Positions 1-33,806 of a stretch of 33,806 nucleotides of DNA are shown here, in pieces. The notes below the pieces were generated by a model. It did no database searches and was not told the DNA's origin. It saw nothing but the letters and a program-made list of their open reading frames with translations. The DNA is taken from NCBI GenBank assembly GCA_003542655.1, contig DPKF01000031.1:1-33806 (forward strand), in the 5' to 3' direction. Both the position numbers and the translations under genes were made by a program. How positions within the stretch are numbered: position 1 is the first letter of the stretch; each line of letters starts with the position of its first letter. Origin of the DNA: Holosporales bacterium. Its GTDB lineage: Bacteria > Pseudomonadota > Alphaproteobacteria > Paracaedibacterales > UBA11393.

Positions 1-765
1 TAAAGAACGTTCATAAGGTTTTTTCGGGCGCGGTTGGTCTTGTGGTAACAAAACATTTAAGTCATAAACACAATTTTCAAAATAAAAAAAAGATAGTTTT
101 TCTGTTGCTTTGTTCCACTCCTGTCTGTGGCCTTTAAACAACAATAAATTTAACATATTATTTTCTTTAATGAGTTGGCCTGTTTCTGCCGTAATAACGA
201 ATGGTAATTTGCCGTTTTCTGCAGATTGATGTATAAAGACCCCCTTTAATTGACCCTTTAAAGACCTTTCTTGCACATAGACAGTAGCACCTTTAATAGC
301 ATTAAATGTTCCTGGTTGAATCACTGATGATGACAGCTCATTTTTAATTTGGTGTTCAAAGGATCTAAATTTTTTAAAAGATTCAGGTATCAAAAATATA
401 TTACTTAGCAACGTAAGCACCGTTAAAACAACACCAATGCTTAAAAAAGGTTTTGCTATTTGAAAATTACTATAACCTGTGCTGCGTAAAACAAGCATTT
501 CATTATCAGCAATAAGTTTTTGATAAACTTGAATGCCCGCTATAAGTAAACAAATGGGAAGGAGAATAGAAATCAAATCAGGAAGCAGAAAAATAACAAG
601 AAATACATAAGACTTTAACCCAATACTGTTGTTGATAATAAGTTCTAAGAAGCGTAAAGACTGAGAAAGCCAAACCATGCCAATCACAAGAATGGATATA
701 CTAACAATATAAGCAATCAACATTTTAAAAATGTAGCGATCAATAGTATTAATACGAAGAAACAT
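1..765 (-). CDS. LptF/LptG-family (YjgP/YjgQ) LPS export permease, N-terminal 255 codons; 3' end runs off the window
   Basis: Absent from the ORF track because there is no in-window stop. My minus-strand translation from ATG at 765-763 gives MFLRINTIDRYIFKMLIAYIVSISILVIGMVWLSQSLRFLELIINN...LVLRSTGYS. This N-terminus and TM pattern are typical of LptF/LptG permeases. The frame stays open to position 1. Confidence 0.7.
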   Translation of the reverse strand, partial: MFLRINTIDRYIFKMLIAYIVSISILVIGMVWLSQSLRFLELIINNSIGLKSYVFLVIFLLPDLISILLPICLLIAGIQVYQKLIADNEMLVLRSTGYSNFQIAKPFLSIGVVLTVLTLLSNIFLIPESFKKFRSFEHQIKNELSSSVIQPGTFNAIKGATVYVQERSLKGQLKGVFIHQSAENGKLPFVITAETGQLIKENNMLNLLLFKGHRQEWNKATEKLSFFYFENCVYDLNVLLPQDQPRPKKPYERSL

Positions 766-860
766 GTTTTTCCTGTCGATCAAGGTGTAAAAAAACATTG
801 CCACAATGGTGTAACATTGTTTACTTTATATAGTATAAACATTAATGCCTTTGAACTAAA

Positions 861-2147
861 ATGAATTTTATGTCTAAACTGCTTTCTTATGGCAGTATTA
901 TTATCCTCTCTTTCTTATCCTGTGCTCAAACTTTTGGCTATGAAGCTAAAATTATTGCCGTTATTGATAAAAAAGCTATTACGGAAAAAGAATTAGAAGA
1001 TCGAATTCGCTTAGTCTTATTTACGTCTAATCAAAGTGACACACCTGAAATGCGCAATAAAATGCGTATGCAAATTTTAGAATCAATGATTATAGAAAAA
1101 CTACAGCTTAAAGCTGCAACCGATGGAAAAGTTGTTGTATCAAAAAAAGATATTCATCAAGCTATTGAAAATATTGCATCACAAAACAATATGAAGCACG
1201 ATCAACTTATGCAGATGTTTAAAGCAAATAATATTTCAATCCAATCATTAAAAGATCGTTTGCATGCACAATTAGCATGGGATGCTATTATTCATTATGG
1301 CCTTGGTGGCATCAATGTTTCAGAGAAAGAAATAGATAAAGCTTTGCATGCGGAAAAAGCATCAGACACCATTTTTGATGTTTCTGAAATCGTCCTGTAT
1401 CCATCAGATGCTTCTAAAAAAGCACAAACAAAAAAACAAGCCGAAGATATTGTGCAACAATTAAAAGCCGGTGCTTCCTTTAATGCACTAGCACAGCAAT
1501 TTTCGCAAAGCACAACGGCTAGAAGCGGCGGGCATTTAGGACGCTTATCATCTGCAAACTTATCTTTAGACTTACTTTCAGCTTTAAATAATATGAAAGA
1601 CGCAGATGTTCGTATTATTGAAATACCAAAAGGTCTTCAAATTATACGTTTGAACAGTAAAAACAAAATGACAGAAAATACGGCGACTACTGTCTCGTTC
1701 AAAGTCGCTTTAATTCCATTCGATGAAGGCATGCCAGAAGACCAACAATACGATATTCAGTCAAAAATTAACGCTCTACGCTTATCAACAAGTGTTTCTC
1801 AATTTATGAAATCATCTTCTGATATTGGGTTTGCAATTAAAACTGTTGAAGCGCTAGATATAGACAAGTCCTCATCTAAAGAATTTGCAGCTATGTTAAC
1901 ACAAGCAAAAGTTGGGGAAATATTAAAGCCTATTCGATACGAAGATGGGTTACAAGTAATATATATTACCAAGAAGGCTATCAAGCAACACCAACCTTTA
2001 ACGCGCAAAGAAGTTAAGCAACAGCTTGAATTTCAAAAGAAAAACATGACAGCTGCAATGTTTTTAAATAAATTACGTGCGCGCACATACATTATAAATA
2101 ATTTAAGCTGTGATTATGACAATAAATTTGTAACATACGGTGAATAA
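861..2147 (+). CDS. surA: SurA-like periplasmic chaperone / parvulin-type peptidyl-prolyl isomerase
   Basis: N-terminal signal peptide (LSYGSIIILSFLSCAQT). SurA-N-like helical region. Parvulin motif region GASFNALAQQFSQSTTARSGGHLGRLS...LQIIRL. Confidence 0.8.
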   Translation: MNFMSKLLSYGSIIILSFLSCAQTFGYEAKIIAVIDKKAITEKELEDRIRLVLFTSNQSDTPEMRNKMRMQILESMIIEKLQLKAATDGKVVVSKKDIHQAIENIASQNNMKHDQLMQMFKANNISIQSLKDRLHAQLAWDAIIHYGLGGINVSEKEIDKALHAEKASDTIFDVSEIVLYPSDASKKAQTKKQAEDIVQQLKAGASFNALAQQFSQSTTARSGGHLGRLSSANLSLDLLSALNNMKDADVRIIEIPKGLQIIRLNSKNKMTENTATTVSFKVALIPFDEGMPEDQQYDIQSKINALRLSTSVSQFMKSSSDIGFAIKTVEALDIDKSSSKEFAAMLTQAKVGEILKPIRYEDGLQVIYITKKAIKQHQPLTRKEVKQQLEFQKKNMTAAMFLNKLRARTYIINNLSCDYDNKFVTYGE

Positions 2148-2149
2148 TC

Positions 2150-3136
2150 ATGAAAAAATATAGCTTGCTGTTTCTATTACTAACGTCACTTCATATACAC
2201 GCTAATATCGGCGTTCTTTTGGGCGCGGGTAGCAATTTGATAGTTTCAAAAACTAATGCCATTACACTAAAATCTGAAAAGGTTCATTTTAAGTTTTCAA
2301 CGCCGAGGAAAATTGAAAAATGGGGAGTTGACGCTTTATCACTTGTTGATGTTAATACAACATTTCACACACAAAATGTATCCAGCAAAACACACAGTAT
2401 ACAACTTGGATTCCCCATCTCTTTCAACACAAGTGGAGAGAACATAGTACTGCCTGCGCTAAACTTTTCGGTGCTTTCTAATTGTATAAAACAAGAAACC
2501 ACTTTTACAAAAGCAATAAAAAAATATAAAAGTTTATACTCATGGTCAGAAACCTACAAACCTAAAGAAGTTAAAACGCTTAACGTGTCCTATAAACTGT
2601 ATACTTCAGTTATAGCACCTGGAATTATTTTTTTTCAAGACGATAAAATGCAAACGATCCCCGTCATGGTTTTTGGATTTGAATATATAACTGAAACAGC
2701 CAACTCCTGGAAAGGCAATATAAAAAATGCAGTGTTCACTGCAGATTTAACAGATTTTATTCAAGCGGTGGATGCTAATCCTCAAACTCTAGTATCTACA
2801 ACATCAGAACATCAGAATAATCGACTTTATTTAGCGTCCTCCACATTTAGGCCACTTATATTTTTAACTTTTGAAAAACATGGAAATCGTGTTGATCAGA
2901 ATACAATTCTATGGAACTTTACAAATGCAATGCCAGCAAAATCATTATTTATAGCGATTAATTATGCTTATGTGCCTATTACGTTAGAAGCAGTAAAGAA
3001 TTTTGTGTCTTTACTTCCAAAATCAGCCATATCAAGTCTATTACATCTCTATCAAGATGCTCTTGGGAAAACTTTAATTCCTGATGACAATAAAGAGATA
3101 CAGCTAATCATTGATTATTTAAACACGCAATTATAA
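2150..3136 (+). CDS. Secreted hypothetical protein, possibly DUF4424-like
   Basis: 328-aa ORF whose ATG lies 2 nt after the surA stop. Signal peptide MKKYSLLFLLLTSLHIHA. The N-terminal pattern AN..LLGAGSNLIV.K.NAI.L.SEKV.F resembles my recollection of alphaproteobacterial DUF4424 proteins. That family call is weak. Confidence 0.5.
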   Translation: MKKYSLLFLLLTSLHIHANIGVLLGAGSNLIVSKTNAITLKSEKVHFKFSTPRKIEKWGVDALSLVDVNTTFHTQNVSSKTHSIQLGFPISFNTSGENIVLPALNFSVLSNCIKQETTFTKAIKKYKSLYSWSETYKPKEVKTLNVSYKLYTSVIAPGIIFFQDDKMQTIPVMVFGFEYITETANSWKGNIKNAVFTADLTDFIQAVDANPQTLVSTTSEHQNNRLYLASSTFRPLIFLTFEKHGNRVDQNTILWNFTNAMPAKSLFIAINYAYVPITLEAVKNFVSLLPKSAISSLLHLYQDALGKTLIPDDNKEIQLIIDYLNTQL

Positions 3137-3176
3137 TACGAATGAAAAATAAAATTTTATATAGAGCTTGTTGTTA

Positions 3177-3752
3177 ATGTCTAAAAAAAAAGTATTTCAG
3201 ATTTTTATTTTTTTGGTTTTGGGTATTCTCGTATTAAAGTTTTTAACGTTTTATCATTCAATTCCGGCAATTCAGGATATAAAAGCCGTTGAAGAAACCG
3301 ATGCTATCGTTGTGTTTACTGGGGGGTATGAACGCGTTAAGGTTGCTGTTGATTTATTTGAAAAAGGCAAAGCGCGTTTATTATTCATATCAGGTGTTTC
3401 TAAAAAGTCTACTAAAAGCAGTGTTTTAAAAAAATCATGCGCTAATATAAATGACCTATCAATTGTCTACCTTGGCAGCGCAGAAAATACACAAGAAAAT
3501 GCTAAAGAAGTAGCTCAATGGGCCAGCACGCACAATGTTCAGTCAATTAGACTTGTAACAACTACTTTTCATATGCCACGGGCACTGAGGGAAATTAGAC
3601 TAAAGGCTGAAAATTTAACTGTGATTCCCCACCCCGTTGCCGCAGATAAAATATCCAACTACGCGGTTATATATTACTATTTTAGTGAGTTTATAAAACT
3701 AATATTACTTGAAATGGGGCTAGAATATCCTGAAAAACAATCAATTTTTTAA
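3177..3752 (+). CDS. YdcF/ElyC-family (DUF218) protein
   Basis: DAIVVFTGGYERVKVAVDLFEKGKARLLFISGV and SIRLVTTTFHMPRA are DUF218 hallmarks. One N-terminal TM helix. The track ORF starts at TTG 3168; I prefer the in-frame ATG at 3177 (MSKKKVFQ). Confidence 0.8.
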   Translation: MSKKKVFQIFIFLVLGILVLKFLTFYHSIPAIQDIKAVEETDAIVVFTGGYERVKVAVDLFEKGKARLLFISGVSKKSTKSSVLKKSCANINDLSIVYLGSAENTQENAKEVAQWASTHNVQSIRLVTTTFHMPRALREIRLKAENLTVIPHPVAADKISNYAVIYYYFSEFIKLILLEMGLEYPEKQSIF

Positions 3753-3755
3753 TGA

Positions 3756-4514
3756 CTATCCAAACATATTTTGCGGAGCCGTCGAAGCAGGTGCCGGGTT
3801 GTTAAAAAACATGTTATTACTTTGCTGGTCACTCATATCTTGAATTTTCTTGACAAGTGCACCATATTTTTTATCAACTATAGCATTAATTTTTGCCTCA
3901 AGTTCTGCATCAGTCATTGAAGGTGCAGCTGGCGCTGGTGGAGCAGGTGGCGCCATTGCTTTAACGTAAGTATATACGTTTTGCGTTATCGTCGCTATGG
4001 TATTAAGTGTTACCTGACTAAAAGCGATACCCATTTGCGCAAGATCGCTTTCCCTTTGTTTTTTAACTGCGTCTGAGGTTCTGCCGAGCATAGCAAATAT
4101 ATCATTTGTTTGATCTATGACGGTCACAACAGCTTGATATTGTTGTTGCTGATATAAGCCATTAAGTGCTGTTTTTTGTGCAGTCGTTGCATGTTGTAAA
4201 GCAGTAAATTGTGTTAATTTCTGCTGGGCTTGTTGCTGAATCGTGCCTTGTTGTTGTGTTTTTTGTAAATCCGTTTGGAATGTGTCTTGTGCACTTTTTG
4301 CAGCATCGCTTAGGCTTTTTGTGGAATTATACTCTTGCACGCCATTTTTTAGTGCAGCTTTAGCGGGATCAACATACTGCTGAATTTGACCTTTATTTTC
4401 ATCCCATGCTTTCGTCGCAGTCTGTTTAAGGTCATCTAACCAGCCTGCACAGATTGTATTATGCGTTAGAACGAAAATGCCTAAAAACGGCAGTACTTTT
4501 TTTTGAATAACCAT
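3756..4514 (-). CDS. Secreted Q-rich, probably helical hypothetical protein
   Basis: 252-aa ORF with an N-terminal hydrophobic signal (VLPFLGIFVLTHNTICAG). Long Gln-rich stretches (QKTQQQGTIQQQAQQKL, LYQQQQYQ). A PPAPPAPAAP proline tract. No family recognised. Confidence 0.6.
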   Translation of the reverse strand: MVIQKKVLPFLGIFVLTHNTICAGWLDDLKQTATKAWDENKGQIQQYVDPAKAALKNGVQEYNSTKSLSDAAKSAQDTFQTDLQKTQQQGTIQQQAQQKLTQFTALQHATTAQKTALNGLYQQQQYQAVVTVIDQTNDIFAMLGRTSDAVKKQRESDLAQMGIAFSQVTLNTIATITQNVYTYVKAMAPPAPPAPAAPSMTDAELEAKINAIVDKKYGALVKKIQDMSDQQSNNMFFNNPAPASTAPQNMFG

Positions 4515-4612
4515 AAAATATTCCAGCGTAAAATATAATTCTTTATTTTATACTGACATATGTAAATTAATAAAAAGTTAATATTGGTGCATTTATTCAG
4601 CAATCGCCATTT

Positions 4613-6658
4613 TTAATCTAACAAATCCTCCATTGTGACAATTTTTTCCCCTTTATGTGACGGAAATTTGTTGACAACGGCCGGTATTATAAGCGGTTTT
4701 TTCGGTGCGCCATCTTTTTCTTTATTTTTTGGATGATCAACAAGAGGTTTTGGCATATCTTCGGATGGAATTTTACCCAGTAAAAAGGCTTTTGCAATTT
4801 TAAGGGGCATATTAGACCCTAAAGATGATTTATGCATAAGCTTTAAGTCATCATTTCCAACCCAAACGCCAAATGCGACATCATGAATGCCATTTTCTAT
4901 TGCATCGTCACGGAATGTGCCACCACGATAACCAATAAAATAAGCATCTTTGTTATCATTCGATCCTGTTTTTCCCATCATTGTATCATCAATATAAATC
5001 CGACGGCCGGTTCCCTCCCTAACAACGCGCTGCAGCATGTCGCGAATGTGTGCTAAAGGTTCTTTTTGTACAATCGGCCTAGATCTTAGAGGTTTTTTTG
5101 TATATAAAATATTACCTGCTTTATCCCTAATTTCTTCAATTCCATAAGCATAAACGGGTTTTCCTTCGTTAGCAAAAACTGAAAAAGCCGATACCAGTTC
5201 AAGTAACGTTACCTCCATTGTGCCAAGTGCTATACTTAACGTTGGCAGCATATCGCTAGAAAATCCAAATCGATGTGATAAATCGATAACTTTTTCTGGT
5301 GTCACAGCCTGGCAGATACGAATAGATACGGCATTGACTGATTTAATTAACCCCAGTGCCATTGTGATTTCGCCTTGTGACTTATACTTATAATTTTTAG
5401 CCTCCCAAGAACCAATTTTTTGTGGGGCATCTTCAAACATCGTGTCCGGTGTTAGACCGTTTTCAAGCCCGGTCAAATATACAAATGGCTTAAAGGAAGA
5501 TCCAGGCTGACGTAATGCTTGTGTTGCCCTATTAAATTGCGATTTAGAATATGATCTGCCACCCAGCATCGCAACAATAGCACCGTCAGGACGCATAGCA
5601 ATCATTGCTGCTTGTGAGGCGTTTAATTCTTTGCCTAAAGTATCAACATAATATTTTAAAACAACCTCCGCATGATTTTGTGCATTAATATCAAGAGTTG
5701 TTGTCACCACAACATCTTTCGTAAGCCCGCCAATATGATCAGGAATAGACTCATAAATCCAGTCTGTAAAATATCTATAACTTTTTTCTTCCCTACTTTT
5801 TATAGCCTCTAGTTGTTTTGAACCTTCTTCTAAATACGTTGTATAATCACGGATATAACCCAAATCTTTCATCTTAGCCATAACAGATATAGCCCGTTTT
5901 TTTGACCGTTCAGGGTTTGCTGCTGGCGAATAACGTGATGGAGCTTGCAAAAGTCCTGCAATCAAGGCGGATTCAAAGACAGTTAAATTTCTAGCTGATT
6001 TTTGAAAAAATCGTTCTGCTGCAGCATCAATACCATACGTTCCAGATCCAAAATAAACACGGTTCAGATAAATTGTCATGATTTGATCTTTTGTAAAATT
6101 CCACTCAAGCCAAAAAGCAAGTAAAACTTCCTGAATTTTTCTTTTAATAGACCTGTCTGTAACAGGAAATAGTTTTTGCGTTAATAAAAAGTTTTTTGCT
6201 AATTGTTGTGTAATGGTCGATCCCCCCTGCACAACACGCCCTGCTTTATAATTACTGTACATTGCACGAAGAAGTCCTATAAGATCGACCCCAAAGTGTG
6301 AGTAAAAGCGATTGTCTTCAACTGCCATTAGTGCTTGTGGTAAGTGTGGCGGCAAGTCTTTTACGCGTAAAACATCTTCACGAAGATCACCATAGGTACT
6401 AAGCATTGTGCCATCGCTTGCTTGTATAATGACACTTGGTCGCCTGCCAGCTGTTTTTAGCGTATTAATATCAGGTAATTCTTGAAATAGCCAAAAAAGA
6501 ATAAAGCCACCAATCATAGATAACCAAAGGCCCACCATAAAAATGACCCGAAATAATTTTGATAAAATACCTTTTTTTGATTTTGTATTTTTTTTACTAG
6601 ATTGTTTTTTTCTTTGCAGCGTGCGTTTAGGTGCTTTCAATGTACTACGTGTCATCAT
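4613..6658 (-). CDS. mrcA: Class A penicillin-binding protein (PBP1A-type glycosyltransferase/transpeptidase)
   Basis: GT51 motifs EDNRFYSHFGVD and GGSTITQQLAKN. Transpeptidase SxxK (PGSSFKP) and KTG (GKTGSN). Basic N-terminus followed by a single TM anchor. Confidence 0.9.
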   Translation of the reverse strand: MMTRSTLKAPKRTLQRKKQSSKKNTKSKKGILSKLFRVIFMVGLWLSMIGGFILFWLFQELPDINTLKTAGRRPSVIIQASDGTMLSTYGDLREDVLRVKDLPPHLPQALMAVEDNRFYSHFGVDLIGLLRAMYSNYKAGRVVQGGSTITQQLAKNFLLTQKLFPVTDRSIKRKIQEVLLAFWLEWNFTKDQIMTIYLNRVYFGSGTYGIDAAAERFFQKSARNLTVFESALIAGLLQAPSRYSPAANPERSKKRAISVMAKMKDLGYIRDYTTYLEEGSKQLEAIKSREEKSYRYFTDWIYESIPDHIGGLTKDVVVTTTLDINAQNHAEVVLKYYVDTLGKELNASQAAMIAMRPDGAIVAMLGGRSYSKSQFNRATQALRQPGSSFKPFVYLTGLENGLTPDTMFEDAPQKIGSWEAKNYKYKSQGEITMALGLIKSVNAVSIRICQAVTPEKVIDLSHRFGFSSDMLPTLSIALGTMEVTLLELVSAFSVFANEGKPVYAYGIEEIRDKAGNILYTKKPLRSRPIVQKEPLAHIRDMLQRVVREGTGRRIYIDDTMMGKTGSNDNKDAYFIGYRGGTFRDDAIENGIHDVAFGVWVGNDDLKLMHKSSLGSNMPLKIAKAFLLGKIPSEDMPKPLVDHPKNKEKDGAPKKPLIIPAVVNKFPSHKGEKIVTMEDLLD

Positions 6659-6899
6659 GCTTTTCTTATTAATGTATGCTTTTCATTTTATATTATTTTA
6701 TTGAAAAAAGGGAGTTTTATACACAGTTTATTTGGTAACGACATTTAAACGAAAATACCCTACAGTCCATTCATTAACAAAACCTTAACAAAACAAACTT
6801 ATTTAATGAAATTTTTATTAAAATTATTTACATACCCCTTGATTTGAGATCTAATTCCGTGAAAACATGTATATATAGGGTTTATTATTTATAATCTAC

Positions 6900-7493
6900 A
6901 TGTCGTTTCCGTACAATAATCCACTCCACAACACAAGCTTTAGTGAACCAGTACCCAATATAAAAGATATTTTATTCCATTCAGATATGGATTCTGGAAC
7001 ATTGACCCCTACATGGATGTTAAAAATGGATGATGTATTTGAAGACATGTCAGAAATGGAAGTTGACGGTGGTACAATGTTTAACCCCTGCTTTGGGTTT
7101 AAAATGTTTGCACGTCGTCAAGTAAGCGGCTATCGATTAACACAAAATTATGCCAATTCGCGCGTCCACCATTCGCGCATTTGGTTTGTTGTGCCACTTG
7201 ATAACAGTACGCCAACCCTCTTCAACTATATGCATAATGGAAAAATTATTGAATCAACATCAATTGTGCGCCTTATTAATATTGGCGGAGAAGAATACAA
7301 CCAAATTATGTGGCAAGCAACTTTTGAGAATTCGCACCTAGAGCATGTTGAAATTATTCGTGATTATGTGATGATCGCCTTATCAGTCTCCACTGGAGAG
7401 CAAAAAGTCTTTAAATATAACAAAGATGGAACAAAAGGTGGTCAAGCTGTGTCAAGCTATGACTATGCAACAAATACTGGTGAAAAAGAATAA
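6900..7493 (+). CDS. Divergent Hcp-like protein (type VI secretion tube family); possible shorter form starting at ATG 7017
   Basis: Core motifs line up with Hcp proteins as I recall them. FVVPLDNSTPTLFNYMHNGK matches the ..iDkaSPnLmkya.tGK block. GGEEYNQIMWQATFENSHLEHV matches GG..leYl.itmedv.vt.v. GGQAVSSYDYATN matches the C-terminal GG.v..gYD.kaN. MLKMDDV resembles the mFLKidgi N-terminus. Starting at M40 (7017) would give 158 aa, close to the Hcp lengths I recall (about 160 aa). Confidence 0.55.
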   Translation: MSFPYNNPLHNTSFSEPVPNIKDILFHSDMDSGTLTPTWMLKMDDVFEDMSEMEVDGGTMFNPCFGFKMFARRQVSGYRLTQNYANSRVHHSRIWFVVPLDNSTPTLFNYMHNGKIIESTSIVRLINIGGEEYNQIMWQATFENSHLEHVEIIRDYVMIALSVSTGEQKVFKYNKDGTKGGQAVSSYDYATNTGEKE

Positions 7494-7553
7494 AAAACCA
7501 GAACAACTTGTCTTAGAACATCACTGTGGAGTTATTTTTAAGGGTTTGACCTC

Positions 7554-8864
7554 ATGCGCATTCATATTATTGGTCCGTTAGAAGGTTATGGTACAGAGGC
7601 CGCTAAAATGGCTATGGATAAAGGTGCACAAGTATTTTCCTGCACTAACATTGAAGAAAGTTTAAATAATTTACGCAAAGGCAATAATTGCGATCTAGTC
7701 CTTATTGATGTTAGCCTCGATATAAAAGCATTTATCACGTCATTAAAGGAAGAACGTTTTCACCTTGATGTGGTTGGATGCGGCGTTAAACCAGACCCAA
7801 AAAAAGCAGCCATTGCCATTCGTGCTGGTGCAAAAGAATACATTCCCCTACCCCCTGATCCAGAGATGATCTCTGCATTATTGCAGTCGCTTTCTCCTGC
7901 ACCTGAACAATCTATTATTGCAAATGCCCCTGCAATTAAAAAGGTCTTAGAACTTGCGGATCGTGTTGCATCAAGTGAAGCGAACATTCTGCTTACAGGT
8001 GAATCTGGAACGGGAAAAGAAGTTCTGGCACATTACATTCATCGTCAATCAAAACGTCAAAAAAAACCATTTATTGCAATAAACTGCGCAGCCATACCTG
8101 ATAATTTATTAGAATCTGAACTTTTCGGCCATGAAAAAGGTGCATTCACCGGCGCCCTTACACAACGTATTGGAAAATTTGAATCTGCAGATGGAGGCAC
8201 ATTATTATTAGATGAAGTCACTGAAATGCCCCTACAGATGCAAGCAAAGCTTTTGCGCGCTATCCAAGAGAAAATTATTGATCGCGTAGGTGGCACAAAA
8301 CCTGTTTCCATCAATATTCGCATTATTGCAACCAGCAACCGCGACATGTTACATGCTATAAAAAATGGTGACTTTAGAGAAGATTTATACTACAGATTAA
8401 ACGTTGTCAATTTGACCCTGCCACGTCTGCAAGAAAGACCAGTGGATATAATCCCCTTAGCAAATTATTTTATCCAAAAATATGCAAAAATCAATCAAAT
8501 TGCCATAAAACAATTGTCAATAACAGCAGAACAATCTCTGCTTAAATGGCCCTGGCCTGGTAATGTTCGGGAACTAGAAAACTTGATGCATCGCGCTGTT
8601 TTACTTGCAGGTGAAAAAATCCAGCCAACGGATATCTTTGGATATGAATACACCGAAACAACACAATCTAATTTCACTGATAATTCACCAATTGAAACCA
8701 ATGGTTTTATAGGTAAAAGCATTCAAGATGTTGAAAAAGAATTGATATTAAAAACCTTAGCGCACTGCACAGGGCACAAAAATAATGCTGCACAGATTTT
8801 GGGCATATCTATCAGAACACTTCAAAATAAGCTTAAAGAATATGAACAAAGCACATGCTTATAA
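7554..8864 (+). CDS. Sigma-54-dependent enhancer-binding protein (FlbD/FleQ-like) with a degenerate receiver-like N-domain
   Basis: AAA+ Walker A GESGTGKE, GAFTGA loop (HEKGAFTGAL), Walker B LLLDEV. C-terminal Fis-type HTH (AAQILGISIRTLQNKLKEY). flhA starts 15 nt downstream. Confidence 0.9.
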   Translation: MRIHIIGPLEGYGTEAAKMAMDKGAQVFSCTNIEESLNNLRKGNNCDLVLIDVSLDIKAFITSLKEERFHLDVVGCGVKPDPKKAAIAIRAGAKEYIPLPPDPEMISALLQSLSPAPEQSIIANAPAIKKVLELADRVASSEANILLTGESGTGKEVLAHYIHRQSKRQKKPFIAINCAAIPDNLLESELFGHEKGAFTGALTQRIGKFESADGGTLLLDEVTEMPLQMQAKLLRAIQEKIIDRVGGTKPVSINIRIIATSNRDMLHAIKNGDFREDLYYRLNVVNLTLPRLQERPVDIIPLANYFIQKYAKINQIAIKQLSITAEQSLLKWPWPGNVRELENLMHRAVLLAGEKIQPTDIFGYEYTETTQSNFTDNSPIETNGFIGKSIQDVEKELILKTLAHCTGHKNNAAQILGISIRTLQNKLKEYEQSTCL

Positions 8865-8879
8865 AGGGTAATAAAATTC

Positions 8880-11012
8880 ATGTCTGACAGCATTAATCTT
8901 TCAAGCGCAAAAAAAACATCTAATGGGTTTGATTTAGCCGCCCTTAGCCAACGTACCGATTTAATGTTTGCCTTAGCATTTATGGCCGTGATTGCTGTCC
9001 TTATTATGCCATTGCCAAAATTCATGTTAGACAGCTGCCTTGCTATTTCCATTGCATTCTCATTCATGATTTTAATGACTGCCCTTTTTATTGAAAAACC
9101 ATTAGAATTTTCATCTTTTCCAACAATTCTTCTGGTTTCTACCATGTTGCGCTTATCGTTAAACGTCGCCTCAACGCGTCTTATCTTAAGCCACGGACAC
9201 GAAGGAACGAATGCAGCCGGTCGTGTGATTGAAGCCTTTGGACACTTTGTGATGGGTGGTAATTTTGTCATTGGTATCATTGTCTTTATCATCTTACTGA
9301 TTGTGAACTTTATCGTCATCACAAAAGGATCGTCACGTATTGCTGAAGTATCAGCCCGTTTTAGCCTAGATGCCATGCCTGGAAAACAAATGGCTGTAGA
9401 TGCTGATTTATCATCAGGCCTTATAGATGAAGATGAAGCAAAACGTCGCCGAAAAGAACTAGAAGGAGAAAGCAACTTTTTTGGTTCTATGGATGGTGCA
9501 GCAAAATTTGTAAGGGGAGACGCCATTGCAGGGCTTCTCATCACCCTCATCAATATTATTGGCGGCATTATTATTGGTGTCGTCCAACAAGGAGTCAGTT
9601 TAGCTGACGCTGCCCATTCATATATAATCTTAAGTGTTGGTGACGGTCTTGTGACTCAAATACCAGCCATTATTGTATCAACCTCAGCTGGTATGATGGT
9701 TTCTAAAGCTGGTGTTGAAGGAACCGCTGATAAAGCTATGTTTCAACAGTTATCCGCTAATCCCTCTGCCCTTGGGATGAGCTCTTTTTTAATGGGGTGC
9801 ATCGCCCTGCTTCCTGGCATGCCTATTCTCCCCTTTTTAACGCTCAGTGGTTTAACTGGGTTTGCTGCTTGGTTTATTAACGAAAAACAAAAAGGCAACC
9901 AAGAAACCATCCGCAAAAAAGAAAAAGAGCACAAAGCCAAAGAAACGGAAAAAACTTTAGAAACGCAAGCACAGGATGACGCCCTAAACCCTGTGGATTC
10001 TATTCGTATTGAAATGGGCTTTGGCTTACTGTCCTTATTAAATGGTGATTCAAAAAGAAAAGCACTATCTGAACAAATAAAGATACTTCGCAAACAAATG
10101 CTTGGCGATATCGGCATTATTTTACCGTCTGTTCGCATTCAAGATAATTTACAATTAGACCAAGAAGCCTATTCAATTAAAATTAAAGAAATTGAAGCCG
10201 GTTCAGGAACATTACGACCTAATCATTATCTTGTGATGGATCCTGAAGCAAATGATATTAGTATCCCCGGTGAGAAAACAACAGAACCGAGTTTTGGTTT
10301 ACCTGCCCTTTGGGTAGCTGCAGAATATAAAGATCAAGCAGAAGAAAAAAAATATACAGTGGTTGACCCTGCCATGGTTTTAGCAACACATTTATCTGAA
10401 ATTGTTAAAGATAATATTGGCGAACTTTTATCCTATGGAGATGTCCAAAAAGTATTGGACCAAGTTCCTGAATCCTATAAAAAATTATTATCTGATATCG
10501 TTCCTGTCAATATTACCGTTGGCGGCATTCAACGCGTCCTGCAATCCCTTGTAAGCGAACGTGTTTCAATTCGCGATATTGGCACCATTTTAGAAGGCAT
10601 CGCAGAAGCAACGGGTTTTTCTAAAAACACAGACGGCATTGCAGAACATGTTCGCCACAAACTATCGCGCCAAATTAGCTTTAGTAATTTGGATGATAAT
10701 GGCGTCTTACCAATATTAACGCTTGCACAAGAATGGGAAGAAGCGTTTCATCGTTCTTTAGCAGGTGACAACGAAAACAGATATCTTGCCATGGCACCAA
10801 CTGAATCACATCTATTTATGAGAAGAATTGCGGATGAATATGACCGCCTCACCATGATTGGTGAAATGCCTATTCTTATTACAAGCAGCCCCATACGTAT
10901 TTATGTAAGATCTCTGACAGAACGTGTCCGCCCAGCAATACAAGTGATGAGCCAAAACGAACTGCACCCAAAATGTAAAATTCGGAATTTAGGTCAAATC
11001 AGTATGGGTTAG
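8880..11012 (+). CDS. flhA: Flagellar export apparatus protein FlhA
   Basis: FHIPEP signature FPTILLVSTMLRLSLNVASTRLIL, then RIAEVSARFSLDAMPGKQMAVDADL. 710 aa with an N-terminal TM domain and a large cytoplasmic C-domain. Confidence 0.95.
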   Translation: MSDSINLSSAKKTSNGFDLAALSQRTDLMFALAFMAVIAVLIMPLPKFMLDSCLAISIAFSFMILMTALFIEKPLEFSSFPTILLVSTMLRLSLNVASTRLILSHGHEGTNAAGRVIEAFGHFVMGGNFVIGIIVFIILLIVNFIVITKGSSRIAEVSARFSLDAMPGKQMAVDADLSSGLIDEDEAKRRRKELEGESNFFGSMDGAAKFVRGDAIAGLLITLINIIGGIIIGVVQQGVSLADAAHSYIILSVGDGLVTQIPAIIVSTSAGMMVSKAGVEGTADKAMFQQLSANPSALGMSSFLMGCIALLPGMPILPFLTLSGLTGFAAWFINEKQKGNQETIRKKEKEHKAKETEKTLETQAQDDALNPVDSIRIEMGFGLLSLLNGDSKRKALSEQIKILRKQMLGDIGIILPSVRIQDNLQLDQEAYSIKIKEIEAGSGTLRPNHYLVMDPEANDISIPGEKTTEPSFGLPALWVAAEYKDQAEEKKYTVVDPAMVLATHLSEIVKDNIGELLSYGDVQKVLDQVPESYKKLLSDIVPVNITVGGIQRVLQSLVSERVSIRDIGTILEGIAEATGFSKNTDGIAEHVRHKLSRQISFSNLDDNGVLPILTLAQEWEEAFHRSLAGDNENRYLAMAPTESHLFMRRIADEYDRLTMIGEMPILITSSPIRIYVRSLTERVRPAIQVMSQNELHPKCKIRNLGQISMG

Positions 11013-11111
11013 TTTGAACCTAATATAAAACTAGAATAAGCCATATTCAAAGTAGCAAATTTATTCTTTATATTTTAAGATAAGTCATAAAAGCTAAACT
11101 AAATAGCACCA

Positions 11112-12266
11112 TTGAAACAAACACCTAAAAAAATATATATCATTGCAGGCGAAGCATCTGGCGATCAAATTGGCGCGCACTTGATGACAGCCCTTAAAGA
11201 GCGCCATGCATCTTATATATTTTATGGTATTGGTGGCAATCAAATGAAAGATGCAGAGCTGAAACCCCTATTTCCCATAGATGAACTTTCCATCATGGGG
11301 CTGGCTGAAATAATACCCCACATACGGCGCATTTTTAAACGCATCAGACAAACTGTCAGTCATATTATAGAGGTCCAACCTGACGTCCTTATTACAATAG
11401 ATTCTTCCGGCTTTACACACCGCGTTATTAAACGTGTAAAAAAACAAGTAAAGAAACGTAAATTACCTTACATACCAGCCGTTCATTATGCAGCTCCACC
11501 TGTTTGGGCCTGGCGCCCATGGCGGGCAAAAAGTGTTGCCAAATTTTTAGACCATCTTTTATGTCTTTACCCATTTGAGCCCCCTTACTTTACCAAACAT
11601 GGTTTAAAAGCAACGTTTGTAGGGCACCCCATAACAGAAAAAAATATTACCTGTCATCAAAACAACGATGTAAAAGAAAAAAATATTCTTCTTTTACCGG
11701 GCAGCAGAACATCAGAAATTGAATTGTTACTCCCTATATTTTTAGACGTTGCGCAAAAAATATATAATGATCAAAAATGTCAGTTTTTACTGCCTACCCT
11801 ACCCCACCTACAAAAGAAAATTGAATCCATCATTCCACACTCCCTCCCCGTTCAGGTCACATCAAATGTGGTTAAAAAAGAAGCATTCTTTCAAATTGCC
11901 AACAGTGCAATTGCGGCTAGTGGAACAGTTTCTTTAGAGCTTGCACAATATAATATTCCACATGTCATCGCCTATAAGGCATCTGCTATAACGGCATTCT
12001 TATTAAAAAGATTAATAAAAATTCCTTTTGTAGCCTTACCAAATATTCTTGCAAATAGATATATTGTGCCCGAGCTTTTACAAGAAAACTGTGACAGCCA
12101 AAATATCTATAACGCATTTCAGACCATTAAGAAAGAAAATCAAAGAAAAGCTTTGAAGAACGTGTTTAAAAAATTGTATTGTAAGCAAAAAGGCTTAACG
12201 CCCAGCCAGCATGCTGCACAAATTATAGAAGAGCTTATCGATGAACACTACTGCGAAAAAACCTGA
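11112..12266 (+). CDS. lpxB: Lipid-A-disaccharide synthase LpxB
   Basis: N-terminal KIYIIAGEASGDQIGAHLM motif and 384-aa length. Apparent TTG start at 11112, because no in-frame ATG precedes the conserved N-terminus. Confidence 0.9.
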   Translation: MKQTPKKIYIIAGEASGDQIGAHLMTALKERHASYIFYGIGGNQMKDAELKPLFPIDELSIMGLAEIIPHIRRIFKRIRQTVSHIIEVQPDVLITIDSSGFTHRVIKRVKKQVKKRKLPYIPAVHYAAPPVWAWRPWRAKSVAKFLDHLLCLYPFEPPYFTKHGLKATFVGHPITEKNITCHQNNDVKEKNILLLPGSRTSEIELLLPIFLDVAQKIYNDQKCQFLLPTLPHLQKKIESIIPHSLPVQVTSNVVKKEAFFQIANSAIAASGTVSLELAQYNIPHVIAYKASAITAFLLKRLIKIPFVALPNILANRYIVPELLQENCDSQNIYNAFQTIKKENQRKALKNVFKKLYCKQKGLTPSQHAAQIIEELIDEHYCEKT

Positions 12267-12714
12267 CAATTATCAAGCACTTGATATAAAAATAAAAAAA
12301 ATACACACAAATGCTGAACTTCCAGCCTATGGATCAATTGAAAGTGCGGGTGCCGATTTGTATGCCTGTATTGAAGAAGACATTGTCTTAAAACCAGGAA
12401 AACGGGTTGTCGTACCCCATGGTTTTTCAATGGAACTGCCGCTGGGATTTGAAGCACAAATAAGATCTCGCTCAGGGCTTGCCTTTAAAAATGGCATTAT
12501 CGTTTTAAATTCGCCAGGAACAGTAGACTCCGACTTTAGAGGAGAGCTCAAAACCCTTCTTATCCATTTAGGTGAAGAAGATTTTGTCATTAAAAATGGT
12601 ATGCGTATTTCACAAATGGTGATAAGCCGTCACGCAACAGCGAATTGGGTAGAAACGTCAGTTTTATGTGATACAAACCGTGGGTCTGGTGGCTATGGAT
12701 CTACAGGTATTTAA
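12241..12714 (+). CDS. dut: dUTP diphosphatase
   Basis: Motifs AGADLYA, GTVDSDFRGELK and the C-terminal RGSGGYGSTG. The ATG overlaps the lpxB 3' end by 26 nt. Confidence 0.92.
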   Translation: MNTTAKKPDNYQALDIKIKKIHTNAELPAYGSIESAGADLYACIEEDIVLKPGKRVVVPHGFSMELPLGFEAQIRSRSGLAFKNGIIVLNSPGTVDSDFRGELKTLLIHLGEEDFVIKNGMRISQMVISRHATANWVETSVLCDTNRGSGGYGSTGI

Positions 12715-12827
12715 TTATTTACTTTAAACGACTTTAACTATTACTTTATTTTATGATATAATTAAATCAAGCAAAGGAATTGCTATTGCTTCTTGGTATG
12801 AACACTTTTGAAATTAATTTTTAAACT

Positions 12828-13313
12828 ATGATCCGATTTTTCTTTCTGTTATTCAGTCTACTGAATTGTGTTGAGGTCTATGCAAAAACAGGGCTTCCTT
12901 GTCCGCGCTTTGCCTCTTTTCGCGCTAACAAAGCCAATGTGCATGTTGGACCGGGGAAACAATATCCTGTTGAATGGGTATATGTAAGACAATTTTTACC
13001 TGTAGAAATTATTGCAGAGTTTGATCACTGGCGCCAAATTCGTGACATTGATGGATCTGTTTCTTGGGCACACGTCAGCTTACTATCCGGCAAACGTTAC
13101 GGCATATTGACAGGTAAAACGCAAAGCATAAAAAACAAACCATCTGATTCGTCAGATACACTTGCACGTATAGAGCCAGGTGTCATTGTCTCTTTAAAAA
13201 AAACACAGGGTGAATGGCTTCAAATAGAATCTCGTTCAGAGCAAGGAAAATTCCAGGGCTGGGTTCGCGGAAAATTCGTTTGGGGATTTTATCCAAATGA
13301 AAAAAGCTTTTAA
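12828..13313 (+). CDS. SH3-like domain protein (DUF1058 family)
   Basis: Signal peptide, then LPCPRFASFRANKANVHVGPGKQYPVEWVYVRQFLPVEIIAEFDHWRQIRDIDGSVSWAH. This matches the alphaproteobacterial DUF1058 pattern. Confidence 0.7.
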   Translation: MIRFFFLLFSLLNCVEVYAKTGLPCPRFASFRANKANVHVGPGKQYPVEWVYVRQFLPVEIIAEFDHWRQIRDIDGSVSWAHVSLLSGKRYGILTGKTQSIKNKPSDSSDTLARIEPGVIVSLKKTQGEWLQIESRSEQGKFQGWVRGKFVWGFYPNEKSF

Positions 13314-13579
13314 TCCCTAAACAGTCATTTTCAATTTTCCGAATTCACAACATCTTTTTTCAACCCGATTAACAACATGTTTTTTCAATTGACTCTGATT
13401 ATAAAATCAGTACTGAAATCAGGAATTTAACCAAAAAACATCAAAACTGTTGTATATTTTCAACACTTAATCTATTTGTCATATTTATTTTAAAAAACAC
13501 ACAACTATATCAATGCAAAACAGTTGAAAGTATAATATACTGTAACAAGTAGGTTTTTTTATAAAATGGAATAATTATT

Positions 13580-14032
13580 ATGAAGACAAAAATTTTAACA
13601 GCAGCAGCTGCAGCCCTTGTGTTGGCATCTTGCGAAAATGGTCATGACGTAGACGTAAGTTCATCTTACGCACCAGGAACACCATGTGATTTCAAAAAAG
13701 TGGGTGATCGCGTTCACTTTGGTTTTGACAAATCATGTCTTGATCCTGAAGCTAAGAAAACTGTTGAAGCACAAGCTGAATGGCTAAAGACATATTCAAA
13801 TGCAAAAGCGACCGTTACTGGAAAATGTGACGAACGTGGAACACGTGAATATAACATAGCACTAGGACAACGTCGTGCGAAAAATGCTGCAACAGCACTT
13901 AAAGCAAATGGCGTTGAAGAAGGACGCGTCACAACAATGTCTTATGGAAAAGATCGTCCAGAAGTGCCAAATGCAAAATCAGATGCAGAACATGCACAAA
14001 ACCGTGTAGCAATTACAGAAATTAATGGCTAA
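13580..14032 (+). CDS. pal: Peptidoglycan-associated lipoprotein Pal (OmpA-like domain)
   Basis: Lipobox LASC. OmpA-like motif GKCDERGTREYNIALGQRRAKNAATAL. Confidence 0.9.
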   Translation: MKTKILTAAAAALVLASCENGHDVDVSSSYAPGTPCDFKKVGDRVHFGFDKSCLDPEAKKTVEAQAEWLKTYSNAKATVTGKCDERGTREYNIALGQRRAKNAATALKANGVEEGRVTTMSYGKDRPEVPNAKSDAEHAQNRVAITEING

Positions 14033-14050
14033 TTCACGTTAAAATAAATT

Positions 14051-14078
14051 AAAAGCCATCTTCTGGATGGCTTTTTTT
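14051..14078 (+). terminator. Rho-independent terminator after pal
   Basis: Hairpin AGCCATC (14054-14060), loop TTCTG, GATGGCT (14066-14072), extendable by A:T pairs. A run of 7 T follows. Confidence 0.7.
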
Positions 14079-14098
14079 ATATGTAAAAACAGGTATCT

Positions 14099-14863
14099 AT
14101 GTCTGAACAAATTATCACAGCAGCAATTCTTATTATTGGGGATGAAATTTTATCTGGCAGAACACAAGATACAAACACAGCCTATATTACAAATACCTTA
14201 GCAGAAAAAGGTATTGATATTTTAGAAGTGCGCATTATCAAAGATGATGAGGCAGCCATTATTTTTGCCGTTAATGAACTGAGATCAAAATACACCTATC
14301 TATTTACAACTGGGGGCATTGGGGGCACTCACGATGATATCACCACCCCCTCCATTGCAAAAGCACTCAACCTTCCCCTTGTTGAAAACACAAAAGCACG
14401 TAAAATTATTGAAGATCGTTATGGAATGCCGTTAAATGCGCACTTTATTTCAATGACGTTAATGCCAAAGGGTGCACATTTAATTGCAAATTCATTAAGC
14501 AAAGTCCCCAGCTTTTATATAGACAACGTATATGTTCTGGCAGGCATGCCATCTGTCATGAAAGTCATGCTGGATGATATAATCCCAAAACTACAATCAG
14601 GGGAAAAGATATATTCAAACACACTTACCTCCGGTGCACTAGAGGGGATGATCAGCGAAGACCTTTCAACAATACAATCTGCCTTTACAAATGTATCTAT
14701 TGGTAGTTATCCTTTTTATGATGATACAAAAAAAGGCACAACACTTGTCTTAAGATCGCGTGATACAAAGGCATTAAAACAAGCCACAAAAGAAATATTA
14801 ACAATGTTATATAGATATAATTGCGAACCAACAATGAACTTTGACATACAAATAGAAAGCTGA
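14099..14863 (+). CDS. CinA-like molybdopterin-binding (MoCF_BD) domain protein
   Basis: N-terminal IIGDEILSGRTQDTNTAYI and FTTGGIGGTHDDIT motifs typical of the CinA/MoaB-type domain. Confidence 0.75.
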   Translation: MSEQIITAAILIIGDEILSGRTQDTNTAYITNTLAEKGIDILEVRIIKDDEAAIIFAVNELRSKYTYLFTTGGIGGTHDDITTPSIAKALNLPLVENTKARKIIEDRYGMPLNAHFISMTLMPKGAHLIANSLSKVPSFYIDNVYVLAGMPSVMKVMLDDIIPKLQSGEKIYSNTLTSGALEGMISEDLSTIQSAFTNVSIGSYPFYDDTKKGTTLVLRSRDTKALKQATKEILTMLYRYNCEPTMNFDIQIES

Positions 14864-14871
14864 AACTTATT

Positions 14872-15240
14872 TTGACATACGATGAAAACAATATTTTTGC
14901 AAAAATATTAAGGGGCGACATCCCTAATAAAACAGTCTATGAAGATGCGCATGTGTTAAGCTTTCATGATATTGCACCCATCGCCCCCATCCATGTTTTA
15001 GTTATTCCAAAAGCACCCTATATTGATTTTAGCGATTTTCATCAAAATGCAGATAAGCAGACAATTATTCAATTCTATCAAGGCGTTGAACAAACAATAC
15101 AAAAGCTAAAGCTGCTAAATGGCTATAGAATCGTATCAAATAAAGGCCAAGATGGCGGTCAAGAAGTTCCCCATTTTCATATACACATATTATCAGGCAC
15201 AAAACTATCGACAGAAAATATGTTTAAAAAATTTCATTAA
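14872..15240 (+). CDS. HIT-family (histidine triad) protein
   Basis: IFAKILRGDIP N-terminus and the histidine triad HFHIHILSG. Apparent TTG start. Confidence 0.85.
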   Translation: MTYDENNIFAKILRGDIPNKTVYEDAHVLSFHDIAPIAPIHVLVIPKAPYIDFSDFHQNADKQTIIQFYQGVEQTIQKLKLLNGYRIVSNKGQDGGQEVPHFHIHILSGTKLSTENMFKKFH

Positions 15241-15366
15241 ACAAGCACATTTTGTAAAAACTTTTTTTTTATGTATACTGTAGTGGTGGTGGACATACCA
15301 TTTAATTTACTAAAAAAATACATAAATTTTCAGTAATGAAAAATACAAAGGATTGTTGTTTATATT

Positions 15367-16749
15367 ATGAAAAAATGCGCTCTTATTTTAGCCCTATCTT
15401 TAACAACAAGTGTGCACCCTATTTATGCAAAATTAACACTAAAGAAAGCGCTTGAGTCTGCTTATTTTACCCCACAAATTGAAGCAAAACGTGAAGAAAC
15501 AAGAGCAAAACATGAACTACACGTTCAAGCTAAATCTGGTTTTTTACCTAAAATTACGGCTGGCGTAAGCCACCAAAAACAACAGAGCGTGCAATCAGAT
15601 GATTCAGAAGGACGAGATACCCGCGCAAAAACAATGCAGTTTACAGACCAAGGATACGTAGCGCTAAAACAAAACATTTTTAAAGGGGGCAGTACTCTTG
15701 CTGCAATGGACAAGGCTAATGCTGACGTATACAGAGCTTGGGCAGAGCTAGAAGCAGAAGAACAGAAAGTATTATCAGAAGGGGCTGCCGCTTACTTAGA
15801 ATTAGTCGCTAGCAAAAAAAATATTGAAGTTAGCGAACAAAATGTTAAATTCTTAAAACAAGCTTTTTTTGCAGCGGACAAAAAATATCAAGTCGGTGAA
15901 GAAACCATCACAAACGTAAGTGCTGCAAAGGCGGAGCTTATTGCTGGTGAAGCAGAACTAATTTCAGCAAAAGCAGAGTATGATAACGCAAAGGCAAATT
16001 TTCTATTTAAAACAGGATTAAAACCAGAAGAGAATATTGAAGAACCTGCTGTTCCAACTTTCATGCCAAAAACTTTAGATCTTGCTATAGGTCTTAGTGA
16101 TGACCATAATCCAAACATTAAAAGCACGCAATTCGCTATTGATTCTGCTGATGCAGAAGCAGACAGCGTGACAGGTGCACTACTTCCAAGTATAGATTTC
16201 AGTGTTGAAGCAGCCCGCCAAAGAACGCGGAACAAGAAACCTCAGCTTAATCAGGCTGGGAATTTAGCGGCTGGCAACACATTTGCAACACCTGTCACAG
16301 TGAAAACAGAAATGAGCATACCTTTGTATGAAGGTGGGGAAATTAGGTCAAAACGACGCCAAAGCTTAAAAACAATCACAGCACAAAAGGTACACTTACA
16401 AAAAGTTCGCAATGAAGTGCGCCAAGCGATTGAGAGATTATGGAATAAGCATGCAGCATTACAAAACACATTTAGCGCCTATCAACAAGTTGTTAAAGCA
16501 TCTAACCAAGCACTAAATAGTTTAGTAGAAGAACAAAAAGCGGGTTCTAAAACATTACTGGAGGTTTTAAAACAACAAAAAGAACACTTTCAACGGCAAA
16601 AGAAGTTAGTAGATACCGAAAAAGATTACCTAAAAAATGCTTATGAGTTTACAGCTGTTATGGGAATTTTAACACCACAACGTTTAAAACTTGATGTGAA
16701 AGTGGTAGACTTAAAGGAAGATTACAGCAACACAAAGGTTCAGTTTTAA
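15367..16749 (+). CDS. tolC: TolC-family outer membrane efflux protein
   Basis: Signal peptide, 460 aa. Two-repeat coiled architecture starting LKKALESAYFTPQIEAKREE...LPKITAGVS, typical of OEP/TolC proteins. Confidence 0.85.
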   Translation: MKKCALILALSLTTSVHPIYAKLTLKKALESAYFTPQIEAKREETRAKHELHVQAKSGFLPKITAGVSHQKQQSVQSDDSEGRDTRAKTMQFTDQGYVALKQNIFKGGSTLAAMDKANADVYRAWAELEAEEQKVLSEGAAAYLELVASKKNIEVSEQNVKFLKQAFFAADKKYQVGEETITNVSAAKAELIAGEAELISAKAEYDNAKANFLFKTGLKPEENIEEPAVPTFMPKTLDLAIGLSDDHNPNIKSTQFAIDSADAEADSVTGALLPSIDFSVEAARQRTRNKKPQLNQAGNLAAGNTFATPVTVKTEMSIPLYEGGEIRSKRRQSLKTITAQKVHLQKVRNEVRQAIERLWNKHAALQNTFSAYQQVVKASNQALNSLVEEQKAGSKTLLEVLKQQKEHFQRQKKLVDTEKDYLKNAYEFTAVMGILTPQRLKLDVKVVDLKEDYSNTKVQF

Positions 16750-16752
16750 ATT

Positions 16753-17664
16753 ATGAGTAAAGAAAAGCATAATGACGACCAAGAAATGAGCATGGAAGAG
16801 ATATTAGCCTCTATTCGCCGATATGTTGCTGACGATACACCAGAAACGAATAACCAGGAAGGTGGCATTGATTACAGCACTGGGAAAACGGCAGAGGTCA
16901 TCCGTTTAACCGAAGTACTTGATGCAAGTGATGCAACGCTTGAAACCGAACAACAAACCAAAAAAACCGATTTCAATGCAGCGTCTTTAGAACCAAGAGA
17001 AGAAGAAACTGAAAGAAAAATTAGCGCGCCACCACCACAAAGAAGCGAACCAACTTACGCACATAATCCAAAAATTAAACCTTTTATTGCACCAGCAGAA
17101 CAACGCCCCGTTCAAGCAACTCAATATCCTGCAACACAAAATCAACCGATGCAGCAGCAACATGCGGCACCTCAACCAATGCAACAGCAATATAGCACGC
17201 AACAATATGATCCTCTACAAACATATGGAGAACAAGTGGCGCCGCAACGAACCTATCAAACACAACAAATGCAGCCACAACCCTACTATAGGCAACCACA
17301 GCAAAATAACAACCATCATTATGGGCAGCAGAACTCTATGGATTATTCTCGGCAGGAACAACACCATCCCCACTATCAGCCAACACAACAAAAACCAAGC
17401 ATTGTTTCAGAACCAACAATGAGTTCTACTGAGAGTGCCTTCCATAAACTCACGCAGGCCTTTCAATTTGCACATAACGAAAAAAAACAAGCAGAGGAAC
17501 AATCTGCTGTGTATGGCACATCTGCTATAGAATCCTTCGTCATAGAAATGGCGCGTCCAATGATCAGAGAATGGATCGATAAACATCTTCCAAAGCTTGT
17601 AGACAAACTTGTAACGCAAGAAATCGAAAAACTGACAGAAGATCTTAGAAAAAAACTACTTTAA
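16753..17664 (+). CDS. popZ: PopZ-like pole-organizing protein (DUF2497) with an expanded Q/P-rich linker
   Basis: The N-terminal MSMEEILASIRRYVADD resembles Caulobacter PopZ TMEEILASIRRIISED. The C-terminal IESFVIEMARPMIREWIDKHLPKLVDKLVTQEIEKL resembles LEDVVRELLRPLLKEWLDQNLPRIVE. The middle roughly 200 aa is low-complexity Q/P-rich. Confidence 0.75.
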   Translation: MSKEKHNDDQEMSMEEILASIRRYVADDTPETNNQEGGIDYSTGKTAEVIRLTEVLDASDATLETEQQTKKTDFNAASLEPREEETERKISAPPPQRSEPTYAHNPKIKPFIAPAEQRPVQATQYPATQNQPMQQQHAAPQPMQQQYSTQQYDPLQTYGEQVAPQRTYQTQQMQPQPYYRQPQQNNNHHYGQQNSMDYSRQEQHHPHYQPTQQKPSIVSEPTMSSTESAFHKLTQAFQFAHNEKKQAEEQSAVYGTSAIESFVIEMARPMIREWIDKHLPKLVDKLVTQEIEKLTEDLRKKLL

Positions 17665-17743
17665 TCGTTACTTTCCTTGTAACATGTAGTAATTCCCGAT
17701 ATCTTATTTTTAAGCAACAATTTAATAGACAGAGTATGTAAGT

Positions 17744-20260
17744 ATGGCATATAACTTTAGGCTTATTGAAAGCAAATGGCAAGAATTTTGGCATAAAAAT
17801 AACACCTTTAAAGTTAGCGATCCAAAGCCTGGAGAACAGTCGTCTTACATTCTTGAAATGCTGCCCTACCCCTCTGGTAATTTGCACATGGGGCACGTTA
17901 GGAACTATGCAATTGGGGATGCTATTGCGCGCTTTCAAGCAGCAAACGGTTTTAAAGTTTTGCACCCTATGGGCTGGGATGCCTTTGGTTTGCCAGCAGA
18001 AAATGCAGCACTAGAACGCGGTGCTCATCCTGAAAAATGGACACTAGAAAATATTAAAACCATGAAAAAGCAACTGCAGGGTCTTGGTTTATCTTATGAT
18101 TGGGACCGAGAGATCACGTCCTGCATGCCAGATTATTATGGATTAGAACAAAAAATCTTTATTGATTTTTATAAAAAGGGACTGGCATTTAAAAAAGAAT
18201 CTTGGGTCAACTGGGACCCTGTAGAAAATACGGTTCTTGCTAATGAACAAGTGGTTGATGGTAAAGGCTGGCGCTCTGGCGCTGCCGTTGAACGTAAAAA
18301 ATTAAATCAGTGGTCGTTAAAAATTACAGATTATGCCGATGAACTTTTAACATCTTTAGACACGTTAAAGGGGTGGCCAGAAAAAGTGCTCAAAATGCAA
18401 GAAAACTGGATTGGTAAATCTGAAGGCGCCCTTGTGCATTTTGATGTTGAAAATATGCCCAATCAAAAAATAAGCATTTTCACAACACGCCATGATACGT
18501 TATTTGGGGCATCCTTCATTGCTGTTTCTGCACACCATCCATTTGTATCGCATATCAAGCATACTAAAGCTTTAGATCTGTTTATTGCGCAATGTAATAC
18601 ATCTGGTACGACTGAAGAAGAACTATCAACCATGGAAAAAATTGGCTTTGACACTGGTTTTAAGGCGCTTCATCCCTTAGATAGCAGCATCACCATTCCT
18701 ATTTATGCTGCAAATTTTGTGCTTGCAGATTATGGTACAGGCGCTGTGTTTGGTTGCCCCGCACACGACGAACGGGATTTTGATTTTGCAACAAAGTATA
18801 ACTTACCCATTCTACCGGTTATTGAAACAACAGAACCCCTACCTTACACAGGGGCTGGCTTCATTATAAATTCTGATTTTTTAAACGGAAAAACAATTGA
18901 TGCAGCAAAAACTGAAGTATTAAATCGTTTAATAGCATTAAAAAAAGGTGAGCGTCAGGTAACCTTCCGTTTACGGGACTGGCTTATTTCCCGTCAACGT
19001 TATTGGGGATGCCCCATTCCATTTATTAAATGTAACGATTGCGGGGTTGTACCGGTTCCCGAATCAGATTTACCTGTCACTCTTCCAACGGATGTCACAT
19101 TTGATAAACCTGGCAATCCATTAGATCGCCATCCAACGTGGAAACATACGACCTGTCCAAAATGTCAAAACAAGGCAGAACGTGAAACAGATACTTTTGA
19201 CACCTTTTTTGAATCGTCTTGGTATTTCTTACGCTACTGCTCACCCCATGCCCAAAATCCTTTTGATAAAGAAATTGTAAACAGTTGGGCACCTGTTGAC
19301 TGGTATATAGGCGGCATTGAACATGCGGTCTTACATCTTTTATATGCACGATTTTTTGTAAAAGCTTTACGCGATTTAGGATACCTTGATTTTAGTGAGC
19401 CCTTCACGAATCTTTTAACACAAGGCATGGTATGTCATGAAACATACAAATCACAAGATAATAAATGGCTTTACCCAAACGAAATTGAAAAAGATCGTGG
19501 CAGAGCTTTTGAAGTTGCATCCAGAAATCCGGTCACCATTGGCCCATCCATTAAAATGAGTAAATCAAAGCGTAATACTGTTGATCCTCTAGAAATTTTA
19601 GATACATATGGCGCGGATGTGGCGCGTTTATTTGTTTTATCTGATACGCCACCAGATAAAGATTTTGACTGGAATGTTGAAGGTTTAGATGGCTGTTGGC
19701 GCTATGCCAACCGTTTATGGCGTCTTGTTGAAAATTATCAAGATGGGTCCATGATATTTGCACCTTCTGCTGCATCAAAAGAGAGTGATTTGAAACTGCG
19801 AAAAGAAACACATAAAACATTAAAGCAAATCCATGATGCCTTCAAAACTAATGGGTTCAACAAAGTAATTGCCTTGCACCGCCAATTGGAAAGAACAATT
19901 GAAGAAGCTGCTTCAACTGTCTCTAAAGATGCAATGGATGAAGCCTTGCATGTTTTATTTAAAACAATAGAAACGGTCATGCCGCATTTAGCAGCAGAAG
20001 CATTTACCGTTTTATTTAAAAAAGAAATTCAGACAATAAGTTGGCCAGAATGTGATCCCAAACTGATCATAGATGATACAATCACAATTGCTGTGCAGGT
20101 TATGGGGAAATTGCGTGGAACTTTTGAGGCCCCATTAGATGCAACAAAAGAAGAATTATTAGAACTTGCACGAACGACAGTATGTAAATATCTAAATGGG
20201 AAGACAATTAAGAAGGAAATCGTTGTACCAAAAAGGCTAGTCAGTTTTGTAACCGACTAG
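17744..20260 (+). CDS. leuS: Leucine--tRNA ligase
   Basis: PYPSGNLHMGHVRNY (HIGH region), KMSKSKRN (KMSKS). 838 aa with the LeuS-typical N-terminus IESKWQEFW. Confidence 0.97.
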   Translation: MAYNFRLIESKWQEFWHKNNTFKVSDPKPGEQSSYILEMLPYPSGNLHMGHVRNYAIGDAIARFQAANGFKVLHPMGWDAFGLPAENAALERGAHPEKWTLENIKTMKKQLQGLGLSYDWDREITSCMPDYYGLEQKIFIDFYKKGLAFKKESWVNWDPVENTVLANEQVVDGKGWRSGAAVERKKLNQWSLKITDYADELLTSLDTLKGWPEKVLKMQENWIGKSEGALVHFDVENMPNQKISIFTTRHDTLFGASFIAVSAHHPFVSHIKHTKALDLFIAQCNTSGTTEEELSTMEKIGFDTGFKALHPLDSSITIPIYAANFVLADYGTGAVFGCPAHDERDFDFATKYNLPILPVIETTEPLPYTGAGFIINSDFLNGKTIDAAKTEVLNRLIALKKGERQVTFRLRDWLISRQRYWGCPIPFIKCNDCGVVPVPESDLPVTLPTDVTFDKPGNPLDRHPTWKHTTCPKCQNKAERETDTFDTFFESSWYFLRYCSPHAQNPFDKEIVNSWAPVDWYIGGIEHAVLHLLYARFFVKALRDLGYLDFSEPFTNLLTQGMVCHETYKSQDNKWLYPNEIEKDRGRAFEVASRNPVTIGPSIKMSKSKRNTVDPLEILDTYGADVARLFVLSDTPPDKDFDWNVEGLDGCWRYANRLWRLVENYQDGSMIFAPSAASKESDLKLRKETHKTLKQIHDAFKTNGFNKVIALHRQLERTIEEAASTVSKDAMDEALHVLFKTIETVMPHLAAEAFTVLFKKEIQTISWPECDPKLIIDDTITIAVQVMGKLRGTFEAPLDATKEELLELARTTVCKYLNGKTIKKEIVVPKRLVSFVTD

Positions 20261-20289
20261 CCCCTGATTAGCGTTTTGTAAAAGCTTGC

Positions 20290-21495
20290 TTATGGCAGTG
20301 CACAAACTGCAGGACAGCTGTTACCAATACTTGAGTATAGACTTTCAATCACAACGAAAGCCACCACAGCAGAAAAACTGATAATAAAGGTTGGATAATC
20401 ACAATTTCTTTTAACGATGGCAAATTCAATACGCAAAGCGCTCATAATGAAATACCCCATAATAAAGCTATAAGTTAAGATGCCCATCAAAGGTGTAAAA
20501 TCAAAGAATGGTAGTTTTCTAATAGCAAGACCGCCAACAATCATTGATGATAAAAATATTTGGCGTACTAAGCTAGAACGGCCAGAAAATGTATTTGCAA
20601 GCGTAATGGATTCACAAAATACCAAAGCACCAATCACAACTGTTATCATGATCAATTCAAAAGATCCACCTGATTTAAATAAAGTCTCTAAATGCAAGCC
20701 AAAGAAAAAATGCACAATACCTAAAATTGCTAGATTAGAACCATATAATAGGGGACCATGTGGCATTTCTTCAATCATATTGCGTGCTGCACGCTTTTCA
20801 AAAATATAGTTAAATACAAAGCCAAGGCTTAGTACACCAAAAACGACAAGCAATAAATGCTCTAAGTTTCCAAGATATAAATTTTTTATTTTTTTAGATG
20901 CAAACGGTAAATACTCTAAAACAAACGGAACGCCTTTAATTAACAAATATCCAAAAGAAGCGCCACTGATTATGGAATATCGCTTCCGTGAATCTGTAGA
21001 GAAAAATCCTTTTGCAAGTGCCGCAATCCATTGCATGGCAACAATCAACAATGCACAGGAAGCAACAAGTATAACACCATACGCATCTGCTGCTGCAGCT
21101 TCTTTTTTTGCAACCGAACGTTGTATTGGTTGTAATATTTCTGTTTTCAAGTCTTCATTTGTCAAAACTTCCACCTTGTTTGCGTTTACCGCTTCACCAG
21201 AATTGTCTGATTGTTGCGTTTCACTGTCAGGTAGGGCAGAAACGTCACCAGATGGCATATTTTGCTCACCATTCCCAGATGACGATGCATCGTATGGATT
21301 ATTAGGTGGCACGTCTCCATCCCCAGATGAAGGTTCTGATGAACCATAAGGATTACTAGAGGCTGCCTCACCATCTGCAGATGCTGATGTTCCATAAGGA
21401 TTATCTGCACTTGAATTCATCTGCCCCCCCTCATTCGCATCCGGAGCACTTGATTCAGCACTATTTCCATACATTCCATTTTCAGTTGTAGACAT
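20290..21495 (-). CDS. Polytopic membrane protein with a disordered N-terminal tail carrying NPY(G/D) repeats
   Basis: 401-aa ORF. The first roughly 140 aa are S/N/G/P/D-rich with NPYGTSAS, NPYGSSEPS and NNPYDASSS. The rest is about 7-8 hydrophobic helices. No family recognised. Confidence 0.6.
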   Translation of the reverse strand: MSTTENGMYGNSAESSAPDANEGGQMNSSADNPYGTSASADGEAASSNPYGSSEPSSGDGDVPPNNPYDASSSGNGEQNMPSGDVSALPDSETQQSDNSGEAVNANKVEVLTNEDLKTEILQPIQRSVAKKEAAAADAYGVILVASCALLIVAMQWIAALAKGFFSTDSRKRYSIISGASFGYLLIKGVPFVLEYLPFASKKIKNLYLGNLEHLLLVVFGVLSLGFVFNYIFEKRAARNMIEEMPHGPLLYGSNLAILGIVHFFFGLHLETLFKSGGSFELIMITVVIGALVFCESITLANTFSGRSSLVRQIFLSSMIVGGLAIRKLPFFDFTPLMGILTYSFIMGYFIMSALRIEFAIVKRNCDYPTFIISFSAVVAFVVIESLYSSIGNSCPAVCALP

Positions 21496-21598
21496 AACTT
21501 TATTGCCTTTAAATAGGTCTTCTTAACTCTACCCTACCCAAATATTCTTAAAAAATCGTTAACATTTTAATGATCTTGTAAATATTTTCATCATATTT

Positions 21599-23737
21599 TT
21601 AGCGTCTTTCAACATTTAAAACAACTTTTAAAGCTCTAAGTGCCGCCATAATATGATTAAAATGCATTGTATCTTTGACTTCAATATCAATTAGTAGTTC
21701 CCAAAAGTCATTATTACGATGATTGACTTTAAGATTAATAATATTTGCCGATTCTTGACTAAGTACAGAAGTTACCTTTGAAAGAGCCCCCTCTATATTA
21801 GCTATCATGATTTTTATGCGTACTGTATATCGATCTAAAATATCTAATTGTTTTTCCCACATTAAATCAATAATACGATCCTGATCAATTTTATAAACGC
21901 CAGACTCACAATCTTTTGTGTGAACAGTAATCCCTCTACCTGTCGTAATCACCCCTATTATTTTATCACCTGGAATAGGGTGGCAACATGCAGCAAAATT
22001 CAGTGCCATGCCTGGTATCATTCCCTTAATAGACATAGAATGCTTTGTAGGATGACGTTTTTTGATATGGTCTATCTCTTCTTCAACATCTTTTTTTTGA
22101 TATTCTGACGGATATGCAATGTTTTGAATGCTCCGGGTACTGATTTTGCCTTCGCCTACAGAAACAAATAAATCTTCAACAGAATCAACTTTTAATACGC
22201 CACACACATGCTTTAATACTTTTTCACAAAATAATTGCCCCTCCTTATTAAATGCTTTTTGAATAAGCGCCTGTCCAAGGTCTAAAAATTCTTGACGGTG
22301 TGTTGAACGTACATAGCGACGAATGGCCGCACGCGCTTTTCCTGTAATGACAAATCGTTCCCATGTGGGTGAAGGCTGATGATTTTTATCTGTTAATATT
22401 TCAACTTGATCGCCATTATGCAGAACCGTTCGCAAAGGAACAGACATACCATTAACACGAGAACCAATCGTTTTATTACCAAGATCAGAGTGTATAGCAT
22501 AAGCAAAATCAACAGTTGTTGCACCATGCGGTAACGCAACTAATTTTCCTTTTGGCGTAAAGCAAAAAACTTGATCTTTAAACATTTCAAGTTTTGTGTT
22601 TTCTAAAAATTCCTCAGGTTCATCAGTGGTTTCCAATATATCCAGCAATGAACGCACCCAAGCATATTGACGACCATCATGTTGAATTTTATTTTCTTCA
22701 CTACATTCTTTATAATGCCAATGTGCTGCCACGCCAAATTCTGCAAATTCTTGCATTTTTTTTGTGCGCAATTGAATTTCAATACATTGATTAAGCGGGC
22801 CTAAAACAACTGTATGGAGTGATTGATATCCGTTTGGTTTTGGGGTACTAATATAGTCTTTAAATCTGCCGGGAATAACAGGAAATTCTTGATGAATCAC
22901 ACCAAGTGCTTGATAACAATCAGATACAGATTCAACAGTAATACGAAAAGCCATAACATCAGCCAATTGTTCAAACTTAACATTTTTTCGCTGCATTTTA
23001 TTCCAAATAGAATAAGGCGATTTTTCACGACCCGATATTTCGGTATACAGATTATGAGAACGCATTTTTTCATGCAACTGACAAATAACACTTTCAACCA
23101 AATTATTTGATTGGCTTTTAAGATAGGTTAACCGATGTGAAATAGATTCATAAACATATGAATGAAGTTCTTTAAAAGCAATATCTTCTATTTCTTCCTT
23201 CATTTTATGCAGGCCTATACGCTCTGCCAATGAACAATAAATTTCTAAGGATTCACGGGCAATACGGGCACGCTTCTCTGGATTTTGAATGCAATGTAGG
23301 GTACGCATATTATGCAAGCGATCAGCTAGCTTCACAAGCAATACACGTATGTCTGTTGAAAGCGCTAAGAGTAATTTTTTAAAATTTTCTGCTTGCTGCG
23401 TATTTTCTGATTGTTCCTCAATACGCGTTAATTTTGTAACACCTTTTACAAGCTGAAAAATTTCAGGCCCAAAGGTTTCTTGAATATCACTTTCTGTAAC
23501 ATCTGTATCTTCGACAGTATCATGCAACAATCCCGTCACGACCGAATGTGGGTCAAATTTTAAATCCGCTAAAATATGTGCAACGGCTAAAGGGTGCAAA
23601 AAATAGGGCTCGCCTGAGGCACGTTTTTGCGCTATATGGGCCTTTTCAGAAAAGTCATACGCACGCTGAATCAAATCGAACGTAACAGATGGGTAGTGTT
23701 TTTTAACTTTATTAAAAAGTTCTTCTGCGGGCGACAT
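21599..23737 (-). CDS. spoT: Bifunctional (p)ppGpp synthetase/hydrolase (RelA/SpoT homologue)
   Basis: HD hydrolase motifs HPLAVAHILADL and LHDTVEDT. RelA/SpoT synthetase region (YQSLHTVV). TGS and ACT-like C-terminal regions. 712 aa. Confidence 0.95.
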   Translation of the reverse strand: MSPAEELFNKVKKHYPSVTFDLIQRAYDFSEKAHIAQKRASGEPYFLHPLAVAHILADLKFDPHSVVTGLLHDTVEDTDVTESDIQETFGPEIFQLVKGVTKLTRIEEQSENTQQAENFKKLLLALSTDIRVLLVKLADRLHNMRTLHCIQNPEKRARIARESLEIYCSLAERIGLHKMKEEIEDIAFKELHSYVYESISHRLTYLKSQSNNLVESVICQLHEKMRSHNLYTEISGREKSPYSIWNKMQRKNVKFEQLADVMAFRITVESVSDCYQALGVIHQEFPVIPGRFKDYISTPKPNGYQSLHTVVLGPLNQCIEIQLRTKKMQEFAEFGVAAHWHYKECSEENKIQHDGRQYAWVRSLLDILETTDEPEEFLENTKLEMFKDQVFCFTPKGKLVALPHGATTVDFAYAIHSDLGNKTIGSRVNGMSVPLRTVLHNGDQVEILTDKNHQPSPTWERFVITGKARAAIRRYVRSTHRQEFLDLGQALIQKAFNKEGQLFCEKVLKHVCGVLKVDSVEDLFVSVGEGKISTRSIQNIAYPSEYQKKDVEEEIDHIKKRHPTKHSMSIKGMIPGMALNFAACCHPIPGDKIIGVITTGRGITVHTKDCESGVYKIDQDRIIDLMWEKQLDILDRYTVRIKIMIANIEGALSKVTSVLSQESANIINLKVNHRNNDFWELLIDIEVKDTMHFNHIMAALRALKVVLNVERR

Positions 23738-23755
23738 GTAAAGTAATTTAAAGAG

Positions 23756-24130
23756 TTACTCTTCTAGTATAGGCGCTTCATCTTCTAGAGATCCAGCATC
23801 AAGTTCCATACCTGAAAGATCTTCATGGGCATCCCACTCTTCTTGCTCTTCCAACATAAGTTCTTGTGTATCATTATCAATGTCTTCTTCTGCTGTTTGA
23901 GAAAACAAATTATATTGCAGCGATTTAATAAGGCTGGCTTTTAAAGCTTCATAATTAATTGTTTCTGACGCTATCTCACGCAAGGCAACAACTGGATTTT
24001 TATCATGATCACGTGGCACTGTCAAAGCAGAACCAGCTGCAATTTCGCGCGCCCTTTTTGTTGCAAGCAACACAAGCTCAAAACGTGAAGGGACAAGTTT
24101 AATACAATCTTCAACCGTAACGCGAGCCAT
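23756..24130 (-). CDS. rpoZ: DNA-directed RNA polymerase subunit omega
   Basis: [30 protein letters not shown] is the canonical RpoZ N-terminus. It lies directly upstream of spoT, a conserved pairing. Confidence 0.93.
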
Positions 24131-24424
24131 AATAATACCTTGAATAAAATTTTAGAATATAGATCAAGATACCATAAATTTTTAGGCAATTCAAGCAATT
24201 TCAACAAACCGTGCATTGCAAAAATGCCTTAAAAAACCCCGTTTCGGGATTAACTGTAAAGTTCTAGATAGTAGCGGTTTAAAAGTAGGTACTTTGTAAG
24301 CGTTTAACTGTTTTGGTCAATAATGTTTAAAAGTGGTGTCATTAAAAATGTAGAATTTATAGACTAGGCAACCAAATGGCCGAAAAAGTAGGCTTTCTTA
24401 CCAGGGGGACTAAAAGTATGCGGT

Positions 24425-24931
24425 TCACAAATAGTCTTTTGCCCAATTTTCACTATAATATGCAGGGTCTTCGTGATAAAGCCGCCAAATAAATTGCTCA
24501 AAAGAATCTTCTATTTTAATGTTTGTATACACTGTATAAACAGCATTGGGATGAAGGCTCTCTGGTTTCATAATCAAAAAATTAGAGCTGTCATGAATTT
24601 CAAAAAAGGGAAGATCTCCGGGTTGTAACATTTCGTAGGTGTCTTGAGAAATTAATCCAGAATCATGACCATTTTTTACCATGTCTACAATCATGCTAGG
24701 AGGATTTATACGATTAACACTATAAAAGATGTAATCTTTGTCAAATTTTATAGGATGAGTTAAAAAACCATAACCAATTTCTCTATAAAATTGTCTTAAT
24801 TCACTTGGGAAAGTAATCCCTAATTCTTTTTCTGCTTTTTTAATTTCTATATCATCTATTCGATAAAAAGAATTACTGGGTTTGGTTAAATTTCTAGGCG
24901 AGTCCATAAACTGATTTAAATATTTATACAT
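24425..24931 (-). CDS. SMI1/KNR4 (SUKH-1) family immunity protein
   Basis: IDDIEIKKAEKELGITFPSELRQFYREIGYGFL is the SUKH/SMI1-KNR4 signature. I start it at ATG 24931 (MYKYLNQ), which has AAGGAG 7 nt upstream. The track start at 25039 would overlap the toxin gene by 97 nt. Confidence 0.8.
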   Translation of the reverse strand: MYKYLNQFMDSPRNLTKPSNSFYRIDDIEIKKAEKELGITFPSELRQFYREIGYGFLTHPIKFDKDYIFYSVNRINPPSMIVDMVKNGHDSGLISQDTYEMLQPGDLPFFEIHDSSNFLIMKPESLHPNAVYTVYTNIKIEDSFEQFIWRLYHEDPAYYSENWAKDYL

Positions 24932-24942
24932 TGCATAGCTCC

Positions 24943-25758
24943 TTATGATAAAGTTCTTAGAATTTCCATAAGCCGTGACGCTGATCCGTGCAAGATTTCT
25001 TGGTGCATTGGTGTGGCTGCTGGATGCATGTTCCACCATTCGTGAGGCCCTTTTACTTGTTGGGGAATTATGTGATGGGCTTGAAATTGTGTATCACTCT
25101 TAGCAATCAACTTTCCATCTTTACCAAGAACATCTTTTGTATACTTAGGCCAGTCTCGTACCTTGGTTGTGCCGCCCATATGTTCCCAATCTTTTATTAA
25201 TTTCTGCCTTGTAGCGGGAGTGAAATTATTTGAATGTGACGCTTTCTCGCCTACAGACAGTTTCTCAAATTGTTTGTTCTTTAAGCAATAGTCTATCAGC
25301 TGTTTTTTTTGCTCTATCGTAATTTTTCTACCTGTAGTTATTTCAACTTCTCTCAATGCTGTACGTAACTCTGTACCGGGAACTTCTCGTGCATTTCCAT
25401 TGGCTGCCGTTTGTTTAGCATTTTTTATGACCGCGTTTGCTTCTTTTTTTTGCATAATATGTTTTGCAAATACTTGTCCGGCCTTAAGGGCTGATTCAGC
25501 AGCAACCTGTACAGTGCTCTGCGGTGCCGCCGAAGACTTGACAGCAGCAGGTGCAGCTCCGTTATGTCCAGCAGCACCGCCTCTGCTTACTATACCACCT
25601 GTACCCTGTGCTTTCATAGAGCTTTGTGTTGGGATAGTATGGCCCATTGTCCTTGCGATGTCTGCCCTAACTGTGGTGGCACCTATGCTAACCAAAAGAC
25701 CTAAAAGGAGTCTGAAAAATAGATTGTAACGAAAACCTATCTTGTTTTGAAACGTCAT
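24943..25758 (-). CDS. Secreted HNH (beta-beta-alpha-Me) nuclease toxin, colicin-DNase/AHH-like
   Basis: Signal peptide (LFFRLLLGLLVSIGATTVRA). Ala/Gly-rich linker. The C-terminal FQAHHIIPQQVKGPHEWWNMHPAATPMHQEILH aligns by eye with the colicin E9 H-N-H motif [33 protein letters not shown] (recalled). A SUKH immunity gene follows. Confidence 0.75.
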   Translation of the reverse strand: MTFQNKIGFRYNLFFRLLLGLLVSIGATTVRADIARTMGHTIPTQSSMKAQGTGGIVSRGGAAGHNGAAPAAVKSSAAPQSTVQVAAESALKAGQVFAKHIMQKKEANAVIKNAKQTAANGNAREVPGTELRTALREVEITTGRKITIEQKKQLIDYCLKNKQFEKLSVGEKASHSNNFTPATRQKLIKDWEHMGGTTKVRDWPKYTKDVLGKDGKLIAKSDTQFQAHHIIPQQVKGPHEWWNMHPAATPMHQEILHGSASRLMEILRTLS

Positions 25759-25847
25759 AATGAGGTTTTTAGTCCTTTGTCGTGCTGGCCTCTAGTGCCG
25801 CGATTTCTTCCTCAGATTTAAGCAATTTTTTTAAATTGTTTATCCTA

Positions 25848-26594
25848 TCAATCATACAACCCACCAAGTTGTTTTGTAATAAGCTCTTTAGGCACAAGGG
25901 GATAGTCTACCATCACATCTAAGCCCTTAAAGCGTGCAAGATTCACAACAGCAAGTGGCCAAAAGGCGATCACCTCATCAACAGTGCCACCAAAAATGCC
26001 TTGGGGGGTGCTTAACCGTTTGTGACCCTTGATCATGGTAGCGAATCCAGAAAGGAACTTTTCCTTATCGTGATCGTAAATTGCTTGAAAGCAAAGCGCA
26101 TACCCAACATAGGATTTTAATCTTTTAGCAAATATTATTTCCATATCATTTAAATCTGCACGTGTACCATCTTGGCCCAGAATAAAAAGGCGAAAAGCTT
26201 TATGGCAGTGTTTTGCAAGTGGTCCAGTTTTTTTTAAGTTAATATTTAAAAACCTTTTCACTATATTTTTGATCAAATCTAAATCTTGGGTGCATAACGT
26301 TTCAAAGATTTTGTCAAAAGCTGGAGCGCTTACAAATTCATAATCTTCTGGATATTCACCTGCATCACGTTTATCAAGCATTTTGTTTTGATAATGCACA
26401 ACCTGTTTCATATGATCAATGAAACCCTGAACATCGTGATCCAGAACATAGGAACATACGGCGAAAAAACGGTGATCATCCATATACCAATACCATGTAC
26501 GTGGATCGTCTTCTCCTTTTTCTTCTTTTCTCTTGTTATGTTGCTCTAAATATTCAATCTTTAAATCGGATAATCTTTCTTGCAAATCTCCCAT
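25848..26594 (-). CDS. Putative immunity protein (family unassigned) paired with the truncated toxin domain upstream
   Basis: 248-aa cytoplasmic-looking, probably helical protein. Its ATG is 1 nt after the toxin stop, and an AGGAGA Shine-Dalgarno sits inside the toxin's last codons (CAATTAGGAGAATAATATG). The assignment rests on position only. Confidence 0.5.
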   Translation of the reverse strand: MGDLQERLSDLKIEYLEQHNKRKEEKGEDDPRTWYWYMDDHRFFAVCSYVLDHDVQGFIDHMKQVVHYQNKMLDKRDAGEYPEDYEFVSAPAFDKIFETLCTQDLDLIKNIVKRFLNINLKKTGPLAKHCHKAFRLFILGQDGTRADLNDMEIIFAKRLKSYVGYALCFQAIYDHDKEKFLSGFATMIKGHKRLSTPQGIFGGTVDEVIAFWPLAVVNLARFKGLDVMVDYPLVPKELITKQLGGLYD

Positions 26595-26595
26595 A

Positions 26596-27027
26596 TTATT
26601 CTCCTAATTGTGGGGCATGGGGCAAATCAACTTTCGTCCAAGAATTATGGCCACTTGCATCTGTGACATTCACACGACGACGGATTAAGCCTAGGTTATT
26701 TTCTAAAATTTTTGCTGTTGATTTTAATGTTGGATCTTCTATTTTTTTCATATCCCTGATCTTTGCTAAAACCCAAGGTTCACTCATTTGTGTAACCTCG
26801 TTAACATTTTTAGCCATGCTTGCATTTCCTGATGTTGCATATTTTGATTCTACAATAATAATGTCAGCGGGTACACCCGGTTTTTCCCATTTTACAAATA
26901 CACCATCAAACCCCTTATTACCTGGTAGTTTAGATTCAAGTTTTACATAACCGGCACGAAGCATCGTTGCTTCACCGGCTGCCTCTCCAATTGCCCCTTT
27001 AACTTGGGCAACACGGGCGTTTAACAT
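26596..27027 (-). CDS. 5'-truncated (orphan) toxin C-terminal domain with a PD-(D/E)xK restriction-endonuclease-like motif
   Basis: GAIGEAAGEATMLRAGY...GFDGVFVKW...ADIIIVESKY gives a D...ExK arrangement. The frame stays open upstream of the first Met into antisense IS630 sequence, with no SD. So the delivery part of the gene is missing. Confidence 0.55.
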   Translation of the reverse strand: MLNARVAQVKGAIGEAAGEATMLRAGYVKLESKLPGNKGFDGVFVKWEKPGVPADIIIVESKYATSGNASMAKNVNEVTQMSEPWVLAKIRDMKKIEDPTLKSTAKILENNLGLIRRRVNVTDASGHNSWTKVDLPHAPQLGE

Positions 27028-27029
27028 AG

Positions 27030-27481
27030 GTGTGGGGAGAGAAAGGAAAACGTCAGCGCATTTTAAAAGACCTTCGTTTTAAGTATACCTATATTTATGG
27101 TGCAATATGTCCGGAGCGCGATACGGGTGAGGCCATTATCGTTAATGAAGTTTCAAAAGTAGCTATGGAAAAACATCTGATGCTGTCAGTAAAATTATTC
27201 CAATAGATCGACATGCTCTCATGGTTATGGATAAAGCGCCGTGGCACAGATTTTTAAATGTTCCTAAAAATATCACGATTGTTCATTTACCTTCGTATAG
27301 TCCAGAACTGAATCCACATGAAAACATTTGGGAATATATGAAAAATAACTTTCTCTCAAATCGTGTGTTTAATACTGTGGATGATATCCTTGAGGCGTGT
27401 TGTGAGGCATGGAATAAACTTACTGCTGAGAAAGGACGTATCACTTCTATTGGAACTAGAACTTGGGCAAACATTACCTAA
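27030..27481 (+). pseudogene. IS630-family transposase, C-terminal part only, frameshifted
   Basis: My translation gives VWGEKGKRQRILKDLRFKYTYIYGAICPERDTGEAIIVNEVSKVAMEKHL in one frame. It then continues as DAVSKIIPIDRHALMVMDKAPWH...LPSYSPELNPHENIWEYMK (DDE catalytic region) in another frame. The switch is at about 27179. The N-terminal roughly 150 aa are missing. Confidence 0.8.
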
Positions 27482-27717
27482 AATTTTATGAAAATGGTAT
27501 GATAAGCATCTGGATACTTTTCAATATCCTGCTTTAGAGCATCCATATCTATTTTTGTGGCCGGCTTATGACGAGTGGCATGTGGTTCAATCTTTTTTGA
27601 CCAACGAAATAAGGTCGCCATAGAAATATTAAATAATTGGGAGATTTCTAGAAAGGTTAAATTTTGATCAGCTTTAATGCTAAAAATCTTGCGGCGCAAA
27701 TCTAAGGAGTAAGTCAT
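27478..27717 (-). pseudogene. IS630-family transposase, N-terminal HTH fragment only
   Basis: MTYSLDLRRKIFSIKADQNLTFLEISQLFNISMATLFRWSKK...LKQDIEKYPDAY matches IS630 N-terminal HTH regions. Similarity stops after PDAYH (about 27499), where it meets the end of the opposite-strand fragment. Confidence 0.8.
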
Positions 27718-27839
27718 GGAATAGTGGCTAAATAATATTATTATACCTCATTTTATACTGGTTTAGCTATATCATACACATAAAAACACAGAACCAGTAA
27801 AAATTTTTCATCCCGAATTGGGGCCTTGTGCAAGCGATG

Positions 27840-28091
27840 TTACAGTACCTCAATTTGTATAGCATGCAACCCTTTTTTTAAAACAACATCTAACGCATGA
27901 TATATTTTTTGATGGATTTGAATTTTTGTTAGCGAGCTAAAAGATTCAGATTTAATTGAAATTTTAACATGCGTTATACCTGTATCGCTTCCCTCGTAAT
28001 GATCAGCGTGCTTATATGAATGGTCTTCTATCTTCAAAACATCAGGGGACAATATGTTTAACGCCTCTTCAATTTCTAATAAAGTAATCAT
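27840..28091 (-). CDS. BolA-family protein
   Basis: 83 aa. The pattern ...HVKISIKSESFSSLTKIQIHQKIYHALDVVLKKGLHAIQIE matches BolA (H.f.v.ivs..F.g....rH..vy..l....iHAl). Confidence 0.85.
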   Translation of the reverse strand: MITLLEIEEALNILSPDVLKIEDHSYKHADHYEGSDTGITHVKISIKSESFSSLTKIQIHQKIYHALDVVLKKGLHAIQIEVL

Positions 28092-28159
28092 AATCTATAT
28101 AATATTTTGTAATAGGATATATTTTGCATTGTAATACATATAAATGGCATTATAAAACT

Positions 28160-29032
28160 ATGAAAAAAATATATAGACAAAAAACACTTCAAGCCCCTGT
28201 AAGGTTACAAGGGATTGGCGTGCATTCCGGCACTTCTATAAATCTAGCGCTCATGCCCGCATCTGTTGATCACGGCATCAAATTTCAAAGAACAGATGTT
28301 GATGCGCATAATCTTATTGAGGCAACCTATAACCTTGTATCAGACACAAAAATGTCGACAACGCTAACCAATGAAAATGGTGTTAGCATTTCAACTGTAG
28401 AACATCTCATGGCAGCGCTTTCTGGTTATGGAATTACCAATTGTCTTATTCAAGTATCAGGCTCTGAAATACCCATTATGGATGGAAGTGCCCAAAATTT
28501 TTGTCATGCTATCCAGACAGCGGGTATAAAAACACAAGAAAAATCGACTCAATCTGTTAAAGTATTAAAGACGATTCGTGTCACAGCGGGAACGTCTTGG
28601 GCAGAATTATCCCCATCTTCAGAGCGCACCTTTACAATTAATTTTGATTTTTCAAACCGCTTGCCAAGCACACTGAAACAATCAAAAGATATAACGTTCA
28701 ACCTAGAAGACGAAGATTTTCATTTATTATTTGCAAAAGCACGCACTTTTGGGTTATTTGAGGATGCACAAAAGGTACAAGCTATGGGCCTTGCAAAAGG
28801 CGCAAGCTTAGACAATACAATTATTATTAAAGATGAGGGCGTCTTAAACCCCGAAGGGCTCCGTCACCCAGATGAGTTTTCACACCATAAAATATTGGAT
28901 GCTATCGGCGATTTAGCTTTATGTGACCAAACCATAATGGGTGCTTACACTGCTTATAATGGATCACATGACCTAAACAACAAACTACTGCGTGCACTTT
29001 TTAATACGCCAAGTGCATGGAAAAACACTTAA
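28160..29032 (+). CDS. lpxC: UDP-3-O-acyl-N-acetylglucosamine deacetylase LpxC
   Basis: MKKIYRQKTLQAPVRLQGIGVHSG...TVEHLMAAL...HHKILDAIGDLAL. I start it at ATG 28160, which matches the LpxC N-terminus, rather than the track's upstream non-ATG start at 28124. Confidence 0.93.
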   Translation: MKKIYRQKTLQAPVRLQGIGVHSGTSINLALMPASVDHGIKFQRTDVDAHNLIEATYNLVSDTKMSTTLTNENGVSISTVEHLMAALSGYGITNCLIQVSGSEIPIMDGSAQNFCHAIQTAGIKTQEKSTQSVKVLKTIRVTAGTSWAELSPSSERTFTINFDFSNRLPSTLKQSKDITFNLEDEDFHLLFAKARTFGLFEDAQKVQAMGLAKGASLDNTIIIKDEGVLNPEGLRHPDEFSHHKILDAIGDLALCDQTIMGAYTAYNGSHDLNNKLLRALFNTPSAWKNT

Positions 29033-29036
29033 AAAC

Positions 29037-29249
29037 ATGAGTATTCAAAAACGCTCACTCACTCTATTTTCACACAGGACAAGCATTAGCTTAGAACCTG
29101 ATTTTTGGCATGCCTTAAATGATATAGCAAAAAACAAGCAATTATCGCTTCAAAAACTTATTGAACTTATTGACCAGCAACGAGAAAATAATAATTTATC
29201 ATCTGCTATCCGGATATATGTTCTACACTATTTTCAAAAAAATATATAA
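29037..29249 (+). CDS. Ribbon-helix-helix domain protein (RHH_4-like)
   Basis: SHRTSISLEPDFWHALNDIAKNKQLSLQKLIELID....NLSSAIRIYVLHYF matches the RHH_4 pattern. I start it at ATG 29037 (MSIQKRSL). The longer track ORF would overlap lpxC. Confidence 0.75.
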   Translation: MSIQKRSLTLFSHRTSISLEPDFWHALNDIAKNKQLSLQKLIELIDQQRENNNLSSAIRIYVLHYFQKNI

Positions 29250-29272
29250 AAAAAGTCCCACTTAGTGGGACT
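29247..29272 (-). terminator. Rho-independent terminator for the minus-strand gene 29297-30403 (hairpin shared with the plus-strand RHH gene end)
   Basis: AGTCCCAC (29254-29261), loop TTA, GTGGGACT (29265-29272). On the minus strand a 7-T run follows the hairpin. On the plus strand no T-run follows. Confidence 0.6.
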
Positions 29273-29296
29273 ATGCAGAATATTTAAAAAAATACT

Positions 29297-30403
29297 TCAC
29301 GAATTTAAAATAAAATTTAACATCATTGCTAAAGACTTCATCGCCCTATTACGGACGCCCTCTAAACAACCACCATTTTCTTTATAGTTTTCCATTATTT
29401 GCTGTAAAACAAGATATTTAAGCGTGCCAAAAGTGGTATCACCATCAAGCGCCTTAAGCTCATCTAAAATAGAAATTGTATAAGCCACAAGTGATAAAAC
29501 TTTAGGGCGATTTGCCGCTTGCATTACTGCACCCGCAATCCATCTTTCTCCTGCTTCAGCTGAAAAACCATGTTGCGCTTGTACGCTATCATCTGGAAAA
29601 TGGCTCATAAAACGAAAAAGCACTTGATAAACTTCAGAACGCTTAGGGCCTTCTGCTTCTGCTGCAGCTTCTTCCTTGTAGTCAGCCTTACCAAAACCCA
29701 TATCGTTTGCTACTTGTAATAATGCATCAATATTTGCTGCACAAAAATCGTCATGCTGATGCACATCACCAAAAGTATTAATCTGTGTCAGAACGGATGC
29801 AACAACTTGACGCATATCAGACACTTTAGGATGCCTGCGTGCAGATAACATTTTAATAACAACTAATTCTCTTGCTGCATTAGCAACAGCATATTGTGCT
29901 GGTAAAGGAATACCAAATAATACATGCTTAATATGGGCTATATCACTTGATGAAAAATGATCACCAAGAGCGGCAGTTATATTATCGGGACCAATCGCTT
30001 CCAACGCCCCTAAAATGATACCTGCCTGTTTTAATTTTTCTGCAAGAGATTCTGGCAATTCTGGTGCTGCATGTCTAACAGACCTTGTGCCTTCTGGCCT
30101 CACCGATAGTGCAGCAGGCGCAGCTGCTTCAGGATGTGCAAATAAAACGCTAGAAATAACTGCTAAATCATGCTGTGACAATCCGCTATCAGAAAATACA
30201 GCACGGACGTCCTCAGCATTATGAAATTGTCTTAAAACATCAGCGTGAATATCATTTTCTATCAGTTTGAACACTAATGCACTTGGTAGCCCCTCAATTC
30301 CATATTGTGCTGCAATAGATTGCTCTAGCGCATCATCATCTGATGCAAATACCTGTGTCATCAGTGTTGTAACGAACACCATTTTAAAAAAAACTTTTTT
30401 CAT
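29297..30403 (-). CDS. Secreted hypothetical protein with an internal roughly 52-aa duplication
   Basis: Signal peptide MKKVFFKMVFVTTLMTQVFA. Two related segments, LPSALVFKL...SQHDLAVISSVLFAHP and LPESLAEKL...SSSDIAHIKHVLFGIP. Good AAGGA SD. No family recognised. Confidence 0.6.
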   Translation of the reverse strand: MKKVFFKMVFVTTLMTQVFASDDDALEQSIAAQYGIEGLPSALVFKLIENDIHADVLRQFHNAEDVRAVFSDSGLSQHDLAVISSVLFAHPEAAAPAALSVRPEGTRSVRHAAPELPESLAEKLKQAGIILGALEAIGPDNITAALGDHFSSSDIAHIKHVLFGIPLPAQYAVANAARELVVIKMLSARRHPKVSDMRQVVASVLTQINTFGDVHQHDDFCAANIDALLQVANDMGFGKADYKEEAAAEAEGPKRSEVYQVLFRFMSHFPDDSVQAQHGFSAEAGERWIAGAVMQAANRPKVLSLVAYTISILDELKALDGDTTFGTLKYLVLQQIMENYKENGGCLEGVRNRAMKSLAMMLNFILNS

Positions 30404-30447
30404 ACCTTTTCCTTATATTATTTTTTTTAACTTACTAGTATATACAA

Positions 30448-30476
30448 AACATAATGTCTCTAGATCAAAAAGTCAA
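30448..30476 (-). promoter_or_regulatory. Candidate sigma-70-type promoter for the 29297-30403 gene
   Basis: The minus strand reads TTGACT, a 17-nt spacer, then TATGTT, in the 92-nt gap after flhB. By-eye match only. Confidence 0.3.
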
Positions 30477-30495
30477 TGTTTGTTTTTAATATGTT

Positions 30496-31575
30496 TTAAT
30501 AAATCGTTTTTTGTTTCATTTCCATCACAATGCGCAAAACAGCCGCAACAGATTTATAGAATTTTGGTGGAATTTCGTCTTCTATATCAACCAGACCATA
30601 CAAAGAACGCGTCAACGGTGGGTTTTCAATCACGGGTATATTATTATTTTTTGCAACTTCCCTTATGCGTAACGCAACAGCATCTTGCCCCTTTGCAACC
30701 ACAATAGGGGCATGCATACTGTCTTCGTCCCATTTTAAGGCAATTGAGTAGTGCGTTGGGTTTGTAAGAATAACTGTTGCTTTTGGGACTTCCGCCATCA
30801 TACGCTTACGTGATTTTTCCATCCGCAACTGCTTTAATTTTTGCTTAATTTCTGGGTCTCCATCAGCTTCCTTATGCTCTTTTTTTAAGTCATATTTACT
30901 CATACGCATTTTTTTAAAATAACTAAAACGCTGATAAAAATAATCACCCACAGCAATAAAACCAAATGCAATAATCAAACTTAAATAGACAACAAAATTT
31001 AAATCATATATAACTTTTCCAAACTCCGATGTGCTTAGCCACATCCAAGTACTTAAAAATTTTGTTTCATCATGCAAACTGATATATAAAGCACCACCAA
31101 GCACAATTAATTTAGCAACATTTTTCAATGAATCGACTAGGTTTTCTTTTGAAAAGATCTTCTTAAACCCCTTTTTTAAAGATAAATTAGAAAATTTAGG
31201 TTTAATCGATTTAAACGTAATAGCGCCCCATTTTTGCGGTAAACCACCAAGTAAGGCGGCCACAAAAAGCACAATCATAGTTGGCGCTAATATTTTTAAA
31301 AGAACAATATAAACATGCCACCCTACTTTTTTTGTGCTTATTTCTAAATCAAACGTATGAGGACGCTCTATAAAAACGAGGCTATCTGTCAGCATTGTTT
31401 TTACAGACCAAGGCAGTACATACAAAATGCAAATGGCGCTACTCATAATCATACAAAAGGTGATAATTTCTTTTGAAAAAACAACATTACCCTCCTCTTT
31501 GGCTTTCTCTAATTTTCGACTAGAAGGTTCTTCAGTCTTATCATCACTATCATCATCGCCCTTATCCTCAGACAT
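30496..31575 (-). CDS. flhB: Flagellar export apparatus protein FlhB
   Basis: The NPTH autocleavage site is present (LTNPTHYSIALKW). Charged N-terminus, four TM helices, 359 aa. Starts 3 nt after the fliR stop. Confidence 0.93.
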   Translation of the reverse strand: MSEDKGDDDSDDKTEEPSSRKLEKAKEEGNVVFSKEIITFCMIMSSAICILYVLPWSVKTMLTDSLVFIERPHTFDLEISTKKVGWHVYIVLLKILAPTMIVLFVAALLGGLPQKWGAITFKSIKPKFSNLSLKKGFKKIFSKENLVDSLKNVAKLIVLGGALYISLHDETKFLSTWMWLSTSEFGKVIYDLNFVVYLSLIIAFGFIAVGDYFYQRFSYFKKMRMSKYDLKKEHKEADGDPEIKQKLKQLRMEKSRKRMMAEVPKATVILTNPTHYSIALKWDEDSMHAPIVVAKGQDAVALRIREVAKNNNIPVIENPPLTRSLYGLVDIEDEIPPKFYKSVAAVLRIVMEMKQKTIY

Positions 31576-31578
31576 AGA

Positions 31579-32352
31579 TCACCTTTTTTGAAAAATTTTA
31601 ATAAAGTTTTCCGAAAAAACAATTTGAAAACCGTTTAGCAGATGCCCTATCAGCAAAGACATCATTAAAAAACCCACAAAAACTTGGGCTGGCATAATAA
31701 TGCTAAACACCTGAATTTGTGGGATAATTTTATTTAAAAGCCCAATACTAAAATTTAAAATTAGCGCCACAATGATAAATGGGTAAGCAAATTGCAGACC
31801 AAGTAAAAACATTTTTTGAAAACTATCAAGTAAACTTATTTTAAAATCATGCAACACGCCAAGCTGATGAATATCAATAAATTCATAGGAATGATATAAA
31901 ACCTGCACAAGCGTATGATGAAAATTTGCTGCAAACAACAAAACAACTGCACCAACTGTTAAAGCGAGTGTAGGTAACATTGTTTGTGAGCCACTAGATG
32001 GATTAAAAAGCATCGCACTGGATAACCCAGATTCCATACCAATAATATGCCCTAAAATATCAATCAAAAAAAACAAAACCTTTGCAGATAACCCTATAAA
32101 TGCCCCCATACCAAATTCTAAAAGCATTAAATATAGAATATTTATTTGATTCAGGTCACTTGTCGTTGGAAGAAACTTACTAATAAGTGGCGTTAAAAAT
32201 ATGGCAAGCGTTGCGGCCAACATAACCTTAGCTTGTGATACAATTTCTTTTTGCGAAAAAATAGGCGCCATCATAATCAAACCTAATACACGGGCAAAAC
32301 ACAAGAAAAACGGATAAAGCCCGTCCAAGGCCAGATTATGGACATTATTCAT
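31579..32352 (-). CDS. fliR: Flagellar export apparatus protein FliR
   Basis: 257-aa polytopic membrane protein located between fliQ and flhB. The N-terminus FFLCFARVLGLIMMAPIFS is typical of FliR. Confidence 0.9.
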   Translation of the reverse strand: MNNVHNLALDGLYPFFLCFARVLGLIMMAPIFSQKEIVSQAKVMLAATLAIFLTPLISKFLPTTSDLNQINILYLMLLEFGMGAFIGLSAKVLFFLIDILGHIIGMESGLSSAMLFNPSSGSQTMLPTLALTVGAVVLLFAANFHHTLVQVLYHSYEFIDIHQLGVLHDFKISLLDSFQKMFLLGLQFAYPFIIVALILNFSIGLLNKIIPQIQVFSIIMPAQVFVGFLMMSLLIGHLLNGFQIVFSENFIKIFQKR

Positions 32353-32358
32353 AGAGCA

Positions 32359-32637
32359 CTACCTATTGATTCCACCAGAATTGGTAATTTTTACGAAGAG
32401 CGTTCTTGTAAATGTTTCAAAAGATGGCACTAGATAAGGCAAAACAATTAAGCCCATTGCGATCACAGCAACAAATTTAGGAACAAAGGTTAGTGTCATT
32501 TCTTGAATTTGCGTAATGGCCTGAATAAGCGACACAACCATACCCAACACCAATGCGGTTAGAACCATCGGTGCCGATAATTTAAGAATTAAGAAGGACA
32601 TTTCCTGTAGTATGACAATGACCTCAGCTGCATTCAT
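32359..32637 (-). CDS. fliQ: Flagellar export apparatus protein FliQ
   Basis: 92 aa. LSAPMVLTALVLGMVVSLIQAITQIQEMTLTFVPKFVAV closely parallels E. coli FliQ [38 protein letters not shown]. Confidence 0.93.
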   Translation of the reverse strand: MNAAEVIVILQEMSFLILKLSAPMVLTALVLGMVVSLIQAITQIQEMTLTFVPKFVAVIAMGLIVLPYLVPSFETFTRTLFVKITNSGGINR

Positions 32638-32702
32638 AGCATGGCCTCAAGAATTGACTGATATAAAAACGTATCATTTTGCAAGATAACTCCATAAAAT
32701 TC

Positions 32703-32732
32703 TTGACATCCTTTAAGCAAATAGTGTATAAA
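32703..32732 (+). promoter_or_regulatory. Candidate sigma-70 promoter for rplU-rpmA
   Basis: TTGACA (32703-32708), an 18-nt spacer, TATAAA (32727-32732), about 68 nt upstream of the rplU ATG. Confidence 0.4.
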
Positions 32733-32799
32733 GGATGAATGAGTTTATTTTTTTAAACTCTCTCTATAATTATTTAAACATTTCTGGAGTGTTGAATCA

Positions 32800-33114
32800 A
32801 TGTTTGCAGTTTTAAAGACTGGCGGGAAACAGTACCGCGTAGAAGAAAATAACCTTATTCGTGTTGAAAAAATCGAAGCAGAAGAAGGTTCTACGATCAC
32901 TTTATCTGACATTTTGATGACAGATGATGGCGCTAAAATAAAAGTTGGTTCTCCTTTATTAAAGTCAGCAACGGTTGAAGCAATGGTTGTACGCCAAATG
33001 CGTGACCGTAAAGTTTTGGTCTTCAAAAAGAAACGCCGTCAAAATTATCGTCGCATGAAAGGACATCGTCAACATTTGACAGTCCTGCGCATTACAAAAA
33101 TCAACGCAGCATAA
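32800..33114 (+). CDS. rplU: 50S ribosomal protein L21
   Basis: MFAVLKTGGKQYRVEENNLIRVEKI is the canonical L21 N-terminus. 104 aa. Confidence 0.97.
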   Translation: MFAVLKTGGKQYRVEENNLIRVEKIEAEEGSTITLSDILMTDDGAKIKVGSPLLKSATVEAMVVRQMRDRKVLVFKKKRRQNYRRMKGHRQHLTVLRITKINAA

Positions 33115-33138
33115 AGCTGTTTATTAGGAGCATTCGTC

Positions 33139-33396
33139 ATGGCAACAAAAAAAGCTGGTGGTAGTTCGAAGAACGGTCGCGATTCTGAAAGTAAACGACT
33201 TGGTGTGAAACGTTATGGTGGTCAATTTGTTTTGGCTGGTAACATTTTAGTGCGCCAACGTGGCACAAAATTTTATGCTGGTTCTAATGTTGGAATGGGT
33301 AAAGATCATACTTTATTTGCAACACAAGATGGTATTGTGGAATTCAGCAAGGGATTCAAAGGTCGTTCCTTCATCACCATTAATTCTGTTATATAA
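33139..33396 (+). CDS. rpmA: 50S ribosomal protein L27
   Basis: [48 protein letters not shown] is the canonical L27 sequence. Confidence 0.97.
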
Positions 33397-33414
33397 TAAA
33401 ATATATAGTTTCAT

Positions 33415-33443
33415 AAGGGGGCTTATTTTAAGCCCCCTTTTTA
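33415..33443 (+). terminator. Rho-independent terminator after rpmA
   Basis: AAGGGGGCTT (33415-33424), loop ATTTT, AAGCCCCCTT (33430-33439), running into a T tract. Confidence 0.75.
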
Positions 33444-33456
33444 TGGCCTGTGCACA

Positions 33457-33806
33457 ATGATTATAACAGACACAAAAAACACACCCATCCTACAGAGTGA
33501 ATTAGCAACAGGTCTTTACGTGGTTCCAACCCCCATTGGAAACTTAAAAGACATCACTTTACGGGCACTAGAAATACTCAAAAGTGTTGATTACATCTAC
33601 TGTGAAAACATCAGACATTCTAAAAAGCTATTATCACACTATAAAATAGAAACGCCGCTTCGAACTTATAACGACCATAGCAATGCAAAAGACCGTATTC
33701 ATATTATTGAAACAGCTAAAACCCATTCAATAGCCCTGATTACGGATGCTGGCATGCCATTAATATCTGATCCTGGCTACAAATTAATTCAAGAATTTTA
33801 TAACCA
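33457..33806 (+). CDS. rsmI: 16S rRNA (cytidine1402-2'-O)-methyltransferase RsmI, N-terminal part; runs off the window
   Basis: My translation from ATG 33457 is MIITDTKNTPILQSELATGLYVVPTPIGNLKDITLRALEILKSVDYIYCENIRHSKKLL...ITDAGMPLISDPGYKL. These are typical RsmI / tetrapyrrole-methylase-fold motifs. Confidence 0.88.
   Translation, partial: MIITDTKNTPILQSELATGLYVVPTPIGNLKDITLRALEILKSVDYIYCENIRHSKKLLSHYKIETPLRTYNDHSNAKDRIHIIETAKTHSIALITDAGMPLISDPGYKLIQEFYN

What the first reader, a model, noticed from the sequence alone, without database searches (positions are those of the whole stretch)
6900..7493. Stand-alone, divergent Hcp-like gene with no other T6SS genes nearby
The ORF matches Hcp tube proteins in several separated blocks, compared from memory with P. 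aeruginosa Hcp1 and Agrobacterium Hcp. PLDNSTPTLFNYMHNGK matches IDKSTPNLMMACSSGK / IDRASPNLMKYALTGK. GGEEY..I...ATFENSHLEHV matches GGSPLEYLKITMEDVIVTHV. GGQAVSSYDYATN matches GGAVTAGYDFKAN. Yet the canonical N-terminal GES and WxW features are replaced (EDM, FGFKM). There is also either a 39-aa N-terminal extension or an internal start at 7017. No TssB/C, VgrG or baseplate genes occur in this window. It could be a tube or chaperone protein of a distant T6SS, a phage-tail-like or eCIS tube relative, or a repurposed Hcp-fold protein.
Basis: partly seen in the sequence, partly recalled or inferred. Interest (0 to 1): 0.7.

Follow-up and report, generated by a model that had tools for sequence, protein, structure and literature searches.

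The report
Hcp paralog heading a flagellar operon
The gene really does encode a type VI secretion tube (Hcp) relative, but it is a slowly evolving extra copy that always sits first in an operon with the flagellar master activator FlbD and the export gate FlhA, which suggests a secretion-tube protein re-wired into flagellar control in protist-associated alphaproteobacteria.

Summary
ORF 6900..7493(+) encodes a 197-aa protein with an Hcp/TssD fold. Pfam T6SS_HCP gives E=1.3e-4, 0.8 bit under the cut-off. The AlphaFold model (pLDDT 83) matches solved Hcp structures at Foldseek E=5e-12, TM about 0.8. The 39-aa N-terminal extension is real; ATG 7017 is an internal, conserved Met.

It belongs to a divergent Hcp family from Holosporales-like bacteria. 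Other members of that family occupy the canonical tssB-tssC-hcp(-tssE-F-G) slot. The window gene ("HcpX") is a separate, tight clade. In all six lineages examined it lies directly upstream of flbD, the sigma-54 flagellar activator. In five of them flhA follows. A conserved CtrA-box-like motif lies upstream, and the flanking genes differ between lineages.

HcpX is as conserved as FlbD and FlhA (dN/dS about 0.02-0.03). Sheath-linked Hcps are only 21-30% identical where TssC is about 70%. One MAG carries both hcpX-flbD-flhA and tssB-tssC-hcp, so HcpX is an extra paralog in a T6SS-bearing lineage.

My preferred reading is inferred, not shown: HcpX is an Hcp-ring partner or sensor of FlbD, analogous to Hcp-VasH and FliX-FlbD. 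The main rival is an ordinary T6SS tube or carrier subunit that is merely co-expressed with early flagellar genes. I rate it a new variant of a known kind, of moderate interest.

The parts
6900..7493 (+). hcpX: 197-aa Hcp/TssD-fold protein. Residues 1-38 are the family-typical N-terminal extension; residues 39-196 are the Hcp beta-barrel.
6774..6789 (+). CtrA-box-like motif TTAACAAAACCTTAAC (TTAA-N7-TTAAC), 126 to 111 bp upstream of the ATG. Putative class-II-type control element (inferred).
   Evidence: Exact match. On its own this is not significant: 2 matches in the window against 1.25 expected. Among close relatives the half-sites are invariant while the spacer varies, and alignable sequence begins at the box. 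TT[TA]A-N7-TTAA[CT]A lies at -122 to -133 in 7 of 8 loci, whereas 14% of shuffled 200-nt regions contain it anywhere.
6790..6899 (+). Conserved promoter/leader region (CCCCTTGATTTGA...CGTGAAAACAT...TATATAGGGTTTATTATT). The exact -35/-10 elements and the transcription start are not resolved.
   Evidence: No sigma-54 -24/-12 match with two or fewer mismatches in 6659-6899.
7554..8864 (+). flbD: 436-aa sigma-54 enhancer-binding protein with a degenerate receiver domain. It starts 60 bp downstream of hcpX, with no terminator between them.
   Evidence: NCBIfam NF050807 FlbD scores 626 bits over the full length; the next family scores 351. Pfam domains. No terminator found.
8880..11012 (+). flhA: flagellar type III export gate, 15 bp after flbD.
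   Evidence: PF00771 FHIPEP, E=1e-253.

Best explanation
HcpX is a true descendant of the type VI secretion inner-tube protein (Hcp/TssD). It belongs to the divergent, N-terminally extended Hcp family of Holosporales-like alphaproteobacteria.

Shown:
- It has the Hcp barrel.
- It is a separate, slowly evolving paralog.
- It is always the first gene of an hcpX-flbD(-flhA) unit, preceded by a conserved CtrA-box-like element.
- At least one MAG carries it in addition to a sheath-linked hcp.

Inferred:
- It is made together with FlbD as an early (class II-type) flagellar product.
- It assembles into Hcp-type rings.
- It acts as a protein partner of FlbD. FlbD's degenerate receiver domain is controlled by a bound protein rather than by phosphorylation (FliX in Caulobacter). 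In Vibrio cholerae, free Hcp binds the sigma-54 activator VasH to report secretion status.
- On this model the cytoplasmic pool of HcpX, depleted by T6SS firing or by incorporation into a structure, tunes FlbD-dependent late flagellar transcription. That would couple the T6SS and flagellar programmes of a host-associated bacterium.
For: Identity as Hcp:
-.

Family origin in T6SS loci:
- L012: tssB-tssC-hcp-hcp-tssE.
- L019/L020: tssB-tssC-hcp-tssE-tssF-tssG.
- L018: tssB-tssC-hcp.
- Literature arrangement [tssB-tssC-hcp] in Holosporales (PMC8163844).

Separate clade:
- NJ tree.

Operon conservation:
- flbD lies directly downstream, on the same strand, with gaps of 17-60 bp, in six lineages: the window group (window, L013, L014, L016, L017), L001/L002, L003/L004, L005/L006, L007/L015 and L022.
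- Flanking genes differ between lineages.
- The hcpX-flbD pair is kept in L001 even though flhA is not adjacent there.

Constraint:
- dN/dS is 0.02-0.03 at dS about 1.
- HcpX is 59-79% identical across lineages, against FlbD 65-83% and FlhA 69-79%.
- Between close relatives HcpX is 93-96% identical, against FlbD 85-87%.
- Sheath-linked Hcps are only 21-30% identical where TssC is 70-73%.

Paralogy within one MAG:
- GCA_018061565.1 has hcpX-flbD-flhA on contig 18 and tssB-tssC-hcp on contig 45. The two Hcps are 22% identical.

Precedents:
- The FliX-FlbD complex replaces phosphorylation as the control on FlbD (PMC3096577).
- Hcp binds the regulatory domain of the sigma-54 activator VasH as feedback (Manera et al. 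2021, as cited in PMC9972734).
Against: - No direct evidence of an HcpX-FlbD contact. No multimer modelling or co-evolution analysis was possible here.
- Adjacency could reflect co-regulation only.
- HcpX is more conserved than FlbD between close relatives. FlbD binding alone therefore does not explain the constraint. Ring, tube and sheath contacts would explain it equally well.
- The N-terminal extension is shared with sheath-linked paralogs, so it is not a specific adaptation to FlbD.
- VasH binds Hcp through a GAF domain, which FlbD lacks.
- Whether these genomes lack fliX is unknown.
- The within-genome co-occurrence rests on one MAG and so depends on correct binning.
Confidence: 0.38

Rival explanations
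1. HcpX is an ordinary structural or cargo-carrier Hcp of the dispersed Holosporales T6SS. It stacks into the tube inside the TssBC sheath, possibly as the main and best-conserved tube subunit of this lineage. It sits in front of flbD only because T6SS and early flagellar genes are needed at the same (infective or transmission) stage, so co-transcription was fixed.
For: - Holosporales T6SS genes are scattered over four or more loci, and T6SS is present in almost all sequenced members (PMC8163844; PMC11909080).
- tssBC are present in the same MAG as HcpX.
- The fold is closest to bona fide tube Hcps.
- High conservation is what multi-interface tube subunits usually show, and it matches TssC conservation of about 70%.
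- A polymorphic toxin/immunity cassette is present in the window.
Against: - HcpX is restricted to a narrow clade: 3 GTDB species and one 50%-identity cluster among 1.84 billion representatives. Holosporales-type TssC is widespread, with the 120 listed hits all at 69% identity or more. HcpX therefore cannot be the general tube subunit.
- A sheath-linked Hcp already exists in the one MAG that could be checked.
- No effector, vgrG or PAAR gene accompanies it in any locus.
- The pairing with flbD survives rearrangements that separate flhA.
Confidence: 0.35
2. HcpX works with the flagellar type III export apparatus. Either it is a ring-shaped chaperone for export substrates, in the way Hcp rings chaperone T6SS effectors. 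Or it is itself an export substrate whose secretion through FlhA signals basal-body completion, an FlgM-like checkpoint acting on FlbD.
For: - Conserved co-transcription with flhA in 5 of 6 lineages.
- The extreme N-terminus has low predicted order (pLDDT below 50 for residues 1-11), as flagellar export signals do.
- How the FlbD system senses assembly of the class II structure has not been worked out; PMC3096577 only reports that FliX switches from negative to positive regulator once the early basal body is complete.
Against: - No precedent for Hcp-fold proteins in flagellar export.
- A folded 20-kDa beta-barrel or hexamer is a poor T3SS substrate.
- The N-terminal extension is shared with T6SS-linked paralogs.
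- The hcpX-flbD pair persists without an adjacent flhA in L001.
Confidence: 0.1
3. HcpX is a tube or tail-completion protein of a phage-tail-like particle (eCIS, tailocin or prophage remnant).
For: Weak fold similarity to T4 gp19/gp3-type tube and completion proteins.
Against: - PDB Hcp matches are six orders of magnitude better in E-value and have much higher TM scores.
- No sheath, baseplate or phage genes are in the window or in any orthologous locus.
- The sequence profile hits only T6SS_HCP.
Confidence: 0.02

Closest known systems
T6SS inner-tube protein Hcp/TssD (e.g. A. baumannii Hcp1 4w64, P. aeruginosa Hcp1 1y12, Salmonella Hcp1/2 5xhh/5xeu)
   Same: Same beta-barrel fold (TM about 0.8, rmsd 3.2-3.5 A over about 164 columns). 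The shared sequence blocks around the helix (PLD.STP.LF) and the C-terminal hairpin (G..GQ.VS.YDY) are recognisable.
   Different: - About 15-19% identity.
- Sub-threshold on PF05638 and TIGR03344.
- 38-aa N-terminal extension.
- Not next to any T6SS gene; instead it is the first gene of a flbD-flhA operon.
Holosporales sheath-linked Hcp ('Hcp1-like superfamily protein' CPBP_00987 of Ca. Bodocaedibacter vickermanii; P0035, P0043 and L018 ORF 3168-3713 here)
   Same: Same divergent family: profile E from 1e-22 to 1e-3, shared N-terminal extension and the TP(E)WM...FG(W/F)...GQ.VS..DY motifs. Same bacterial group.
   Different: - Only 21-28% identical to HcpX.
- These sit after tssB-tssC (PMC8163844).
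- They evolve several-fold faster.
Hcp-VasH feedback in Vibrio cholerae (Manera et al. 2021 PNAS, cited in PMC9972734)
   Same: An Hcp protein functionally coupled to a sigma-54 enhancer-binding protein. This is the model for the proposed HcpX-FlbD partnership.
   Different: - There the Hcp is the structural tube protein and the activator controls hcp/T6SS genes through a GAF domain.
- Here the activator is the flagellar regulator FlbD, which has a degenerate receiver domain.
- The interaction here is only inferred from gene order.
FliX, the trans-acting partner of FlbD in Caulobacter crescentus (PMC3096577)
   Same: A small protein made with early flagellar genes. It binds FlbD and switches its activity instead of phosphorylation. 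This is the functional niche proposed for HcpX.
   Different: No sequence or family relationship: only T6SS_HCP is hit even at E<=10. FliX is not known to have an Hcp fold. Whether fliX is present in these genomes was not determined.

Membership tests
Hcp/TssD (PF05638 T6SS_HCP; TIGR03344) | Sequence-profile match at or above the curated threshold | tested here: inconclusive
   - PF05638: 22.7 bits against a cut-off of 23.5, E=1.3e-4.
- TIGR03344: 18.2 against 58.9.
- 13 of 36 family members hit PF05638 at E<0.01, best 3.6e-6.
- Family profile against PDB Hcp 9qpe: E=5e-6.
Hcp/TssD (PF05638 T6SS_HCP; TIGR03344) | Hcp beta-barrel fold | tested here: met
   AF2 model with pLDDT 83, pTM 0.77. In the Foldseek PDB search the top 19 hits are Hcp-type entries (one, 4tv4, deposited as 'uncharacterized protein'), and the rest of the top 50 are all Hcp apart from one Hcp1-fusion construct (4ksr). 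E ranges from 4.8e-12 to 5e-6, with TM(target) up to 0.80.
Hcp/TssD (PF05638 T6SS_HCP; TIGR03344) | Hexameric ring that stacks into a tube inside the TssBC sheath | not testable with these tools
   Only monomer prediction was available. This needs AlphaFold-Multimer, SEC-MALS, negative-stain EM or cryo-EM.
Hcp/TssD (PF05638 T6SS_HCP; TIGR03344) | Encoded with, or in a genome with, T6SS core genes | tested here: inconclusive
   - Not met in the window: no T6SS genes.
- Not met in any hcpX locus.
- Met at genome level in one MAG, GCA_018061565.1, which has tssB-tssC-hcp on another contig.
- Paralogs sit in canonical clusters.
Hcp/TssD (PF05638 T6SS_HCP; TIGR03344) | T6SS-dependent secretion | not testable with these tools
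   Requires experiment.
Phage/eCIS tail tube (T4 gp19-like, Afp1/Pvc1-like) | Profile or fold match better than to Hcp, and neighbouring sheath/baseplate genes | tested here: not met
   No Pfam tube family hit at E<=10. The best BFVD hit has E=4.7e-6, TM 0.51-0.58 and rmsd 7.5 A. No such neighbours.
FliX (class II flagellar assembly regulator, Pfam FliX family) | Sequence homology to FliX | tested here: not met
   hmmscan against Pfam at E<=10 returned only T6SS_HCP. Any FliX-like role would be by analogy, not by membership.

The most novel reading that the evidence does not exclude
HcpX is a new kind of regulator of a sigma-54 enhancer-binding protein. It would be a T6SS tube-protein paralog that binds FlbD and whose cytoplasmic level, set by secretion or polymerisation, gates late flagellar gene expression. 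That would make it a secretion-coupled checkpoint (FlgM-like in logic, Hcp-VasH-like in parts) that replaces or supplements FliX and cross-wires T6SS and flagella in protist-associated Holosporales-like bacteria.
Probability: 0.25. Interest if true: 0.8.

Novelty: new variant of a known kind. Interest (0 to 1): 0.55.

Why it matters
1. It shows that the 'missing' tube protein of the Holosporales T6SS is a divergent, N-terminally extended Hcp family that standard profiles barely detect. A 2025 review describes that T6SS as non-standard for apparent lack of TssD. The family includes several paralogs per genome.

2. One paralog has been captured by the flagellar regulatory operon and is under much stronger constraint than the sheath-linked copies. 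This is a concrete, testable case of a contractile-injection tube protein being re-used, or at least re-wired, in the control of another nanomachine.

3. If HcpX binds FlbD, it would generalise the Hcp-VasH principle, in which tube subunits act as intracellular signals for sigma-54 activators. It would also give a handle on how obligate symbionts switch between motile or infective and intracellular states.

Tried and rejected
- Internal start at 7017: rejected.
- Sigma-54 promoter upstream of hcpX, which would make it an FlbD or VasH-type target: no -24/-12 match with two or fewer mismatches in 6659-6899.
- Sigma-70 and terminator scans: uninformative, with counts at or below shuffle expectation and no terminator between hcpX, flbD and flhA.
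- CtrA box from the window alone: not significant. It became meaningful only through cross-lineage footprinting. I could not define the -35/-10 elements or the transcription start.
- Phage or eCIS origin: rejected.
- The search for related loci with the broad alignment A2 failed because it had no conserved stretch.
- The genome and metagenome scans with A1 gave only 3 and 2 loci.
- The word-indexed search with A2 recovered few distant members.
- The TssC search gave only generic organism names. Co-occurrence was eventually obtained through a cluster member from the same MAG.
- P0018, the best outgroup hit, lies on a 793-bp contig and gave no context.
- Literature searches found no paper linking Hcp with FlbD, none linking flbD with Holosporales, and none naming the CG_4_10 MAG.
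- Presence or absence of fliX, rpoN, ctrA and the remaining tss genes in the window's own genome could not be tested.

Full report
**1. The observation**

The ORF 6900..7493(+) exists and encodes 197 aa. ATG 6900 is the first possible start after an in-frame stop at 6876. Several independent tests link it to Hcp:
- hmmscan finds a single Pfam family, T6SS_HCP (PF05638), at E=1.3e-4 and 22.7 bits. That is just under the 23.5-bit gathering score.
- TIGR03344 (TssD) is hit only weakly.
- phmmer against PDB sequences puts Salmonella Hcp2 and Hcp1 first (E about 4e-3).
- A profile of 36 family members hits a solved Hcp (9qpe) at E=5e-6 over almost its whole length. Thirteen of the 36 members reach E<0.01 on PF05638 individually.
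- An AlphaFold2 model built on that alignment has mean pLDDT 83 and pTM 0.77. Its best PDB matches are all T6SS Hcp proteins: 4w64, 8yun, 4tv4, 1y12 and 3eaa, at E from 4.8e-12 to 5e-10, TM(target) 0.75-0.80 and rmsd 3.2-4.5 A. A first, shallower model gave the same ranking.
- Phage tail-tube and completion proteins match far less well: E>=4.7e-6, TM 0.4-0.6 and rmsd mostly 5-9 A.

The protein belongs to the T6SS branch of the tube fold, not the phage or eCIS branch.

**2. Start codon and N-terminal extension**

Sixteen homologous protein clusters (62-96% identity, 195-199 aa) align from residue 1. Many of the first 40 residues are invariant.

Against two relatives at dS about 1, the whole gene has dN/dS of 0.02-0.03, and codons 1-40 have 0.05-0.12.

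Met40 (ATG 7017) lies in the family-wide first-strand motif TP(E/T)WM(I/L)K(M)D. It is an internal residue, not a start.

An extension of about 35 aa, with a loosely conserved (I/V)P-x(3-5)-(I/L) motif, is present in the whole wider family.

**3. What family it belongs to**

A profile search of 1.84 billion representatives returned 93 proteins. The whole HcpX clade collapsed into one 50%-identity cluster. About 85 further hits were proteins of roughly 160-240 aa, about 21-29% identical in the aligned subset. A few long or truncated proteins also appeared. Among them, three long proteins match repeatedly at the C-terminal hairpin only and look like YD/RHS repeats; I did not check this.

Contexts of the distant members show what they are:
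- P0035 lies in tssB-tssC-hcp-hcp'-tssE (L012).
- P0043 lies in tssB-tssC-hcp-tssE-tssF-tssG (L019/L020).
- Others occur as tandem paralog arrays (L009, L011) or alone (L021).

NCBI labels on MAG proteins in this family read 'Holosporales bacterium' or 'Alphaproteobacteria bacterium'.

This agrees with the literature. Midha et al. report that in Bodocaedibacteraceae, Paracaedibacteraceae and Caedimonadaceae the T6SS genes are split over four or more loci, including [tssB-tssC-hcp]. They annotate CPBP_00987 as an 'Hcp1-like superfamily protein' (PMC8163844).

A 2025 review calls the Holosporineae T6SS non-standard because TssD and TssJ appear to be lacking (PMC11909080). The poor detectability seen explains that impression.

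**4. What is special about the window gene**

*Separate clade.* In a neighbour-joining tree of 107 family members, the window protein and its 16 close homologs form a tight clade on a long stem.

*Fixed position.* Every locus of this clade with enough sequence has the same arrangement: hcpX, then 17-60 bp, then a 436/437-aa sigma-54 enhancer-binding protein on the same strand. In five of six lineages flhA follows. The six lineages are:
- the window group (window, L013, L014, L016, L017);
- L001/L002;
- L003/L004;
- L005/L006;
- L007/L015;
- L022.

The flanks differ. PBP1A lies upstream in the window. A thiolase lies upstream in four lineages. Other genes lie upstream in L001 and L014. Downstream genes vary as well. 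In L001 flhA is not adjacent, but the hcpX-activator pair is retained.

*The neighbour is FlbD.* The activator scores 626 bits, full length, on NCBIfam's FlbD model, against 351 for the next family. Its receiver domain scores below the Pfam threshold, as expected for FlbD. The window also carries flhB, fliR and a fliQ-like ORF.

*Likely one transcript.* No terminator separates hcpX, flbD and flhA. No sigma-54 promoter precedes hcpX.

*Conserved upstream box.* A TTAA-N7-TTAAC box lies at 6774-6789. By itself it is not significant. Cross-lineage comparison makes it meaningful:
- Among close relatives, alignable sequence starts at this box.
- The half-sites are invariant while the spacer varies.
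- A TT[TA]A-N7-TTAA[CT]A box sits at -122 to -133 in 7 of 8 representatives, whereas 14% of shuffled 200-nt regions have one anywhere.

This is the consensus of the CtrA box (my own knowledge). CtrA drives early (class II) flagellar genes in Caulobacter. The assignment to CtrA is an inference.

**5. Evolutionary regime**

Across the five diverged lineages compared, HcpX is 59-79% identical. FlbD is 65-83% and FlhA 69-79%. Between close relatives HcpX (93-96%) is better conserved than FlbD (85-87%) and equals FlhA (92-94%).

The sheath-linked Hcps behave differently. In three tssBC loci they are 21-30% identical, although their TssC are 70-73% and their TssB 59-63% identical.

HcpX is therefore a strongly constrained paralog in a family whose canonical members evolve quickly.

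HcpX is also rare. It was found in three GTDB species representatives and two JGI metagenome contigs. Holosporales-type TssC is abundant by comparison.

**6. Does the lineage have a T6SS?**

The window has none that I could recognise. However, MAG GCA_018061565.1 carries hcpX-flbD-flhA on contig JAGOTX010000018 (L007). The same MAG carries tssB-tssC followed by a 181-aa ORF on contig JAGOTX010000045 (L018).

That ORF matches the family profile at 99.9% hhalign probability. It is 22% identical to the HcpX of the same MAG.

Subject to correct binning, HcpX is an additional paralog in a T6SS-bearing organism. It is neither the only Hcp nor an Hcp in a T6SS-less genome.

**7. Mechanism**

Shown:
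- Hcp fold.
- Descent from T6SS Hcp.
- Fixed position as the first gene of hcpX-flbD(-flhA).
- Strong purifying selection.
- Co-existence with a sheath-linked Hcp.

Inferred, my preferred model (about 0.38): HcpX is a protein partner of FlbD. Three lines point that way:
- FlbD is not controlled by phosphorylation. It is controlled by a stably bound trans-acting protein, FliX, which is made with early flagellar genes (PMC3096577).
- In V. cholerae, Hcp itself binds the regulatory domain of the sigma-54 activator VasH. The cytoplasmic Hcp level then feeds back on transcription (Manera et al. 2021, as described in PMC9972734).
- Persistent adjacency through rearrangements is the classic signature of interacting products. 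This is established comparative-genomics reasoning, not a test.

The main rival (about 0.35) is that HcpX is simply a tube or carrier subunit of the dispersed T6SS that is co-transcribed with early flagellar genes. High conservation fits a multi-interface tube subunit. The following argue against it without excluding it:
- the narrow distribution of HcpX;
- the presence of a sheath-linked Hcp in the same MAG;
- the lack of any effector, vgrG or PAAR neighbour;
- the retention of the flbD pairing.

A role in flagellar type III export, as chaperone or secreted checkpoint, is possible but has no precedent (about 0.1). A phage or eCIS origin is effectively excluded.

**8. Comparison with the known, and novelty**

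By fold and descent HcpX belongs to the Hcp/TssD superfamily. By curated sequence thresholds it is borderline. Ring and tube formation and secretion are untested.

It is not a FliX homolog.

I found no paper linking an hcp gene to flbD or to a flagellar operon, and none that discusses flbD in Holosporales.

I rate it a new variant of a known kind: a known protein family in a new, conserved genetic wiring and evolutionary regime, with function unproven. Interest is 0.55. The identity itself is unsurprising for Holosporales. The conserved capture of a T6SS tube paralog by the FlbD operon is unexpected and directly testable. The family also resolves the reported 'missing TssD'.

Noticed in passing
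window 24425-27027 (- strand): A cassette that looks like a polymorphic toxin/immunity locus of the kind described in Ca. Bodocaedibacter. It holds a SUKH-1/SMI1_KNR4 immunity-type gene (24425-25039), a 271-aa ORF with a weak C-terminal HNH/AHH nuclease motif (24943-25758), an Imm49-like gene (25848-26594) and a 143-aa unknown ORF. It could hold T6SS cargo.
   Followed up: partly
window 29297-32637 (- strand): A second flagellar export block: a fliQ-like 92-aa ORF (32359-32637, not profile-tested), fliR (31579-32352) and flhB (30496-31575). It is followed by an unknown 368-aa ORF (29297-30403) with no Pfam match.
   Followed up: partly
window 21548-21563: The only other exact TTAA-N7-TTAAC match in the window. 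It lies 53 bp upstream of an unknown 401-aa ORF (20290-21495, - strand) with no family match, which may be another CtrA-type target.
   Followed up: no
L012, L018, L019 (tssB-tssC-hcp loci): Sheath-linked Hcps of Holosporales-like bacteria are only 21-30% identical where TssC is 70-73% and TssB 59-63%. L012 has two tandem hcp genes that are 44% identical. This is unusually fast evolution for a tube protein. It is probably why a recent review lists TssD as apparently missing in this group.
   Followed up: partly
L009 7421-9372; L011 1158-2330: Tandem arrays of two or three divergent Hcp-family paralogs with no T6SS genes nearby.
   Followed up: no
L021 1246-1818: Another orphan family member (P0019) lies 2.4 kb from a flgI...flgK...fliW block. 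This is a second, looser Hcp-flagellar neighbourhood in a different clade and could be coincidence.
   Followed up: no
L005 13369-13950: A gene hitting the eukaryotic mitochondrial carrier family (PF00153) on a Holosporales-like contig that also carries hcpX-flbD-flhA. This is consistent with a host-associated lifestyle or gene acquisition from a host.
   Followed up: no
P0017 (7054 aa), P0064, P0081: Giant proteins matching the HcpX profile 5-25 times, but only over the C-terminal hairpin (profile 143-190, 'G..GQ.VS.YDY'). They are probably YD/RHS-type repeats rather than Hcp homologs.
   Followed up: no
window 2150-3136 (+): A 328-aa ORF directly after surA has no Pfam or NCBIfam match. In many proteobacteria that position is occupied by pdxA (from my own knowledge).
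   Followed up: no
L013 (CAZTIE010000113.1): A contig 96% identical at HcpX, and syntenic with the window, is deposited in a MAG labelled 'uncultured Verrucomicrobiales bacterium'. This is probably a binning error.
   Followed up: no

Follow-up and report, generated by a model that had tools for sequence, protein, structure and literature searches.

A lineage-specific island between rpoZ and bolA of a Holosporales bacterium carries two putative nuclease toxin/immunity modules

In this work, we have analysed a window of 33,806 nucleotides (positions 1 to 33,806 of contig DPKF01000031.1) from the MAG of a Holosporales bacterium, in which the interval between rpoZ and bolA holds a 3.63-kb insertion. 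We consider it likely that this island is a small polymorphic-toxin locus with two nuclease toxin/immunity modules, acquired by one Holosporales lineage, with competing bacteria as the likeliest targets. Judged from its sequence, the locus would consist of one free-standing exported toxin, here called Tox2, and one orphan module, Tox1.

An accessory island between conserved flanks

The island and its flanks are organised as follows.

23756-24130, minus strand: rpoZ, conserved flank (TIGR00690 62.6 bits; Pfam RNA_pol_Rpb6 58.9 bits)
24209-27839, no strand: accessory island, a lineage-specific insertion between rpoZ and bolA (blastn against congeners)
24425-24934, minus strand: SUKH (SMI1/KNR4) immunity gene, putatively cognate to Tox2 (Pfam SMI1_KNR4 44.7 bits, cut-off 25.4; SUKH_6 39.2 bits)
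24943-25758, minus strand: Tox2, free-standing 271-aa toxin, in which an Ala/Gly-rich linker joins a predicted Sec-type leader (residues 1-34) to an HNH nuclease domain at the C-terminus (ORF, homologues)
24946-25389, minus strand: Tox2 C-terminal toxin domain (residues 124-271), predicted HNH / EndoVII-fold DNase of the Rhs2-CT type (invariant residues, profile against 8cm0)
25657-25819, minus strand: shared leader cassette, made up of the 61 bp that precede the Tox2 ATG and of codons 1-34, which encode the predicted signal peptide (match to L007)
25848-26594, minus strand: Imm49-like immunity gene, putatively cognate to Tox1, 248 aa (Pfam Imm49 27.2 bits, E 3.4e-06)
26596-27027, minus strand: Tox1, orphan 5'-truncated C-terminal toxin module, 143 aa, predicted PD-(D/E)xK nuclease domain (Tox-REase-1/6 / PoNe-like; relatives, motif, model)
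27030-27481, plus strand: IS630 transposase remnant A, reduced to the 3' part, from about position 164 to 299 of the model (NCBIfam transpos_IS630 68.2 and 18.5 bits)
27478-27717, minus strand: IS630 transposase remnant B, reduced to 79 codons of the N-terminal HTH part (Pfam HTH_Tnp_IS630 51 bits, positions 1-72 of 119)
27840-28091, minus strand: bolA, conserved flank (Pfam BolA 64.8 bits)

Beyond these flanks lie spoT, on the rpoZ side, and lpxC, on the bolA side. Two congeners (L008 and L062), whose SpoT proteins are 90% identical to that of the window, also carry rpoZ (89-91% identity) and bolA (72-77% identity), but there the two genes adjoin directly, with a spacing of 115-117 bp and no island. 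In blastn comparisons, homology to both congeners ends on the rpoZ side at 24208, which is 78 bp before the rpoZ ATG; the other break falls at 27840, the bolA stop. Since it is absent at this position in the two congeners, the island is accessory, as a reading of the sequence without database searches had proposed. That sequence-only reading had set the block at 24425-27765; the island is real and slightly larger. Its GC content is 37.7%, versus 37.0% for the window, and two more independent assemblies carry it unchanged.

The other elements described in that reading, two toxin/immunity pairs on the minus strand and broken IS630 sequences, are all present. The four ORFs (26596-27027, 25848-26594, 24943-25758 and, in its longest form, 24425-25039) share the minus strand, and in profile searches their products fall in toxin and immunity families, not in housekeeping ones.

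Tox2 and its SUKH partner form an apparently complete module

Hydrophobicity in Tox2 peaks at residues 17-27 (LLLGLLVSIGA), followed by VRA/D, and this N-terminus is predicted to be a Sec-type leader that would take the protein out of the cytoplasm. In Gram-negative bacteria a Sec leader delivers a protein no further than the periplasm, and no outer-membrane route or delivery apparatus for Tox2 was found in the window. The earlier statement that no recognisable delivery scaffold is present holds for the window, but it overlooked this leader, which belongs to a shared cassette. A Shine-Dalgarno-like AAGGA precedes the Tox2 ATG at the rather far distance of ~13 nt.

Across 23 homologues of the toxin domain, H228 and H229 (AHH), G237, W241, W242, N243, P246, H252 and H257 are invariant. 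The family profile matches PDB 8cm0, the C-terminal toxin of Serratia marcescens Db10 Rhs2, with an E of 1.8e-10 and over most of the domain, and both share a W-E...WP segment and an HHIIP...GG...WWN.(H)P...H core. Pfam HNH scores 17.7 bits on Tox2 (cut-off 21.4) and matches 13 of the 23 family members weakly; the Pfam AHH score is likewise under its curated cut-off. Rhs2-CT, an atypical HNH enzyme delivered by a T6SS, has been shown by experiment to be a DNase (bioRxiv 10.1101/2025.10.28.685041). By this relationship the Tox2 domain is probably an HNH DNase, which would cleave DNA in a recipient cell. The two toxins differ in their surroundings: Rhs2-CT is delivered by an Rhs/PAAR scaffold and depends on EF-Tu, and RhsI2, an unrelated helical protein, neutralises it, whereas Tox2 bears a predicted Sec leader and is followed by SUKH.

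The longest SUKH reading frame extends to 25039, but the start is most likely at M36, because an AAGGAG lies 7 nt before that ATG at 24934; this gives 169 aa, and independent gene callers give 168 aa. Only 8 nt separate the Tox2 stop from this ATG. The SUKH protein, predicted to be encoded on the same transcript as Tox2, would protect the producer and its kin by binding and neutralising the toxin.

Sequence comparisons indicate that Tox2 is a mosaic of a shared leader and a shared toxin-plus-SUKH module. The leader cassette matches L007 (5442-5604) with 88.3% identity over 163 bp; there it precedes P0007, whose C-terminus is unrelated to that of Tox2, and the GC content of L007 is 42.5% versus 37% for the window. 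Conversely, the toxin domain and SUKH recur in L006 at 85% DNA identity (73-75% for the SUKH gene downstream of the Tox2 homologue) behind a different N-terminus, which an IS30 remnant abuts.

This architecture recalls the Sec-dependent small polymorphic toxins, that is, the 'T2SS' class of Zhang et al. 2012, known in the amoeba endosymbiont Odyssella, and Neisseria MafB. In these proteins, as in Tox2, a signal peptide is the sole trafficking element, a variable C-terminal toxin follows it and the immunity gene is adjacent. Unlike MafB, Tox2 has no DUF1020 N-domain, and its conserved N-terminal part amounts to only ~34 residues, together with the 61 bp of DNA before the ATG.

Tox1 is an orphan module with an Imm49-like partner

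Among 1.84 billion representatives, the Tox1 domain has 337 relatives, always placed at the extreme C-terminus, in proteins of up to 4158 aa; the scaffolds that bear it include RHS-repeat, VgrG-DUF6531-RHS and DUF637 proteins. D41, E60, K62 and Q80 are invariant in the family and E15 is kept in at least 90%, which gives the pattern E15...D41...E60-x-K62...Q80. Members of the family weakly match Pfam HamA/DUF1837 (9 of 25), Mrr_cat and UPF0102. The AlphaFold2 model (pLDDT 94.7) has PD-(D/E)xK nucleases as its top Foldseek matches (among them the SPARDA nuclease, YraN, Hjc, SfsA and CdiA-CT 4g6v), all of them weak (best E 1.2e-3, TM 0.43-0.46). Sequence and model together suggest that Tox1 is a PD-(D/E)xK nuclease domain, retained entire and with all its catalytic residues, of a putative DNase that has lost its N-terminal remainder.

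Comparable domains form the C-terminus of T5SS, T6SS and T7SS toxins, namely PoNe (with its immunity protein PoNi; PMC13377157, PMC6688995) and Tox-REase-1/-6 (Zhang et al. 2012). The Tox1 family profile matches the PoNe DNase VP14465 of V. parahaemolyticus (V12_14465; 9waq_B) with an E of 0.0036, only the N-terminal half being aligned. K10-x3-G14-E15, G39-[FI]-D41-x2-[FY] and E60-x-K62 of Tox1 fit most of the PoNe motif Kx3GE...GIDx2Y...ExK, but Tox1 has Ile in place of the conserved Tyr that stands four positions ahead of the ExK glutamate, and the partner is Imm49-like rather than PoNi (DUF1911/DUF1910). Tox-REase-1 and -6 bear the signature E, D, ExK, Q and are listed with Imm49 as their partner (PMC3482391); Pfam has no model for either toxin.

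The Imm49-like protein scores just below the Pfam Imm49 cut-off of 30.1 bits. Over 246 aa it shares 46% identity with the product of the gene directly downstream of P0008, a 2162-aa full-length toxin ending in a Tox1-type domain. One nucleotide separates the Tox1 stop from the Imm49-like ATG, and an AGGAG lies within the Tox1 3' end.

Could these gene pairs instead act inside the cell, as common type II toxin-antitoxin modules or as a nuclease-based defence against phages like Hachiman HamA, rather than being secreted toxins? Relatives of Tox1 weakly match HamA/DUF1837, as noted above, PADLOC HamA gives an E of 0.024 for Tox1, and a toxin followed by its antidote looks like a toxin-antitoxin operon. 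We regard this as very improbable. No HamB helicase or other defence partner was found, and PADLOC gives no match for the other three proteins. Rhs, VgrG and DUF637 proteins carry the Tox1 domain at their C-terminal end; Tox2 bears a predicted signal peptide, and its type of domain directly follows a VENN motif in P0006, with a weak PT-VENN match in P0176. SUKH and Imm49 are polymorphic-toxin immunity families (PMC3482391), and the toxin gene comes first and the immunity gene second.

The polymorphic-toxin reading is in line with CDI (CdiB/CdiA/CdiI) and Rhs orphan arrays, where toxin domain and immunity modules are displaced and kept as orphans, as here. VENN before the Tox2-type domain is a further likeness to CDI, and DUF637 proteins bear both toxin types in related contigs. 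The difference is that the window contains no CdiB, TPS domain, FHA or RHS repeats, PAAR or VgrG.

IS630 debris and the truncation of Tox1

Between Tox1 and bolA lie three non-functional IS630 pieces in two orientations; two broken copies had been counted before. The reading frame of remnant A changes between 27206 and 27221, which splits it into a piece at 27030-27206 (plus strand, IS630 model positions 164-213) and one at 27221-27481 (plus strand, positions 227-299; Pfam DDE_3 42.4 bits, profile positions 83-145 of 146). The 5' cut of Tox1 coincides exactly with the start of the IS630 fragment (27027/27030), and the in-frame sequence 5' of Tox1 is IS630-derived. Apparently the deletion that truncated the toxin took away the 5' half of an inserted IS630 as well. 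No purine-rich ribosome-binding site was found upstream of the Tox1 ATG; Tox1 has no export signal either and is probably silent. The proposed arrangement of a complete module beside a displaced one is supported, with Tox2 apparently as the former and Tox1 as the latter. The same MAG also contains P0002, a longer Tox1 paralogue with a different upstream region.

The dead IS630 fragments and the truncated Tox1 that lacks a ribosome-binding site could mean that the whole island is decaying and functionless, brought in as cargo by an earlier IS-mediated insertion and since pseudogenised; sites resembling promoters and terminators are no commoner in the region than in shuffled sequence. This seems unlikely to us, since all four ORFs are intact with every catalytic residue kept, both immunity genes retain translational coupling signals and the block is identical in three assemblies. 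Moreover, dN/dS is 0.19-0.24 for Tox2-CT, SUKH and Tox1, a value that compares lineage to lineage and does not speak to the expression of a particular island copy.

Targets and relation to systems of other Holosporales

Holosporales, for which the MAG is named, is an order of protist endosymbionts, and polymorphic toxin systems have already been published for such endosymbionts (Odyssella and Ca. Bodocaedibacter; PMC3482391, PMC8163844). The island is therefore less notable than had been assumed. It comes closest to the polymorphic toxin system PTS I of a Holosporales endosymbiont that lives in Bodo saltans, Ca. Bodocaedibacter vickermanii (PMC8163844). By its published description, this locus has the orphan CPBP_00211 (a DUF1837/PF08878-like toxin) with CPBP_00210 (Imm49), the same pairing as Tox1 and its neighbour, and an AHH/HNH nuclease toxin. 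There the orphans lie downstream of a full-length multidomain toxin; the island has no such toxin, Tox2 stands alone behind a predicted Sec leader of its own, and IS630 debris bounds the locus.

Midha et al. proposed a host-addiction role for the Bodocaedibacter systems (PMC8163844), and the present modules might be directed at the host in the same way: the symbiont would export a DNase, and possibly the antidote too, into the eukaryote that harbours it, and a host that lost the symbiont would die, which resembles the Wolbachia Cin/Cid factors. CidB and CinB nuclease domains are among the weak Foldseek matches of Tox1, and Rhs2-CT, the closest solved homologue of Tox2, enters the nucleus and kills fungal cells too. 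We nevertheless give this explanation little credence. Immunity genes beside the toxins, together with orphan modules, are the hallmark of conflict between bacteria, and host-directed toxins of intracellular bacteria typically come without immunity genes (PMC3482391). The immunity proteins carry no export signal, and the two congeners lacking the island indicate that no symbiosis has it as a fixed component.

Our current hypothesis is that the island serves competition between bacteria, the targets of Tox2 most likely being rivals of the same or related lineages. The Imm49-like gene could still guard against relatives that deploy a full-length toxin, and the orphan module could recombine back onto a delivery scaffold.

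An accessory toxin/immunity island between rpoZ and bolA

Our analysis confirms the toxin-immunity island with IS630 debris that the sequence-only reading had placed between rpoZ and bolA. Two toxin/immunity pairs and three IS630 fragments lie between rpoZ, with spoT beyond it, and bolA, with lpxC beyond it, and the remaining genes of the window are devoted to housekeeping and flagellar export (surA, a class A PBP gene, flhA, lpxB, dut, pal-like, tolC-like, leuS, flhB, fliR and rplU). The source is registered at NCBI as a Holosporales MAG with the locus tags DIC42_00990 and DIC42_01000, and the same block, identical in sequence, is found in one ENA assembly (ERZ27315062) and one JGI assembly (3300001605).

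Genes and IS630 fragments of the island
24425-25039, minus strand: SUKH ORF in its longest form; the likely start is the ATG at 24934 within it, for a product of 169 aa
24943-25758, minus strand: Tox2 ORF, 271 aa
25848-26594, minus strand: Imm49-like ORF, 248 aa
26596-27027, minus strand: Tox1 ORF, 143 aa
27030-27206, plus strand: IS630 piece 1, transposase model positions 164-213
27221-27481, plus strand: IS630 piece 2, model positions 227-299, in a frame different from that of piece 1
27478-27717, minus strand: IS630 piece 3, the HTH region, model positions 1-72

The motif AAGGAG lies 7 nt 5' of the SUKH ATG at 24934, directly after the Tox2 stop codon, and independent gene calls in two other assemblies give this gene 168 aa. 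The Tox1 stop codon is separated by 1 nt from the Imm49-like ATG, with AGGAG within the Tox1 3' end, and the Tox2 stop codon by 8 nt from the SUKH ATG. This spacing and the placement of the Shine-Dalgarno motifs indicate that both pairs are arranged for translational coupling, with the toxin gene first.

A SpoT scan of the GTDB species genomes identified two congeners (PFNE01000012.1 and CAZTIE010000007.1; SpoT identity 90%), both with the gene order fliR-flhB-hyp-RHH-lpxC-bolA-rpoZ-spoT-hyp-leuS and 115-117 bp from bolA to rpoZ. Nucleotide homology between the window and these congeners has its limits at 24208 near rpoZ and, at the other end, at the bolA stop (27840), so that the island corresponds to 24209-27839 (3631 bp) and stands in place of approximately 35-40 bp; the insertion site is exact because congeners lacking the island exist for comparison. 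The block is thus accessory, as had been proposed: rather than being conserved across the order, it is missing from the bolA-rpoZ interval of two congeners. Since its GC content equals that of the window (37.7% versus 37.0%), the island was probably acquired from a relative or is a long-term resident. In a repeat search, neither the island nor the IS copies proved to be delimited by terminal inverted repeats or target duplications, and promoter and terminator scans of the region gave results at chance level. A putative terminator noticed by eye on the minus strand 3' of the SUKH gene (approximately 24231-24249), where a T-run comes after a 4-bp GC hairpin, was discarded as too weak.

Some further observations concern the rest of the window and the congeners. 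The RHH gene (28992-29249, plus strand; Pfam RHH_4, 82 bits), which overlaps the lpxC 3' end by 41 nt, is kept in both congeners with 71-82% identity. The 368-aa ORF at 29297-30403 (minus strand) has a signal-peptide-like N-terminus and no match in Pfam or NCBIfam, and its product is 48-56% identical in the two congeners, against approximately 90% for the genes beside it; judged on these features, it looks like a fast-evolving secreted protein. Three other ORFs are devoid of Pfam (E ≤ 1e-5) or NCBIfam (E ≤ 0.01) matches: 20290-21495 (minus strand, 401 aa), kept in the congeners with 70-72% identity, 2150-3136 (plus strand, 328 aa) and 3756-4514 (minus strand, 252 aa). Contig CAZTIE010000007.1 is labelled as a Verrucomicrobiales MAG, yet it is syntenic with the window and approximately 90% identical over spoT, rpoZ, flhB and fliR, and is probably a mis-binned Holosporales-like contig.

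Tox1 belongs to a PD-(D/E)xK toxin family without a Pfam model

Tox1 itself has no match in Pfam or NCBIfam, probably because the toxin families Tox-REase-1 and Tox-REase-6 are not represented by a Pfam model. A word-indexed protein search with Tox1 returned, besides its own database entry, two relatives only, and single-sequence searches of the PDB gave chance-level matches; informative matches needed family profiles. With a Tox1 profile, 337 relatives (E ≤ 1e-3) were retrieved from 1.84 billion representative proteins, and in almost all of the 150 matches listed of these 337 the domain occupies the extreme C-terminus of proteins of up to 4158 aa. It closes proteins of 2162, 3730, 4158, 2349 and 1209 aa, whose scaffolds include RHS repeats (as in P0052 and P0035), Phage_GPD/VgrG with DUF6531 and RHS (P0098) or DUF637 (P0022).

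In an alignment of 31 sequences, no variation occurs at G39, D41, E60, K62, G67, Q80 or W85, and at least 90% of the sequences have E15; this conserved E...D...ExK...Q pattern is the signature of PD-(D/E)xK nucleases. Taken singly, members of the family show weak matches to Pfam HamA/DUF1837 (9 of 25), Mrr_cat (5 of 25) and UPF0102. The AlphaFold2 model obtained with the 31-sequence alignment reached a pLDDT of 94.7 (a model from a 3-sequence alignment, with a pLDDT of 38, was set aside) and places E15 on helix 2-24, D41 where strand 42-49 begins, and both E60 and K62 within strand 52-63. When this model was compared with the PDB by Foldseek, the top matches were almost all PD-(D/E)xK proteins (SPARDA, SfsA, YraN 3fov, Hjc 1gef, MspJI and CdiA-CT 4g6v), with modest scores (best E 1.2e-3; TM 0.43-0.46). 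The predicted placement of the catalytic residues on an alpha-beta-beta-beta-alpha-beta core, together with the likeness of the modelled fold to solved members, argues for the inclusion of Tox1 in the PD-(D/E)xK superfamily.

The Tox1 family profile also matches PDB 9waq_B (E 0.0036), which is VP14465, the PoNe DNase that serves the Vibrio parahaemolyticus T6SS as an effector (PMC13377157, PMC6688995). The PoNe motif Kx3GE...GIDx2Y...Yx3ExK is mostly present in Tox1, but the Tyr before ExK is replaced by Ile, and the neighbouring gene is Imm49-like and not DUF1911 (PoNi), so we did not assign Tox1 to PoNe; the sequence kinship is real but distant. Judged by signature, Tox1 is a candidate member of Tox-REase-1 or Tox-REase-6: it has E15, D41, E60xK62 and Q80, and an Imm49-like partner.

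Tox1 is an orphan module next to IS630 debris

The Tox1 ORF starts approximately nine residues ahead of the conserved KGxxGE helix, so the nuclease domain is complete and no part N-terminal to it is left. The sequence-only reading had suggested looking elsewhere in the genome for full-length paralogues carrying the missing N-terminal region; a longer Tox1 paralogue (P0002, DIC42_06900), one of the two relatives from the word-indexed search, does exist in the same MAG, with upstream sequence unlike that of Tox1, but it is itself partial. The in-frame sequence 5' of the Tox1 ATG is the reverse complement of an IS630 fragment, and the 25 nt that precede this start codon are rich in pyrimidines and lack a Shine-Dalgarno motif. 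Tox1 is therefore an orphan module.

An intact IS630 transposase has approximately 300-340 aa with HTH and DDE_3 domains. None was found in the island, where there are only fragments, every one below the NCBIfam cut-off of 100, and none of the pieces is able to encode a working transposase. The fragment adjoining Tox1 is also cut, at transposase position ~164, and the meeting of two truncated features at 27027/27030 points to a single deletion in which the toxin gene lost its 5' part and the IS its 5' half. We propose a history consistent with this arrangement, in which one IS630 copy (B) would have inserted into, or upstream of, a larger toxin gene, a second copy (A) would then have entered copy B in the opposite orientation, and a deletion would finally have extended from within copy A into the toxin gene.

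A related situation was observed at L006, a locus from rock porewater (positions 1080-3461; ENA ERZ937901), where the 5' end of the gene for P0005, a 396-aa protein with a Tox2-type toxin region, adjoins an IS30 remnant (NCBIfam transpos_IS30, E 5.6e-10), which indicates that IS-linked truncation of toxin genes recurs. Downstream of the P0005 gene come a SUKH gene and then another, partial one; together they make up a small poly-immunity array beside accD.

Tox2 combines a predicted Sec-type leader with an HNH domain

Residues 1-34 of Tox2 (MTFQNKIGFRYNLFFRLLLGLLVSIGATTVRA/DI) comprise a basic n-region and, at residues 17-27, the most hydrophobic stretch of the protein, and the V-R-A site fits the -3/-1 rule; by these sequence features the N-terminus is predicted to be a Sec-type leader. 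A family of 81 proteins shares the last 148 residues of Tox2 as a domain, and its members are annotated in their sources as HNH endonuclease or as YeeF-YezG module toxin. Among 23 homologues, H228, H229, N243, H252 and H257 do not vary, G237, W241, W242 and P246 vary little or not at all, A227 is conserved in at least 90%, and the HH...N...H pattern is that of the HNH/EndoVII beta-beta-alpha-metal motif. The family profile matches PDB 8cm0 (E 1.8e-10) in two stretches spanning most of the domain. The structure is that of the Serratia marcescens Rhs2 C-terminal toxin; this atypical HNH DNase has been shown to degrade the DNA of bacteria and, in fungi, that of the nucleus (bioRxiv 10.1101/2025.10.28.685041). 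Because Tox2 scores below the Pfam cut-offs for HNH (PF01844; 17.7 against 21.4 bits) and AHH (PF14412; 14.4 against 22.3 bits), we place it in the HNH superfamily, within the Rhs2-CT family, and not in those models. A VENN motif (TAVENNF) stands just ahead of the Tox2-type domain in the homologue P0006, and another homologue, P0176, has a weak PT-VENN match, so CdiA-type proteins use the same toxin domain.

The downstream genes are candidate immunity genes

The product of the gene that follows Tox1 matches Pfam Imm49 (PF15575) over the C-terminal 60% of the model with 27.2 bits (E 3.4e-06), under the cut-off of 30.1, but its context supports a putative immunity role. The best full-length relative of Tox1, P0008 (2162 aa), is directly followed by a 242-aa gene whose product is 46% identical to the Imm49-like protein of the window, and the toxin/Imm49-like pairing occurs again at locus L005. 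Imm49 is moreover the listed immunity partner of Tox-REase-1 (E, D, ExK, Q) and Tox-REase-6 (plus Y) in Zhang et al. 2012 (PMC3482391). The SUKH protein matches Pfam SMI1_KNR4 with 44.7 bits, above the cut-off of 25.4, and a SUKH gene recurs after P0005.

When the genes were compared with those of L006 and L005, dN/dS was 0.19 for the Tox2 toxin region, 0.24 for SUKH, 0.22 for Tox1 and 0.41 for the Imm49-like gene, and amino-acid identity was lower for each immunity protein than for its toxin (SUKH 73% versus Tox2 90%; Imm49 50% versus Tox1 75%). These values, which average both lineages and are no proof of expression for the copies in the window, are consistent with functional proteins and with a faster-evolving immunity specificity. 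That the island is wholly a dead remnant is unlikely, since its ORFs are intact, the catalytic residues are conserved and dN/dS is low.

Module exchange places the island among polymorphic toxin loci

A 163-bp leader cassette (25657-25819), made of 61 bp 5' of the Tox2 ATG and codons 1-34, is 88% identical to positions 5442-5604 of contig L007, where it heads P0007, a 305-aa protein with a C-terminus unrelated to that of Tox2. An exact-pattern search for the cassette in JGI metagenome contigs gave no match, even to the window itself, which indicates that this organism is missing from that collection. P0007 also repeats a pre-toxin segment of approximately 60 residues from a DUF637 protein of 1181 aa whose gene lies upstream on contig L007, which marks it as an orphan-type module that gained its own leader. 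Conversely, the Tox2 toxin region and the SUKH gene (24456-25547) are 85% identical to L006, where the toxin region sits on the unrelated N-terminus of P0005; between Tox2 and P0005 the toxin domain shows 83-90% identity.

These putative swaps of leader and toxin module, each pattern seen once and with two to three examples in all, correspond to the kind of recombination by which polymorphic toxins are defined. In the sense of Zhang and Aravind, the toxin domain of such a system lies at the C-terminus of diverse multidomain secreted proteins and the cognate immunity gene directly downstream, and both arrangements are found here. The C-terminal placement of the domains, the adjacent immunity genes and the mosaicism therefore support the earlier suggestion that this is a polymorphic toxin locus.

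Contig L007 (positions 1-6464; ENA ERZ27315062 k141_1619995) carries a larger polymorphic toxin locus and was assembled from the sample that also yielded one copy of the window. The encoded proteins are, in order, the DUF637 protein, one of 330-346 aa whose end, DHLHELQLGG...N, resembles HNH by eye only, SUKH and P0007. The GC content of the contig is 42.5% against 37% for the window, so the shared sample is no proof of a shared organism.

Delivery and related systems

As regards trafficking elements, Tox2 has its predicted leader and Tox1 has none, and no T5SS, T6SS or T7SS components were found within the island. A 197-aa ORF 17 kb away (6900-7493, plus strand), between the class A PBP gene and a sigma-54 activator/flhA, is weakly Hcp/TssD-like (TIGR03344, 18.2 bits, E 0.0018; PDB 5xeu Hcp1, E 0.0039); if real, it hints at a T6SS able to deliver Tox1-type toxins.

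The lack of a CdiA-type scaffold noted from the sequence holds: neither the island nor the window contains CdiB, or a CdiA with TPS domain and FHA repeats, so we do not assign the locus to a CDI (CdiB/CdiA/CdiI) system, and the DUF637 protein is found only on another contig, L007. Hachiman was likewise rejected as an anti-phage assignment, the HamA match being marginal (PADLOC, E 0.024) and HamB helicase absent. More generally, a toxin-antitoxin or anti-phage defence system is an unlikely reading, given that the domains are C-terminal on Rhs, VgrG and DUF637 proteins, that a predicted leader is present and that defence partners are missing.

Proposed roles and significance

In the model that we consider best supported, Tox2 would be exported by the Sec pathway and would then cut DNA in a recipient cell, while the SUKH protein would protect the producer. 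Tox1 would be a silent reservoir module, and its Imm49-like neighbour may still guard against kin that deploy a full-length toxin of the P0002 type. Could the modules instead be directed at the host, or serve in addiction? A host-directed role was proposed by Midha et al. for the polymorphic toxin systems of a Holosporales symbiont of Bodo saltans (PMC8163844), and Rhs2-CT is active in eukaryotic nuclei, but the adjacent immunity genes and the absence from the congeners favour bacterial conflict (PMC3482391), and we regard such roles as improbable. It is just as doubtful that Tox2 acts on the eukaryotic host and not on rival bacteria, forming with its SUKH antidote a symbiont-retention (addiction) module, with the 163-bp cassette as a portable export handle that would turn orphan modules into free-standing host-directed effectors.

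Polymorphic toxin systems are already published for protist endosymbionts of this group, including a pairing of the Tox1/Imm49 type. Full systems that comprise toxins and immunity proteins, in part Sec-dependent, are known from Odyssella (PMC3482391), and Ca. Bodocaedibacter vickermanii has three, one of which has an AHH nuclease toxin and an orphan module (PMC8163844). This orphan module consists of a DUF1837 (PF08878)-like novel toxin and Imm49, the same pairing as in Tox1 and its neighbour (PMC8163844). According to later work, some Holosporales have such loci and others do not (PMC12999062). The island thus leaves current understanding unchanged, related endosymbionts having been reported with both the systems and the pairing. 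What is modestly new is the exact insertion site relative to congeners without the island, the IS630-linked origin of the orphan module, the short leader cassette common to two unrelated toxins, and a Pfam-less PD-(D/E)xK family of at least 337 representative sequences regularly paired with Imm49-like genes, whose delineation is of use for annotation. The island is a cleanly delimited polymorphic toxin/immunity cargo in a Holosporales genome, and this one locus brings together three events: an IS-linked truncation that left an orphan, the switching of N-termini by a toxin domain with its immunity module, and the use of one leader cassette on two unrelated toxins.

Follow-up and report, generated by a model that had tools for sequence, protein, structure and literature searches.

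A predicted Sec-exported HNH nuclease toxin paired with a SUKH immunity gene in an uncultured Holosporales alphaproteobacterium

We find that an uncultured alphaproteobacterium of the Holosporales carries on its chromosome a toxin gene and an adjoining SUKH gene that very probably constitute a polymorphic-toxin-type effector/immunity pair, comprising a Sec-exported HNH DNase and a SUKH immunity protein (probability about 0.8). The pair lies in a contig of 33,806 nucleotides (DPKF01000031.1 of assembly GCA_003542655.1), the whole of which we refer to as the window. Our reading draws on the gene structure of the locus, the homology and predicted fold of the toxin domain, its conserved pairing with SUKH genes and the mosaicism of the toxin gene. 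A toxin with a SUKH partner is an ordinary pair whose architecture is already well documented, and it leaves the current picture of polymorphic toxins unchanged. Its practical value is one of annotation. The warhead belongs to a large clade that has no named toxin-HNH model in Pfam (647 representative clusters), and the analysis places this clade beside its sole characterized member, Rhs2CT of Serratia marcescens.

The toxin open reading frame (ORF; 271 aa; 24943..25758, minus strand) was read directly from the sequence, and its ATG at 25758 is the earliest start available downstream of the preceding in-frame stop. The toxin gene comes first and the immunity gene second, the latter being a SUKH (SMI1/KNR4) gene of 168 aa (24425..24931, minus strand) recognized by Pfam. 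The earlier note had placed the toxin stop inside the Shine-Dalgarno sequence of the SUKH gene, and direct reading of the coordinates agrees. The TAA (24945-24943) overlaps an AAGGAG (24944-24939; together 24939..24945, minus strand), and the ATG of the SUKH gene, at 24931, lies 7 nt past this Shine-Dalgarno and 11 nt past the toxin stop. The coupled layout inferred there likewise holds, and in relatives the spacing is also tight, ranging between an overlap of 8 nt and a gap of 18 nt. We take the toxin ORF to be a real gene and not a chance reading frame, because it has homologues and because its signal-peptide codons differ from those of a paralogue by six synonymous and five nonsynonymous changes. 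Promoter-like and terminator-like sites between 24150 and 27900 gave no significant signal (13 against 11.4 and 3 against 2.9 expected from shuffled sequence, respectively), and a search of 23700-28200 turned up no noteworthy flanking repeats, whether direct or inverted.

The C-terminal toxin domain spans ~140 aa (residues ~128-271; 24946..25377, minus strand), as delimited by homology, AF2 and Foldseek. It is modeled as a four-helix N-terminal subdomain followed by an HNH beta-beta-alpha core, and homologues were found in 647 representative protein clusters (E ≤ 1e-3). An HNH block, FQAHHIIPQQVKGPHEWWNMHPAATPMHQEILH, is present in the toxin C-terminus, and conserved family columns outline a predicted catalytic block at residues 226-257 (QAHHIIPQQVKGPHEWWNMHPAATPMHQEILH; 24988..25083, minus strand). 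Six residues (H228, W241, N243, P246, H252 and H257) are the same in all of 46 family members, and two more (H229 and W242) in nearly all; H228, N243, H252 and H257 are also invariant, and H229 near-invariant, among 75 full-length members. The key catalytic residues are predicted to be H228, H229, N243, H252 and H257. AF2 run on the 46-sequence domain alignment returned a confident model (pLDDT 89.9, pTM 0.82), with predicted strands at 112-115 and 130-133 and a helix at 135-142 in domain numbering.

Taken alone, the toxin scores 16.7-17.8 bits against Pfam HNH (PF01844; cut-off 21.4) and 13-14.3 bits, over 20 residues only, against AHH (PF14412; cut-off 22.3). Because both values fall under their cut-offs, the HNH assignment rests on family-level evidence. 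Pfam HNH is matched by 32 of the 46 family members at E ≤ 0.1 (best E = 4.4e-5), AHH by three and LHH by one, such that only generic HNH recurs. The proposal that the toxin is an HNH DNase is supported by its homology to a proven HNH DNase, Rhs2CT. The pattern QAHH...N...H...H does fit the [AG]HH, N, H, H motif by which Tox-AHH is defined (PMC3482391), and the two share the [AG]HH element; however, Tox-AHH in the table of that 2012 survey is paired with non-SUKH immunity proteins. Membership in Tox-AHH was rejected on score, at less than the 22.3-bit cut-off and with only 3/46 members matching at E ≤ 0.1. NCBIfam gave nothing useful for the toxin (IscB at 14 bits, where the cut-off is 175).

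Rhs2CT is the only solved relative of the toxin domain. Searching the Protein Data Bank (PDB) with the family profile (hmmsearch, 46-member alignment) retrieved 8cm0_A with an E value of 4.8e-11 (45.9 bits, profile positions 29-134), whereas the single toxin sequence, without the profile, reached 8cm0 at E 0.48 only. The first three Foldseek hits were 9t38_A, 9t38_D and 8cm0, all with a probability of 1.00, target-normalized TM scores of 0.64-0.70 and rmsd of 2.4-3.6 Å. In the Foldseek alignment, Rhs2CT has the same fold as the toxin domain at 24% identity. The homology extends across the helical subdomain as well as the HH...WWN core, and aligns Rhs2CT H1368/H1369 with H228/H229 of the toxin and H1394 with H252. 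Rhs2CT of S. marcescens Db10 (PDB 8CM0, 9T38) is an atypical, Zn/Mg-dependent HNH DNase that is delivered by a type VI secretion system (T6SS), needs EF-Tu for entry and is inactivated by H1369A or by its cognate immunity protein (bioRxiv 10.1101/2025.10.28.685041). By analogy, the window toxin is probably a DNase as well.

Both toxins have an adjacent immunity gene; the two systems differ in delivery and in the type of immunity protein. Rhs2CT is the C-terminus of a PAAR-Rhs protein sent through the T6SS, whereas the window toxin has a Sec signal and a linker, without PAAR, Rhs cage or T6SS context. Rhs2CT is countered by RhsI2, which has a novel, non-SUKH fold, and a PDB search with the window SUKH protein gave chance-level hits only, among which the RhsI2 chains of 8CM0/9T38 did not appear (E ≤ 1). 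The active sites differ too. In the family of the window toxin, a compact H-x4-H is retained on the helix predicted to follow strand 2, in a canonical-looking beta-beta-alpha arrangement, whereas the metal histidines of Rhs2CT sit on a long disordered loop. Neither the non-SUKH immunity of Rhs2CT nor its need for EF-Tu is transferable to the window toxin.

SUKH is the normal immunity partner of this clade, and it is Rhs2 that uses an unrelated immunity protein. The window SUKH protein scores 45.5 bits against Pfam SMI1_KNR4, above the cut-off of 25.4, and 39.8 bits against SUKH_6 (cut-off 27); it shares 46% identity with the SUKH protein adjoining a homologue from Paracaedibacteraceae. We found a SUKH gene directly downstream of the toxin gene in all eight loci compared, drawn from five phyla (the window, L001, L002, L004, L005, L006, L007 and L008). 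The 11-nt gap of the window recurs in L001, there with AAGGAT, and the two genes overlap in L002, L006 and L007. This conserved adjacency suggests that the SUKH protein binds and neutralizes the adjacent toxin.

In 152 of 153 hits the toxin domain forms the C-terminus, and its relatives carry diverse N-terminal modules: LXG (10), DUF637 (6), PT-TG (5), PT-HINT (4), RHS (2), MuF (2) and VgrG (2), with WXG100 and PAAR-like modules also found fused to the domain. We conclude that it is a polymorphic-toxin warhead, because it occupies the extreme C-terminus of proteins with LXG, DUF637, RHS, PT-HINT, VgrG and PAAR-like modules. The locus resembles polymorphic toxin systems as described, in which a shared C-terminal nuclease warhead is mounted on varied trafficking modules and an immunity gene lies directly downstream (PMC3113570, PMC3482391). 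Those with HNH/EndoVII domains and Imm-SUKH are cassettes exchanged by recombination, and Sec ('T2SS') versions are common among them (PMC3113570, PMC3482391). Full polymorphic toxin systems have also been noted in Odyssella, a Holosporales symbiont (PMC3482391).

The N-terminal 127 residues of the window toxin consist of a predicted signal peptide and a linker region. The signal peptide (residues 1-32; 25663..25758, minus strand), recognized by hydrophobicity and codon comparison, runs from MTFQNKIGFRYNLFFR, which contains K6, R10 and R16, through LLLGLLVSIGATTV to an AXA-like c-region, where cleavage is predicted at VRA|D. Its n-region is unusually long (16 residues), and its h-region covers L17-V30. 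The hydrophobic maximum over 12 residues, 2.30, falls in the range of exported proteins encoded in the same window (SurA, OmpA-family, TolC-like and SH3 proteins, 2.0-2.5) and above that of cytoplasmic proteins (≤1.5). The Sec-type N-terminus proposed earlier is therefore well founded, with the exact cleavage site a prediction, and Sec export of the toxin is likely. The SUKH protein has an N-terminal hydrophobicity of -0.20 and no signal peptide, and is predicted to be cytoplasmic. Beyond the signal peptide lie a low-complexity linker rich in Ala, Gly, Ser and Gln (residues 33-95) and a helical, Lys-rich spacer (96-127; both within 25378..25662, minus strand). The Ala/Gly-rich linker and its GC-rich DNA, also remarked on before, were confirmed: residues 33-95 are 37% Ala+Gly, and positions 25480-25640 have 54% GC against 37% in the window. 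AF2 on the full-length protein with a three-sequence alignment (pLDDT 38) gave no confident structure for the linker and spacer.

A small Sec-exported DNase had been called an unusual architecture for this class of toxin. That claim fails, given that the Sec route was the commonest for polymorphic toxins in the 2012 survey, where T2SS plus Imm-SUKH is given for most HNH clades (PMC3482391), and that the toxin's own family includes about 10 other small proteins with only a signal peptide. Within the window, we saw no outer-membrane secretion system, receptor-binding domain or translocation domain for the toxin. In the mechanism that we propose, the toxin would be made in the cytoplasm, where the co-translated SUKH protein would bind it and keep its metal-dependent HNH DNase domain (~128-271) harmless. 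The signal peptide would route it through Sec to the periplasm, from which it might leave by a route encoded outside the window, whether a type II secretion system (T2SS), vesicles or lysis. Where a cell has no matching SUKH protein, the domain would degrade DNA; if the analogy with Rhs2CT holds, H229 would serve as the general base, and the metal ion would be held by H228, H252 and H257.

The targets of toxin systems in Holosporales could be co-resident bacteria or the host. The host of the window is diderm, as indicated by genes for LpxB, LpxC, SurA, OmpA-family and TolC-like proteins, and the best match of its LeuRS is to Holosporales, whose described members live as symbionts inside the cells of amoebae and ciliates. 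A symbiont might secrete the DNase into a protist, where it would reach the nucleus and damage or manipulate host DNA, with SUKH protecting only the producer before export. Consistent with this, Rhs2CT, a dual-kingdom toxin, enters the nuclei of fungi (bioRxiv 10.1101/2025.10.28.685041), and toxin domains have been discussed as effectors of amoeba endosymbionts such as Odyssella (PMC3482391). We nevertheless consider a host-directed role unlikely. The family sits overwhelmingly on interbacterial delivery modules (LXG, CdiA-like DUF637, Rhs and VgrG), and diversification through cassettes that come with a matched immunity gene is the signature of kin conflict. Furthermore, we identified neither a nuclear-localization signal nor a host-delivery system, and the lifestyle of the organism is itself something that we infer.

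The toxin gene is a three-part mosaic, in which a portable cassette (leader plus signal peptide) is joined through a low-complexity linker to a toxin-immunity module that is exchanged by recombination. That module (24456..25547, minus strand) moves as a unit, since blastn aligns it to the metagenome locus L001 with 85.8% DNA identity over 1119 nt, whereas the L001 toxin has an unrelated N-terminus without a signal peptide. The L001-type module is joined at residue ~71 (~25547), so that the recombination junction lies upstream of the toxin domain. The front of the gene has a different affinity. Another locus from the same metagenome assembly as the window, L003, carries a paralogous toxin gene, P0004, with a shared leader and signal peptide. 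Codons 1-34 match at 90/102 nt (88%), but the next 102 nt at only 34/102, and the synonymous bias of the divergence suggests that the signal-peptide codons are translated. DNA alignment with L003 also delimits a conserved 5' leader of ~61 nt (25759..25819, minus strand); near-identity begins at AAATCTGAGGAAG, ~61 nt ahead of the ATG, and beyond that point the upstream sequences are unrelated. Within the leader, AAAGGA stands 14 nt ahead of the toxin ATG, a weak and distant Shine-Dalgarno. DNA-pattern and peptide-pattern scans found no more copies of the signal-peptide cassette in JGI metagenome contigs. This is a clear added case of toxin/immunity cassette shuffling in Holosporales, which are protist symbionts.

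Modules of this kind recall the orphan cassettes of CdiA, Rhs and MafB systems, which are likewise toxin-CT plus immunity modules in small islands beside insertion-sequence (IS) debris. The window pair could be a stored reservoir, to be recombined into some large toxin of CdiA-like or Rhs-like type encoded at another site of the genome. The likeness is closest for P0004, in which 63 residues are near-identical to the pre-toxin region of an adjacent 1181-aa DUF637 (CdiA-like) protein and constitute a classic homology arm; the window island also has an N-terminally short toxin-like ORF beside IS630 debris. However, the window toxin shows no similarity to the DUF637 protein of L003 and has no homology arm to it. 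Classical orphan cassettes lack initiation and secretion signals, whereas the window toxin comes with a start codon, a conserved leader and a signal peptide of its own, and the cassettes are therefore plausibly expressed and exported independently. The synonymous-biased divergence of the signal-peptide codons, which suggests translation, and the other small family members with only a signal peptide argue in the same direction, and storage as an orphan is in our view improbable. A bolder scenario would have a portable cassette of ~165 bp (the 61-nt leader plus the 34-codon signal peptide) grafted onto orphan toxin-CT/immunity modules, turning silent reserves of this lineage into independently expressed, Sec-exported toxins, of which at least one, an Rhs2CT-like DNase, might act on the host cell and not on rival bacteria; we regard this combination as unlikely.

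That the pair is instead an intracellular addiction (toxin-antitoxin) module without export, with the hydrophobic N-terminus serving as a membrane anchor or being irrelevant, is very unlikely. Its two genes are small and tightly coupled, a secretion apparatus is absent nearby, and some HNH and SUKH proteins are known outside secreted systems. Against these points, the positive n-region, hydrophobic h-region and AXA-like c-region match those of bona fide exported proteins of the genome, the toxin domain occurs on secreted polymorphic toxins across many phyla, and toxin followed by immunity gene is the order of polymorphic toxins.

The earlier note had likened the toxin to colicin E9 and pyocins. 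Colicin E9/E7 and S-type pyocin DNases do belong to the same His-Me finger superfamily, with a like HH...N...H...H spacing and a co-expressed immunity protein. The match to E9 proved looser than the 'residue for residue' agreement claimed: an ungapped, HH-anchored comparison with E9 agrees at HH, P, G, TP and the final H, with N and the middle H each off by one. Colicin DNases have Im-type (Colicin_Pyocin) immunity proteins together with receptor-binding and translocation domains. They are released through lysis proteins, whereas the window toxin would depend on a cleavable Sec signal. A bacteriocin DNase of E9/pyocin type stripped of its receptor-binding and translocation domains is exceedingly improbable, notwithstanding the near-E9 spacing and the E9-like active site that its authors describe for Rhs2CT (bioRxiv 10.1101/2025.10.28.685041), because the immunity protein is SUKH and not Im-type, and because this identity was rejected by Pfam (no match to Colicin-DNase, PF12639, at E ≤ 1), by the PDB profile search (no colicin or pyocin chain at E ≤ 10), by Foldseek (none among 43 matches) and by hhalign against E9 (18% probability, over a different region).

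The same island holds a second candidate toxin/immunity pair (25848..27027, minus strand). Its first member, an ORF of 143 aa (26596-27027, minus strand), has a PD-(D/E)xK-like arrangement of D41 and E60-x-K62 and may encode a nuclease; a PDB search with it gave chance-level hits only. Its partner, an Imm49-like ORF of 248 aa (25848-26594, minus strand), scores 27.2 bits against Imm49, with E 3.4e-6, and so falls short of the 30.1-bit cut-off. Imm49 has been listed together with Tox-REase-1 and Tox-REase-6 (PMC3482391). A 78%-identical relative of the 143-aa ORF, with a different N-terminal extension, is present in a Holosporales metagenome-assembled genome.

The toxin and SUKH genes are an ordinary polymorphic toxin/immunity pair, correctly spotted as a pair by the earlier note; its two further claims, kinship with colicin E9 and an unusual architecture, do not hold, the nearest relative being the C-terminal toxin of Serratia marcescens Rhs2 (Rhs2CT). 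The 271-aa toxin ORF (24943-25758, minus strand) opens with the first possible ATG past an upstream in-frame stop. Its TAA (24945-24943) overlaps an AAGGAG (24944-24939), and the ATG (24931) of the 168-aa SUKH ORF, which ends at 24425 on the same strand, lies 7 nt beyond that motif. At its N-terminus the toxin has an n-region with positive charges (MTFQNKIGFRYNLFFR), then a hydrophobic core of 14 residues (LLLGLLVSIGATTV) and a putative cleavage site, V-R-A↓D, read from the sequence. Its hydrophobic maximum (2.30) is inside the range of exported window proteins (TolC-like, 2.04; SurA, 2.12; SH3 protein, 2.40; OmpA-family lipoprotein, 2.52) and well above that of cytoplasmic proteins (≤1.5); the SUKH protein scores −0.20. 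We infer that the toxin is exported by Sec and cleaved near A32. Ala and Gly make up 37% of residues 33-95, and the DNA at 25480-25640 is 54% GC versus 37% for the whole window. Direct reading thus bears out the described gene layout, signal-like N-terminus and Ala/Gly- and GC-rich linker, the sole overstatement in that description being a 'residue for residue' match to colicin E9.

The toxin domain belongs to a large family. Word-indexed search recovered only three relatives; a profile search that scored each of 1.84 billion representative proteins recovered 647 clusters at E ≤ 1e-3 (339 at E ≤ 1e-10), all covering profile positions ~122-265. The domain ends at most 27 residues from the C-terminus in 152 of 153 retrieved sequences, and full-length members carry LXG (10), DUF637 (6), PT-TG (5), PT-HINT (4), RHS (2), MuF (2) and VgrG (2) modules, as well as WXG100 and PAAR-like ones. 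Such C-terminal placement with varied modules is the behavior of a polymorphic-toxin warhead. Across the 46-sequence family alignment, H228, W241, N243, P246, H252 and H257 are invariant, H229 and W242 nearly so; the helical subdomain has invariant Q150, W191, W203 and P204. Support for the HNH nuclease assignment is at the family level, through the match to Rhs2CT. Pfam HNH is touched by 32 of 46 members (best E-value 4.4e-5) and AHH by just 3; the toxin alone falls under the Pfam cut-offs for HNH (16.7 versus 21.4 bits) and AHH (13 versus 22.3 bits).

The single solved protein matched significantly by the family profile was Rhs2CT (8cm0_A, E = 4.8e-11), over the helical part and the HH...WWN core. 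AF2 modelled the domain confidently from the family alignment (pLDDT 89.9, pTM 0.82), predicting four helices followed by two hairpin strands and one helix. Foldseek placed three Rhs2-CT chains on top (probability 1.00, target-normalised TM 0.64-0.70, rmsd 2.4-3.6 Å), above weak generic HNH matches (McrA, Gme HNH, Cas8-HNH and Sda1). We reject a colicin E9-type DNase: Pfam Colicin-DNase did not match the toxin, no colicin was among the Foldseek matches of the model, and an hhalign comparison of the family with an E9 DNase sequence reached just 18% probability, over a different segment. Experiments have proven Rhs2CT to be a metal-dependent DNase; the H1369A mutation abolishes its activity, as does its immunity protein RhsI2. 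Rhs2CT requires EF-Tu for intoxicating bacteria and enters fungal nuclei (bioRxiv 10.1101/2025.10.28.685041). By alignment, its H1368/H1369 correspond to H228/H229 and its H1394 to H252. By analogy, the window toxin is probably a DNase, with a predicted general base at H229 and predicted metal ligands at H228, H252 and H257.

The downstream gene is SUKH/SMI1_KNR4 as first described, clearing the curated Pfam cut-offs for SMI1_KNR4 (45.5 bits; cut-off 25.4) and SUKH_6 (39.8 bits; cut-off 27). Eight loci were examined, and in every one the toxin domain is directly followed by a SUKH gene: the window, L001 (from a rock porewater metagenome), L002, L004, L005 (Flavobacterium hercynium, whose 1201-aa toxin precedes two SUKH genes), L006 (Ca. 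Paracaedibacteraceae MAG; SUKH 46% identical to ours), L007 (Malaciobacter halophilus) and L008 (Heyndrickxia coagulans, where the toxin is a remnant). The two genes may overlap by as much as 8 nt or stand up to 18 nt apart, and L001 has the same 11-nt gap as the window, with AAGGAT. The SUKH protein presumably neutralises the toxin in the cytoplasm via coupled translation. In L002 and in L004 (L004 37-2169), toxin and SUKH are followed in tandem by an LHH toxin and SUKH_5. L004 carries the label of a Patescibacteria MAG, and its toxin shares a 4-residue 'MGG(T/S)TKVR' insertion otherwise found in the window toxin and proteins P0002, P0003, P0005 and P0006, which could reflect horizontal transfer or a binning error.

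The toxin gene is mosaic. Its toxin-plus-SUKH module (24456-25547) is 85.8% identical to L001 over 1119 aligned nt, and the 180-residue N-terminus of the L001 toxin is quite different and lacks a signal peptide. The 61-nt leader plus codons 1-34 instead show ~88% identity to the gene for P0004, a paralogous toxin in L003, a locus from the same ENA assembly (ERZ27315062). The signal-peptide codons differ by six synonymous and five non-synonymous changes, and similarity collapses immediately past VRADI. These two sharings show the toxin gene to be put together from a leader/signal-peptide cassette, then a low-complexity linker, then a toxin/immunity module. That one organism has the leader/signal-peptide cassette on two unlike toxin modules is the only mildly novel element; scans of JGI metagenome contigs, by DNA pattern and by peptide pattern, added no instance to the two known. 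Where the window toxin has its signal peptide, residues 1-180 of P0002, the L001 toxin (L001 1294-1840), show a Gly-rich, glycine-zipper-like hydrophobic stretch (GAGLRGGRAGFVVGGAAGSIVPGVGTTAGAAVGSVAGAAGAIYV); they match no Pfam family and could form a separate, uncharacterised module that delivers the same warhead.

L003 (384-6420) encodes in turn a 1181-aa DUF637 (CdiA-like) protein, a 346-aa ORF, a SUKH protein and, bearing the window's signal-peptide cassette, the orphan P0004. Sixty-three P0004 residues are near-identical to the pre-toxin region of the adjoining DUF637 protein, a classic orphan-cassette homology arm; no such arm to this protein was found in the window toxin. The start of the 346-aa ORF repeats the DUF637 C-terminal peptide (LFQIFVP / DLCSR), which suggests a possible frameshift inside one long toxin gene; the ORF ends with an HNH-like motif, DHLHELQLGG.

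The Sec-only architecture is unusual by colicin standards alone. A crude screen found ~10 other small, signal-peptide-only family members, and the 2012 survey of polymorphic toxins, which ranks this architecture as their most frequent route, gives T2SS and Imm-SUKH for most HNH/EndoVII clades (Zhang et al. 2012, PMC3482391); signal-peptide-only delivery is hence standard for polymorphic toxins. The toxin would pass through Sec and be cut near A32, while co-translated SUKH would neutralise it in the producer cytoplasm; it would then be released across the outer membrane and taken up by a target, whose DNA the HNH domain would cleave in a metal-dependent manner. The target could be the host cell itself; most likely it is rival bacteria sharing that host.

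The pair sits in an island of 3.6 kb flanked by rpoZ-spoT and bolA-lpxC. Directly upstream of the toxin gene, within the same island, is a second candidate toxin/immunity pair (25848-27027, minus strand): a 143-aa ORF with a PD-(D/E)xK-like (restriction-endonuclease-like) D...ExK motif (GFDGVF...IIIVESKY), followed by a 248-aa Imm49-like ORF (27.2 bits, under the cut-off of 30.1). Zhang et al. 2012 (PMC3482391) pair Imm49 with Tox-REase-1 and Tox-REase-6 and describe full toxin/immunity systems in Odyssella. Because a relative of the 143-aa ORF in a Holosporales MAG has a different and longer N-terminus, the window ORF may be a truncated toxin C-terminus. IS630-family debris, also part of the island, abuts its 5' end (27030-27717), with HTH_Tnp_IS630 (27478-27717, minus) and DDE_3 (27221-27481, plus) fragments on opposite strands; a larger toxin gene may have been cut short by it.

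Genes for SurA, PBP1, FlhA, FlhB, LpxB, an OmpA-family protein, a TolC-like protein and LeuRS identify the window as chromosomal DNA of a diderm bacterium. Its LeuRS is 68% identical to those of Holosporales MAGs and 56-59% to those of Ca. Paracaedibacteraceae, Finniella, Odyssella and Paracaedibacter. Regions 7554-11012 and 30496-32352 hold flhA, flhB, a sigma-54 activator and a probable fliR-like membrane ORF, which implies that this symbiont keeps a flagellar type III export apparatus. Five sizeable ORFs had no Pfam match at E ≤ 1e-5: 20290-21495 (−), 29297-30403 (−), 2150-3136 (+), 3756-4514 (−) and 6900-7493 (+). The second, third and fourth of these have signal-peptide-like N-termini, and the 401-aa ORF among the five begins with a Ser/Ala/Gly/Asn-rich low-complexity region.

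Follow-up and report, generated by a model that had tools for sequence, protein, structure and literature searches.

Two minus-strand open reading frames (ORFs), encoding 143 and 248 amino acids, follow each other beside IS630-family debris in the window, which is the whole 33,806-nt stretch of Holosporales DNA that was analysed, and they raise the question of whether a toxin and its antidote still form a complete system here or are what has been left of one. The first-pass annotation had regarded them as the toxic tip of a larger gene, followed by an uncharacterised partner. In our reading, they very probably represent a decaying polymorphic-toxin cassette of the Holosporales, that is, a remnant in which a restriction-endonuclease (REase) toxin stub was produced by a microhomology-mediated deletion into nested insertion sequences (IS) and in which the Imm49 immunity gene was kept. 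Both products are named by NCBI as proteins of a Holosporales bacterium metagenome-assembled genome (MAG), and the features of the locus are collected in Table 1.

Table 1. Positions of the features discussed in the text (numbering of the window; strand. where none applies)
Feature	Position	Strand	Basis
SUKH-1 (SMI1/KNR4) immunity gene of the second pair	24425..24931	-	Pfam SMI1_KNR4 44.7 bits, SUKH_6 39.2 bits
Second toxin candidate, 271 aa	24943..25758	-	Signal-peptide-like N-terminus, C-terminal AHH/HNH-like motif (AHHIIP)
Immunity gene, 248 aa, divergent Imm49 (PF15575, formerly DUF556)	25848..26594	-	Pfam, homologues, AF2 model, gene order
Toxin-derived coding sequence (about Ala7 to Glu143 and TAA stop)	26596..27009	-	
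AGGAGA, ribosome-binding site of the immunity gene	26600..26605	-	Read from the sequence
Deletion junction, 8-nt microhomology (minus strand TGTTGCCC)	27006..27013	.	Four- and six-way DNA alignments
IS-A, 3' part of an IS630-family element (DDE_3 region)	27006..27500	+	Pfam DDE_3 42.4 bits
First six codons (Met1 to Val6) of the annotated ORF, antisense of an IS630-type transposase gene	27010..27027	-	Translation match
IS-B, 5' fragment (~72 codons, HTH_Tnp_IS630) of another IS630-family element	27501..27717 (about)	-	Pfam 51 bits

The 143-aa ORF (26596-27027 on the minus strand, from the sequence and the ORF reading) contains all of the strings from which a restriction-endonuclease fold had been proposed at first pass, namely GE...G, GFDGVF and IIIVESKY, and structural prediction bears the proposal out. 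Indeed, the AF2 model of the protein (pLDDT 93.7, pTM 0.88) has an alpha-beta-beta-beta-alpha-beta core, with D41 just before the strand of residues 42-49, E60 to K62 within strand 52-63 and E15 within helix 2-24; the domain thus has both the D...(D/E)xK signature, on core strands two and three, and the glutamate of an upstream helix. When this model was compared with the PDB by Foldseek, the top matches were all PD-(D/E)xK proteins: the SPARDA nuclease domain, SfsA, Hjc, HincII, MspJI, HamA and the CdiA-CT toxin 4g6v. The E-values are marginal even for the best structural neighbour, the nuclease domain of SPARDA (E 1.4e-3, prob 1.0, TM ~0.44), and SPARDA nucleases serve in defence and are not toxins. 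The nuclease domain is complete within the toxin-derived coding sequence, which includes K10, E15, D41, E60-S-K62, Q80 and W85; a family alignment of 27 sequences shows no variation at D41, E60, S61, K62 and Q80 and next to none at K10 and E15. Judged from sequence and model together, the 143-aa product is a PD-(D/E)xK restriction-endonuclease-fold toxin domain, predicted to be a metal-dependent nuclease, which in an intact relative would kill target cells by cutting their nucleic acid, probably DNA.

Searches of Pfam, NCBIfam and PADLOC with the domain returned no significant family and only sub-threshold noise, such as Ail_Lom and HamA/DUF1837 (E ~0.02), the latter being a hint that agrees with the PD-(D/E)xK superfamily and says nothing on membership. 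A profile search of the PDB sequences gave a single, marginal match (9waq_B 'VP14465', E 0.044), and the named members of the family are labelled hypothetical in every naming source, bar one JGI label. A whole-library HMM search collected 337 clusters, defined at 50% identity, at E<=1e-3, and the domain ends no more than 15 residues from the C-terminus in 119 of the 155 matched domains. The carriers include VgrG-RHS (P0104), RHS (P0058, P0041), DUF637/FhaB-like (P0028) and PT-VENN proteins, so that the homologues expected from the first-pass annotation at the C-termini of large toxins do occur. One close relative is a 420-aa protein with a PT-VENN match (21.1 bits, cut-off 20.3) and another is a protein of more than 896 aa. 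The C-terminal location on a toxin carrier is true for the family and untrue for the copy in the window, from which the carrier has been deleted.

The point at which the toxin gene was broken can be read from the alignments. At the protein level, the similarity to homologues begins at residue 7-10, and DNA homology to the related locus L003 extends across 25860-27013 at 84.6%. Inside an 8-nt microhomology (27006-27013), homology to the toxin gives way to homology with an internal part of an IS630-type transposase gene; these 8 nt are common to the toxin gene (TGATGCCC in L003) and to the antisense strand of the transposase gene of the IS (TGCTGCCC in L036). The first six codons of the ORF, ATG included, are therefore antisense IS sequence. 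In particular, their region, translated on the plus strand, reads LGQHGRLT*VWGEKGKR and matches GQQGRLTRIWGEKGKR of L035 and L036, the toxin ATG (27027-27025) overlaps the TAG (27027-29) that interrupts the transposase frame, and codons Met1 to Val6 share no homology with the relatives of the toxin, where PYKKSY(V/I)D stands instead. Conservation in the nuclease domain begins 3 residues after the new joint. Before the ATG (TTTCTCTCCCCACACCT-ATG) there is neither a purine-rich stretch nor a Shine-Dalgarno (SD) sequence, and the reading frame above Met1 is open for just 17 codons, up to a TAA. The idea that only the toxic tip survives, without an SD and with IS630 debris at the break, is accordingly upheld, and the frame does stay open upstream of the first Met as had been noted, although not beyond this TAA; the start of the IS, which had been placed at about 27030, has to be moved to 27006-27013.

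The wording 'cut off by IS630' also holds in part. IS630 debris is indeed present at the break, but the joint lies within a transposase gene, away from any IS end, and was therefore not made by transposition itself; as the alignments have it, the break is not a simple insertion junction but a microhomology-mediated deletion that ended inside a nested dead IS. The delivery region was lost in this way, and the catalytic domain was spared entirely. The debris resembles IS630/Tc1-mariner insertion sequences in its DDE_3 and HTH_Tnp_IS630 domains, both matched above the Pfam thresholds, in its relatives at 60-68% identity and in a conserved right end, and differs from them in that both copies are dead fragments, coming from two elements in opposite orientation. 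IS-A is without roughly the first 600 nt (ORF1/HTH and the left end) and is further damaged by the in-frame TAG at 27027-29 and by a frameshift near 27200; its amino acid identity is 68% to L035 and 60% to L036, and its right end (...TTTTATGAAAATGGTAT) is common to both. IS-B is interrupted by this right end, and its own outer end falls somewhere in 27718-27835. Neither copy is intact, as no complete HTH and DDE frame flanked by both terminal repeats is found. The two fragments were also considered as a single inverted element, which was rejected: the HTH fragment, in its N-terminal region, does not resemble the ORF1 found in L035 and L036, the relatives of the DDE fragment, and the conserved right end of the DDE fragment abuts the HTH fragment cleanly. 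An IS is found beside the same toxin elsewhere, in a Hahellaceae genome where IS66 lies between an RHS body and the same toxin domain with Imm49.

The history that would best account for the demonstrated family membership, fold, junction and toxin-immunity pairing begins with a polymorphic (contact-dependent or secreted) toxin, whose gene would have encoded a delivery region, a PT-VENN-type pre-toxin linker and a C-terminal metal-dependent PD-(D/E)xK nuclease domain, with a coupled gene for an all-alpha Imm49 protein downstream. Two IS630-family elements would then have gathered upstream of the toxin gene, IS-A nested in IS-B, and a single microhomology-mediated deletion would have taken out IS-A's 5' part and IS-B's 3' part together with all of the toxin gene's 5' part. 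The product would be a chimeric ORF, in which six antisense-IS codons with an accidental ATG and no SD precede an intact catalytic domain, and the immunity gene would have been left intact behind it. Everything upstream of residue 7 is antisense IS, with no trafficking or secretion domain, no repeats and no pre-toxin region, and the frame is closed 17 codons above Met1; the locus is therefore a remnant and not a complete system. As such, the toxin stub would not be exportable and would probably be translated poorly or not at all, and the immunity protein, if still transcribed, would neutralise the same toxin delivered by relatives (orphan immunity). The composition profile gave no clear foreign-DNA signal for the island.

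The stub might still be in use inside the cell. The chimeric ORF could be expressed from the ATG supplied by the IS, and the pair could work as an intracellular toxin-antitoxin-like addiction module that stabilises the locus, as loss of the immunity gene would kill the cell. The whole catalytic domain has been kept with all of its invariant residues, the ATG is in frame, and the immunity gene is tightly coupled and has a good SD. Moreover, the comparison with L003 (dN/dS 0.215 for the toxin and 0.176 for the immunity gene, dS about 0.55) shows neither gene to have decayed yet and reveals no surplus of non-synonymous change in the toxin, and an intact catalytic domain with a dN/dS of 0.215 would also suit a still-functional toxin. 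However, as the pair has diverged from L003 by a dS of 0.55, this dN/dS is mostly from before the truncation and the deletion cannot be dated by it; against the more distant L001 the estimate is saturated. The toxin ATG is accidental antisense IS sequence and is preceded by no SD, and the promoter and terminator scan of the locus found nothing above chance (13 sites vs 11.2 +/- 3.6). In addition, stand-alone cassettes of the toxin domain are common in the family, with frames of 119-167 codons in 7 of the 30 genome loci that were returned by a scan of genome contigs (this MAG not being among those returned), and by convention they are taken for silent or recombination cassettes. The keeping of the immunity gene can be explained without addiction as well, and we regard an addiction module as unlikely. 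Improbable, too, is the related idea that a random deletion into a dead IS made the end of a formerly exported toxin a cytoplasmic nuclease without a leader, started from antisense transposase sequence, which together with its coupled Imm49 gene would be a newborn toxin-antitoxin-like module in an endosymbiont genome; if true, it would offer a snapshot of how polymorphic-toxin cassettes seed toxin-antitoxin systems.

A further possibility is that the pair is a native orphan cassette, which acts as a donor and switches the toxin type of a full-length gene elsewhere upon recombination into it. Orphan cdiA-CT/cdiI and rhs-CT modules consist of a C-terminal toxin piece without its delivery domain, followed by an immunity gene, and mobile-element debris is often nearby; typically, they keep a conserved pre-toxin stretch (VENN/PT-VENN) that enables recombination with the main gene. 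The locus has the same piece-plus-immunity layout, and its close relatives form such arrays: in L003, an Ntox28 end and its partner are followed by a PT-VENN-REase module with Imm49, and in L056 the order is REase, Imm49, a further PT-VENN module and Imm26. A second copy of the domain, 78% identical and with a longer N-terminus (P0002), is moreover present in the same MAG. However, the orphan modules of the relatives retain about 280 aa of PT-VENN/linker, and thus upstream homology for recombination, whereas this pre-toxin region has been lost at the present locus. The sequence above residue 7 is IS, and the homology available for recombination is therefore only one-sided, which makes a donor role unlikely.

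As the junction rests on one MAG contig, it might also be an assembly artefact. The contig is the only record of the sequence (one cluster member, one contig), and misassembly classically occurs at IS copies; against this, the ~8 nt shared at the joint are far below the k-mer overlap of an assembler, the joint lies within the unique toxin gene and within the IS, not at a repeat boundary, and the joint between IS-A and IS-B is a clean IS end, so that an artefact is very hard to sustain.

The remnant reading gives the downstream gene the role of an antidote that was left behind, and the tight coupling reported at first pass was read again in the sequence. The immunity ATG (26594-26592) begins 1 nt past the toxin TAA (26598-26596), and AGGAGA (26605-26600) lies 5 nt upstream of this ATG, within toxin codons 141-143; the immunity gene is translationally coupled to the toxin ORF. 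Imm49 is the sole Pfam family matched by the 248-aa protein (27.2 bits, E 3.4e-6, against a gathering threshold of 30.1), and it is matched by 10/10 of the close homologues (best E 9.6e-10). The protein is also 26% identical (E 3e-25) to an Imm49 of Vibrio vulnificus that has identical length and is encoded in the same gene order. Its AF2 model (pLDDT 75.7) is all-alpha, with 12 helices and no strands, and the Imm49 family is listed as 'All alpha' by Zhang et al. 2012 (PMC3482391). Gene order points in the same direction: across the 30 genome loci, which span 7 or more phyla, the downstream ORF is Imm49 in 20 of the 26 loci that have one, the order of toxin and then Imm49 also occurs in L001, L003, L055, L056, L059, L061 and L063, and the identities of toxin and immunity protein co-vary over 7 loci. 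The first-pass view of this gene as the immunity partner is thus borne out, and on sequence and gene order it can be assigned as the cognate immunity gene, a divergent Imm49 of a Holosporales subfamily, whose product would block the toxin of an intact relative by direct binding. That the gene founds a novel immunity family, as suggested at first pass, might be argued from its Pfam score slightly below threshold, from the lack of any NCBIfam or PADLOC match and from a Foldseek search of the PDB in which nothing reached significance (the matches being generic helical-repeat/TPR proteins, all at E>0.3), and is rejected as hardly credible in view of the Imm49 matches of the protein and its homologues, the Vibrio Imm49 and the Imm49-REase toxin pairing already in the literature, where Imm49 is a listed partner of Tox-REase-1 and Tox-REase-6 (PMC3482391).

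Among named systems, the toxin clade would be Tox-REase-6, or perhaps Tox-REase-1, as defined by Zhang, de Souza, Anantharaman, Iyer and Aravind (2012, Biol Direct 7:18). Pfam offers no model for either, and the clade was placed by the residues of their Table 2 and by the Imm49 partner. That table gives E, D, ExK and Q as conserved in both clades, plus Y for REase-6 (PMC3482391). E15, D41, E60-x-K62 and Q80 are all present in the toxin domain, and the extra Y could be Y27 or the aromatic residue at position 63; the residues therefore do not separate clade 1 from clade 6. The likeness to the published Tox-REase-6/-1 and Imm49 systems (PMC3482391) extends to the REase fold, the C-terminal position in RHS and filamentous-haemagglutinin carriers (T5SS, T6SS and others) and the gene for an all-alpha Imm49 immediately downstream. 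The differences are that the carrier and pre-toxin have been deleted here, that the first six codons are antisense IS and that the Imm49 of the window is divergent, just under the Pfam threshold. In the Vibrio vulnificus locus, Hcp-VgrG-PAAR-Rhs is followed by a 92-aa gene, a gene for the domain (157 aa) and then Imm49, and the same layout in V. parahaemolyticus was labelled 'PID + REase-6 + Imm49' by a retracted paper (PMC6156420), which is also the sole experimental report found of the neutralisation of REase-6 by Imm49. The CdiA-CT/CdiI pair of Burkholderia pseudomallei (PDB 4g6v) shares the superfamily fold and the role of a delivered toxin domain; however, Foldseek matches it only weakly (E 0.15, TM 0.29), the sequences show no similarity, and CdiI is unrelated to Imm49.

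A second pair lies next to the REase/Imm49 locus. Its 271-aa toxin candidate scores 16.7 bits for Pfam HNH and 13 bits for AHH, both under the cut-off, which makes the assignment a weak one, and its SUKH-1 gene probably starts at ATG 24931, with AAGGAG 7 nt upstream. Holosporales such as Odyssella have been noted before to retain toxin-immunity loci for interbacterial conflict despite their intracellular life, and the two pairs together represent more conflict loci in this order.

Because the toxin has lost its delivery part and an antidote of a known family still follows it, the locus is a commonplace case of decay in a known toxin-immunity system, and current understanding is unchanged. Its value lies mainly in annotation: DIC42_01000 and DIC42_00995 can be named as a truncated nuclease domain of the Imm49-partnered Tox-REase clade and as an immunity protein of the Imm49 family, respectively, and a gap in the domain libraries becomes apparent, as a toxin domain as widespread as this one has no model in Pfam, NCBIfam or PADLOC. 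At the level of single bases, the junction documents a route by which toxin loci decay in the IS-rich genomes of endosymbionts, in which a microhomology deletion into a nested dead IS fortuitously made the start of an ORF.

The pair of minus-strand ORFs reported in the first-pass annotation is real, subject to the coordinate corrections described here. The immunity ATG lies 1 nt past the toxin-gene TAA, with AGGAGA inside the final toxin codons, 5 nt 5' of that ATG, and reading the sequence before the toxin ATG gave a pyrimidine run and no SD. In NCBI records both products are "hypothetical protein" of the Holosporales bacterium MAG (DIC42_01000 and DIC42_00995). The 248-aa partner, left unplaced in the first pass and proposed there as a candidate novel immunity family, has Imm49 as its sole Pfam match (PF15575; 27.2 bits against a threshold of 30.1 bits, E 3.4e-6), as have all ten homologues found (45-86% identical; best E 9.6e-10). 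The proposal of a novel family is not supported. The model of the product is all-alpha, in agreement with the Imm49 family description; no solved structure resembling this model was found. At locus L058 (1366-2888), the gene for P0008, an Imm49 homologue of 209 aa that is shortened at its N-terminus and shares 70% identity with the window protein, overlaps the end of an alcohol-dehydrogenase gene by 4 nt; because no toxin lies nearby, it is a true orphan immunity remnant.

Pfam, NCBIfam and PADLOC models gave no significant match to the 143-aa product, and its earlier assignment to the restriction-endonuclease fold proved correct. The AlphaFold2 model is confident (pLDDT 93.7, pTM 0.88) and contains the restriction-endonuclease core (helix, three strands, helices, strand). 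Its best PDB neighbours are PD-(D/E)xK nucleases throughout, including SPARDA nuclease domains (E 1.4e-3, prob 1.0, TM 0.44), SfsA, Hjc, HincII, MspJI, HamA and a Burkholderia CdiA-CT toxin. In an alignment of 27 sequences, G26, G39, D41, E60, S61, K62, G67, Q80, W85 and L108 are invariant and K10 and E15 nearly so; the window copy holds the entire conserved nuclease domain. Among 1.84 billion representative proteins, a profile search found the domain in 337 clusters at E ≤ 1e-3 and 129 at E ≤ 1e-10, the C-terminus lying at most 15 residues beyond 119 of 155 matched domains. Among the proteins that carry it are a VgrG-DUF6531-RHS protein (2349 aa), RHS proteins of 3730 aa and 807 aa, and one DUF637/FhaB-like protein. 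In the closest relatives it follows a PT-VENN pre-toxin region, as in the 420-aa protein of L003 (PT-VENN 21.1 bits, cut-off 20.3) and at the end of a protein of >896 aa in L001. A second copy in the same MAG, P0002 (DIC42_06900, 2710-nt contig), is 78% identical and has a longer and different N-terminal region that extends past the contig end. One family member, P0116, stems from eukprot, a set of eukaryote transcriptomes, and may reflect either contamination by an endosymbiont or gene transfer; Tox-REase-1 and Tox-REase-6 have also been listed in heterolobosean and alveolate eukaryotes (Zhang et al. 2012, PMC3482391).

Imm49 (formerly DUF556) has been listed as providing immunity to two toxin clades, Tox-REase-1, with the residues E, D, ExK and Q, and Tox-REase-6, with E, D, ExK, Q and Y (Zhang et al. 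2012, PMC3482391). The residue pattern of the window toxin agrees with these, and the domain would be one of the two, neither of which has a public HMM. Pairing was assessed at 30 toxin-domain loci in species-representative genomes of Verrucomicrobiota, Planctomycetota, Bacteroidota, Firmicutes and beta- and gammaproteobacteria, including a Coxiella MAG. An ORF, mostly of 238-256 aa, lies directly downstream in 26 of them, and 20 of these 26 match Imm49 at E ≤ 1e-3, which, with the published REase partnership, supports the 248-aa gene as the toxin's immunity gene. Over seven loci, identity to the window pair drops in parallel for the toxin and the immunity protein (toxin value first: L003, 80% and 86%; L055, 76% and 69%; L056, 75% and 67%; L059, 52% and 55%; L001, 49% and 46%; L061, 39% and 28%; L063, 41% and 27%), a pattern that would be expected of cognate pairs. 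In the Vibrio vulnificus T6SS locus L061, the stand-alone 157-aa toxin domain (39% identical, E 3e-32) precedes a 248-aa Imm49 (26% identical, E 3e-25); on its sister contig, L060, a DDE_Tnp_1 transposase gene comes next. This layout in V. parahaemolyticus was labelled "PID + REase-6 + Imm49", and Imm49 reported to neutralise a Vibrio REase-6, by authors including the family's describers (PMC6156420); since that paper is marked retracted, it served solely as a pointer to the "REase-6" label.

The earlier interpretation is supported in part: its picture of a toxin tip abutting IS630 debris was upheld. At the DNA level, homology to the closest relative, L003 (84.6%, 1158 nt), begins where the immunity gene ends and stops at 27013, while the plus-strand translation from ~27006, LGQHGRLT*VWGEKGKRQR, matches the transposase interior (GQQGRLTRIWGEKGKRIR) of the IS630-type relatives L035 and L036 (60-68% identical over 149 residues). 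The frame above Met1 is indeed open with IS debris upstream, but for only 17 codons before a stop, and the IS sequence starts at ~27006 rather than ~27030. Because TG-N-TGCCC at the crossover is common to both parents, the joint is an 8-nt microhomology. An assembler artefact would hardly account for it, an 8-nt overlap being too short; the joint is read from the assembled contig, and proof of it could come from sequencing reads alone. It follows from this joint that Met1 to ~Val6, where toxin relatives read PYKKSY(V/I)D, are antisense IS sequence, that the true toxin begins at Ala7, three residues ahead of the first conserved position, K10, and that the ATG shares its T with the TAG breaking the transposase frame.

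Features of the window and of related loci
Feature	Position	Strand	Remarks
Toxin ORF, 143 aa	26596-27027	minus	ORF reading
Immunity ORF, 248 aa	25848-26594	minus	ORF reading
Second toxin/immunity pair	24425-25758	minus	adjoins Tox-REase/Imm49 pair, same island
Crossover, window	27013-27006		TGTTGCCC
Crossover, toxin relatives			TGATGCCC
Crossover, IS relatives		antisense	TGCTGCCC
IS-A	27006-~27500	plus	without ~first 600 nt; frameshift near 27200
Two IS630-family fragments	27006-27717	opposite orientation	both dead; DDE part of IS-A nested in HTH part of IS-B
368-aa protein, signal-peptide-like start	29297-30403	minus	no Pfam match at E ≤ 1e-3
401-aa protein	20290-21495	minus	no Pfam match at E ≤ 1e-3
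L056 array	2-2868		REase, Imm49, 445-aa PT-VENN module with C-terminal domain of unassigned family, Imm26
L003 array	2-3410		Ntox28 end, 187-aa gene, PT-VENN-REase module, Imm49
L061 (V. vulnificus JAQZXL010000001.1)	1-9226		Hcp, VgrG, PAAR, 302-aa gene, Rhs (1386 aa), 92-aa gene, 157-aa toxin-domain-only gene, Imm49
L063 (Hahellaceae MAG JACKOE010000004.1)	4142-9293		RHS gene fragment, three-gene IS66 (opposite strand), 178-aa toxin-domain ORF, 248-aa Imm49

The right end of the plus-strand fragment IS-A (...TTTTATGAAAATGGTAT) is conserved in L035 and L036 and adjoins a 72-codon HTH_Tnp_IS630 fragment of another element, IS-B, on the minus strand; the outer end of IS-B is expected in 27718-27835, next to bolA. 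In the simplest history, IS-B would have been located upstream of, or inside, the toxin gene, IS-A would have inserted into IS-B, and a single deletion would have taken away the left portion of IS-A together with the rest of IS-B and the toxin gene's 5' portion. The island (24425-~27835) is flanked by rpoZ and bolA/lpxC. Its second pair comprises a clear SUKH-1/SMI1_KNR4 immunity gene (Pfam 44.7 bits), likely starting at ATG 24931 (AAGGAG 7 nt upstream) rather than at the 204-aa ORF start, and a protein of 271 aa that starts with a signal-peptide-like region and carries an AHHIIP motif at its C-terminus (HNH 16.7 bits, AHH 13 bits, both sub-threshold), which is weakly suggested as a candidate secreted protein with an AHH/HNH-like C-terminus. 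Odyssella, also of the Holosporales, has been singled out as an intracellular bacterium keeping toxin-immunity pairs for inter-bacterial conflict (Zhang et al. 2012, PMC3482391).

Stand-alone copies of the toxin domain are common. Frames of 119-167 codons in 7 of the 30 genome loci, the many short proteins of the family and the Hahellaceae locus L063, an independent case of an IS between toxin tip and carrier, make IS-severed tips of the Imm49-partnered toxin a recurrent outcome. Arrays of toxin-tip/immunity modules are carried by L056 and L003. In the window, no decay is visible in dN/dS against L003 (toxin domain 0.215, immunity gene 0.176, dS ~0.55), values that do not prove present function because most of the divergence probably predates the deletion. 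A promoter scan stayed at chance level. The toxin stub lacks a delivery region and an SD and starts at an accidental ATG, so most likely it is inert or hardly produced. The immunity gene retains its own SD, and Imm49 is predicted to be still protective when relatives deliver this toxin. The locus is a new, decayed example of an already known kind of toxin-immunity pair, and the mapped deletion that created the chimeric ORF is its only mildly instructive feature.
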